Below are positions 1-64,000 of a stretch of DNA of 64,000 bases, one piece after another. The position numbers and the translations under genes are program-made. The DNA is from Botryllus schlosseri (taxonomy: Eukaryota). Below the pieces are notes generated by a model. That model did no database searches. It saw only the letters and a list, made by a program, of their open reading frames with translations, and had not been told where the DNA came from. The stretch lies in contig CM119371.1 of the NCBI GenBank assembly GCA_051294905.1, forward strand, positions 7,628,001 to 7,692,000. Direction: 5' to 3'. Within the stretch, counting starts at the first letter, position 1. Every line of letters starts with the position of its first letter.

Positions 1-3000
1 TTATCAAAAATGTTATAGTACCGCATCGGAATCCATTCGCGGATGTACCAAAGGTAAATCCAGATAATCCAAAATGAAATATTTGGACTTTGACAAACAT
101 GACTACCAACTGTGATCCAGTCACATTTCAAGATCATACTTTGAAACAATCCTTGAAACTTACAACTCTATTCACGACTGAGTTTTCCGTTTATCAAATA
201 GAGTTTCAGTAAATACTATCGCTATGGTGTCGCTATATTTTAATGTATAGAATCAATCAATGAAATAACACCTGTTGTAAATATTTCTAACTTGACAACC
301 ACTTGTCCATACCGCGATCGACTTGTGACGCGATGAGTTAAATCGGAATATTTCAATCTATTTGTCGAAACCTTGAACAAACTATCAGGTTATTTTTTGT
401 TGTAATCGAGTGAACGGAATTAGTAATACGTCTCAACATTTTAACATCTTGCCACCAACAAAAGAGTAAAATACAAAAACCTTGTCAAGTCAATCCGTTT
501 GTAACTCACCGAACCAAAGCAAAAAGTGTCCATGCGAAAAGTAGACAAGACTACACCAGTAATCACTACAATCCAAAATCCATAGCAAGTTCGGTTTTAG
601 GCGTATACCACCAACTCGTCTTTTTATTTGTTCAACTGTAAAAGTCGTTACTATTCTGTAAGATAAAGTAATTACTACTCGGTATATTTTATAAACCAAA
701 GTAAATACTACTCGGTGTCTGGTTTGAGATTAACATATTACATTTGAGTATACCGGATTTGAATGGCTGACCAACGTAGTTGAGAATTTATTTCTTACAA
801 TCAAACGCCGGTGTTACATCGAATGGTATCATACTGTAAACATAAGGATTGACACATTGATTTGATATATGAGATTTTGTAATGTTCGACCACGTCTTGA
901 TTATTAAATTATTCACGATAATTAGACCCGGTGTTGTGGTAAAGGTTATTAGAAAATATCACTTTTGACATCGAGCACCAGTCGAAGTGGGTGAACAATA
1001 CTTAATCCTTTCAGTGACTCCCTGTTGTACGTGCTAAATGTAAAACATTACGAGGTTAAACTCTAAGACTTTGATCAGCACAAGAGCAATTTGGACTATC
1101 TTTACTGGCTGTAACCTATTCTACTAGACAAAACTCGCAGCATTAATAAAATCAAAATATGTGCTACACTGAAATCTACAAAATGTGTTTGTATTGTTGC
1201 TAGTAGCGATCATGCATTATCATTTGAATCTTCTAAAGTAATTGTAATGATAAAACCAAACTACTCAAAGTCATTACCAACACAAAAAACGATTTCTATG
1301 ATATTCGTCAAACGCATCATACCCCAGTATGCAGAAATTATTTGTAGAGTGCATACCAACAAAGAAATCAGGAACACAACCAACACCGAAAATGATAAAT
1401 GCGTTTCGTGCTACTATTGATACAAGTTCATTTCTATCAGGTGAAATAAACGCCATCACAAAACTCAGAGCATGCAAAGGTCTTGATTGATATGAATTTC
1501 GATTTGTGTCTTATGATACCGGCAAGCATTTTAGAAATATTATGATTCGTTAAACCAAAGTCGTATGTCCGATTAATAATTGATTGGAAACTTGATCACG
1601 TACCTCGATCATTACAGAAGATTATAACACCATTGTCGGACAATCTTTTACAAAAGGATCGAAACCAAGTAACCCAAAGTCGTTGCCGTCGCATAAACAA
1701 TTTGTACGACGTTTGATAAATGTACCCGATACTTTGGTGTACTAGAAATATTTGTAAAACACACTCTGGTAAAGAAATCGAAAAGATATCCTACACCTAA
1801 ATCTGATAAAACCATTTTACACTTTTTGTTCGTCAGTAGTATCCATTTGAATTTTTCCATTTCCTCTCGTCAAAGTAGATGTAATCATAGTCGCTAAAGA
1901 ACTCACTTGGATGTGTTTGAATTCTAGACATAGTTATGATTTACTCGACGCAAGACCCAAGAACAACAGTAGTTTACAGCCGTGCACACATATCCAAAAT
2001 ATCGCACACTCCGCTATTCCTAAAGTACAAACACCCGATACAAAATATTACTTGTTGTGTTGTTGCGGCATCATCTTCACAATATCACCATTTGGTTTGT
2101 GTCAATTAGTTACTTTGTATGTTACCCCACAACTCTTACGAAAGTACGAAGGGTATTAACATCGCACTAAGTAATTAACTTTACTCGATATTCTCGCATT
2201 ACGAAACTAAAGAATGGTTGGTTAGACTCTACAAACTGTTTCGATATCACAAGACCTTTATTGTCTGAATGGGTGTTCATGTATCTTAATATTCAAATAG
2301 TTCAACACAAAACTAGTACTAACAGAAACATCACAGAGTTGTTTACACAAAAGTTTGTATATGCGCACAGTATGCGAATACCATGTGTAAGTCCAGCACA
2401 ATTGCGGTATCCATCCGAGTTTAGTTAACACAAATTTATTACAACGGAGTCACGTAAACTTTCGTGAAAGAAAAGCATACTCACTCCCAGAGGGTTATGT
2501 CAATACCATAGCAGTACCCCAACAACAAAGTACATATGTTTCTAGTCACGGTCCTTACATCTTTCACATAGATCAATCTACTTTGCTAACGAAAAGTGTT
2601 GAGTCATCACATGATCGCTCTCACAACAAAACAGCTAGTAGATATTATCATTCAAAATATTCCTAACCCTTTACACACCAGTGACAAATCATACAACGAA
2701 TATGCTTTGTGGGTCGAATTGTTGTTCAGTGTCAAGTCTACCTGTTGAAACGTACATTAAACAGCGCAATCCAATTAAAACCACGAATCTATTTTCATTT
2801 CGTCACATACAGAAAAATAAATTTAATTTCCCAAAACATACTTGTAACCAATCGCTTTCATTAAACACACAACACTATAATAGTATTTACTTTCTACAAC
2901 ATAGACATTCCGGTGTAGTCAAGAAATATTTTTAATAATCAAAATCATCGACTTCTGTTTACGGTGTTAGTGTGTGCATGTCATACATGTGGGCTCGTGT

Positions 3001-4569
3001 TAAAATGGACACGACACGACTGACTGTAAGGAGATAGAAGTCTATCGCATAGATTTACATGTGGTCTTCGCTACGGTTTCAAAAAACGAATCATCTCTTT
3101 TGCATTGATCTAGACCGAGCAAGTTAGTTAATGACCATGGTTGTGTTTGTCATATGTGAATGATAGGGTTACTGGCAAATCTACATACAACAATCTTCTG
3201 ACGATCATAATAACAATTTCATTTTCCGCCCTTCATAATTGTACAACTCGGTAACTACGTTTAACAAGACCAATCACACTACCAGCGTTGAACACAAGAT
3301 ACCTACCCAAGTAAAAATATCATTCTAGTTTGGACAACTGACGTTTACCTGTGTAAAATTATCATTTTCACTTGGAGGTCCACCGTTACCTAACTAAAAT
3401 ACCATTGTCCTTTGAAAATCTGGCGTTTACCCAGTGTAACAATACATTTTCACATGGGGGTCCATCGTTTCCCAGAGTAACAAACCCCTTTTCCTTTGGA
3501 AATCTATTTTTTTCCGTGGGTAACAAATCTTTTTCACTTGCAAATATATTTTTTCCTCGGGTAACAAACCTTTTTCACTTGCAAATATTTTTTTTCTCTT
3601 GGTAACAAACCTTTTTCACTTGGAAATATATTTTTTCTCTTGGTAACAAACCTTTTTCACTTGGAAATATATTTTTTCCCTGAGCAACAAACCATTTTCA
3701 CTTGGTGGGTCGTCGTTTACCTTAGTAAAAATATCATTTTCCTTTGGAGATCCGGCGTTTACCAGTGTAACAATACATTTTCTCTTGGTCATCTAGCTTT
3801 TCCTAGAGTAACAAAACCATTTTCATTTTGAAATCTGACAAACACACCTGACAATTTGGTATTTGTTGTATTGACGATAGTTTGAAATAGATTACAACGA
3901 ACAGTGACGGAAATATACACGGAGTTACAGAGTATACCTCCATCAGTCGTATCACATCAATATCATCGGTTAACCACATACAATATACTCTTGTACAAAG
4001 AAATGTATGTTTCGGAAAATTGGACAATAGGCTTCGATAGTTCTGTGATGTCCGGGTTCGTGCTTTGGATTTTCCAGATGTCGAAATGTCTGAATAAAAC
4101 ACCTCCTCGACGATGGTTGGTATGTGGATAACGGTGTTCGGAAAACGGTTGGATTTATGTTACCCATCGTGATAACAACTCCAGGTCGAGTTTTCCCCCC
4201 TGCATGTTTACTATATTGTATCTTTATTGGTTAGTGTATGTCTCGACATTCAGTTTGAAATCGGAAACCCTGATAAAGTACGTAACCGGATCCGGATACC
4301 AACTCTGAATCGATAAACCAATGAACAATATTCAAAGTAAACATGTTACATTCCACGAAAAAATACCATCCAGACATACGTCGCGCTTGTTTGCCCACAA
4401 CAGTATACGCGTAAATGGAGGTGTGTGACATTGCATGCAATGTGTTGGTATACAAACATCGGGGAGTAAGCCTTCGATCCACAGACATTATCATAGCCGG
4501 TAATTTTGATGTAGATCGAATGTCACCCGATAACAATACCAATAAGCCACATTGCAATGACTCTGAGTC
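1..4569. repeat. Left arm of giant inverted repeat (probably extends beyond window start)
   Basis: Base 1 pairs with 10076. Mirrored ORFs confirm it (490-699/9378-9587, 1648-1860/8217-8429, 3372-3605/6455-6688). Inner boundary ...attgcaatgactctgagtc (4569) pairs with gactcagagtcattgcaat (5492). Confidence 0.97.
3300..3830 (+). repeat. Minisatellite, ~39-40-bp unit (GGTAACAAACCTTTTTCACTTGGAAATATATTTTTTCTCTT-like)
   Basis: Near-identical units at 3500-3700, degenerating outward. Confidence 0.9.
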
Positions 4570-5491
4570 CGCGCCATTACATCGATATTTCGACACCGTT
4601 CACTGATTTATTCGATGGTGTTATCGTGTTGTAACATTACAAGATAGTCATGATCCTATCTGTAGACGGACCACCCAGATCAATTGGATACATCGGTCAA
4701 TATCCATCGTGTTGTCGACACCGAAGTTTTCTGCTGAGACTACAGCGTTTGATCTAGGTGAACTATCGAAGTACGGTGCTCGAAATGATTCCAATCAGTC
4801 TTTCAGTCACGATGCATGGATGTCGCTACTCCCACATAACGACTCCGGATAAATATCGTGCATATGTCGGACTGATATTGTGATCCAATAAGGTATGTTT
4901 CTGTGGAATGAAGACTGCAATCGTACACCACAATAGAACACTACCTCGTGATTTCACACGCAATCATAAAACACACTTTCGTAAGGGTCTAGCTCGTCCG
5001 GTGACATTTCGAAACGGTCGTCACCACAAGAGATCGGGGTTGGTCTCGTCATATCGGAGCATTTTGAAACGACATCGTCACAAGTCTATTGACGTCGATT
5101 CAGTTGGTCATGTCAATCCGTTTCACAATCCACCGTTTTTCCACTCCCCGCACCATAGTGTTACGACACAGACAAGAAGCGTCGGTGGAAATAATAAAAC
5201 ACGGAAGGGACACTTTGGTGTTATTTGACATGGATTTTACACCAGATGAACCTCACATTCGAGCGATACATTGGAATGGTGCTTGTATTATTGATGTAGA
5301 AGGAACAGAAATGTATCGATTTATTGGTTTCGTACGTATCCAACAAAAATCTGGGTATATGATTGTGCATGGTTCGCATATTTGACTGTGAACGCTCTAT
5401 TGGTATATGCTGTATAGTTCACTTTCACCGTCGTGCGAATAACCCATGTTATGGTTCGGTGTTTGTGTGTCTGTATGTCCTGCTTCAGATT
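4570..5491. other. Unique 922-bp spacer of the palindrome
   Basis: Arm complementarity stops at 4569/5492; the intervening sequence is not self-complementary. Confidence 0.9.
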
Positions 5492-8400
5492 GACTCAGAG
5501 TCATTGCAATGGGGCTTAATGGTATTGTTATCGGGTGACATTCGATCTGCATCAAAATTACCGGCTACGATAATGTCTGTGGATCGAAGGCTTACTCCCC
5601 GATGTTTGTATACCAACACATTGCATGCAATGTCACACACCTCCATTTACGCGTATACTGTTGTGGGCAAACAAGCGCGACGTATGTCTGGATGGTATTT
5701 TTTCGTGGAATGTAACATGTTTACTTTGAATATTGTTCATTGGTTTATCGATTCAGAGTTGGTATCCGGATCCGGTTACGTACTTTATCAGGGTTTCCGA
5801 TTTCAAACTGAATGTCGAGACATACACTAACCAATAAAGATACAATATAGTAAACATGCAGGGGGAAAACTCGACCTGGAGTTGTTATCACGATGGGTAA
5901 CATAAATCCAACCGTTTTCCGAACACCGTTATCCACATACCAACCATCGTCGAGGAGGTGTTTTATTCAGACATTTCGACATCTGGAAAATCCAAAGCAC
6001 GAACCCGGACATCACAGAACTATCGAAGCCTATTGTCCAATTTTCCGAAACATACATTTCTTTGTACAAGAGTATATTGTATGTGGTTAACCGATGATAT
6101 TGATGTGATACGACTGATGGAGGTATACTCTGTAACTCCGTGTATATTTCCGTCACTGTTCGTTGTAATCTATTTCAAACTATCGTCAATACAACAAATA
6201 CCAAATTGTCAGGTGTGTTTGTCAGATTTCAAAATGAAAATGGTTTTGTTACTCTAGGAAAAGCTAGATGACCAAGAGAAAATGTATTGTTACACTGGTA
6301 AACGCCGGATCTCCAAAGGAAAATGATATTTTTACTAAGGTAAACGACGACCCACCAAGTGAAAATGGTTTGTTGCTCAGGGAAAAAATATATTTCCAAG
6401 TGAAAAAGGTTTGTTACCAAGAGAAAAAATATATTTCCAAGTGAAAAAGGTTTGTTACCAAGAGAAAAAAAATATTTGCAAGTGAAAAAGGTTTGTTACC
6501 CGAGGAAAAAATATATTTGCAAGTGAAAAAGATTTGTTACCCACGGAAAAAAATAGATTTCCAAAGGAAAAGGGGTTTGTTACTCTGGGAAACGATGGAC
6601 CCCCATGTGAAAATGTATTGTTACACTGGGTAAACGCCAGATTTTCAAAGGACAATGGTATTTTAGTTAGGTAACGGTGGACCTCCAAGTGAAAATGATA
6701 ATTTTACACAGGTAAACGTCAGTTGTCCAAACTAGAATGATATTTTTACTTGGGTAGGTATCTTGTGTTCAACGCTGGTAGTGTGATTGGTCTTGTTAAA
6801 CGTAGTTACCGAGTTGTACAATTATGAAGGGCGGAAAATGAAATTGTTATTATGATCGTCAGAAGATTGTTGTATGTAGATTTGCCAGTAACCCTATCAT
6901 TCACATATGACAAACACAACCATGGTCATTAACTAACTTGCTCGGTCTAGATCAATGCAAAAGAGATGATTCGTTTTTTGAAACCGTAGCGAAGACCACA
7001 TGTAAATCTATGCGATAGACTTCTATCTCCTTACAGTCAGTCGTGTCGTGTCCATTTTAACACGAGCCCACATGTATGACATGCACACACTAACACCGTA
7101 AACAGAAGTCGATGATTTTGATTATTAAAAATATTTCTTGACTACACCGGAATGTCTATGTTGTAGAAAGTAAATACTATTATAGTGTTGTGTGTTTAAT
7201 GAAAGCGATTGGTTACAAGTATGTTTTGGGAAATTAAATTTATTTTTCTGTATGTGACAGTTTGCGAGGAAATGAAAATAGATTCGTGGTTTTAATTTGA
7301 TTGTGGCTGTGTTGTTTTAATGTACGTTTCAACAGGTAGACTTGACACTGAACAACAATTCGACCCACAAAACATATTCGTTGTATGATTTGTTACTGGT
7401 GTGTAAAGGGTTAGGAATATTTTGAATGATAATATCTACTAGCTGTTTTGTTGTGAGAGCGATCATGTGATGACTCAACACTTTTCGTTAGCAAAGTAGA
7501 TTGATCTATGTGAAAGATGTAAGGACCGTGACTAGAAACATATGTACTTTGTTGTTGGGGTACTGCTATGGTATTGACATAACCCTCTGGGAGTGAGTAT
7601 GCTTTTCTTTCACGAAAGTTTACGTGACTCCGTTGTAATAAATTTGTGTTAACTAAACTCGGATGGATACCGCAATTGTGCTGGACTTACACATGGTATT
7701 CGCATACTGTGCGCATATACAAACTTTTGTGTAAACAACTCTGTGATGTTTCTGTTAGTACTAGTTTTGTGTTGAACTATTTGAATATTAAGATACATGA
7801 ACACCCATTCAGACAATAAAGGTCTTGTGATATCGAAACAGTTTGTAGAGTCTAACCAACCATTCTTTAGTTTCGTAATGCGAGAATATCGAGTAAAGTT
7901 AATTACTTAGTGCGATGTTAATATCCTTCGTACTTTCGTAAGAGTTGTGGGGTAACATACAAAGTAACTAATTGACACAAACCAAATGGTGATATTGTGA
8001 AGATGATGCCGCAACAACACAACAAGTAATATTTTGTATCGGGTGTTTTTACTTTAGGAATAGCGGAGTGTGCGATATTTTGGATATGTGTGCACGGCTG
8101 TAAACTACGGTTGTTCTTGGGTCTTGCGTCGAGTAAATCATAACTATGTCTAGAATTCAAACACATCCAAGTGAGTTCTTTAGCGACTATGATTACATCT
8201 ACTTTGACGAGAGGAAATGGAAAAATTCAAATGGATACTACTGACGAACAAAAAGTGTAAAATGGTTTTATCAGATTTAGGTGTAGGATATCTTTTCGAT
8301 TTCTTTACCAGAGTGTGTTTTACAAATATTTCTAGTACACCAAAGTATAGGGTACATTTATCAAACGTCGTACAAATTGTTTATGCGACGGCAACGACTT

Positions 8401-10076
8401 TGGGTTACTTGGTTTCGATCCTTTTGTAAAAGATTGTCCGACAATGGTGTTATAATCTTCTGTAATGATCGAGGTACGTGATCAAGTTTCCAATCAATTA
8501 TTAATCGGACATACGACTTTGGTTTAACGAATCATAATATTTCTAAAATGCTTGCCGGTATCATAAGACACAAATCGAAATTCATATCAATCAAGACCTT
8601 TGCATGCTCTGAGTTTTGTGATGGCGTTTATTTCACCTGATAGAAATGAACTTGTATCAATAGTAGCACGAAACGCATTTATCATTTTCGGTGTTGGTTG
8701 TGTTCCTGATTTCTTTGTTGGTATGCACTCTACAAATAATTTCTGCATACTGGGGTATGATGCGTTTGACGAATATCATAGAAATCGTTTTTTGTGTTGG
8801 TAATGACTTTGAGTAGTTTGGTTTTATCATTACAATTACTTTAGAAGATTCAAATGATAATGCATGATCGCTACTAGCAACAATACAAACACATTTTGTA
8901 GATTTCAGTGTAGCACATATTTTGATTTTATTAATGCTGCGAGTTTTGTCTAGTAGAATAGGTTACAGCCAGTAAAGATAGTCCAAATTGCTCTTGTGCT
9001 GATCAAAGTCTTAGAGTTTAACCTCGTAATGTTTTACATTTAGCACGTACAACAGGGAGTCACTGAAAGGATTAAGTATTGTTCACCCACTTCGACTGGT
9101 GCTCGATGTCAAAAGTGATATTTTCTAATAACCTTTACCACAACACCGGGTCTAATTATCGTGAATAATTTAATAATCAAGACGTGGTCGAACATTACAA
9201 AATCTCATATATCAAATCAATGTGTCAATCCTTATGTTTACAGTATGATACCATTCGATGTAACACCGGCGTTTGATTGTAAGAAATAAATTCTCAACTA
9301 CGTTGGTCAGCCATTCAAATCCGGTATACTCAAATGTAATATGTTAATCTCAAACCAGACACCGAGTAGTATTTACTTTGGTTTATAAAATATACCGAGT
9401 AGTAATTACTTTATCTTACAGAATAGTAACGACTTTTACAGTTGAACAAATAAAAAGACGAGTTGGTGGTATACGCCTAAAACCGAACTTGCTATGGATT
9501 TTGGATTGTAGTGATTACTGGTGTAGTCTTGTCTACTTTTCGCATGGACACTTTTTGCTTTGGTTCGGTGAGTTACAAACGGATTGACTTGACAAGGTTT
9601 TTGTATTTTACTCTTTTGTTGGTGGCAAGATGTTAAAATGTTGAGACGTATTACTAATTCCGTTCACTCGATTACAACAAAAAATAACCTGATAGTTTGT
9701 TCAAGGTTTCGACAAATAGATTGAAATATTCCGATTTAACTCATCGCGTCACAAGTCGATCGCGGTATGGACAAGTGGTTGTCAAGTTAGAAATATTTAC
9801 AACAGGTGTTATTTCATTGATTGATTCTATACATTAAAATATAGCGACACCATAGCGATAGTATTTACTGAAACTCTATTTGATAAACGGAAAACTCAGT
9901 CGTGAATAGAGTTGTAAGTTTCAAGGATTGTTTCAAAGTATGATCTTGAAATGTGACTGGATCACAGTTGGTAGTCATGTTTGTCAAAGTCCAAATATTT
10001 CATTTTGGATTATCTGGATTTACCTTTGGTACATCCGCGAATGGATTCCGATGCGGTACTATAACATTTTTGATAA
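5492..10076. repeat. Right arm of giant inverted repeat
   Basis: Reverse complement of 1-4569 with scattered SNPs, a net 17-bp indel near 7250-7320 and a 1-bp homopolymer difference near 5861. Confidence 0.97.
6230..6760 (-). repeat. Mirror copy of the ~39-40-bp minisatellite
   Basis: Reverse complement of 3300-3830. Confidence 0.9.
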
Positions 10077-10554
10077 TAATGACTCAAGGATTTTCAATCA
10101 ACAATACTGGAATTTTTTGGTAATGCTAGAGTTGCCAAATGATTAGTTGCGTGTTTTTGTTAAGTGTTTGATTTCAAGTTAATAAAGACAATAACTGTGT
10201 AATGCACATACTTGTGATTCTTGATTCTTGTATTGATTCTATAAGTGTGAAAACAGTGGCGCGGAATGTGCGAATAATTCGATGCGGCTGAAAGTCGGCG
10301 TCAGTAATATTCGGGTTACGTTCGATTCAACAAAAACGCGTTAAGGGATTTGTCAAAGGATTAGAGTTGTACCGATTTAAAACATTCAGATACGAATCGA
10401 CTTGATTTGTGTAGTGAGTTTCATTTCAAGTTGATAAACTAACACATTGATTGAATATTTTCATGGATCTTATCACGCAACTAAAGTCAGCCACTATTCT
10501 GGAGGTGTGAAACATATAGCGATCGCGGGCGAGTGACAAATTGTTGGTTTTCGA

Positions 10555-11095
10555 ATCACCGTCTGCGACGGCTCTGTGACAAACTTATTACCGAAATATT
10601 ACCTTGTGAGCGGGTATGAGAGATTGCTATATGTCTGAAGCATTATCCGGTGAGTGGTCGTTGGATTTTAAAATTATATCACACCCTTTTGAATAAGCGT
10701 TCACTTCACAAAGGATTAGGGTTAGAGCGGAAATAAGTGACAATTTGTCGCTATTCAAGTTACCGACACTGGCGGTCTGTTATTCGTTACTTAATAAATC
10801 TTACGAGTGAAATCAAGTTCCGTATCAAACTATCAAAATATTACCTTGTGAGCGATTGGTATGTATGTAACATCAAGTCGCGAATGATGGTTATGTCTGG
10901 GACATTATCTTGTGAGTGATCGTAGCATTTTACAAATATTTCACACCTTTTTTGAAGTGTTAGTTTGTGTGGACGGTTATTGTTGGTGTTGGAAGCGCCG
11001 TCTACGCCGGCTCTGTGACAAAATAATTACCAAAATATAATTCTGCGAGTGATTCCAAGATTTTATAAACTATTCCACACCTTTTTTGCTGAAAG
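10555..11095 (+). repeat. About three degenerate direct repeats
   Basis: Recurrent cggctctgtgacaaa (two copies), aaatattaccttgtgagcg and cacacctttt motifs near 10560-10700, 10830-10955 and 11000-11090. Confidence 0.7.
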
Positions 11096-11840
11096 TACGA
11101 ATCTCCGCCGCGTCCATAAGAATAACGCTAACCGCATGCCAACGCACCCATAAGACATAAGAGTCGCATGCCAACACGAGTATCCAATACGACATGCGAG
11201 AGATGTCTATACCCGAAAGGGCGATTCACGACCGCACCCATAAGAACACATGGCGAGTCACCACAGATCCGTAAGAATACATGACAGGCGAATCACCGCC
11301 GCCGCCTATACCCGAAGTACGAATCACGACCGCGTCCATAAGAATCCATTACGAATCACGGGAAAGTACGAATCACGACCGCGAGTTTTCATTACGATTC
11401 AGGAATAGTGTAATAATCGATAGTAGCGGCTGGACGAGAAATAATTCGGTGCGCAGGTCATTCGAAATATAGGTCGCACGCGTAATCCTATTGCAAGCCG
11501 CGTTTCCGTTGGTGCGGTTATTGTTGGTGACTCGTACATATTCAACACCGCGCGAGAGATGCCTATACTCGAAAGTGCGACATGCCGCCACGAGTTTCCA
11601 TGCGATGTGCGAGAGATGCCTATATCTAAAAGTGCGACATGCCACCACGAGTTTTCCATGCGATGTGCGAGAGATGCCTATATCTAAAAGTGCGACATGC
11701 GAGCGCACCCATAAGAACCAATGGCGATGTGCGACCGAGAGGGGGGTCTAAAAGCGCGATATGCCACCCCGGGTTTCCAGGCGATATGCCACCCCGCCCA
11801 TAAGAGCCCCATGCAAAAAACACCAAGTCACGACCGATCT
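11096..11840 (+). repeat. GC-richer subterminal repeat array
   Basis: Recurrent CCATAAGA, CACGACCG and GAGATGCCTATA..AAAGTGCGACATGC motifs; ~58-bp unit repeated at 11555-11700. Confidence 0.8.
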
Positions 11841-11851
11841 ACTATACTACT

Positions 11852-12919
11852 CATGTATTGCTATCAATTTTCATCCTGTCTCTGTTCACGTAATCTGATT
11901 TAGCGGTAGAGCTGAGTGAGGTGTGTTTGAAAAGGTATAGGTCCCCTCAATAGTAATTAAACATCTCCGGGGGTATACCCGTTGACAGGAACGTAACAGC
12001 ACTTCGTCAGGACCCCGGGCTCCTATAAGGTGATAAACTGACCCAGCATCACGTTGTCCGCTTTTACCACGAAATTAAAGTTGTACTGTTTAGTGAGACA
12101 GCGCGACGCGCGAATATTTCGATAGTTCATGATAAAATCGGTGAATAAGATCGGGAATTGCATGGTTGTCCTCTTTGCCCACGTAATCAGACTTACCGGT
12201 AGAGCTGAGTGAGAGGTGTCTTTGAAACTGCAGACCCCGTAATATTAAACATTTTCAGGTGGGCTTGACTTAGGTATGACTTCTTTACATGGTGTTATTT
12301 TGTGACCTCCCGTCTGCTATATCAAAAAATGTAGAATTGCCCAAATCCAATAAACTGAAAGATCACACGATTTCAGATAGGTATTTCTTCACTGGCATAT
12401 AATTTTCTTTCCTGCGGGATGGTATTTGTCTTGTGAGGTTCAGATTGCCAAGACAAGAACATTCGGCGCCGGTCATTTAGGCGCCTATATGGACAATTAA
12501 ACCTATATGTATTTTGTATATGTCACGAAGTTTTTGGTATTTCGAAGTTTTTGGTTAGCCTAAAAGCAGTCCTTTACGGCCAAGGCTTTCTCGTTGCCGA
12601 TCGTTCTGACACACTTCTTGGAGTCACATGTTACATGGCCTAAAACTTCATATGTCATGGTGCGTTGTGGTGCGGTCATGGCCAATGCTGATATGCCCAT
12701 TTCTATAAATTTTGCGTATTTTTTGGGGGGGAAGAGTACCCAATAATCAAGATATGTGGCGCATTAAAATCGCGCCAGGCGCGAAAACTTTTTGAAAAAG
12801 TTGCATAAATTTTCAAAAAAATACTCTGTTATTTATGCTAATTCACGAAGTAATTTTGGTCCCCCATCGAGCTCGGCCTCCTCAATTGAGGGGTTTGGGG
12901 TGCGGCAGCTACGGCCCTG
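11852..12919. mobile_element. Non-autonomous TIR element 'family H' (hAT-like), left part cut off by the palindromic element
   Basis: Aligns with ~59630-60709 and ~32030-32547; right TIR ...GCGGCAGCTACGGCCCTG. Confidence 0.75.
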
Positions 12920-13632
12920 ACTATAGGACTACCAATTATGGTGCTTTTAGCCGGCTCAGCAGTATGCATCTGGGCGTATTCAACCGTGAGTCACGTGTTG
13001 CACATCTAGTTATCACAGGGTTACCATACGTCCTCTTTTAAGATGATTTGTGCTCTTTTTTGATTTTTTAAAAGTGTCCTCGGTGGACGGCCAAATGTCT
13101 TATTTTTTGAGATTTTGTCTTTTTTTTTGAGGATTTTGGTTACATATAGGGCCAAATTCGACTGATATACATTAAGTCAGCACTGTAGGAACGCTATGGC
13201 TGCTATTTCGGGAGCTGGACCGGAAAGTTTACCTTTTTTCAGGCAACCACCTGTTAATGTAAAAGAAAAACTGTATTTTCCGGGAGTTGAGCCTCTTTTT
13301 CTTTTTTAGTCAAGCGACCACGAAGTGGGAAAAGGTTACCATTTTCTCAGGATTTTCCTCCAGTTTTGAAAGTTATCAATACCTATTTATATCTATAGCT
13401 ACTGCTCGTTGAACTGGAAAGTTAGGGCACATTGCATTGAAACAGCAGTGACGTAACGTTAGCAGTCTATACTCACAATTTTCCTGCGATTCTATAATTA
13501 AAAACTACAGAGGTCAAGCCAAGCAAGAGTATTTTATAAATATAAATTTTATTTTTTGTCATAAATCAATTTCCTAATATATTTTGGGGGGCCGCAAGAA
13601 GGCTCTCTGGGGGCCGCGCCTGGGAATCACTG
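12920..13632. mobile_element. Right half of hAT-type element (same family as 58964-60977) with a nested GGGTTACCATA MITE fragment
   Basis: 12920-13010 matches ~59285-59372 and 13380-13632 matches ~60715-60977; ends GGGAATCACTG. Confidence 0.6.
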
Positions 13633-15064
13633 GTTTAGAGTGTTATCGAAATATGGACCCAAAGCAGTTAATCGCGAAAACGCAAATGCAAAACCATCAT
13701 AAGCGCAGGTTCTACGGCCAAAACGATAATTCACACAAAATCCGTGGCTGCACTGCACTGTATAACTTCTGAATTAAACACCCCGTGCCACCAAAAAACC
13801 CCAGGTGGTGATTTAGGCTAATATTAATGAACCTAATTCCGACATCTGCGTTTACGTCTAAATGTTTTGTATCCATAACAACGCACACGCAGGGCTAATA
13901 TCTGCGCACTCTACGGCTTAAATAAAGGCAGCACACAAATATGCTAACTTATATAGTCGCTCATTGCGAATAAAGGCGTTGTTAGAATAGAACCTCTATG
14001 GTCCGTAAAACAGCTGACTTTGAACAATAACAGCAACAACAATGTGCTTAGACTGAAATTAGTTTCATCATTTTGAAATGCTTTACCAAGCGTTATTCCG
14101 AAATATCACATCATACATAAGTCTTGGGCCGCAAAATGTGACATCGCGGCCGCGTGTTCGCGACCCCTGAGCTAGAGAATGAAGTATTCAAGTGGAAAAC
14201 CAGGGTACGAATTTGGATGGAAGAAACATTTGGCATCAATTGACTGATACTGAGCGCAAGCGTTGTCTTTTGCCTTCCGTACTGCGAATGCCTTTTCACT
14301 CGGGAGTACTACGTTTCGAATAAACATATAGCCTACCACTATTTGGATATGTCGATCTGATTCAATGAATAGTCAATTGTGAAGCAAATCCTAGTATTAA
14401 TGCGTTTATTGATGCATTCGCACGTTCGCTTCTGCGTAACTCATGCATATTAACCAACAGAACAGCACGAGAGAATTGAAAAAGTGAAGCACATTTCAAG
14501 ATGAGTACACCAACTGAATTTCTTTCAGCGTGCTTGTACGATGAAGTGCTATTCATAATGCGGTAAAAAAGATGATGGTTTTGCAAACTTCATCATTTTA
14601 GCCAACTCAACAGCCAACATATGTGTTTTACATGTTCTGATCTGAATAAAGTTGACATCTCATCCAAGTGACGCGTGCAAAATTATCGTTAGAAAATGCC
14701 AACCCAAATCCTTGCTACTTGTTGGTATATGATACACATCGATATGACCATTTGTTAGCTGACATCAGATATTTTGGCCGCCAGAATAAACCGTCCAAGT
14801 AGTTCGTATGCTTGGTAAAATAAGTCGCTAGCGGTGGTCAAAACAATATGAAAGAATGAAAGCTTTACGATGTCAAATATTTGTATTAGTAGTACACACG
14901 CAATACCACCACTTTTCATTTATCGATCGTTCTCGTTCTGCAAATGGGTCTTCAAGTTGAAAAGTCTGTAAAGAGTAGGACATCTCGTTGACCAGACTAT
15001 CGAACATAACGCGATGCACTTGTCGCTCTCAGTTATTGATGGCGGTAACGAGTAATCTGAAAGC

Positions 15065-15475
15065 AATTGAATAGTATCTTCATAGTGAAATGAACCCGCG
15101 TATTTTCGGCTGACACTCGTCAAGGGTAATCGTCAGCAACTAGTAGAGAATTCAAAAGAACAGCGTATATCAACAATCGTAACACAAAATATGACGTCAC
15201 CAGCACGGAATGTCGCATACGAGAGCGTCTAATGTACTATTTTTAGATGATACACGAACTCTTTTTGTTGACACAGCCACTTCGTGTATCATTTAAAAAT
15301 AGTACATTAAACGCTCTCGTATTCGACATTCCGTACTGGTGACGTCATATTTTGTGTTACGATTGTTGATATACGCAGTTCTTTTGAATTCTCTACTAGT
15401 TGTTGACGATTACCCCTGACGAGTGTCAGCCGAAAATATTCGGGTTCATTTCAATATGAATACACTATTCAACTG
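15065..15475. mobile_element. ~410-bp fold-back (~195-bp arms, ~22-bp loop), Penelope-like terminal-repeat fragments
   Basis: Arms are reverse complements; each carries a hammerhead-like motif; related to 30047-30395. Confidence 0.6.
15412..15445 (+). ncRNA. Minimal type-I hammerhead ribozyme motif
   Basis: accc-CTGACGA-gtgtcagcc-GAAA-atat-TC-gggt: core boxes intact, helix I ACCC/GGGT, palindromic helix III AATATT. Confidence 0.6.
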
Positions 15476-15899
15476 TATATTGAAGTTCTGTACCTCCAAG
15501 AAGCTGTTCAATCTGAAAGCACTATACATCATTTCTTCCTACAAGCGTTACTCAAGCTTGAGATTATAATTGCACCGGCTGGATTCAATCAAAATCGCCA
15601 CAATTACACAATAAATGAATTGTCGGTAACACACCTAACCAAAGTTCGGAAGATGATAAATAACGTCGTGGTGGATAGTAGAGCAGTCGTGTTTTTAATA
15701 TCCAGATATAAATTTTGGTCGCGATTAAACCAGAGCGGTTGTTTAATATGTCTGTGATATTTGCTGAATTTCTCTCGACAAAAGAATTTGTCTATAGTTT
15801 GTTATTGCACGTGGTTTGATTATGTTACATGGCTTGGTCATGAAAATTTTCCAATGTTGTGTTGCACATATTTGTTTGATGACGTATAGGAGTTATCAG

Positions 15900-16778
15900 T
15901 AGGGCGTTTTTTTTGACATGTCAAAATTTGTTAAAATTTTGTCAAAATTGTAGCGTTTGGTCTAAATGTGTCAAAATTGTTCATTGAGTCAAAAATTGTT
16001 TGACGTCTGCATTTCGTTTTTATCGTAGATTTTGCACTGTCGGTGAACGTATCATTTGATATTTCACAGTTTCAGCCTACTTTATAGGTCTACCGTTGTT
16101 AACGGCTAATTGTCTGCTCATTGTGAATCATAAACGGTCAAATAAATCAAATAGGTGGACATGGTATTATGGTCAACGTACCGCAATATCGTAACTGAAG
16201 AAAGAATTCTTGGGCATTGCATCATTCCTATATTGAGAAGTGCATGATGAAAGATTGTGATGTAGACAACATTGTCAGAATGAAACAACACGGTGTGTCA
16301 CCAGCAGTGTACGCTTAACTCAAGTGTTGTCAGCCAGAACCTGCTTCTGTTGAACGTCCTTGGCAAGTTTCTGAGTAAGGACAAGCACTTTCTACCCAAG
16401 AATGTAGGAAAGTATCCCTCGTTGCATTATAATTTTTTTAAATTATTTCCACCATGATACGTATTGTAACCACTGGAATTCTTCATAGGAACAGATTTCG
16501 TTAAAATATTGTTTTTTTTTCATGTGAAAAGTTGACCGTTTCTAAGCCCAAAATGTTTCTCTCAGGCCAAACGTTAGGACAAACGCCGTTAGGACAGCCA
16601 GTTCCAACCAGAAATGAAGATAAGTGGTACAATTTTACCATTATGAGGAAAAACACCTAATTTGCATACGTTAGGTCAAAATTTGGTAAAAATTCAGTTT
16701 TGTTTAGATTAAAAAAGTCAAAATTTTAATTTTGCAGGTCACAATTTTCCCTTTTTTGTGGTAAAAATAACCGCCCTA
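15900..16778 (+). mobile_element. hAT-like deletion derivative with decayed transposase C-terminus
   Basis: TIR TAGGGCG/CGCCCTA, degenerate 8-bp TSD gttatcag/gctatcac; remnant CCQPEPASVER..LSKDKHFLPKNVGKY resembles the hAT dimerisation region. Other copies at 22678-23400 and 47656-52440. Confidence 0.65.
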
Positions 16779-17533
16779 GCTATCACATATCAGATTCTTT
16801 ATAACTGTAATTGGTCTGGGGAATCCTCAGGCAGTAATATACGCAACTTAGAATTTTTTAATGCGCATAATCTCCAGAAATAAATCGAACTGCTTTCGAA
16901 GTTGTGAAAGAACGGCCTAATAATAGTAGAGTTTAACGGCTTTTCATACCGTTGGGATGGATTCATCTATATGGGTGTAACACGTGCGAGTGCGGGACTG
17001 TTATAGACACAGATATTTCGGAATCGACCCTTATCGCGCCAGGAATGTGTAGACATGAAGTTTTGATCATCATGCAGCACAAGGGGCTTGGGCTGCAAAG
17101 ACCGAGGGCGATAAAACCGTAAACCAAAATGACCCGCGCTGGTTGCCCAAAACCTTCCATATGGATATGACTATTCGTCGGATTAGTCAGCACTGAATAG
17201 TTCCGTCTTTGGAATATGAGCCTCGCACAGGAAATTATTGCACCCAATTTAAACTACTACTTTTTACCGTAGGTCACGGTTTACCAACATGCCTCATCAA
17301 GTAATTACCAAAAATGTCCAAAGTGTGAAATCAATCGCTAATTTCGATGATCCATGTTTCACCAGCAGGCTTTAAACGTCACGCAAATTTCGTGAAAAAA
17401 GGTTTGAGACCTTGATATACGCACAGAGTTCAATAGAAAAGAGTTGTGCCTAAATAACAATATACGAGAGAAAGTTCATGCGACATCAACCTCTCTAGAC
17501 CAATAACGTTTTTTTTGTGATGAATCAAGTTAC

Positions 17534-17763
17534 CAGACGTGGTCGAATTAGTCACCGTCACTACTCAAGTAAAACTAGATGAAACGCCGGAATTTCTACT
17601 CAAGTAGAATTAGGAGTGGTGGGCCACAAGTATATAAGTAAGTAAGTAGGTATTATACGCTTATTTTTGCCCAAAAAACTGAAAACTATCAGATAGTGTG
17701 AGTAGGCAAAATCTTCTTACAGTACATAAAAAAGTAGAAGTACTTCATTACTGACCACCTCTG
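17534..17763. mobile_element. MITE with 8-bp TSD
   Basis: TIR CAGACGTGGTC/GACCACCTCTG, perfect TSD CAAGTTAC; empty site in the paralogous intron at 63420-63427. Confidence 0.85.
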
Positions 17764-18117
17764 CAAGTTACGTAGGATTACGTTTCGTACAACAAATTGT
17801 CGGCAGCTTCCCTACTTTATGCATGCCCGTAAGCCCCGCCATACTAATTTACTAACATCAGAAATGCATTCATTTCAATGTGTGACGCTTGGATCGCGAG
17901 ATGCCAACAAGACTCAGATTTGAGTCTTGGTTTAATAAGTTCAAGAACCACTGGTTTAGCAGATGCCCGTGTCGCTTCGAACATAATTACACCAAACCAT
18001 GTTTCGATTATTAGCGTCCGGAAATTAGATTAAACAGCTGCCTATTTCATACTTTAAATTTTGAAAGAATTTAGTAAACGGTAACCTTCTAACACTCCGA
18101 TCCTCGGTATTCTACAG

Positions 18118-18218
18118 ATCCACTCGGGTCGAATAACAATCCAGCTCAAAGCTGTAAGGAATTGAAGAGACATGATCCTAAACTCAGAAATGGACTGTAC
18201 TACATCGTCGACAAGGAG
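18118..18218 (+). CDS. itln: Intelectin A, coding exon 2
   Basis: ag/gt bounded, 101 bp, phase 1-0: DPLGSNNNPAQSCKELKRHDPKLRNGLYYIVDKE, matching the intelectin SCKE..GLY start of the fibrinogen-like domain. Confidence 0.9.
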
Positions 18219-19146
18219 GTAAGTATTGGTCTGATAACTTCACAATTGTTGTGAAGTAGCAATGTGAATACGCAATCGTCATTTCCATCTTGTTTCTTAA
18301 CGATATGTTTGTATAACAAGAGAGCCATCTCGACTAACGTCTCTGAAACGCTTCAAGCTTGCTATAGCTTTCACGTGCCGAATATGAGGTCACATTGACA
18401 TATTGATTATATATATCTTTCGCTGACGACGCACAGATTCGTCATGCAAAAAAGTACATTTATATTCTCTCACAATCCTTTTGCTATCGCTGAGGACCCT
18501 GCGTGACGGGACCCGTTGCGGAGATTGTGTTTTGATCATACCTGATGCATTCATATGGTTGGGATACAACAAAGTAAACCCAGTACGTCTGTAATTAAAA
18601 CGAAGGAGCTCTACACAGCATATGCCCCTAAGATTCTGAAGGAAAGAAGTCGTTGATTTTTGTGGAGCAGTGCGTGGAAAGAAACTGGTGCATAAACTTG
18701 GCTATTTCTAGGTGTATCGTATTTTGCATATTCAACATACGAAATCTTTTGAGTATTGAGTCATTGATGAAACATGCACGCCCTGTTGGCGCCCAAGCGG
18801 TGATGTTCGCCTGATGAAAGTACATTCTTATTCGCAACACTCCGGCAATTAATGCCATGCCGTATAACTTTGTTCGGAACAAAGACCACCATAAGAACAT
18901 TAGGAATTCAGAGCGATAGGAATCTCATAAGGTAGTGGAACAGATCACACCCCCGGGATAATTTGGCATTAAAGGACTCAAGGCCCTTGTGACTCAACAA
19001 TCATGATCTACGTCAAAGTAAATGGTTCGATTTATCTAATTATCCAATGCGTTTTAATAAATTCTCAAACCATATCCAAATTCTGTCATGTAAACATGAA
19101 ACTTCATCGGAGAACAAGAAACACTGGTTGGCGTGTATTCTTTCAG

Positions 19147-19451
19147 GGAGACGTCTTCCAAACTTACTGCGACATGGCAGTTGGTGGTGGAGGGTGGACT
19201 CTTGTCGCTTCGATCCACGAAAACAACATAAAAGGACGGTGTACTGCAGGTGATCGCTGGTCTAGCGAGCAAGGCGTCAGTGCTCACCATCCCCACGGAG
19301 ACGGATTTTGGGAAAATCGCGCGACGCACGGGAGAGCAATATCAGCCACCAACGACGACTACAAAAATTCAGCCTATTTCAACATGTACGCTGGCGACAT
19401 TATGATCTGGCATGTTCCGAATGGCACGCCTCTTCACGACTTCGAAAACAG
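19147..19451 (+). CDS. itln: Intelectin A, coding exon 3
   Basis: 305 bp, ag/gt: GDVFQTYCDMAVGGGGWTLVASIHENN..GDRWSSEQG..DDYKN..IWHVPN, hallmark intelectin motifs. Confidence 0.96.
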
Positions 19452-19593
19452 GTGGGCAAGCATGGTGATATAACAAAATAAATGAAATTTTAGTGATTCA
19501 CGCTTGTGCCCCTTTTAGAAGTATAACTTTCGAATCGACTCACTATAAATATCATCATGGTCTTATAGTGACGGGAAATTTCGATGAAATTCC

Positions 19594-20194
19594 CAGGGTT
19601 GTAACCAAGTCACAAGGCTCCGAATCACAAGTCAATCTCACTTTTATAGTTTTGACTCGAGTCAAGTCGAGTCATTTCAATTCACCCCCGAGTTAAGTCC
19701 GAGTCCAAGTCAGCGAGCAGAGGGTCGAGTCCGAGTCAGGGAGTCATGACTCGAGTCCGACTCCAAGTCATTGTGTAGACTGCTCAGTTCCCAGCTAAAG
19801 TCTTGGTAAACCCACTTTTTATGACTCTGTTTCGTGATATCGAATGTTTCGCATCTATGATATACCAATTTTCCTCACTTTTAGCAGTTTCTGGTGGCAT
19901 ATTCAAGTACCAGTACCAAAAGACGAAATCCCAATAGTGTGTTGGCTTCGGAATTACGATGAAATGTCGGTCTTGGCCGTCTGAGTCTCGAGTCATATAA
20001 CTTGGACCGAGTCAGGGTTGCAATGACTCGACTTGACGGGAGTCATTTTCTCAAATTACGGAAATGACTCGATTCGACTCGAGTCAATCTGCGTAATAAC
20101 TAGAGTCCAAGTCGAGTCATTTCCGTATTTTGAAAAAATGACTCGAGTCAAGTCGAGTCATTAGAAAATCGTGACTCGGGTCATTACAACCCTG
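19594..20194. mobile_element. hAT-type MITE rich in GACTCGAGTC
   Basis: TIR CAGGGTTGTAA/TTACAACCCTG, TSD gaaattcc/gcaattcc; second copy 49117-49659. Confidence 0.85.
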
Positions 20195-21670
20195 GCAATT
20201 CCACCCAAAAAACATTCTTGATGCTTCATTTCTGCGTAAATTGTCATGACAAGTTGACCCGAATTTCATGTCAACGTCGGTGGTAGCCAGACGCGCTCAT
20301 GCTGTGACGAAGTACTTCCACGCTTTCAGAGTACTCAAGGTAGTTTTGCCCACGTGCAATATTTACTGAAATGGTTATATTTCAGACTAATTCCAGTTCC
20401 GCCCCACAGTTTGTTAATTGAAACTACTCACTCTTTATACTTTTGGATTTGAAGTATAGAAATCAGTCCCGGGGCACGTTTCTATCTAACTTATGGCTGT
20501 ATTTGTGAACCATCTGGACAAAATAGCCCCTATAATAAGGTACCTGAACATAATTTCGAAAATTGGGTCTATTTTTAATGTTAATATTCAATTTTTGTTT
20601 GTCTACCTTATAATTCTAAAAGTAGTTATTCAGTTGTTACTTTCGCTTTACGTAGTTTTGAAAACCGCTACCTCTGTGTCTATACTTGAGCACCAACGAT
20701 AACAACCCTTACCGCCTCTGGTGGTAACTGATTATGGATTTGGCTAAATTGCCATAACAATTGATGATGAATATATTTTTATTTTTATTGATATTATTTA
20801 TAATTATCTTTATAATATTATAGCGCACCCGATACGGTGTAGAAAGCAATATCGGCAACGCGGGTGTGTTCCTGGGCTCAGGATCTCGTCTTTTCGAGAT
20901 TGCCGCCCATTCGCACCCGCACTCGTAAACGAAACGCCCAACAACACACGCAAGTCTATTCAATTATATATAACATTACTTTAATGACACAATAATTGCG
21001 ATGTACACAAACTGATAAAGAAAAACGCACGACCTGCCGATACGAGACATTCATACAGCAACTGAACTTCACACAAACCTATTTCCGACACCTTGGTCTA
21101 AACCTACATCAACAGCAGCATTGCCGTTTACAATCGAGTACGGACTTCCAACGCGACGACATCACTCCCTACGTCAGGCCTGCATGGGTAAAGTGCGGCC
21201 CGCGGGCCAAATTTCCCCCGCGGAGTGGTGTATGGTCATCTATGGTAATTCAAGTCGAGATGTTCAAAATCGAGTATCTGATTGATTCTATTCTGAATCG
21301 AGAATAAGGCTTCGAGTCGGGTTATTTATCACTCAGTATGGCGTCACAGCAGTATAGATGAGTTTGTCCGGTAAATGCAAACCCTTCATGCGAGCATATT
21401 GAAGATTGCGAGTTCTCCACCAAATTCAGGATGGTGATATTGGGGAAAATTATAGGAATGCGTTTTGAGACAATTCTGTAGTTTTATCATTACACTGGAA
21501 TGTGTTTTTCTGACATGATATGTTGGATGCTTTGATACGACCGATCAAGGCTTTCGCGATGGGCAGAAAGTATCGAAAATACCATTTTTAATCTTCGAAA
21601 ACTCGTCTGTCACTACTCGACTCAATCCATTACAATTATTATTCGAGTGCCCGAATAACAGCCCTAACTT

Positions 21671-22040
21671 TAGGGTTACCATATTTTGGAATCCGGGAAG
21701 TAGGACAATTTTTCAAAATCATAAAAGTTAGTTTACCGAAACTGAAAACAGCTGATTTTGAAATATATTACCAGATTTTTACGTTACTTTTGAGGTGTTA
21801 ACTAAAAATATGGTGATCACTATGATTCGACTCTCAGATTACTTGCTCTAACGTCCGCATGACCTATTTTGCGTCATTTATGCCGATTTTCAGTTGAATT
21901 TGTCCATTGTCCTAGCTGTAAAATCTGGAAAGGATGACGAATCGCCGAAGAGGAGGTCATTTATTCGTCTTCGGAGGACATTTCTGATTCCCCTAAAAAG
22001 GAGGCGAAATCCTTCCAAATGAGGTCGTATGGTAACCCTA
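21671..22040. mobile_element. MITE (TAGGGTTACCATA TIR family)
   Basis: TIRs at both ends, TSD cctaactt/cctcactt. Confidence 0.85.
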
Positions 22041-22251
22041 CCTCACTTTAACCCGTGTCTGACCGTTTATAGCTGCATGGAGACGGGAAGCGTGCATAAA
22101 CTTCCGACACTTGACAAGAGACTGTAGATTCGATCTTTCCCTGATCCACACACCACATGCTTAACGATTGTATTTCATAAAGCACGAATCAGATGCGCAG
22201 CGATGGATCCAAAAAGAAAAAACGAATCTTAAAAGCGCTTTTCATTTTCAG

Positions 22252-22474
22252 GGCGCTCATGAAATACTACACCAACAACGGATTCCTACCTACCTTCGGT
22301 GGCAATCTTGCAACTTTGTACTCTGATCATTACCAAATAAGACACGGGCAATATGTGAAAAACGTTGACAACGGTCCAGCTATACCAGTGGTGTGGGCAA
22401 AAGGAAACTCGGACTATTATTTGAGTATGCTGGGTCCGAGATCAAGAGCTGAAGTTGATGGCGGATATGTGCAA
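22252..22474 (+). CDS. itln: Intelectin A, coding exon 4
   Basis: 223 bp, phase 2-0: ALMKYYTNNGFLPTFGGNL..DNGPAIPVVW..GGYVQ. Confidence 0.95.
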
Positions 22475-22677
22475 GTAAATTATTTCCATCCTGAGTCTTC
22501 TAACCAGTGGAAACTTCCTCTATTTATACCTGCATTCAGTCGACTGTTCAGTGTTCACGCATAGCATCAATTTGTCTATATCCATTTGTTAACGTAATCA
22601 AGAACGACGACACGGAGATTATAGATAATTTGACACCTGACGAAAGTAAATTCAAATTGTGTCAGAATGGATATAAG

Positions 22678-23400
22678 TAGGGCGATTTAATTGGACATAT
22701 CAATATAAGTCAAATTTGTAGCGTTAGGTCACAAAATTGTCAAAAGTATTTACAAAGTAAAATTTTCTGCAACCTGCTTTTCGTTTGTACAGTAGATGTT
22801 TGCACTGTCGGTGAACTTATCATTTGACATTTCAAAGCTTGTAGCCTACCTTATAGGCCTACCGTTGTAGACGGCTCATTGTCTGCTCATTGTGAACCAT
22901 AAACAGTCAAATGAAACAAATAGGTTGACATGATGTTATGATCAACGTACCGCAATGTTTTGACTGAAGCAAGACTGCGTGGGCATTGGTTCTCATATCA
23001 AGCAGCGCACGATGAAAAATAGTGATGTAGACAACATTGTCAGAACGAAGTAACACGGCGTGTCAGTGTTTCCACCGAAAAACTGCTGTTGCTGAACGTT
23101 CCTTCTCCATTCTTGGCAAGCTACTAATTAAGGACAGACATTTCCTACTCGATATTGTTGGAAAGTAGGCCCTATCTGTCGCTGGACTACAACAAATTTT
23201 GATTATTTCTAACATAATGCGTGATGTAACTACTCGAATTCTTCCCAGGTCCAGACTTCATTAAAATAAAGTTTTTTCATGTTAAAATTGGTCAGTTTTT
23301 TAGTCAAAAAAGTTTACATACATGAGGTCAAAATTTGGTCGAAATCAAGCTTTTAAAGGTCAAAATCTTCCAATTTTAGGTAGAAAAATAGGCCTAGTTA
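22678..23400 (+). mobile_element. Second copy of TAGGGCG hAT-like derivative
   Basis: Aligns with 15900-16778. Confidence 0.6.
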
Positions 23401-24009
23401 TAAGCCTTATATTAGATTGATCAAAAATTCTCAGTGTCGTAGCGGTGATGAAACTGGTGACGTAATACGGTTAAAATTGTTGGTATCTTCACTAAATCAA
23501 AAGTGGAAGCAGTAGTTTCAAAGACTTATTAAAATTATCACAAGTAGATCTAGAAAATGAAAACCTGACAAGTACTCAATAGTACATTTGTACAAGTGTC
23601 AGTAAGTAAATTTGGTCAATGGGTATAGAATAATCTCAGCAGTTCATTGGAGGTCGCCTCTTTATTAATTCCAGGCTGCATCCACGCGCTGGATATCCTA
23701 CGATTCGTATCACGTTATTACTGAAACATTTGGAAAGTGGAACGGGCGCATGTTTTATCGCAAAATCCAAGGCCAAATTCCGCCTGTTGTTAGTAAATAC
23801 GGTAATGGCACGTCCCAAAGCTGCACCAATGGGTTGTGACTTCGACTCCAGAATTTTTACCAACATGTTAGAGGAGGTTTATCTCGACGGCCTATAAGCG
23901 CCATATGACTCTGCAAAAATACTACAAAGAAAACGGACCGTGCCCCCAAGGCGACAGAACAGTAGGCACAGTAAATAATAACGGTCTTGTGTACGAGATA
24001 GATACTATG

Positions 24010-24580
24010 TAGGGATGGTGTGAATGTGAGGTTCACGTTCGAGTTCCGTATGTGAACCCTTGGAATTTATAGGTTCACGATCACAAACGAACATTGGTAG
24101 GTTCTGCACTGTGAACCATTTTCATATGTTACAATTTTCACTACATTCTAACATCTTTGTATGAAATTTATTGCATTTAAACTTCAACTGCGAGCCACTC
24201 TATGCATGGCGATGGCAGCATGAAAAATCAACACAAAACGAGCCTGCACCTTGATGCGTACCCGCGCAGCTTAGAGAGAACATCAAAAGATATCGATTTT
24301 ATGGGATTATTATATCATTTGATTGCCCCTGTAGTTACATTTGGCGACGTTTAAAACATAAGTATATGCACTTCAGCATTGTGACATTATATGGCCCGAG
24401 TCGTCGCAGGTATCGTGTACATTATTATAGTCTACCAGTTCACTGAAATGTAGGGTCGGAATTAGCAATATGAAGTGACGTGACGACATGAGGTTCACGT
24501 TTGTGTTCAGGTTCACACATAACCTTTTTAAAAGGTTCGCATTCACATGAACCTGAACCTTTATTAGGTTCAAATCATCC
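24010..24580. mobile_element. TIR element, AGGGATGGTGTGAA family
   Basis: Same termini and GGTTCA/TGAACC subrepeats as 39376-40316 and ~53067 onward. Confidence 0.65.
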
Positions 24581-24915
24581 GAATTACCAAAACAACAACA
24601 AATCCCGCCATGTATTTGAATTATCGGGTCTCCTCTCTGTTTCTGGCAAATTAAGTTGGCTTAAAATGTAGTTCATAACAGCGAAAATACATTGTCGCAC
24701 GATATGATGCTAGAAATTAACGTCAGAGAATTTCGGACACGCCTATGATCAGGTTGCTTTTTTAAATCACCTACAAATAGCTTAAATGCGTTCAATGATG
24801 TCACCATGATTTTATAATTGAAGTATGTTACTAAGTTTGAAGTGCTTGATTTATAGTTCTACGGTTCTTTAATTTCTCATATCTATGTATTTTTATACCT
24901 ACCTATATTTTCCAG

Positions 24916-25131
24916 TTTCGTGCTATAAATCACCAGAGCGAGGCCTTCGCTCTGTGCCCTGGCGTAAGGATAAAGCCTGGGATGGCAAACGTCGAACACA
25001 TGTGTATTGGAAGCACCAGTCACGGCGTTGTCGTTTACAAAGGAGATTTTTCGTCTTTCGATTACTCTAATCCCGATTGGGCAGCGTCTACAAAGTTGTA
25101 CCAGTCATCGGTTTTGATTTTTTATCGCTGA
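24916..25131 (+). CDS. itln: Intelectin A, last coding exon
   Basis: ccag acceptor, 72 codons: FRAINHQSEAFALCPG..NVEHMCIG..GDFSSFDY..SVLIFYR*, matching the intelectin C-terminus. Confidence 0.94.
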   Translation, partial: FRAINHQSEAFALCPGVRIKPGMANVEHMCIGSTSHGVVVYKGDFSSFDYSNPDWAASTKLYQSSVLIFYR

Positions 25132-28062
25132 TGAGTGCTGATGCTGTTTCCTACATTGAGTGGTGTGAATATTTAATAATCCAAAGTTTTATATACCTAC
25201 ATAACGCAAATTGTTTAATTGAAGATAGCAATACACATAAATTCTTTTGGTTTCCAATGACATTAGTATTATGTGAAGGAATGCCGGAGTGGGGTCGTGC
25301 TTGACTATAATTTGCCCATAGGAAGGTACGCCAGAAAAGTATACTCGAGAAGATGAAAAAATACCCACTAAAAAGGCTAAGTACTCGGTATCGTTTGTAA
25401 AGTAATATGGGCCGATGTGTCTCATAGATTGTTCCTCGATAACGTTGACTAAAGCGATTTCCCAAGGTGCTGCGTGATCGATGGCGATAGAATAGTGTGA
25501 TAACCAACTTAGGCGTAATTTAGGAAATAATAGTTTGTGGTGCGATGTGATAAGCGCAACTATCACGTATTCACTACTACTACTAACAATAATAAAGTTC
25601 ATAATCCTAATAAAAGGCTATAACCAGAGCTATCTTGTTACTAATTTTACCGGTTAATCTGCTGACTCCAGACATTTGTAAATATGCTGAATCCGACTCC
25701 AGCTCTAACTTCTAATATTTTCATTCTGTTTTAAGCTCTAGTTCAAGGCATAAAATATATGCCTCACGAATAATTCTGATTACTTTTCGATGTCATCGTA
25801 CAAAACCAGTTTAAGAAGCAACCGTAATCGCAAGCGGATTCATACCGAGCGAGATAGCGTTATGGTGATTCGTCCGGCATTTTGATCGGTATAGGTCGTG
25901 GATACGATCCCCGTGTGGATTCGATCAGTGTGGAATGCTGTATTGTTGTGTTGTATCTGACATAATCTGGTATATCAGGAGGTCTAATCTTTCTTTGTTG
26001 AGCTAATGTGTTGCAGTAATTTTGACAACCGCTTATCTTTGATTAATGTCACTGCGTAGGTTTTGGCAAGGTCCAGCGTTGAAGCGACAACTCCGAACAC
26101 TACAGACTAAACACTTTAGCACCCACACGACTGTTTGGATAAACAATCGTCCTTTAGAAAGTCGGATAAAGCTAAATGAAAAATAGAAAATGATTACCTT
26201 CATTGAATTCGTGACATGTTACGGCTAGAATAGCTACGCCAGGGATACTCAATTGACAGACCTTGCAAGTTTTGGATCCGGCCCTTTTCTGGTTTAGTAT
26301 TCTTAAGTAGAATATTCGGATATAGCAGACAAGCGAGAGACTTGGCATTTATTTATATAGTTTGAATATAGGTATCACACCATAAGTATCAGTACCCCGA
26401 CGTAAAGGGGTCCGGAAAATCTAGTATCTACGGGTGGATTTTTTAGTTATCATGACAAATGTGCACAACCGAAAAGGTGGGTGAGAATCTACGGGATACT
26501 AATTTCTCAGGGTGACTAAAACGAACCCTGCTGATGCTGCCTATTAAACAAACTGACTCCTCCGTGAAGCTGTACTTAATTTATCATGATTCAACTTTGG
26601 TCGGTGACGACAAACCACATTTCATTACAATACCGCCTCACTGTTACCCATTGATAAGGAAGAGTGATTCAATAAATAGGTAACTTTGATCAGAAAAAGA
26701 AGCTCATTTCTGGACTGAGAGTAGTCATTGGCGCCAGCGCCCTGTTTCCCTGTAATGAAAACTGTCGCGGATCATCAGCGAGAAAAGATAAGGAACATTT
26801 GATCTCAAAGCAGTTGATGAAACTGCTTGTTCGAATATACTTCTGGCCTTGTATCAAATTTGTACATTCGAGCCAAGTCAAGTCACTAGTTATATCACGC
26901 AAATTTTCACAGTGACGCAAGTCAAATTTAAGTGATCCCAGATTTTTCGATGTTGCGTGAATTTCAAGTCTCCAAATGTCTTCGGTTGGTGTCGTTTGAT
27001 TGAACTGGCGGTTGAAGATATGCTTATGCATAATGGGCTGACCTCGCCATCCTTCGTCATGATTGGTTCCATCAATTTCCGAACTTCCTGGTGGATATCA
27101 GTACCGGACTATTTATGTAAGTCGCTGAGAATGCCGTTTATAGGGTATAATGCTAAATAATATGGACGGCTAATTTAGTTTCAGCGACGTTTATTGACTA
27201 AAATGGTGTGTGAAGGCTGTAGGTAATGCCGAACTCATGTGTGAAGCAGAAATTGGTCAAGCGCAAATTTCGGTAAAATGCCGCCTAAGAAAATATCAAA
27301 TTTGGTTCTCATTGAAGCATAACTTTTTAATCAATAACCATTCATCTGAATATTTGTGCACCACTGCATCCAAAATCACGAAGACGTGTATCGGCCGGTA
27401 TTGGTTGTCGTAAATAATATTTATTTGCGTACCCCCATACAGCTGTAGACTGATTCAGGCAAGTGTTAGCATCAGGTAATTATGCACAAACGCTCTTGAT
27501 TGAGCAAATGAATGCATGTTAGCTTTAATGGTATTATGCCTGTGATGAAAAAATGAAGCTGTTTCATCTGCAATGTCGCTGATTTACAGTATCCAAAGCG
27601 TAAATGGAAAGGGAAACCTATAAATAAGACATTAGTGTTGATCACATGGTGATTACTGGTGAGGCTGCGATGTTAATAATGGTTTGCGAAGTAGAATGTT
27701 TCATGACTTGAATGTCCGAGTCAAGTCATGATTCAGGTCATCATAAATCTGGCATAGGCTACGTCCACCTCAAAACCCTTTCCTTCATAATTTAAGTTGC
27801 TGTATAACGCCTTGCAAAGTATTTCTCTTATTCCTGATTCATTATAATTTTATGATACTTGACCGTAATCCGAGCAGAAGTCGTAAGCAATGCTATCATC
27901 CTGCACGCTTTTAATGAGGTAGTGGCAGCACGTAGCAGCCAATTGGCACATTGCGCTTTAATGAATGAACACTCAGTTCTATAGATATAGGCCTAGATTG
28001 TCATAACACGAATTACACGCAGCACTCAGTTCAGATATAAATATCGAGGTGCAGAGGTGTAT

Positions 28063-28287
28063 TTATCTATAGAAAATTAAAACAGACGACTCTATCAACT
28101 TTGTTGACGCTGCCCATGAGGGATTATGCGGCGCATCCATACCGGCAAAATCCCCGAAGTAATCGATATGGCCTTTGTTACTACTCGTGCTTCCAATACA
28201 CATGTGCTCGACATTCCCTTTTCCCGTTTTTATCTTTACACCGGAGCAAAGAGCGAAAGCGTTTCCCTCGTGATTTATTGCCCGAAA
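28063..28287 (-). CDS. itln: Intelectin B, exon 5 (last)
   Basis: 75 codons: FRAINHEGNAFALCSG..NVEHMCIG..GDFAGMDAPHNPSW..SVLIFYR*. Confidence 0.94.
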   Translation of the reverse strand, partial: FRAINHEGNAFALCSGVKIKTGKGNVEHMCIGSTSSNKGHIDYFGDFAGMDAPHNPSWAASTKLIESSVLIFYR

Positions 28288-28477
28288 CTAGAAAATAATA
28301 ATTGAATAAATCATTCTTTAATCAAAAAGTATTGTGCGGAGGGTCGACCCAATTAAATGGCGGATAGCCCCAAATCTAAATCTTGACAACAAGGAAGAAA
28401 AGTGGTCATGAATTAGTTAGGAAATTTGCCGAATGACCGTTTCGTGACTTTCCTTGTAAGGCTTGGGAACCCTAACG

Positions 28478-28864
28478 TAGGGTTACCATATTTTGGAATC
28501 GGGAAAGGAGGACACTTTTATCAAATAAGAAAAGTTAGTTGATCGAAACTGAAAACAGTCGATCTCGCTATTTTTGCTGTAAAATATGGTCATCACGTTC
28601 GTTCGACTCCCGGTTTACTGACTTTTTACTGCAACTTGGTAATGTTGACCAAACAATGTCCTCACTTTCGATCAAACCATGAATTACCTATTGAGCGTCA
28701 TTTATGCCCATTTTCATTCGAATCTCTCCATTATCTTAACTGTAATAGCTGTAAAGGAGGCCGAATTGCCAAAAAGAAGGACTTTTAGGCGTCATCGTGG
28801 GACATCTGCAAAACCGGGAAAATAGAGGACAAACCCTCTTAAAGGAGAACGTATGGTAACCCTA
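28478..28864. mobile_element. MITE (TAGGGTTACCATA TIR family)
   Basis: TIRs at both ends, TSD ccctaacg/ccctaatg. Confidence 0.85.
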
Positions 28865-29303
28865 CCCTAATGTTGAATGATATGTGTTCATTTTTCCCTA
28901 TGTGACACATGCGGTGGAATTGCAAAATGCTACGACATATTCACATTCCACTCATCATAAGCTATATTTAAAGAATTGATTGCGATCTTTCATCATGTTT
29001 CATTGCTCATTGTGAAAGATGAAAATGATAGTGCACAGGAGACATATGGCAATTATATTTATTTCCCTGATATATTTATTCGATAATTGGACGCATATTT
29101 CTCGCTGGTATGGTTTCAACTACACGATGTAATATTACGAGGTTCGGTTACGCAAAATCATAACGCTGAAAGGTTTGACTGCTTAAACGATGCAGAAATA
29201 GATGATATATTGCTGACATAAACAGTTTCCTAACCTCCTCCGAACCTTCTATTGGAGAGGCTCTAATGAATCTGGTGGGAAATGATGAAGTAAAAGATTA
29301 TAC

Positions 29304-29526
29304 TTGCACGTATCCGCCATCGACTTCAGCTCGTGCGCTCGATCCCAGCAAATCAAGATAATACTGTTTGCTGCCTTTTGCCCACACCACTGGTATTGCC
29401 GGACCGTTGTCAACGTTTACTTTGTATATGCCGTCTCTTATTTTGAAATGTTGCGAGTATAAATACCCAAGATTTCCTCCGAAAGTCGGTAGAAATCCAT
29501 TGTTAGTGTAGTATTTGAACAACGCT
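29304..29526 (-). CDS. itln: Intelectin B, exon 4
   Basis: 223 bp, ag/gt, same phases as A exon 4. Confidence 0.95.
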
Positions 29527-30046
29527 CTAAATATAGTTCAAACGTGTATTTTAGTTTGGTGCATTCCATTAGTTTCTCGGAGGACCCTAGTCTTACGGGT
29601 TCCGCTTGGCGTCAAGACATTCTCAACTATTACTTCACATATGATTAGTGATAACACGCCGGGCAGGGTCATCTTTGGCTGTAGGCAATTTGAAGTGTTT
29701 TGAACAAACGCGATGTTTTTACGTCGCAAAGGATAGAATTTGGCAGGTATTATATTAATTGCGATGAGCTGAGAAAAAAAGGGCATCGCGTATCGGTCAA
29801 AATTAGTAAATCGCAACAGCTCCAAACTAGCTTTCGTGCGGCTTCAATTGACCCCTGAAAATTTCACAAAATCTAGTAGGCAGTTGTTGTTTGCTTTTAT
29901 AAATATTCTTCGTCGATTCCTGTATATCAATGCCAAAATAACGGATATCAGTTATGCCTAAGCCGCTCAAGGGAACCGGTAAGAGAATTTCTGCAGACTA
30001 CGGCGCGTCAACGCATAGGCGAATACCCGTCACATAACTTAATACA

Positions 30047-30395
30047 TTTACATTTTAATAATATATTCATATCGTAAATATATCAAAACCCGAAGCTTTT
30101 CGAGCTGTCGACACTCTTCAGGGGCAATTGTCAGCATATAGAGAATTTCAAAAACTTGCATTTAACTACATTGCATACATCCAATTGTGACGTCATAGAA
30201 ACGAAAACAACATTGAGTACGGGTAAACCGCGAGCACAGCTAGTGGCCAGTTTTTAGCTGAACAAACGCTCCTTCTTCTGGCATAAGCGCGATTGATGGA
30301 TCTCTATAGGCTGACGATTGCCCCTAAAGAATGTCAGCTCGAAAACCTTCGGGTTTTAATATATATTTATGATATGAATATATTATTAAAATGTA
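30047..30395. mobile_element. Fold-back (~100-bp arms), Penelope-like terminal-repeat fragments
   Basis: 30047-30145 is the reverse complement of ~30300-30395; related to 15065-15475. Confidence 0.55.
30088..30125 (-). ncRNA. Minimal type-I hammerhead ribozyme motif
   Basis: Minus strand gccc-CTGAAGA-gtgtcgacagctc-GAAA-agct-TC-gggt; palindromic helix III AAGCTT. Confidence 0.6.
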
Positions 30396-30679
30396 TATTA
30401 AACTTCTGTACCCTAAAAAGTATCTTCAGAATCTTAATATATCTAGGATTTTACTGGTGACGGACTTTTATATATTGTTTCTGCGAAAAGCCCATGTCCA
30501 TACAATTTTACTAGCATCACAATAACGGCTGATAGCCAGGCATAAGTTCAATATTACTCCGCATATAATATATTTCCGCTGGAAACCTGTGTGAATATGA
30601 ATACTGGAGAGCTTTTCACAACTCAACGACACACAACTTAAATTGCAGTAATGATGTGTATTAGCACTTTACAGGTTTT

Positions 30680-31260
30680 TTCATTGAATACCACTCGCCA
30701 GACGCAGCGAACGATCTACCAAACAACATAGAAAAACATGACATATCTACGAACGAAGCAAGAACTCTGATCCACGAATTCTGCAAAACCAAATGGGATT
30801 ATCACTGGACTCAAATCGACATTGAGTCGCAGTATCGACGAATGTTTTCAAGCATCGATGATCATACGAACATGCCGCGGCTCTCCCGTAGAGAATCGTC
30901 CATTCTCATTAGGATGCAAACGGGGCATTGTCGACTAAACGCTCATCTGTATAAACTTGGACTTCATGAAACGGGACTTTGCGACACGTGCAATCAACTA
31001 GAGACGCTTGACCATTTTGTTACTTCATGCAATCGCTACGACCGAGCCAGGGTCCATCTAATTCAATCCGCACATAGACACAATATTCCACTTTCGCTTA
31101 GCTCGCTTTTGAAAAGTCCTCACACGCTACAATCACTGTTAGACTTTGTTATATTGTCCATTAGAGACTTATAGTTGTATTATTGAACAAAATAGGCATG
31201 GTGCAAAAGGCCTCACTTAGCCGAGAAGCACCCCCCTCCCCCTATACATACATACATACT
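30680..31260 (+). mobile_element. 5'-truncated non-LTR retrotransposon 3' end (I/Nimb-group-like)
   Basis: ORF 30842-31174 contains RMQTGHCRLNAHL..CDTC..ETLDHF..C (C-terminal CCHC region); short 3'UTR and (TACA)n tail. 5' boundary approximate. Confidence 0.8.
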
Positions 31261-31788
31261 CGCCAATCCGCGTCTGTCGATAGATCGATGCTAAATAACC
31301 GTTCCAAGCATAGCCTACTTGCGCAGTTTCATGCTGTTCTATACGTATTCTGATGTTTAAAATGGGCTCCGGAATCAAAAAGGCATGTTAACCATTGGTC
31401 AAAACAGATGGCTGGCTGGAAGTTTCCGACTCCTGACCTATACACCAACGCAATCATGGCTGCAAGCAGCATTTAGATTCTATCGACTATGGATGAAATT
31501 CATCAACTAATGTAATGAATTATAGTTATTCAACATTCTACTTGCCATTGCTATACGCTAAGCGAATTGAAACAATAACGCCAAGTGGTTCAAAAGTTGT
31601 AATGCGCGTAGTAGGCTACTAGTGATAGTGGAAAGACCTCAAGTGGTACGTGAGTAACTGCAACGCGCATATGAATTTGTGAATAAAATTAATAACCAAA
31701 CCAGGGTTTTAATTTTAAGACTTTACATCCAAGTAACGCTGGGCCTACTAAAATCTAGTTGTACAAGTGAGGAAGGGATGTGTCATGT

Positions 31789-32547
31789 CAAGGACCGAAA
31801 CAACACTTCTTCAGCCGCTGGCCAAAAAACGTTGGTCTTGGACCCCCATAGGGTGATTAACCACCCCTCCTCCATCCAGACACCCATCGCCATGGACCTT
31901 TTTGGCGCTATATTACCAGCGAGATCTGTTTTACTGTTTTGTGAGCAATTTTATATAGCCTAAACCACGCAAAGAGTGAAAATATTATATAATTATTGAT
32001 TGAATCGGTCAATATGATCGGCAATTGCATATATATTGCTATCAATTTTTATCTTCTCCCTGCTCTGCCCGTAAATAATACTTGAACAGCTTCGGGTTGA
32101 CCCGTTGGTAAAATGAATTTGTTACATGATGTTATTTCGGGACCCGCTGACTGCTACCGCTACGTCAAAAGACATTGAAATCTGCAAAACGTACTAAAGT
32201 AAAAGATGCACACGATTAGAAGTTGGTATTTTTTCATCGGCAAATAATTAAACACTTAAACATATATGTACCCTATATTGTATATGCATCGAAGTTTTCG
32301 GTCAGCATAAGGTCAGTCCTTTTTGGCCAAGGTTTTCTGACTGCCGATCGTTCTGGTACACCTTTTGGAGTCTCATGTACATGGCCTAAAACTATGTATG
32401 TCTCGGTACGTCGTGGTGCGGTAATGGCCGACTCCGAAATACTCATTTCTACAAAGTATGCGTATTTTTTCTTGGGGAAGGTACCCAGCAATTTAGATAT
32501 TTGCCTAGATCAGATCGTGCACAGCGGGTGCGGCAGTTACGGTCCTG
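31789..32547. mobile_element. Family H element copy
   Basis: Right TIR GCGGCAGTTACGGTCCTG; internal match to 11852-12919 and 59397-60709. Confidence 0.65.
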
Positions 32548-32974
32548 GTCTTCTCCCAAGTTCCTTAGACTCTTCAATAAAGTATTGACCTGGTTTATCT
32601 ACGGCTCAATTTCAGCTTGTGTTAATCAGACTCATAATATTGATCCCCATTGTGAAAACACAAATTGCGCGACAAGCAAAGGGAGATTCATACTCGCTCA
32701 TCGCATCAAATCGACCGTTTGTTCGACACTAACCTCGGTATCATTTAATTATAGCCAAGCCTACACAGTTGCCTTCACCTTTTTCGATCTAGTAACCCAG
32801 GAGCCACCAACTTAAAACGGGTCGCCGGCCATTTTTCGAATTGCCTCGGACTGCCTTAAGGCAATATCAAGATAATATTTTACGCAGTTTAATGACCACG
32901 TTTTACATCCATTTCATCAGTATAGCGCAGTGTTCTCTGACATGGGCAACGAACATAGCTATACTACAATATAA

Positions 32975-33932
32975 CAGTGTTGGGATCAAGTCACTACCTT
33001 CGAGTCACGAGTCATTTCGAGTCATTGCACATTTTGACTCGAGTCAAGTCAAGTCAATCGATTTTCGAAAGTGACTCGAGTCAAGTCAAGTCACTCGATT
33101 TTTGGAGGTGACTCGAGTCAAGTCGAGTCAAGTCAAGTCAAGTCACGAGTCAAGTCACTATTCAAGTCAAGTTGCCTTTTCGAAGTATATGGCATGCTTA
33201 CGTCATTGCATTTTGCTAGCTGTCAGAAATAAAGATTGAGTGGTCATTTATTCTGGACTCATGAACGAATATAGAGTTAAATATACACGTAAGAAGGCGC
33301 TTTAGTGCTCATATATACGTAGAAATGCTAAACTACATAAGTAGTAGCGTAGCCTCGGATTGTAGTTACCAGCTAAAATAGAGAATAGAGAAACAATACA
33401 TTACCCAGTTACAAATTGATATGATAAAATTCGGGCCTGCCCTAATGGCTGAGGACTATAGAAACTATGTTAGAATTCAATTTCAATAAAACAAGTTTGG
33501 TTAAGTTAAGAACAGAGAACAGAAATAGACATTTTGCTATTAAATTACTTTACTATACTAGTTTACAACAGCGTCAGCTGTAAGCTTCGATCACTTCGTT
33601 TCCGATCACTATATTTATGTGAGAACAATGGAGGTTCCAGTAAAAAGCACAATCATTGAATGATTGGTCGCTCTCACGGGTTACACCAGCGTTTCGCGTA
33701 CAATCCGAACATATGCAAGAAACAATGATTTTTATTGACGTCGATTGCTTGATGACTCGAAATTGACTCGTGAATTTCGCTCCGAGTCACGAGTCAATCC
33801 ACATTTCTGATACGCCGAGTCAAGTCAAGTCAAGTCATTTTAGCAAAGTGACTCGAGTCAAGTCAAGTCATACGAAAAAGGTGACTCGAGTCTGACTCGA
33901 GTCAAGTCATGACTCGAGTCATCCCAACACTG
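32975..33932. mobile_element. hAT-type non-autonomous element with (TCAAG)n/GACTCGAGTC subterminal repeats
   Basis: TIR CAGTGTTGGGAT/ATCCCAACACTG, perfect TSD CAATATAA. Confidence 0.9.
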
Positions 33933-35109
33933 CAATATAAGTAATATTTGATTAAAGGAATTCGAAAACAACAAAAATATAATCATTACAGTTTCATTTT
34001 GGTTGTCGCTATGAGATGAGCACGATACCTACAACGATTTTCAGCAACTAAGGAATAAAAATTGGGGCTAACGATATACGCTACCACAGCTGAAAGACCG
34101 TCTACTCCGGAAAAGCTTAATCTTGTGGGGAAGCCCTAAGCAAGAGGTGGCCAACCCGCGGCGGTAGAAAGGAATTTGTATGTTTATGTCAATTAGTATG
34201 TGTTGACGGCCGTCGACATGCAAATTTTATTTACGAATGAACTATTAAATTATTGTGAGATTTTGATAAAAGTTGAAATACCTTATAGAAATACAAACTT
34301 GGAACTGTGCGTTCCTAACGAAAGAAATTTATTTCTGGTACGCTCGGGCGATTCCAATATCGCTCCACTAAACCGACAATCCTGATATGAGGTCAAGAAA
34401 TAGCATTCAATGGTTAGCAAAACTAATAACAATTCACCAAAGTTGCATCATCATTTATGACTTGTCATAAATTTTCGATAACACTCCTTTCATCAACTCT
34501 ACCGGTGAATCTGATCACATGGGCTGAGAAGGAATAAATATTTGATGGAAATATGTGAAACTAGTAACATTAACGACGAAATTCATTCGTGAATTCGAAA
34601 AAAATTCTCGCGCGTTGCGTGACCATTTGGCATCCAGTTATTTAATTGAGATTACATTCGCTGGAATGCGGCCGTAACAGCAAAAAGATTGGCCGCTGCT
34701 GCGGCCTAGGCAGTTTTCTAAGCGTCTCGATCTTGGCGGTGTCTGGGCTGATGGATGCTGGTTGAATGCTAATGTTATCACTGAAGCAGTTTTAGCTGGA
34801 GATGAATGTTGAGGTTGGGAACTGGAAAATAGCTTATTTCGAAACAGCAACAACAACAACAACAACGATAATTCGAAATAGATATCAATTTCAGCATTCA
34901 GCCGAAATTTCGGATCAGATCGTGGCCGCTAAATATGGCCTTGCAGACGCGTGTAGGTGATCCCTGTAGTATTCAAAGTTGCTGTCGAGAAAACAAGGTA
35001 GTACGGTGTAACGTGAACATACACGTGCTAAAAATGAAATGAACATGAAAACAGTTTGGGAAGCACTCCATTGTACGAACGAATATGAAATGTCTCAGTG
35101 TGTACTTAC

Positions 35110-35414
35110 CGATTTTTGATGTCAGGCAATGGAGTGACATTCGGGACATGCCAGATCATGATGTCACCGGCGTACATACTGAAATAGCCGGGGTTTTTGT
35201 AGTCGTCGCTCGTAGCTGATGCGGGTATCCCATAAGTCGCACGGTTTTCCCAGAATCCATCACCATGTGGGTGTAGAGCAGACACGCCTTGCTCGCTGAA
35301 CCAGCGATCACCAGGAGTACATCTTCCTTTCATGTTATTTTCATGGATCGAAGCAACTAGATTCCAGCCTCCACCTCCCACCTCCATGTCGCAGTATGTG
35401 TGGAAGACGTTTCC
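35110..35414 (-). CDS. itln: Intelectin B, exon 3
   Basis: 305 bp, ag/gt: GNVFHTYCDMEVGGGGWNLVASIHENN..DDYKNPGY..IWHVPN. Confidence 0.96.
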
Positions 35415-35652
35415 CTGTAAGAAAAGACGCCAGCGCGTGCTTATTATCCCCAACAAAGTTTAACATTCAAATTACAGACTTTCGAAGAAAAGTGAAAATT
35501 TACCATTTACGCTCGGGGAATGCACGAATCGGACTTCTACTTACGCCCCAATCCTGAGCTTTGTCGCGTATGACCAATGTATTCTAAGTCTTAGCCTATG
35601 GAACGTTGCAACACCTCAGCGTAGCAAATCTGCATGCTTACGATTTCTTTGT

Positions 35653-36110
35653 AGGGGAGATGTGGTACCGATGGATCAAAAATTACAAAATGATCTCTGG
35701 CCCCCAAATGTTAAGCCGATAACAACAAATCTTTTGCTAGCTCAATACTTTGATACCAGCTCTTCCTACCGCGGCTATATTCATGAATATCCCCCTTCTC
35801 AAAACATATATTAAGGTTCAAAATTTGTTACTCGAGCGTAGCATCGGTCCCCATTGGGTGGGTCCAAAGGAGCATGACTCGAGGACCTTTGAGACATACG
35901 TTCAAAAACTCATAGATGTTCCAACTTTTCTTCCGTGTACTATAATCTAACTGATATCAAGTCGAAGAAGAATGTTTGGTTGCCACCTTGGTAAATTAGA
36001 ATAAATATTAACTCATACGTTGGCAGAACATGAAGTTTCGATTTAGGCTCGAACTTACAAATTTGAGGGTACATACCATAGCCTAAATATTTCTCGTAAG
36101 TCGACATTTT
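35653..36110. mobile_element. Partial TIR element, AGGGGAGATGTGGTACC family
   Basis: Matches the reverse complement of the right part of 61848-62802. Confidence 0.6.
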
Positions 36111-37571
36111 GACTTCAAAATAGCTCGTTGAAGCGATAAAATACCACGGGGAATTATGAAATTCAGACTCCGTGGGAAGGAGTGTTTCTGTGGTAGCATG
36201 ATTACTAAGTTCAACTATTTTGCTTGATTTGGCTGTTATCATCGACTCCCGACGCTACAAATTTCGCAATCAAGAATATATCGAATAAAATTTATATGTG
36301 TCGCTATATAGCCTGATGCAAGTCCTACGCTTCACAATAAAAACCATTGCTGATTTCTTCGTGTTGAAGGTTACAAAGAAAATTGAATCAGTCGATATAA
36401 ATTTATTTTATACCTCCCAAAACAGAAAACATCCGTCTTAGACCCATTTAATCGCGCAGGAAAAATTTATTTGCATGTAAAGAAAGATTCTGCTGGCAAT
36501 CAATCCGGATTTTAGTGGTTCTTTTTCAGAAAAAGATCAGCATTCATGGCAGGCTTTTCAATCATAATTTTAGGTTTATTCTATCGGTTACCCATGACTA
36601 CTCTTCCAACATTTAATGAAAATTTTAAGAAAGATATCACATGTAGTATTTAATAAATTTTTATTTCAAGTAGGGTTACGATATGTCCTCCTTCAGTCAA
36701 ATTGAAAGTCTCCTCGGAGGACGCCTAAATGTCCTCTTTTTTGGGAATTTGTCCTCATGTTTCAGAATTTTTTAAAATGCGATAAAAAACTTGACTCTGG
36801 CGCAGCTAACGCCGGAGTTGGGAAAGCAATCTAAAAAATTACGTCGTGGGAGTAAAGATGGAAAAAATGACATTTTTTTAGTCAACACAGTACCATTGGT
36901 CGCAAAATTTTCAAAATTTTCTCCAGTTTTTATTTCGGTACTAGGGCTTTCAGAATTTTCGAAATGTGTCCTCTTGTTCGGATCTCGAAATATGGTAAGC
37001 CTGTCTAAAACTTCTATATATTCTACTTTTTGTCCCACGGTATATAGAAAAAGAAATAGATTTGGCTTCGTTCCAACTTAAACGCGGAACGCTAGGGCAA
37101 CGATACCTCAATTCCCTATCTACTACCATACCAGGCATTGAGCAAATATCGTAGACTACATCAATGTACATGGCCTGAAAAGATTTAGTTTTGTACATTT
37201 GCTTCCGTTTTGAATCCAGATTTAGTAAGTATGCATTGTCATGTCGGAGCTTTACGAATGTATCAACGAATGAGTGAATGTATCCATTTCCAAATTGAAT
37301 CTTTGAATTGAGACAGTCATCAATTCACTCAATCTCATTTTGAGACGGCAGTATGCACAATAATGCCAACAACGAAGCAGTCCGATGAAAGGTCTGTCAA
37401 TGTTTTTAGTTTATACGATCAATATGAAGATTTTTGAATCTAATAAAGTTTTGATAACAAGAGTCGTAATGAGTCTGTTACTAGAGAGAAGTATCGCCTA
37501 GATGAAAATTACCATTGCGTATTCGCATTGCACCTGGAGCAGAAAATTATCGTTATCGATCTAATACTTGC

Positions 37572-37672
37572 TTCCTTGTCGACGATGTAGTATAGCCCGT
37601 TCTTAACTGCAGAATTATGTCCCTTCAATCCTTTACAGCTCTGAGCTGGATTGTTATTTGAGCCGAGTGGAT
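37572..37672 (-). CDS. itln: Intelectin B, exon 2 (GC donor)
   Basis: 101 bp: DPLGSNNNPAQSCKGLKGHNSAVKNGLYYIVDKE; acceptor cgcag, donor GCAAGT. Confidence 0.88.
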
Positions 37673-38428
37673 CTGCGAAATACCGATGATTAGAACGTTG
37701 AAAGGTTACCGCAAAATAAGGATGGTTCGAACTTTCTGTTCACGAACATGTTCGCTGTGCTAATATTAATATTTCCGAGGTTCACGCTCACAAAGAACTT
37801 TCGTAGGTTTTCCCCCGCGAAATTATTGTTAATATTATAGATAGTTGAGAAATAAGGTGACGCTGAGGTCTGATGTAACACGTGCAAGGTTTATCGTGAA
37901 ATATATGAAATTGCCTATATGTCAAAGGGGCGGATTGGTTACAGCCAGTGACATGCGCTCAGGATATACAAGTGGTGCATTTTGCTTTTCAGATTCATAT
38001 CACTCTTCGCAAGGCGCTGACAGAATGAAAAACTCAGCAATAAACGAGCGTGCACCTTGCCAATTTCTAAAATTATTTGCTCGAAAGTTTGCTCGGAATA
38101 TTCAGTTCCGTTTGTGAATCTTTAGTGACTATATGCTGTGAGCTTTGCACGCAATCACACAAATAGAAAGAACGAAACACACTAAATGTTGGAAGTCAGA
38201 TAGTTGTGCTTTGTCAATCAATCAATTATTTACATCAACGAAATTGATTTGAAGAATGCTTCGCTGAATAATGTGAAAAATAAAATCTAGCAGGTGTTCG
38301 GGATCTATCTTGATCTGATATCCTTATTGGAAACCCGATTGGATTGTTGGCTACTGTACATTGTGTGTAGTGTACAACTTGTTCTTGAGATAATATCTTC
38401 CGAAATTATAGAAACCAGTATATCACCC

Positions 38429-38871
38429 TTAAAGGACATCTTTATCGGTGTAATCGACTTTCCATTATTTGGTAGAGATATTTTCATAGATTTTGAAAAT
38501 ATATGTCTTCTTGTCAGAATATGGGTATTTTTCAAGATATTGAGCGTGAAACAGCAACCCCCGTTGAAACGACTTAAAATCGCTCGACCGTCTGATGACG
38601 TCAGACGTGCTGTTTTGTTTTTGTTGCTCACTAGTCGAGTGCCGTGGCATACGGGGGCTCGAATGACGCCTATACAGAACCTAAAGTTTCGTTGAAAACG
38701 TTTCCCACGAAAGAGTCTCAACCCATGGGACACGCTGGGAGAACGTGGAAAGACTGGATGGGAACGCCGGAAAAATCATACGCCTTCAATAGCTGTGTTT
38801 TGTGTTCCAGTCATTTTGAACAGGAATGCTATGAACGTACTTCACAGGCAAGCAGGCTTTCGATGCAGTAA
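38429..38871 (+). mobile_element. Kolobok-like left end with degenerate THAP zinc finger
   Basis: TTAAAGG start, then AYGGSN..VSLKTFP..W..LCSSHFE..C (THAP-like; N-terminal cysteines eroded). No right end identified. Confidence 0.5.
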
Positions 38872-39375
38872 AGTAGAGCTAGCGGCACTTTATTTTAATG
38901 AGGACGTGTTAAGGAAGCATCGGGTAAGTTCAGATGTAACACCTCTTTATTTGGTGAAATATTACGAGTACAAGAAGGGATGCTCAGTTCAGAAAGTTCT
39001 TCAGGATGCCACGTCAGCGAAAACTATATTGCCATGTGTATTACTCCCATAGTCATTAAATGCGCTATTGATTTCTATATTTAGACTACTGTGAGAAACT
39101 GATTGCCAAAGTCAAGCGACGTGTCAGGTTTGGATTGTCTTTGGAGAGGACACTAATACCTCCACCTCTTTTATCACTGTCAGAAAAAGCAGAGAGAAGT
39201 GATGCAATCAGATCTCACAGGCGAAACAGATACCACCGCAATTGAAATTTGGACCCTTTTCTTTTCTCTTCAATTCATGCTATTTGTAAATGTACATTGT
39301 GGTACTGGTACATTGTGGTTCTGGTACATTGCATGGTACATTGTACCACTGGACAAAGGCAAAAGAGTTGTGTAC

Positions 39376-40316
39376 CAGGGATGGTGTGAACCTCCGAAAG
39401 GTTCAGGTTCGTGTGAACGCGAACCTTTTTGAAAGGTCATATTGTCATATTGCTGATTCCAGCCCTACATTTCAGTGAAGTGATAGCTTATATTATTGAC
39501 CACATAATGCCCCAATGCTGAAGTACGTATTGACGTTTCAAACGACGCCAAATGGGGCAATCTAATGATATAATAGTCCCATAAAATTCATATCTTTCGT
39601 CGCTTTGCCAACAATTTCGACGAGGAGTTGCAAGGAAATATACGCCTCAACGGTCTAGGCAAGACCATACAATGTATTCGGCGTTTGAGTATTGCTATTG
39701 CTTGATATTGAGCGGAGTGCATAACGGGTTTTTGTGCTTGCTACCGATATTACCCCATCAAAAATTTATACAGCAGTAGCCAACACCCCAATCGCACGGA
39801 TTTTTTTTATGATACAATAAACATATGAAATCAAGATTGACCCGATACGCCTGCTAGGTTTTTACATTAGACAACGACATCAATTTCGTTGGTTGGTTGA
39901 ATAAGCATTATTCGCCAACTACTTTTGCATGCTACATGTAGTGTATTTCACTCTTGATGTTGTGTGATTGCGGGTCAAACTCACAGCAGAGAGTCACTAA
40001 ATAATCACAAACGGAAAGCTGAATATTTCGAGCAAACTTCTGTAACAAAGCAAGTAAAATATTTGAGATTGGCGGGTGCATGTCCGTTTGGTGAGGTTCA
40101 TTTTTATGCTGCCAGCGCAATGCATAGAATGGAATGGTGCGAAGTTGAAATGCAAAGACTTTCAACGACAGATGTTATGATGACGTGAAAATGGTGATCT
40201 ATGAAAAAGGTTCACAGTGCAGAACCTACCAAGGTTCGTTTGTGTACGTGAACCTCCAAATTCCTAAGGTTCAGGCACAGAACGCGAACGTGAACCTCAC
40301 GTTCACACCATCCCTA
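39376..40316. mobile_element. hAT-type non-autonomous element
   Basis: TIR CAGGGATGGTGTGAAC/GTTCACACCATCCCTA, perfect TSD TTGTGTAC. Confidence 0.88.
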
Positions 40317-41167
40317 TTGTGTACTGTACTAATACCGATAATATTTACTAACAACAGTAAATGTTGAATACTACTATTATATCAACGGAGGTGGTCAGTG
40401 ATGAAGTAGCCTACTTCTACTTTTTGAAGTACTTCATGTGAATTTTGCCTACTTGAACTACTTATTCAAGTGCTTATGCATTCATACAACTTATACTTGA
40501 GAGTTTATGAGGTCAAACTAGGCCTAAACCTACTACCCATCGGCGTTGCAGCCGTGGATTTCAGCACTGCGCTATCTCGCCACTGGTGTCGTAGTGTTGT
40601 AATTTCTTAAGCGCCCTTTTTCTCTCATGAAAAATAGGTCCCGTCAAAATTGGACTATTTGAAGTTAGTGCGGTGAAATGTACCAACAGAAATTATATAA
40701 TGATGGTACAAAATTACACCGATGATGACGTCAAACTGATTCCGTATGATATTCAGTACTATCATAAGAAATTTGGATGTAAATTATTTGTTTACTCCAA
40801 ATTGTCGTATTAGAAAATAGGCAATAGGTCGTTCATGAGGTGTCATTACTTTCCTCAAATTTTGCTATCAAGAATTCTTGATGCAATACACAATGTCGCG
40901 TGGAAGTCCTCAGCCTATTCTAACATTCTAAAACACAAACGCATGTGTTGTGTAAAATTGGCAATTTTAATACTAGCAACGGGTTTCTTGATTCAACAGT
41001 ATATGAAGAATGGTCTAGCTAGAGCAGTGGTTCCCAACCTTTTCATCCTAATTCCCCACTTCCGATTTATTCCGAGCCTTCATTCCTCACCTAAAATCTC
41101 TATATCCATATCTACCTCTAAAGTGCTACCTCCAATAAAATTTTGCAAGACTTTGCTTAGTTAAGAT

Positions 41168-43190
41168 CAGGGCTGTGGAGTCGGTAAATTTTACTACCGG
41201 CTCCGACTCCGACTCCACACATTTTCAATATACCGACTCCGACTCCGACTCCTGAGTCTATAAACGTACCGACTCCGACTCCTGGGTCTTTAAACGTACC
41301 GACTCCGACTCCGACTCCCGACTCCGACTCCAGTATTATTACCTATTTACTTCGAAAATTATCTGTCACATTGTCGGTTGAATGACTATCATACAACCAT
41401 TAAACATAAGCAAACATATGATTAACGGTGGCATGCTAAATTGTTTCATTGTGGCACAGCTAGAATTATCCACTATGCAATTAACATGAAAGAAAGATTT
41501 GCTAAATATCCTTCCTTTTTCAAGTTTTTATAACATGGACTCTCTAATATCATGTATGAATCATTCAAATATGGCCGATATCCAATCCTGTACAATAAAA
41601 ATGTAGATAAAAATCGAAGTGTAGCTCTTATGTATGAGTCAACAACTAATAAAAAGATTGAACCTACTAATTTTGTCATTACTACTAATAGACATTGGTC
41701 ATAAATGGAATTTAGTTAAGTAGTCAAAGACCATAGCCTATGTCTAGTCTACATGTACTTAATCAAGTATTCAAGGATTGGGACTTGCAGTCTTTCTTAA
41801 TCATTTGTTCGGCCCAAACAGCTAAGCTACACTGCAAATATTCTTAATTTCTTCAAGTGGGAATCATCGTTTGGTCATATTTACATCATTTTTACAATTT
41901 TACAAAACCAGCCGATGCATTTGCTCTCTGTCACAGTATCATGGTATAATTCCAAAAATTGCATCAATTTTGACTGCATCGCGAAAACGCATATTGCGAT
42001 TTTTTCCCCTGTGCAACTGAGTTGTAATTCGCAAGAAATGTCTAATTTTATCTATATCAGGGGTGGGCAAACAAGACTTACATTAATACGCTCTAAAATT
42101 GATAACAATATGTCATGCAACTGAGCAGTGCATAACCAGGCAAGATAATGACTGCATTATATCAATAAATATGTTGCTAACATACATTGGGGTCCCATCT
42201 GTATACATTATACAACTGGGCTCATTTGGCAAGGACAGGATTATTCGACGTTTAGACATAGCAAAATCGACGTCATCCGCGTCAGTGGTGTCTTACAAAA
42301 GCCTAGAGGTGGGCCGTGCTATAAGTCGGCAGTTTCGGAAAATAAGAAGAATATCGGCCTGGTGTAAATGACCATAGTACTCGACAAGCACCATGAATTC
42401 CCCAAAAACAAAATAGCTAAATCGACGGTATGAGTGAACATGCCTCTATCGTTTTGTACAAATGTTTTGTCGACGATCTCGCTGAGAGTGCACAAGCGAA
42501 GCCGTTTGTTCGATGACACGTTATCTCCTAATTGCAAATATAGTTAGACTCAATTCTGTGAATAATATGTATTTATAATTTTCAGAAGGAGGCTCAAATA
42601 CTGTATGCAAGAAATCTAGTGACAATGAATCATGCGAAGTACCGTGAGAAATTTCAAATCAAATAAATCTGCTATGAAATATTCTACTTTATGGTCATAT
42701 ACGAAGATCTGGGATAAATGTGGCTGGCCCCTGGATACGTCAATCCGTCAGAACTGTTGTTTTAGTCATCATCAAATTTCGCGGTCATGCTAATCTAATT
42801 TTGGTTGGCCTTGTAATTTTACCTGATGTCATTAATAATTTCGAGAATTACCTCGCAGGCCACACCTAATTTTCTCGTGTGCCAAATTATGGGCCTGCGT
42901 GCCGCGGGCTGGCCGCACCTGATCCGTATGGTTAATAATAACAGTGATTGGTGATACATAAAAATTCCAGTGAAAATTCTCTGAAAGCAAATGTTTTCAT
43001 GATAGAGAAGTTGGAGTCGGAGTCGGAGTCGAAGTCAGGGTAATTCTCACCAACTCCGACTCCGACTCCAGTCAGTATTTTCCCCACGACTCCGACTCCA
43101 GCTATTATAGTTTTCACGACTCCGACTCCATCAAGCGAAAATTACCCAGACTCCGACTCCACCGACTCCGACTCCGACTCCACAGCCCTG
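41168..43190. mobile_element. 2.0-kb hAT-type non-autonomous element with (GACTCC)n subterminal arrays
   Basis: TIR CAGGGCTGTGGAGTCGG/CCGACTCCACAGCCCTG, perfect TSD GTTAAGAT. Confidence 0.92.
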
Positions 43191-44015
43191 GTTAAGATCC
43201 CAGGAATTGATCAGCACACAGTAAAATAAGGCAGCGGTGAACTGGTAACCGTAAACGCACCTCCGTAAATATATGTATCCACCCCGGTGCGCAGCCAACA
43301 GAAAAATAGGAGGGGTTGGAAAATTTTCCAACTGTTGCGGGGTAGCATCACTTTGCACACGTAAATGCCGAATAATACATGAGTCAGATAAACTTCCTGA
43401 TGTTGAGAAACTCATGAGTGCGATATATATATAAGCCGCCATAAACTACACTTTCGCACAATACTAAAAGAATTTGAAATAACATAAATATGTAATTTCA
43501 TATGTAACGAGTCCGGATGTGGTATAAATTAGCGAGTCCACGATCTCCATTGAATACATGTTCAGCAATATGAGCTCTTATTACAACGAATCAGATTTTT
43601 TTTATCACTACATTTCGTGACCGATGATGGTGTACAAATGAATAAAGACATTTATGGAGATCGCGTTTAGCTATCCGGGCGATTCTCGCTAATTAGAGGC
43701 ACTGATGATATGAATCGCTGAGTTGCAAATGAGCTATGAAATATTCGGTCGGCATTTCAAAACGACATTTACTAAAGGAGAATATGACTGTAAAGATTTT
43801 TTCAAAAGTGAGTCCATTCCCCACCAGAAATACCGAAATTCTCTACCAGAGCGGAATTCCCCGCCGATTGGGAACTAATGGTCTAGAGAGCCCGAGATGC
43901 CCCTTTACCTCTTTGTTTTATGACCGCAGACAAATAGAAACTGCTTTGGATGCGAAAGAATGAAATACCTATTGACTGCAAAGCGTTGAATAAATTATTT
44001 AGTGTCGCAACATAC

Positions 44016-44100
44016 CGTGTTCTTTGGTGTCCTCGCATTTCCCGGCAAGAAACATCAGCGCAGCCAGAAGACCGACTATTGTCGACGTCCTGGCTTCCAT
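44016..44100 (-). CDS. itln: Intelectin B, coding exon 1 (signal peptide)
   Basis: MEARTSTIVGLLAALMFLAGKCEDTKEH+G then gtatgt; phase 1 joins exon 2. The five exons total 939 nt (312 aa plus stop). Confidence 0.85.
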
Positions 44101-47100
44101 AATTAGCGAAATAATTTCCTTTTATACTAATTATCTGCAATATATGTGTGATACAATTTCAGGGACATATCGGATAGTCGGCGGACCGGATATGGGAAAA
44201 TAAGTACTTGGTGGGCCGGATTTTTGAGTCGATACATTAATTGCGAATTTATCCACCTTGACAAGGAATAAATCGTGTTTAATGCAAACTTCGTGTTTAA
44301 AGCATAGAGACCAAAAACACTATTCAACGAATTTATTCCGTAATGGACTTTAATAGTTGTTGAGGTCGATGGGACATTTGTGGTCGATCAACGCTTTCAA
44401 GTTCTTTCAACTCTGACTGCATCTCGGACGTAGAACCCCTCAGAAAACACTACACGAAAACATCGGCTAGATTGGAACGCAGCTTTGTCGTTGTCTAGTG
44501 TTCATGGTTGAAAGAGTTTTCTCGAAGATGTATGTGGATCCGAGGGTCACATCATCATGTAAGACCGGAAAGTGTCTGCGGGCCGCTTAAAATCCCGTCG
44601 CAGGCCGTATGTTGCCAGCCTTGGGATTACATCGTGTAGGCGTTATTCCATATCAATATCTATCAACAGCAACGCCTGACATACATGCTAACGCTGATCG
44701 ACTTAGCGACCGGAGACCTATCAGAACCACGTATTTAGAGTAATTGTGAATATTGGTCATACGTTTAATAGACAGTGGGAATGTTTGCTAAACAAGCTTC
44801 GTTTACGAACTTAGTTAAGGCTAAAATGAAAGTTAACGCTTTTCACGTCACTATAGACTAGTGCCGGCTAGATCTACTACCGACACTACCGCGTTATTCA
44901 CAAACGAAGCATCCCCGACAACGGTTTGGTCATTTATCGGGGTAAATGAAATGTTTGTTTATCGACATCGTTGATAAGTTTATTGACTTCTCTGTAGACC
45001 TCTTCTTCATACAGCATTATCAAAGTATGGTTGATGAGGACAAACACTTTTTGAAAGCTACATTAGCGGCTATACAGTTACCTATGGATTACCCCAGTCA
45101 ACAAAATGGGAAGCGATCGCCCGGCGTATTTTGGGCATTCGATGTCAAACTGATGCTTCAAAAGATACACTTTTCGCACTTCAGCTTCATACTCATTAAC
45201 CCTTTAGTTGCCTTTCATTAACCCTATCGCTACTGCAGCTTACAACCGCTAGTAACCCTATATCGCTACCTGAATCATTGTTGCTTTCTGGCAGATATCT
45301 TAACCCTATGTTGCAAGACATCACAATTTGACAATATTTTTCCATTATCGTGTTAGTTATAATAAGATCAACCACGAGCATACATTCAAAATACCGGTCA
45401 AATACAAACAGACAGTCAAATAAAATGCATAAAACGACACATTGATTTCAGTCGAGATACGGAGATATGTTCTTTCCGGAACAGGTTTGATACAACTATT
45501 CCTGTTCTTGAATTGAAATGCAGACAAAATCTGGTTTATCGAATAAGTCTGTGCCTTGGCGCGAAGTATAGGGTCAAGGCAACGCGGTGCTACCATCACC
45601 AGCCAGCTCACTGTGTGGGACGCTAACTTCTTTCAGAGCCCAACTGTGAATGACAAAACCCACGTTTAGACTTGGCTTGGCCTCTGATATCTGGGTAATT
45701 CCACTGGTCTTATATTCATCGATGTACAGAAAGCGAGATATCATTAGTAGTGATAATCGGCTGATCAAGGACATTGTCGCTGCTGGCTGAACCAATTCTT
45801 AGAGAACGATATTTTATGAACTGTTGCCTTCGCCAACGCTGCATTTCTTTCAATTCACCATCAGACGTATACAGATATTTGTGCATATCGCAGTCACTTC
45901 ATGGCTTCAGTCTCCATCGTAAAATAAAGGCTAAATATAGCAATAAAATAACTCGTAGATTACCTGAAATGAGTGTCACAAATTTTAATCAGAAATTATT
46001 ACAAGATATAGTATTTGGCTGAACAGTTGAAATGGCAACCGTTGTAACGATTGTAAATTCAGTCACGGATAATGCAGACAGAGAAAAAAGATGGTTGAGT
46101 ATATCGCATGTTTCGTTAATATACCTAGCCTACATTAATGAATGCACTAACAAATGATGTCAAAGCCATAATCACAACACGTCAAGATTCAGCGCGCGGT
46201 AACGATACTCTTCCGCGGTTTAGCATTAAAATGTGTATCAACAAGCCCGTAGTACGCAAACGGTCAGGGCACTTGACACGTATCACGCTGTTCACTGCCG
46301 CCAACCTGACACTTCAGGCTACGGAAAAGTCAAAGTCAGCATTTATATCAAGTCCTATTTTACAAGCCTAACACAAACAAGCAATTAATATGACTGATCT
46401 ACTATTCGAAACATCATGTGACTACCAATACACATCTAAGCAAGCATGTAAAAAAACTCAAAAATAACCCGAACAATCTCTTGCCCCAATTATCTCAACA
46501 AAGAACTTCATTCATATTCCCCTCCATCGCTACAGTCTCCGAAATACATTTCGCCGGTACGGACGATAATTCAAACTTTAAGTGTGCAGCGGTAAACAAC
46601 ATCCGACGACTTATGACATCACAATCGCTCCACGCTCAAGTGCTCACGAACCTGGAAAAGCCAGGCAGAAGAAACGTCACGGTGAAGCCGCGTGATAATC
46701 AAGCACAATTTGATTGGTTATTACGCTGACACCAATCTCGCTGGCCGACCGAGGGAAAGGAGAACAATCGATCTTCTGAATTAGAGAGCGATCAGTTTTT
46801 GTACATCATAGGCGCCGCCTCGCTGTAGTGTCAAAACGGTTGCGTTCACTTCTCTCCTGCACTTTCTTCGCCTGTTTCGGCATTGAATGTACACACTTTT
46901 GTTGACTGGTCATTGTCCTAGCAGTAAAATCCGGAATGGATAACGAATTACCAATTGCCAATTTCCATGAAAAGGAGGACAAATCCTCCTAAAGGAGGAC
47001 GTATGGTAATGCTACCTCACTTCATCTCATGCCTGACCGTTTAGAGCAGCATGGAGACGGGATGCGTTCATAAACCTCTAACACTTGACAAGAGACTGTA

Positions 47101-47224
47101 GAGTCGGTCTGTCTCGGGTTCACACACCTCATGCTTAACGATTGTTTTTCACATAGCACGAATCAGATGCGCAGCGATGGATCCATAAAGAAAAACGAAA
47201 CTTAAATGCGCTTTTCATTTTCAG

Positions 47225-47447
47225 GGCGCTCATGAAATACTACACAAACAACGGATTCCTACCAACCTTCGGTGGCAATCTTGCAACTTAGTACTCTGAT
47301 CATTACCAAATAAGACACGGGCAATATGTGAAAAACGTTGACAACGGTCCAGCTATACCAGTGGTGTGGGCAAAAGGAAACTCGGACTATTATTTGAGTA
47401 TGCTGGGTCCGAGATCAAGAGCTGAAGTTGATGGCGGATATGTGCAA
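47225..47447 (+). pseudogene. Orphan intelectin exon-4 copy (C) with nonsense mutation
   Basis: Near-identical to 22252-22474 but TTG->TAG at 47289-47291; no neighbouring exon 3 or 5 copy seen. Confidence 0.88.
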
Positions 47448-49116
47448 GTAAATTAGTTCCATCCTGAGTCTTCTAACCAGTGGGAGCTTTCTCTATTTGC
47501 ACCTGCATTCAGTCGACTATTCAGTGTTCATGCATAGCATCAATTTGTCCATTCATTTGTCAACGTAATCAAGAAAGACGACACGGGGATTATAGATGAT
47601 TTGACAACTGACGAAAGTAAGTTCAAATTGTGTCAGAATGGTTATAAGTAGGCTATAGGGCGATTTTTTGGTCATATCAAAATAAGTCAAAATTGTCGCG
47701 GTAAGTCACAAAATTGTTTATAGTAAGGGAAACTTATGAAAATCTGTGAACTATATTGTTACCAAACAATTTCTTCACCAATATGTTTGTTAAGGTGTGT
47801 AATAACATGTGTTAAAATGTTGAAGTTCAACTCTTGTGTGAACCCCCCCCCCCAAAAAAAAGCTGTTAAATTTGACGAATTAAAAAAAAAATTAAAAAAA
47901 ATTAAAAAATCTTTATCGCCCATAAGTAACTTAGGACGTGTTTAATAATGGTTTTCCGTGATTCTCAATTGATTGTTAACACTTATAATTCACTACAGGC
48001 TCTGCTTTGTGAATTTGACGAATTAAAAAATAAATAAATAAATAAATAAAAAATCTTTATCGCCGATAAGTAACTTAGGACGTGTTTAATAATGGTTTTC
48101 CATGATTCTCAATTGGTTGTTAACCCTTATAATTCACTACAGGCTCTGCTTTGTGAAAAACGCCACACCCACTTTTATATTCATGCACAAAATCGTCTTT
48201 ATTTTGCATAGCTATGTTCATTGTTCAGTGAAGAGGTAGCCTATTTCACATGCACAATATCAGACATTTCAACAGCCATTGCCTATACCTTCTTCGGACT
48301 CAACATCATCGTAACTGCAATTATTGCATTATAGGGTCTTTACATACTCCACAGGCTGAAATGCACGTGCTGACCTCATTCTTCTTGCAGCTGTATATTC
48401 GGTTGTTTCAATCTTTGCAATCAGGCTCATATCTATGCACGCCTATTGTCCATCCGTAATCGCTGGGGTTCGGAGACAAGTTCTGTAAATGAATCAAATC
48501 CCGGGTCTGCAGGTACTCGCTGAGTGAACGTTATGAAGCTGCACCCTCTGTTAGAGGTTTTTTTCTGGTTTTATCACTCCTGTCGCTGTCTTCCTTGAGA
48601 ACATGTTGTATGTTTTGGTGAACTGCTCTAACCATCAAAGACCACAATGACATTCTGAAAGCAACGGCCCAGATACCAGAACATGTTGCATGTTTTGGTG
48701 AACTGCTCTAACCATCAAAGACCACAATGACATTCTGAAAGCAACGGCCCAGATACTGCACGTAGCTTGGGTAATTGTTGGTAATTACCTGTCTGACGTT
48801 GACCCCACTTCACCATGTACAGAAGCCATCCATCATCAATTATGAGGGTCCAGCATGGTTGATTAGTCAAATCAAGTGGTTCAGGGCCTACAAGGTTGTA
48901 TTCGAACATTTTGCCTTGGTAGCCTTGTTCATCTTCTGATTTTTGTTGCTGAACAGGGACAGCGGGAAAGGAGTGAACTCATACTGTAAGCTTGTCGCAA
49001 CATCCATATCCCGCAGGGTGAACATGATCAGTCGGTTGAACAACTTCAATGAGTCAATGTGAATGTTTTACTCCTAAACCTTAGGACATTTTCTTTGCGA
49101 TGGCAGCGCTTTTACC

Positions 49117-49659
49117 CAGGGTTGTAACCAACTCATAAGGCTCCGAGTCACAAGTCAATCTCAATTTTATAGTTTTGACTCGAGTCAAGTCGATTCATTT
49201 TCAATTCACCACCGAGTCAAGTCCGAGTCCAAGTCAGCGAGCAGAGGGTTGAGTCCGAGTCATGGTATTATGGCTCGAGTCCGAGTCCAAGTCATTGTGT
49301 TGATAATGCTAAGTTTCCAGTTAAATCCATGTTAAATCCCTTTTTTTATAACTCTGTTTGGTGATATCGAATGGTTCGCATTTCTAATATACTAGTTTTC
49401 CTCACTTTTAGCAGTTTCTGGTCGCATTTTCAAGTATAAGTACTATTAGACGAAATCCCAATAGTTTGGTTACTTTACTTTTCTTCGAAATTACCATAAA
49501 ATATTGGTCTTGGCCGTCTGAGTCTCGAGTCATATGACTTGGTTCGAGTCATGCGCAATGACTCGAGAAGTCGAGTCAATTCACAGATACGTACTTTTAG
49601 AAAATGACTCGAATCAAGTGGAGTCATAAAGAATCGTGACTCTAGTGAATAAAACCCTG
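49117..49659. mobile_element. MITE nested in the Academ-like element (family of 19594-20194)
   Basis: Same TIRs; TSD cttttacc/ctttcacc. Confidence 0.85.
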
Positions 49660-50397
49660 CTTTCACCTTTGGCATGACGACCAAGGTCGGCGTCACTGAC
49701 TTTTCATCCAGGTTGATCTGCATGGCCAATGGCCATCCTATTCATTCTCAAACTGGGGGTGGGGGTCGTGGAAGCATCTGAGGGGAGGCGCGAAGCCACC
49801 TGAGGGAAATGATTTTCGTGAACTCGGGATGAGATAAATTTGTGCTAAAACTTCCAGTTTCAACAATGGAAATAATCCTAATTAGGCCTTTCGATTTGAA
49901 ATGTCATAATTCCGCCGTACCATCCACACACTGATGCTAGACTTTGAGTGATACCGGACCTTGCACTAATCAGAAGATGTCCCTGAATGAATTGTAACTG
50001 GTAAATGCGTGTAGCTGCCATTGGTTTTTGATTTACGTTGTGGTCAGGTCCGTTCGAGCTAAGATCAAGTGGGGTAATAGAAGGGGTTAGGCACCAAAAT
50101 CGCTAAAATATCTATGTGCTACATGTTATCATTGCACATGGTTATGTTATTATTCAACTGCAACTACATATTTGAGAAGTGTCTCAACAGCCATAATACC
50201 TCCCGTGCCACCAAACAATGCATTGGGGTTGCAAACATTGGTTGCTCTTTTTAATACTTTTCGATTTGACGATAAGAGGGGGCGAAATTTTTTATCAAGG
50301 GGCGTGCCGAAAAAAGTTTGAGAACCGCTGATGATGGCCTGCAGGTGTGAAGCATCTCGGTAACAATGCAGGACAGATTCCCATTGTAGTCTGCGAG

Positions 50398-51057
50398 TCA
50401 CTCGGTTCTGATAAAGACATTGGACATATCTACTATGTATTGGTACTCTACCCAGAGTGCAGGTGTTCTTCCTCTTTTTGCGAGTACTCGCAATACTGGG
50501 TCACAGTGTCTGGATCCCATTTCCCCACCAGCCACCTTTTCCATGAAGGACTTCATGTCACCACGCTTATCTTCAGTTAAGGCAATTTCCATGGTATGTT
50601 GATAGATAGCTGCATCGACGAGGATGTGAGAAGGGATTGCCTTGTCAAAACATCCTCCAGTCATGATGTGGATGGTTGTTGTGCTTCCAGCATAGATCAA
50701 TTGGATCACATCTACTGGCCCAGAATATTCCATGTTGTCACCAACTGGTTCAAGATAAGATTTCAATAAGTGAAAACCACTCAACCTTGGAATGACTGGT
50801 AAATTTGTCTGCTTCATTATATACATAGCCTTCAGTCGAATCGGAAGATCGACGGTCACTATAGCTACCCCAACGCGCTGTGTGCACTCTTTAAGACTGG
50901 CGAAGAAGGTTTTGAGGTCATCAGGGTCTCCTTCAATAACTGGAAAGAACTCGATCTGTGCGCGCTGTTTTGCATCATTACCATTGATTCTCTTCATCCA
51001 GCCATTCCAGTTGGAATGTTGAAACTGAGGATCGTTGGCTTTATTAACCCACACCAC
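50398..51057 (-). pseudogene. Transposase fragment of the Academ-like element
   Basis: 219-aa ORF with VTVDLP..KA..RLSGFHLL..L..VG..M..SG pattern; flanking parts are frameshifted or deleted. Confidence 0.7.
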
Positions 51058-54000
51058 TGCTCATAGTGTGTTACCTGGATAGATGAGCGTCTGATCCAAG
51101 CTGATCCATATGCCAAGGATCAGAAATTATGGTCAAACAGCGACGAACCATTCAGTAACAATTGACAATGAACTCACACAAGGCCGTGCTGGATTCATAG
51201 CCGCTTTTTTACTTCGGTACAATTGCGTCCATCTTATAGAACGGAATGATACAGAAAATACCGTTTTAGACCTTGCTGCATGGCTTAGAACTTTATTTAA
51301 GGGATTACTGAACTGGTTTTAAGCCTATATATGTGTGTGTTACCCAGTATTACAGTATACAGAATTTGTTGAATCGTTCGGTATCGAATTACTGAACGGT
51401 GTAGGCTACTTATGACTATAGATAACTATGCCATCAGTGCCATTACTTTTACATATATTTACATATATTTCTGTACCTCCAAGAAGCTCTTACATATATT
51501 TACACAAAACAGCCTGTAGTATAATGTAAATTTTAACAATCAATTGAGAAACATGAAAAACCATTAGTAAACCCATCCTTAGTTACTTATAGCCGATAAA
51601 GATTTTTTTTTTCAATTTTATTTTTTCAAATTTGTCAAATTTACCAGCTTTTTTTCTGGGTTTCCCACAAGAGTTGAACTTCAATATTTTAACACATGTT
51701 ATAAGGGACCTTGACAGACATATTGGTAAAGAAATTGTTTGGTAACAATATAGTTCACAGATTTGTGAAATATTTCATAAAATGCCCTTACTATTACAAA
51801 GTAAAATTTTTTGCAACCTGCTTTTCGTTTGTACAGTAGATGTTTGCACTGTCGGTGAACTAATCATTTGACATTTCACAGCTTATAGCCTACTTTATAT
51901 GCCTACCGTTGTAGACGCCTCATTGTCTGCTCATTGTGAACCATAAACAGTCAAATGAAACAAATTGGTTGACATGATGTTATGCTCTACGTACCGCAAT
52001 ATTCTGACTAAAGCAAGACTGTGAGGGCATTGGTTCTTATATTGAGCAGCACATGATGAAAAATCGTGATGTAGACAACATTGCCAGAACGAAGTAACAC
52101 GGCGTGTCATTGTTTCCACCGAAAAACTGCTGTTGCTGAACATTCTTTCTCCATTCTTTGCAAGCTACTAATTAAGGACAGACATTTCCTACTCGATAAT
52201 GTTGGAAAGTAGGCCCTATCTGTCGCTGTACTACAACAAATTTTAATTATTTCTAACATAATGCGTGATGTAGCTACTCGAATTCTTTATAGGTCCAGAT
52301 TTCGTTAAAATAAAGTTTTTTCATGTTACAATTTGTCAATTTTTTAGTCAAAAAAGTTTACATATATGAGGTCAAAATTTGGTCGAAAGCAAGTTTTTCA
52401 AGGTCAAAATCTTTCGTTTAAGGTAGAAAAATAGGCCTAGTTACCCAACAATTCCCACTGTCGCAGCGGTGATGAAACTGGTGCGTAATAACAGAAATCG
52501 CAAATCAATCAAAGACGGTTAAAATTGTCGCGTCTTTACTAAATTAAAAGTGGAAGCAGTAGTTTCAGAGACTCATTAAAAATATTATCACAAGTAGATC
52601 TAAAAAATGAAAGCCTGACAAGTACTCAATAGTACATTTGTACAAGTGTCAGTAAGTAAATTTGGTCAACGGGTATAGAATAATCACAGCAGTTAAACTG
52701 AGGTCGCCTCTTTAATAATTGCAGGCTGCATCCACGCGCAGGATTTCCTACGATTCGTATCACGTTATTACTGAAACATTTGGAAAGTGGCACGGGCGCA
52801 CGTTTTATCACACAATACAGGGCGAAATTCCGCCTGTTGTTAGTAAATACGGCAATGGCACGTCCCAAAGCTGCACCAATGCGTTGTGACTTCGACTCCA
52901 GAATTTTTACCAACATGTGAGAGGAGGGTTATCTAGACGGCGTATAATCGCCATATGATTCGGTGTTCTGCAAAAATACTACAAAGAAAACGGACCGTGC
53001 CCCCAAGGCGACAGATCAGTAGTCACAGTACAGAATAACGGCATAGTGTACCAGATAGATACTAAGTAGGGATGGTGTGAACGTAAGGTTCACGTTCGCG
53101 TTCCGTATGTGAACCTCAGAAATTTATAGGTTCTCGATCACAAACGAACATTGGCAGGTTTTGCACTGTGAACCATTTTCATATATTACAATTGTCATTA
53201 TATTCTGACATCTTTGTATGAAATTTATTGCATTTCAACTTCAACTGAGAGTCACTCTATGCATGGCGATGGCAGCATGAAAAATCAACACAAAACGAGC
53301 ATGCACCTTGACAATCTCAAGTTTGCTCGAAATATTACGCTTTTCAGTGGCTCTCTGCTGTGAGCTTGTCCCGCGATCACACAATATCAAGAACGAAATA
53401 CATTATAAGATATTATATATATTCATTATAAGATATTTAGTTGAAATTTATTGCCTTTCAACAGCTGGTCACTATATATGCATGGCGCTAGAAGGATTAA
53501 AAAAATCAAGTCTAAACGAGGATGTAACTTGAAAATCTCGAAAATGTTCCTTGCTTTGCTACAAAAGTTTGCTCGAATATTTAGTGACTCTTTGCTGTGT
53601 GCTTGGCCCGCAATCATACAACATCAAGAGACCCACACTACATGTGAGTAGTCAGCGAATGATGCTTATTCAACCAATTAATGAAATTGATATCGTTGTC
53701 CGATGTAAAAAAATCTAGCTGGCGTACGGGGTCAATCTTGATTTCATATGTTTATTGTATCATAAAAACCAAATTCATGCGATCGGGTGTTGGCTACTAT
53801 TGTATAACTTGTGGGGTAGTATAGGTAGCAAGTATGAGAACCCGTTTCACACTATGCTCAATATGAACGGAGCAATACTCAGACACCGGACACATTGTGC
53901 AGTCTGGCCTAGACTGTTAACGCGTAAGCTTATATTCCCTTGCAAGCAAAGTTGTCTCTAATTTTCCACGAGTCTGCGAGCACTCACCCAACTCACTGCG

Positions 54001-54842
54001 CGGTCCCTTGGACAACAGTACGTAACTACAAAAAAAAGTCATCACTTCGGCTTTTTTAGCGTGCCACTCATTGTTCCATGCGCACAATGTCCATCTTTCT
54101 CAGATTGGCAAACTTGGATTAATTCTGTGACGCATAAAATGTGTCACAACTTTCAGAATAGAATTTCACTTTCAGGGTAGAAACGCTCTGCGGGCCGGAC
54201 AAAATACCTTCACGGGCAGGATCCTGACCGCCGACCGTATGTTGCCCATCTCTGCCATATCGTATACGTCGGCTATTTCGGGTGGAAATTCTCCACAGAC
54301 TCATGAAACACATGTTTTGGAAAGTATTTACACAATTATGGCCTAATTTTACAACTTAAAAACACAATTTTTTTAAAAAAGTTTTAAACAAAGTGTTTTA
54401 AATAACCAATTCTTTTAAATGCAACACAGGACATTACCACTTCGTAGCACTTTGTGCGAATTGTGCTGGTCGATTATTACGGACAGAAATGTCTTCCGAT
54501 AGTCATTCGTGGTCGTGTGCAACATGCTTCTCGGTGCTGAGATATGACTAACCTAAGTTTGGAGGCAGCAACGGTATAAATAAAGAATTTAAACTATATT
54601 TTTCGTTGTTAACGTATTACTCTAGGCGTGACGGAGTATATCTGCAATACTTAACAACATCGCCCCTCAGTAATCGATTCCATTCACTGCCTCCATTCAC
54701 CGTGGTGCCTAGCTCCACTGTGAATAAACATATCTTCTGAATCGCACGACCACAGATGTTATTCGTTGTCGCCGAAATCCCTCTCTATGTGCGACGTGCG
54801 AGTGCGAGTTCGCCGCATTAAATAATAAAATATTTTCCATAC

Positions 54843-54946
54843 TGGCGAAACGGCTCTTCCTCCAAAATAGTAGTTGTCCGTAGTTTGCTGTTTCCTGTCT
54901 CGGTATGCGAAAATGGATCCTACCGTTGTAGATAACGCAAAAAGTC
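54843..54946 (-). CDS. SLC5 sodium:solute symporter (SLC5A6/8/12-like), second visible exon
   Basis: tttacag acceptor, gtatgg donor, 104 bp: LFALSTTVGSIFAYRDRKQQTTDNYYFGGRAVSP. Confidence 0.72.
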
Positions 54947-55014
54947 CTGTAAACATATATCGAGACACATCTCTTTGATCATACTAACTATTCAACGACA
55001 ATGTCGCTACGCAC

Positions 55015-55063
55015 CAATAAAAATAAAGAAGTCGACAGCTCCAAATGTATCTGCTTTGTGCAT
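55015..55063 (-). CDS. SLC5 symporter, first visible exon
   Basis: MHKADTFGAVDFFIFI+G, donor gtgcgt, 68-bp phase-1 intron joining in frame; F..D..F start typical of SLC5 TM1. Start codon uncertain. Confidence 0.62.
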
Positions 55064-57048
55064 CGCCAATGTTGCATTGACGATTTCTGGATATATCGTA
55101 ATTTCTTGTTGGACAAATCGGTTCTAACGCCATGCAGTTATTTCTTGCCATAGTAGCAGTGTAGTAGGATCGAAAGTAACGAGATTACTTCTTGGTATTG
55201 AACCAATGTGAGGCCTGAAATGAATATAGACGAGGAAGCAGTTACGTAACTGTTCACTTTGACACTATAGGCTGCAGGAGTTTAATTCATCAGTTTTGAT
55301 TGAAATAGACATGCTGCAGTAGGTAAATGTTTAGTAGAATTTTCTAGTTAGAATTCAAAACAAGAAGAAATTGTAAGAGGCTAATCCCGAGTTTGAGACC
55401 AAAATCATACCAGCGTTTGTACAATTTAGGCAGTGCGATACAAGAAATCACCATTAAATCAGAATGCTATTCTAAATTGCAGTCTGCCTATGCTACACAA
55501 CATATATACTACCGCACTACCGACACCTATAACATCTTCCAAACTACTTCAAGTATAAGAAGATTTTGCTTGCTTCGAATACCAGTACGCCATTGACGTC
55601 AAAGGCCACTAAAGGAAATACTATGGCAGGTGACGACAAACCAGATCGAAGGTAACAGCACGGGAATGATATTGTGAAGGCTAAACTGGAGATTAAACAT
55701 TGTACCAAAATATCGTCGAGGATATACGTGAGACCAATACGAATTGGTACAATTTCCTGGTCTAGTTCTTTATCGATCTAGCAGCCAAGCAAGAAATACA
55801 CGTATAATATAATTTCTATATGTAATTGCAATAAATATCAACGTTTTCACAATAATTCCAAAATTAGCAGTCTTTTTCTCAAGGCTGTAGGACAAGGGTG
55901 TCAAACATACGACTCGCCAGACGATTTCAACAGACCCACGAAGCAACTCTATGTAGATTTACATTTTGTTTGTATTATCCAGCAATATCTATGGAATCTT
56001 GAGATTTTTAGTAAGAAGCACTTTTATTGAACAATGTCTCAAGACTGAAAAGGCCTAGCCTTCATAGTTCTCGTTATTACTATCCGATGGAGGTGTTGAG
56101 GCTTCATTATTATCACCACTATAGGAAGAAGTCGGTGACATGAACACCCAATTCCAAGAAGGCAAAAATAAACGGAAAAGTGGTCATTCACAGAAGTGAA
56201 AACGCCTATTCGAAACTTATATATGCAGGTTACATGGAGAATATATAATAGTTACGTTAAATACAATTCAAACATCACTGTTTGCCCTGTTGTATTATTT
56301 TCGACTTATGGTTTGGCAAGCCCTGACACGCGTGCTATCGGGTTAGAATCCCTAGAAACCATTGACAGCAATGAGCTTTAGATACAATGCCGCGTCAGAG
56401 GTAATGGCGTCTATCGGTCTGGAAACATGTACCTCACTCCAATCTTAAGTTGCCTACTTAAGCGAACCACTGTCCCATTCTTAATCAATATACAGGCAGA
56501 CAGTATAGCAGATAATTTAATGAAACGTGGCCTTAAAGAATGAAGAGTCCTCGGTGACCAAACATCGAAATTTATAAATTAGGAACGCCTCCGCGGAGAA
56601 GGTAATATGCTTAAACAAATAATAGTCCCAACAAGAACAAATAGACCCTTTCGTTGCCCTGATAAATGAGCAAACCGTTTTCCATGATGTATAAATAACG
56701 TGATTGCTTATATATTAAGTCTAGTCGTGACAAGTCATGAATACAACATACAGCCTGGTCAATTACTTTCTAGTTTCATTTTAGTTTGTTTATCAAACAT
56801 TCGCGCGATTGTTTTTCGTCAATTTTATCAATATATATATGAATTCGTAGTTATGATATGTGGACCGCGACACATAAGTCACCGGTCTCTCAGTGCGAAT
56901 AAGTATGCCAGACATTTTGATGTTGTTTTCAATAAACATTGAAAGGGAATACAGCTCAAGGATGATATGCCTGATTAGGCGAGAACCTGAATATGTATCA
57001 AAAATACATTGCAGGTCAATCGGGTAAAACGGAATTATTTCGTTAGAT

Positions 57049-57148
57049 ATGGAAAGCAGGACATCGACGAAGGCCTATCTGCTGGCTGCACTGGTGTTAC
57101 TTGCGGGGCAATGCGAGGAATCAAAAGCGGCTACCACTACGAAACATG
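57049..57148 (+). CDS. itln: Intelectin D, coding exon 1 (signal peptide), donor apparently mutated
   Basis: MESRTSTKAYLLAALVLLAGQCEESKAATTTKH+G, homologous to B exon 1, but followed by ctaaat instead of gt. Confidence 0.7.
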
Positions 57149-58963
57149 CTAAATATTCTCGCATCAATAATAAAATCGCCGTATTTAGGATCGACCCCTT
57201 ATGCCGAACAGTGAACAATTCATTTATTTGCCACAGCCTTCGGATATACGTTCTGCACATCTAAAATAGCTTGCGATGTACGTGGGTGGAGACTTGCTTA
57301 GCTAGACTAGATGGCAGATATCACGGATAACCGGGTGTCGTTGAATTGGACATGAAGACATCAAAAGTTGCATTTGTTCATTTCTCGTATGTCATCTCGT
57401 GCATTCCTCACGTAATGCAACGCCAATTCACTAGTAAATCAAAGGGGTATAGATATATGACAACTTGAATATAGTATTATATGCCAATTCATCGATTTCA
57501 CTGCAATGGTATCAAGTATACGACCCGCGGGCCGCATTCGGCCCGTCAGACGATTGGTGGTCGCACTCCTGTAAAACTTCTGACTCAAAAGATCCCGCGC
57601 TTTCAGAAAACCCCAGGTGATAATTTGTAATAATGAACCATGGCACCGAAGAAGAATGGCCTCGCAGTGGATAGTTTACCGATGACATATGATTACATAG
57701 CAGAACAATAATAGTTCTACATATCTCTGAGTTCTCATTGCAAGCTAACATTCGACAAAATCTGTCAAATCACAACGTTTTTCGTTGCGCTGTTCGCGAA
57801 ATATCCACCGAATTTGGCGTACTTTTGGATTGCCAATTCCCTGTTATAACAGTCCCGTCACGCTAGCTACACCAAGTCGTTCCGACACCTTCCTATATTT
57901 TCATTGTATCGCAGTTTTGTGCTGTTTTGAAAGGATTAAAATATTATTAAACTGATACTGAAACTGATAGCTTGGGTTATTTTCCGCAAAATGTTTTGAA
58001 CTATAGGAACTAGATATTTTATTCTGCAGCGCACTGCGTGTCGAAATCGAAAAGGCACTGTAGGCTATTGTACAACTTTTGAGGGTGCTGCCCTTGGTAC
58101 ATCAAAGATGTTTTGAAGCTTTTTGGCCAAAATAATTAACTATACATGTATTAGAGAGCTGGTAAATTAAATCGTCAGATTATTGCTTCATCATATCATA
58201 AAGGATGATACTGCTTAGTTTTGTTACCCTCATTCATGTTAAACCTAAGAGCTTGGTACAGGACTAAATTTATTGGGAGGAAATCTCTACCATATTCTCA
58301 GTTGATTTAGTAGTCACACAAAGCAATAAAACAAAACCCAATACAATTAACTTCCCCGTATTGCCAATCGCAGAGGAGAATCCAGATGTCTGCATCGATC
58401 TCAACCCAAATGCTATGAGTCCGCAGGCCTTACCCAATGGTTGTTACACCAACCTCGATTTGATCCCTAAAATAGCTCTTACAATTATACCGTTAATTAG
58501 TCGAGTGATCTGATATTGAAGTCCCAACCCAAAATCGGACTTCGACCCCTTACCCATTGTTTTCACTATAGTCCGTAAAATAGGGGGGCGCCAGACAATT
58601 TTTGAAAGGGGCGCTGGATAAAAAAAGATGAAGAACCATTGGTCTAGATCAGTGGTTTTCAACCTTTTTTTAGACACGTTCCCCTTTTATGATAGTGAAC
58701 AATTTCGCGACCCCTTATCGTCATATCACAAAATCCAACCGGGATGCTAACAACCTCAACAGATTGTTTGATGGCATGGAAGGTTACGACTGCTGATGAG
58801 AGAAATAAAAAAATATGAAATTCGGTATATATATAGAGAAACACGCGTGAATTGAAGGTAAATCGCGCAGAGCGGGAAATTTTTTTTCCGTTGACCGCTT
58901 CTTCGCTTTCCCCATCAGATGCTTTCACGCCCCCCAGGTTGGGAACAACTGCATGGTCTAGAT

Positions 58964-60977
58964 CAGTGGTTCCCAACCTTTTTCGGTGACAGGGCCAAAT
59001 TTAGAATTTCAGAGTACGGTCGGGGCCGCACGAATACCAAGGCAATGAAAGGAACCCAAAATAGTCCCCAAAATATGAAAATTGGCATTGTACCGATCAT
59101 TCGCTTGACGCCATTGGCCATTGTGTTGACGGACTCCCGTTGTTCAGAACAATCAACGTTTGCTGGCTATTTCGTAGTAGTTTTATTTCCCTGGCAAGAT
59201 TTCAATTCGTATTTTTGGAATCAGTGCGACACTTGCTTTCGATAAACACCGACATATCAAATTATTCGGACGCTTCCGTCTCGAGCTGTAGGTCTGCCAA
59301 TTATGCCGCTTTTTGTCAGCTAAGCAGTACGCATCTCGGCGTATTCAATCGTGAGTCACTTGTTGCACATTTATCCGTAAATCAGTTTTCAATACTCGGG
59401 CCGTAACAGCACTTCATCAGACCCCCCAAAACGTTAATCTTGCCCCCCCCCCCATAAGGTGATAAACCGAACTTCGAAGTCCCCCAGCTCCTCTCAGGCT
59501 AGATGGCTGTTAACCGCTATTTATCATCTAAATCGGGTGTCCGTGTTAGGCAGCTTATCCCAAATAATCGCGCGAAGCGCGAAAAATCTCTATAATTCAT
59601 GATTGAATCGGTCAATATAATCAGGAATTGCATATGTATTGGTATCAATTTTTATCCTCTCAGTGCTCACGTAATCAGATTGACCGGTTGAGCCTAGTGA
59701 GTTGTGTTTGAAAAGGTAGGACCACTCAACAATAATTAAACATCTTCGGGCGTATACCCGTCGGCAAGGTACGAAACAGCACTTCGTCCGACCCCCCCAA
59801 AAAACACTTAGGTATTGAGCTCCCATACGGTGATAAACCGACTCCCCGCCCCGCTGTTTGCTTCTTCCACGAAATCAGGATCACCGTTTAGTGAGCCAGC
59901 GTGGAGCGCGAAAACTTTCGATAATTCAAAATAAAATAGGTCAATAAGATCGGGAATTGCATATATATTGCTATCACTGCTCACGTAATGAGATTTACCG
60001 GTATAGCTGAGTGAGGTGTTTTGGAAACTGTAGGGTCCGTAAATAATAATTAAACATAGTCGGACGGGCGGACCCGTTGGTACGACTTCGTTACATGATG
60101 TCATTTTGTGACCTCCAGTCTGTTAAATCAAAAAATATAGAATCGCCCAAACGTACTAAACTAAAAGATTCACACGATTTCAAATTGGTGGTAATTCACT
60201 GGCATATAATTCTTCCCTTCGGGATGACAGCCTATTTGTCTCGTGAGGTTCAGATTGCCAAGACAGTAACATTCGGTGCCAGTCATTAAGGCGCCTATGG
60301 TCAATTATACATATATGTATTTTGTATATACATAACGAAGTTTTCGGTCAGCGAAAGGGCAGTCCTTTTCGGCCAAGGTTTTCTCGCTGCCGATCGTTCG
60401 GGCACACTTCTTGGAGTCGCATGTTACATGGTCGAAAACTTCATATATCTTCGTGCGTCGTGGCACGGTAATGGCCAACGCCGATACACCCACTTCTATA
60501 GATCTTGCGTATTTGATATTGGTGGAAAAGATTACCCAATAATTAAGGTACTTGGAAACTTGAAATCGCGAATAGCGCGAATTTTTTTTGAAAAAGATGC
60601 ATAACATTTCATGAAATACTCTATAATTTATGCTAATTCACAAAATAATTTTGGGCCCCCTTCGAGCTCACCCCCCCAATTAGGGGGGGGGGTGGCAGTT
60701 ACGGTCCTGTCGATACCTATATCTATACCTACATCTATAGGTACTGCTCGTTCAACTGGAAAGTTAGGGCACATTGCATTGAAACAGCAGTGACGTAATC
60801 TTAGCAGTCTACTCACAACTTTCCTGCAATCCTAATTGAAAACTCCAGACTCCAAGCCAAGCAAGAGTATTTTAAAATATACTTTTTATAACTCGATTTC
60901 TCAATATTTTGTGGGGGCCGCAAGAAGGCTAGCTGGGGGCCGCATGCGGCCCTCGGGGCCGCGGTTGGGAATCACTG
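58964..60977. mobile_element. hAT-type element with nested family H copy
   Basis: TIR CAGTGGTTCCCAACC/GGTTGGGAATCACTG, perfect TSD GTCTAGAT; further short elements stacked at GTCTAGAT sites 58575-58955. Confidence 0.8.
59397..60709. mobile_element. Family H element, near full length
   Basis: Ends CGGGCCGTAAC and GTTACGGTCCTG, degenerate TSD tcaatact/tcgatacc. Confidence 0.72.
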
Positions 60978-61847
60978 GTCTAGATAATGCAGTATGCAAT
61001 GGAAAACAGGGGTTTGGATGTGGAGGCAACATTTTGGCATGGATTGACTGGTGCGGCGCTCAAGCGATGTATGTGCCTTTCAAACCACACTGCTTTAACT
61101 TTAGCAATCTAGCATTTCTTATCGTATCGTAATCTAGCAGTCCATGGCGTGTCCTAATCTAGAAAAGTGGACTCTGACTTTTCATTTTAGTTTTAGAGCT
61201 GTTTTAGCATACCAAACTTCGAAACTCTCTGGACTAAAGACATGAAATACATGTTCCGCTTTTAGAAGTAGTATTCATATTTCACTTTCAATTCCCAGTT
61301 TCATATACTTTAAGTTCTAATTAATATCAGTTCTCTTGTCTGGATAACATACATGTTGAAGTATAAAAGCAAGTTTAGTAATGCCTAACATGTCCGGAAA
61401 TAAAGCTACACAATACGGCATTTTCACGATCTACCATAATTTTATTATTAATGTTGACTAATCGCGCGAAGTGTTTACACGGTATCCTATACAACTTCTC
61501 CGTATTGCTCTCCGACTAAACTACGGGCCTTATAATATGGGAGGGCGCCATACCATGACATTTTCTAAACCTTGCTGTTCGATTAAAGAGAGAATTAGTA
61601 AAGCATTTCCCTATCAATACATCCCATGATGCATACGAATGCTTATGCTGTCGAAAATTGGATACCTCCTGGTGTGCATCAATATGAATCAAGCTCGGCA
61701 CCGTGCGCATAGCTCAATTTGCACCTTTTGACGATCCATGTGAACGAATTACGATCGTTTTCACAACTAATTACTTACTTGAGTAGATTTAAAATCAGTC
61801 AATTCTAGTTCTACTTCAAATAGTTTTAGGTTGCTTATGGAAGAAGT

Positions 61848-62802
61848 AGGGGAGATGTGGTACCGATGGATCACTGGGACCGAAAATTCTCGATGATAAT
61901 TCCATGATTACACTCCGTGAGCTTGGCTACAATTACAAACTGACAGAATCTTTCCTCACATGCACAAGAAATCGACCTGCGTAAGTTATGGGGTCTGTGA
62001 CGAATGATTTAAGTTTTAGGGGGTATAAAGTAAATTTGGATCGACATTTGCATTTTTCTATATCACCTTTCAGACTAACAAACCCGCCATAATTTTTGAT
62101 GTGAAGTATAGGGCTTGTATCTGGGTATATAATGGCACATATTTTTTGAATCAATATCATCCTCGAGTGGACTATTTTCAAGTCAATTACAATATTTATG
62201 GGGGGTGGGACCTATGGTACCATAGCCAAATCAAGCAAAATAGATGGACCAACTAATCACTTAACAACAGAAACTCGCCTACATATATATAGGCTGTATA
62301 TCATAGTTACCTGTGGTGTTTTATCGCTATTACTAGGTATTTGAAAGTCAAAATGCCGATTTGCGGGTAATATGTATGTGGAATTAATTTTGTAAGTTTA
62401 GGCGTAAATCAAAACATGATTTTATGCCAACCTTTGAGTTGATATAATCTATTTTATTCTTGAAGGTCGCGACGAAACATTCTTCATTGGCTTGCTGTAG
62501 CTTAGCTTATAGTACACAACAAAACAAGTTACCAAATTTGAGTTTTTGAGCGTATGTCTCATAGGTCCCATGGTCGTGTGCCTTTGGACCCACCGGGTAG
62601 GGACCGATAACACGTTCGAGCAACAAATTTTAAACGTTTGTAAAATTTTTTTGAAAAGGCCGATATTCATGTAAATGTCCGCGATAGGTAGAACTTGTAT
62701 CGAAGTGTTGAGACAGCAAAGGATCTGCTATATTCTCGGCTGAAGATTTGAGGGCCAGAGATCATATTGCAATTTTTGATCCATCGGTACCACATCTCCC
62801 CT
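61848..62802. mobile_element. Non-autonomous TIR element
   Basis: TIR AGGGGAGATGTGGTACCGATGGATCA at both ends. Confidence 0.8.
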
Positions 62803-62919
62803 CCTTCTACTCATACTTGAGTCGATTTTTTCGCTGCTACTTCTACTTCTACTTGAGTAGCTTTCCTGACTACTTTGATCACCTCTAATTGTATTCCATG
62901 AAGTGTTTCCCACAGCGCA

Positions 62920-64000
62920 TCATAAAAATGAGGCTTTTGCAAAGATAAGTTCATCATTTTAATCAACTCAACAGTCAAAATATCCGTTTTACATGTCCTG
63001 ATCTGATAAAAATTGACGTGTCATCCAAGTGACTCGTGTCGTAAGAAAATGTCAACCCGAATACTTATTAGTAAATGATATACATCGATATTAGCATTTG
63101 TTAGCTGACATTACGTATTGTGGCCGCCAGACTAAACAGCCCAAGTAGTTCGTGCTTGGAGAAGTAAGCCGCTACCAACATGCTCCAAGTAATTAACAAA
63201 AATGGCCAAAGTGTGAAATCAATCGCTAATTCCGATGATTCAGTTGTCACCAGGCTTGAAATTTCACGCAATGTTCGTGAAAAAGGTTGGAGAACTCTGA
63301 CATACGCAAAGAGCTCAATAGAAAAGAGTCGCGCCGAAATAATAATAATAATAATAATATACAAGATAAAGTTCATGCGACATCAACGTGTCCGGACCAA
63401 TAACTTTTTTGTAATGATTCAAGTTACATAGGATTACGTTTCGTACAACTAACTGTCGGCAGCTTCTCTACTTTATGCATGCCCGTAAACCATACCATAC
63501 TAATTTACTAACATTCGAAATGCATTCATTTCAATGTGTGACCTTGGATCGCGAGATGCCAACAAGACTCAGATTTGGGTCGCAGTTTAAAAAGTTCGAG
63601 AAACACTGGTATTGCAGATGCCCGTGTGGCGTGTAGTTTTGCGCAATTCGCGTTCAACATAATTACACCAAACCATGTTTGACTAACTCGCTTTATTTAA
63701 AAAGTTGCCGATTTCAAACTTTAAACTTTGAAAGAAATTGGTAACACTCCGATCATTGGTATTCCACAGATCCACTCAGATCGAATAAAAATCCAGTTCA
63801 AAGCTGTAAAGAATTGAGAAGACATGATCCTAAACTTAGAAATGGAGAGTACTACATCGTCGACAAGGAGGTAAGTATTGGTTTGATAACTGCACAATGG
63901 CTGTCAAATAGCAATGTTGGTGCGCAATCGTCATTTGCATCTTGATTCCTACCGATATGTTTGTGTGGCGAGAGACCAATCCCGACTTACGTCTTCAAAA
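62920..64000 (+). repeat. Paralogous segment to gene A intron 1/exon 2 region (~14560-14830 plus ~17283-18345)
   Basis: Colinear alignment lacking the ~2.45-kb block (14831-17282) and the MITE found in A. Confidence 0.85.
63770..63870 (+). CDS. itln: Intelectin D, coding exon 2 (gene presumably continues beyond window)
   Basis: 101 bp, cacag/gtaagt: DPLRSNKNPVQSCKELRRHDPKLRNGEYYIVDKE. Confidence 0.88.

What the first reader, a model, noticed from the sequence alone, without database searches (positions are those of the whole stretch)
1..11851. Giant (>10 kb) palindrome ending in a Maverick/Polinton-like terminus
Seen: arms of at least 4.57 kb, nearly identical, around a 922-bp spacer. The right side runs through subterminal repeats to ACTATACTACT, then switches into the middle of family H (compare 59625-59680). 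Known: Mavericks end in AGT-type repeats, make ~6-bp TSDs, and their TIRs are usually a small part of the element. Inference: a ~13.6-kb non-autonomous derivative that is almost all inverted repeat (arms ~6.3 kb), possibly a snap-back replication product that was integrated, like a defective-interfering genome. If transcribed it would form a multi-kb hairpin.
Basis: partly seen in the sequence, partly recalled or inferred. Interest (0 to 1): 0.82.

Follow-up and report, generated by a model that had tools for sequence, protein, structure and literature searches.

The report
Young non-coding palindrome of repeat DNA
A real-looking, recent inverted duplication of non-coding, high-copy repeat DNA that runs on one side into a transposon-like end resembling those of Maverick elements, but whose Maverick origin and mirror-image left end could not be checked.

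Summary
The palindrome is confirmed. Arms 1-4569 and 5492-10076 are 99.35% alike (12 substitutions, 5 indels) around a unique 922-bp spacer, and the window start cuts the left arm. Spacer, right arm and the 1.77 kb up to 11851 show no Pfam relic in any of six read-through frames. Every part belongs to very high-copy repeat families in two runs of the host species and one of a second species. The host is probably an arthropod. At 11851/11852 the sequence breaks into an old repeat H that is continuous in 4 of 4 other units. The last six bases, ACTACT, equal the commonest 3' end-motif of vertebrate Mavericks. Both arms share rare letters that nearly all other family copies lack, and four of the 12 substitutions lie in the innermost 77 bp. 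I read it as a young fold-back inverted duplication, most likely made in place. An integrated long-TIR or Maverick-derived snap-back element remains possible. The left terminus, target-site duplication and arm length beyond 4.57 kb are untestable here: no upstream sequence or genome is held.

The parts
1..4569 (.). Left arm of the palindrome, cut by the window start
   Evidence: reverse complement of 5492-10076, 99.35% over 4586 columns
4570..5491 (.). Unique 922-bp spacer (loop); non-coding and itself high-copy in the genome
   Evidence: no internal symmetry; summed depth about 1e5 in X1; no Pfam
5492..10076 (.). Right arm of the palindrome
4493..4569 (.). Innermost 77 bp of the left arm (mirror 5492-5568), holding 4 of the 12 arm-to-arm substitutions. 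Candidate pre-existing short inverted repeat or error-prone start of fold-back synthesis
   Evidence: binomial P = 3.6e-5
3468..3824 (.). 41-bp tandem repeat array inside the left arm (mirror about 6232-6756)
10077..11851 (+). Continuation of the right side to the element end. GC 0.43 and CpG o/e 1.46 against 0.36 and 1.1 in the arms. Whether it is mirrored upstream is unknown
   Evidence: (highest depth of the stretch in X5)
11093..11851 (+). Subterminal direct repeats: a 20-mer in 4 copies, a CCCATAAGA-containing motif in 4 copies, and a 58-bp unit in about 3 copies
11846..11851 (+). Terminal ACTACT = (ACT)2, the Maverick-type 3' end-motif
   Evidence: motif definition
11852..11857 (+). Unverified: the H copies read TATGTA or TATATA here
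   Evidence: the left copy is not in the window
11853..18342 (+). Old copy of repeat H, collinear in blocks with 59634-63994 (77-82%), carrying later insertions and lacking about 64 bp of H's left end

Best explanation
This is a genuine, evolutionarily young inverted duplication (palindrome) of non-coding, transposon-derived DNA, made by a fold-back or template-switch event. A broken or stalled 3' end paired with a short inverted sequence about 0.9 kb away and was extended, copying the neighbouring DNA in reverse. That leaves the 922-bp stretch between the pairing sites as a single-copy loop. I think it most likely happened in place in the chromosome, inside or next to a non-autonomous DNA transposon that had earlier inserted into an old H repeat and ends in ACTACT at 11851. 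Shown: the palindrome, the unique spacer, real differences between the arms, non-coding content, high copy number of every part, and the break in H. Inferred: the fold-back mechanism, formation in place, and that 11851 is a transposon terminus.
For: (1) The arms are 99.35% alike but differ by 12 substitutions and indels of 6, 1, 10 and 1 bp. The spacer is unique and asymmetric. (2) Of the 18 rows table 3 that fall in the right arm, 17 are at positions where both arms carry the same letter. In 12 of those 17 the other letter holds more than 94% of X1 depth. The arms are therefore each other's nearest relatives and were copied after this copy had diverged from its family. Only 40 of 440 rows were shown. 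(3) At 8049 the right arm has a private T while the left arm keeps the family letter, and X1 still holds the T (depth about 183), so two distinct arms exist in reads. (4) The window's own letters have depths of about 126-183 at 8049, 8098, 9056 and 9182, against 43-138 at three single-locus sites in the H flank. That fits one or a few loci. (5) Four of the 12 substitutions lie in the innermost 77 bp (P = 3.6e-5). This is what a pre-existing imperfect short inverted repeat, or error-prone synthesis at the priming site, would leave. (6) Human fold-back duplications show the same anatomy: a normal-copy spacer with short inverted sequences at its boundary (abstract of PMC3907307). (7) No coding relic was found.
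Against: No sequence upstream of base 1 is available, so formation in place cannot be told from integration of a ready-made palindromic element. Logan contigs are only about 100-260 bp long in these repeats, so no independent data set confirms the long-range structure. Gene conversion between the arms of an old foldback element would also give arms that share private letters. Many contigs seem to cross both arm-spacer junctions (98 contigs at 4575 and 81 at 5480, each at least 28 letters from a contig end). That could mean the palindromic centre is a family feature. The ACTACT end matches a Maverick motif at a chance level of about 0.001, which favours an element-level reading for the right end at least.
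Confidence: 0.45

Rival explanations
1. An integrated palindromic mobile element: a long-TIR (foldback-type) non-autonomous DNA transposon of about 13.6 kb with two identical ACTACT/AGTAGT termini. One form of this is the reader's idea: a snap-back, defective-interfering-like derivative of a Maverick/Polinton-type element, inserted as a unit into H with a 6-bp duplication.
For: The right end breaks sharply inside H, which is continuous in 4 of 4 other units. H copies are only about 77% alike while the arms are 99.35% alike, so the younger sequence probably inserted into the older. The terminal ACTACT equals the commonest vertebrate Maverick 3' motif, at a chance level of about 0.001. Dense subterminal repeats fill the last 760 bp. 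The terminal region is the most abundant part in X5, as expected of transposon ends shared by deletion derivatives. Arms with internal tandem repeats recall foldback elements such as Tetris (abstract).
Against: No integrase, polymerase, capsid or any other Pfam relic in six frames of 4570-11851. Arms of at least 4.57 kb exceed reported Maverick TIRs: 46-1447 bp and 100-1500 bp. No second copy of any part of 4500-11851 occurs in the other 52 kb of the window. No AGTAGT-type partner terminus was found in the window (at most 3 mismatches). The window-specific letters suggest one locus. The left end and duplication were not seen. The motif comes from vertebrate elements, whereas this host is probably an arthropod.
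Confidence: 0.3
2. An assembly or library artefact: a fold-back chimeric molecule or read, or a mis-join between two copies of a repeat, possibly at a contig end.
For: The structure lies at the window edge, and the window may start at a contig start (unknown). All sequences involved are high-copy repeats, which are hard to assemble. No independent long-range confirmation exists.
Against: Missed-adapter and template-complement chimeras have no 922-bp unique spacer. The arms differ by 12 substitutions and by 6-bp and 10-bp indels, and the right-arm private T at 8049 is present in X1 contigs. The differences are clustered rather than spread like random errors.
Confidence: 0.1
3. An old member of a palindromic (foldback) repeat family whose arms are kept alike by gene conversion, so that the low arm divergence does not date the structure.
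For: Many contigs appear to cross both spacer junctions (rows 4575 and 5480). Divergence is raised next to the spacer, where conversion tracts would end. Another small palindrome lies in the window at 15064-15475.
Against: Depth ratios of arm to spacer are inconsistent between runs: about 2 in X1, about 1 in X5, variable in X7. Unitigs end at branch points, so junction crossing is weakly measured. No second copy in the window.
Confidence: 0.15

Closest known systems
Fold-back inverted duplications with a single-copy spacer (Hermetz et al. 2014, PMC3907307; abstract read)
   Same: An inverted and a non-inverted copy around a normal-copy spacer that marks the fold-back loop. Short inverted sequence is expected at the spacer boundary; here the innermost 77 bp are the divergent part of the arms.
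   Different: Those are megabase-scale human rearrangements with terminal deletions. This one is a kb-scale, fixed or segregating structure in repeat DNA of a probable arthropod, and its outer boundary is unknown.
Foldback transposons of insects: FB (recalled), Galileo (PMC4168063, search listing only) and Tetris (PMC4079207, abstract read)
   Same: Non-coding, with very long inverted arms holding internal tandem repeats (41-bp array, subterminal repeats) around a middle piece. High-copy family context.
   Different: The arms here are at least 4.57 kb of mostly complex sequence. Two termini and a duplication were not seen. This exact structure seems to be a single locus.
Maverick/Polinton elements (PMC8097293 and PMC10748475, passages read; Kapitonov & Jurka 2006 recalled only, not held)
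   Same: The 3' end ACTACT equals (ACT)2. The predicted size of about 13.6 kb falls in the 13-25 kb range.
   Different: No pPolB, integrase, capsid, protease or ATPase relic. The arms are far longer than reported TIRs. The family has thousands of copies. The left end is unseen.
Snap-back or inverted-duplication defective genomes of protein-primed linear replicons such as adenovirus incomplete particles and hairpin linear plasmids (recalled from memory; no paper read)
   Same: One genome end duplicated in reverse around a unique centre, giving two identical replication ends.
   Different: There is no evidence here of a viral or linear-plasmid parent and none of an extrachromosomal stage.
Hairpin-RNA (hpRNA) endo-siRNA loci of insects (recalled)
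   Same: A long inverted repeat that would fold into a long double-stranded RNA if transcribed across the loop.
   Different: The one RNA run laid gave 534 mostly partial, 90-95%-alike reads over 9.5 kb. Small RNAs were not examined.

Membership tests
Maverick/Polinton | Encodes protein-primed DNA polymerase B and a retroviral-type integrase (plus capsid, protease, ATPase), or shows relics of them | tested here: not met
   0 Pfam families at E<=0.01 in six stop-read-through frames of 4570-11851. In 79 ORFs of at least 45 aa, only scattered weak matches at E 0.02-0.1, none to these families. 0 families at E<=0.001 in 69 ORFs of at least 85 aa in the rest of the window
Maverick/Polinton | End-motif 5'-(AGT)2//(ACT)2-3' or (AG)3//(CT)3 | tested here: inconclusive
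   The right end 11846-11851 is ACTACT (motif). The left end lies outside the window
Maverick/Polinton | 6-bp (5-8 bp) target-site duplication | not testable with these tools
   Only the right flank (CATGTA) is in the window. No genome is held
Maverick/Polinton | Terminal inverted repeats of about 0.05-1.5 kb | tested here: inconclusive
   The inverted arms are at least 4.57 kb, beyond the reported range. Whether they reach the terminus is unknown
Foldback-type transposon | Long inverted arms with internal tandem repeats and no coding capacity | tested here: met
Foldback-type transposon | Two matching termini flanked by a target-site duplication | not testable with these tools
   The left end is outside the window
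Foldback-type transposon | Several genomic copies with the same arm-loop-arm layout | tested here: inconclusive
   No other copy in the window. Contigs are too short for layout, and the window-specific letters sit near single-locus depth
Chromosomal fold-back inverted duplication | Inverted duplication around a single-copy spacer | tested here: met
Chromosomal fold-back inverted duplication | Short pre-existing inverted sequence at the spacer boundary | tested here: inconclusive
   4 of 12 substitutions fall in the innermost 77 bp, which fits an older imperfect inverted repeat.
hpRNA / siRNA-generating hairpin locus | Transcription through both arms and 21-nt small RNAs | not tested
   Only one cDNA run was laid, with very few reads. 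No small-RNA data were used

The most novel reading that the evidence does not exclude
The structure is an integrated snap-back (defective-interfering-like) derivative of a protein-primed, Maverick-type element. One end of a non-autonomous, thousands-of-copies family with (AGT)2/(ACT)2 termini was copied back on itself around a 922-bp loop. The result is a 13.6-kb element that is almost entirely inverted repeat (arms about 6.3 kb), and it then integrated into repeat H with a 6-bp duplication. This would also imply a very abundant non-coding Maverick-mobilised family in an arthropod.
Probability: 0.12. Interest if true: 0.75.

Novelty: new member of a known kind. Interest (0 to 1): 0.36.

Why it matters
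As a local fold-back duplication in a repeat desert it is ordinary. It does illustrate how multi-kb palindromes arise in transposon-rich arthropod DNA, and it is a potential source of long double-stranded RNA against thousands-of-copies repeat families. The one lead worth following is the end. A very abundant, non-coding family with dense subterminal repeats terminates in the exact (ACT)2 motif of Mavericks. If that family is mobilised by a Maverick-type element, it would be an unusually successful non-autonomous derivative of a virus-like transposon. The palindrome would then record a snap-back replication product captured in a genome.

Tried and rejected
No whole genome is held for the window, so upstream sequence, other copies and an autonomous partner could not be sought.

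Rfam at gathering scores found 0 matches in the window. ARAGORN found 0 tRNAs in 1-20000.

Exact-pattern scans gave 0 matches in viral contigs for 2 patterns and 0 in metagenome contigs for 2 patterns. The scan of genome contigs gave 1 match, in a GC-rich Achromobacter record. It shares only 20-33 bases with the window and is a chance match.

Earlier findings of this scan: nothing by place, sequence, relatives or words.

A candidate short element 9365-11851 with an 8-bp inverted end (AGTAGTAT) was rejected. Its left flank (ending ACCG) does not repeat CATGTA, and arm sequence rather than H lies to its left.

Spacer as a nested insertion was rejected: it has no inverted ends and no duplicated flank. 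Spacer as a decayed palindrome centre was rejected.

LTR and Helitron readings of the end were considered. The TG...CA and CTRR rules, recalled from memory, fit poorly, and no coding relics support them.

RNA: no listed holder run is on record as RNA. In the one RNA run laid, X24 (about 6% of the run read), 534 reads lay on 4000-13500. Of these, 524 lay only partly on it and 19 were at least 99% alike. Depth was 0-5 per bin in 4000-12000. This gives no support for transcription of the locus and is no proof of silence.

Kapitonov & Jurka 2006 could not be read. A search for non-autonomous Polinton or Maverick terms found 4 papers, none describing such families in arthropods.
Full report
OBSERVATION. 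The inverted repeat is real in the sequence. Arm 1-4569 matches the reverse complement of 5492-10076 at 99.35% over 4586 aligned columns. A base-by-base walk gives 12 substitutions and 5 indel events of 6, 1, 10, 1 and 1 bp. The 922 bp between the arms (4570-5491) are unique. Their alignment to their own reverse complement scores within 1.4 SD of 100 shuffles, and the only self-match is an 86-column stretch at 65%. The left arm ends at base 1 only because the window starts there, so 4.57 kb is a lower bound.

To the right of the mirrored part, 10077-11851 has a different composition: GC 0.43 and CpG o/e 1.46, against 0.36 and 1.1 in the arms. Its last 760 bp are packed with direct subterminal repeats: a 20-mer in 4 copies, a CCCATAAGA-containing motif in 4 copies, and a 58-bp unit in about 3 copies.

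THE RIGHT END. The sequence ends ...CTACTATACTACT at 11851. From 11853 it matches repeat H (59634-60715, 76.8% over 1114 columns). In an alignment of five stretches, the four other H units (59560, 59890, 12075, 31955) all continue leftwards across this point, while the window sequence left of it is unrelated.

H is a long old element. 11853-18342 is collinear in blocks with 59634-63994 at 77-82%, with later insertions in both copies. Its own left end, shared by two copies, lies only about 64 bp left of the break. The H copy here therefore lacks about 64 bp.

The arms are 99.35% alike and H copies about 77% alike. The simplest reading is that the younger sequence inserted into H. A truncated H cannot be excluded. 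The boundary is uncertain by one base, because C at 11852 may belong to either side.

CONTENT. Nothing here codes. No ORF exceeds 155 aa in 1-13000. Among 79 ORFs of at least 45 aa from 4400-11900, the only Pfam matches up to E 0.1 are scattered weak ones (E 0.02-0.1), none to a transposon or virus family. Six frames of 4570-11851, read through stops as X, gave 0 families at E<=0.01. The rest of the window is equally empty: 69 ORFs of at least 85 aa gave 0 families at E<=0.001. One ORF had a sub-threshold zf-RVT match.

There are no Rfam families and no tRNAs. CpG is not depleted (o/e 1.06). The nearest protein-atlas clusters of one ORF are arthropod. The host is thus probably an arthropod with a large, repeat-rich genome. 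I did not try to name it.

COPY NUMBER. No genome is held. Of 24 public runs listed, 20 hold part of 4000-12000, from 11 studies and three organism labels. I laid four runs on 4000-13500. In X1, possibly the source sample, 204,765 short contigs matched at 90% or better. Summed word depth ran from 4e4 to 4e5 in every one of 30 bins: spacer, arms, terminal region and H alike.

An independent run of the same species (X5) and one of a second species (X7) also cover all 30 bins. Depth differs more than tenfold between bins. It is lowest at 8121-9388 and highest in X5 at 10023-11607. The contigs are only about 100-260 bp long, so they say nothing about long-range layout. No part of 4500-11851 recurs in the other 52 kb of the window.

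WHAT THE ARMS SAY. Table 3 shows 40 of 440 differing sites. Eighteen of these fall in the right arm. At 17 of the 18 the two arms carry the same letter (compare). At 12 of those 17 the other letter holds more than 94% of the X1 depth. The arms are therefore each other's closest relatives, copied from one another after this copy had drifted from its family.

The one exception is 8049. The right arm has a private T, the left arm keeps the family letter, and X1 still holds the T at depth about 183. The two arms are thus distinct in reads, which argues against a simple chimeric-read artefact.

The window's own letter has depth about 126-183 at 8049, 8098, 9056 and 9182. At three single-locus sites in the H flank it is 43-138. 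This is a rough measure, but it fits one or a few loci and does not fit a transposing subfamily.

The differences are clustered. Four of the 12 substitutions lie in the innermost 77 bp of the arms (binomial P = 3.6e-5). A second patch at 2760-2801 holds three indels and two substitutions. Stretches of 1.7 kb are free of substitutions.

MECHANISM. The anatomy is that of a fold-back duplication: inverted copies around a unique loop, with the most divergent part of the arms next to the loop. In that process a 3' end pairs with a short inverted sequence nearby and is extended, and the stretch between the pairing sites stays single-copy. Human inverted duplications show a normal-copy spacer with short inverted sequences at its boundary (abstract of PMC3907307).

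The divergent innermost 77 bp may be a pre-existing imperfect inverted repeat that guided the pairing. That would also explain why many family contigs seem to cross both arm-spacer junctions (rows 4575 and 5480). Alternatively it may reflect error-prone synthesis at the start of copying. These steps are inferred, not shown.

IN PLACE, OR AN INTEGRATED ELEMENT? The same fold-back could have happened in the chromosome or on a free copy of a mobile element that then integrated. Only the upstream sequence can tell them apart.

For an element:
- The sharp break in H.
- The subterminal repeats.
- The terminal ACTACT. Passages of PMC8097293 give 5'-(AGT)2//(ACT)2-3' as the commonest end-motif of vertebrate Mavericks, together with 6-bp duplications.
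- ACTACT or CTCTCT end at 31 of 64,000 positions of the window's + strand, so a chance hit at one or two candidate positions is about 0.001.

Against a Maverick origin:
- No gene relic in 7.3 kb measured from the end.
- Arms three or more times longer than reported TIRs: 46-1447 bp and 100-1500 bp.
- A family with thousands of copies.
- A motif defined in vertebrates.
- No partner terminus in the window.

I put formation in place at 0.45 and an integrated palindromic element at 0.30, of which a Maverick-derived one is about 0.12. An old foldback family member homogenised by gene conversion gets 0.15, which overlaps the element reading. An artefact gets 0.10.

ARTEFACT. A missed-adapter or template-complement chimera would have no 922-bp unique loop and identical arms. 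Here the arms differ by clustered substitutions and by 6-bp and 10-bp indels. I could not learn whether the window starts at a contig start, and no independent long-range evidence exists, so some risk remains.

EXPRESSION. The multi-kb hairpin idea is untested. One cDNA run, with about 6% of it read, put 534 reads on the 9.5 kb. Of these, 524 lay only partly on it and 19 were at least 99% alike. Small RNAs were not examined.

VERDICT. Its core claims cannot be checked here: arms reaching both ends, a 6-bp duplication, and Maverick descent. The missing gene relics and the single-locus signal lean against them.

The finding is a young palindrome of repeat DNA, a new member of a known kind. It leaves one good lead: an abundant non-coding family with a Maverick-type end.

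Noticed in passing
window 15064-15475: A small, near-perfect palindrome (arms 195 nt, 93% complementary, 22-nt loop; 90.8% over 412 columns by BLAST). It sits in a stretch that the 59-kb H copy lacks, and it looks like a foldback or MITE-type insertion.
   Followed up: partly
window 11853-18342 and 59570-63994: Repeat H is a long (at least 4.4 kb) old element. The two copies are collinear in five blocks at 77-82%, each with its own later insertions. It begins with two tandem units of about 300-330 bp.
   Followed up: partly
window 21859-24209 and 46954-53266: Two copies of another repeat, 84-97% alike in blocks, with partial third copies at 16074-16517 and inverted pieces at 29293-29534 and 40141-40323.
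   Followed up: no
window 1-64000: The whole 64 kb has no Pfam-detectable coding sequence. ORFs of at least 85 aa in 11852-64000 and all six frames of 4570-11851 gave nothing. One ORF at 30665-31171 has a sub-threshold zf-RVT match (E 0.0015). CpG o/e is about 1.06, so the repeats show no methylation-type CpG loss.
   Followed up: partly
window 8666-8914: A 249-bp contig from the second species (run X7) matches this part of the right arm with 0 differences. The family is therefore shared nearly unchanged between two organism labels, by recent common ancestry or by transfer.
   Followed up: no
window 2760-2801 / 7259-7316: A 42-bp patch holds three of the five arm-to-arm indels (6, 1 and 10 bp) and two substitutions: a complex local mutation within otherwise identical arms.
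   Followed up: no
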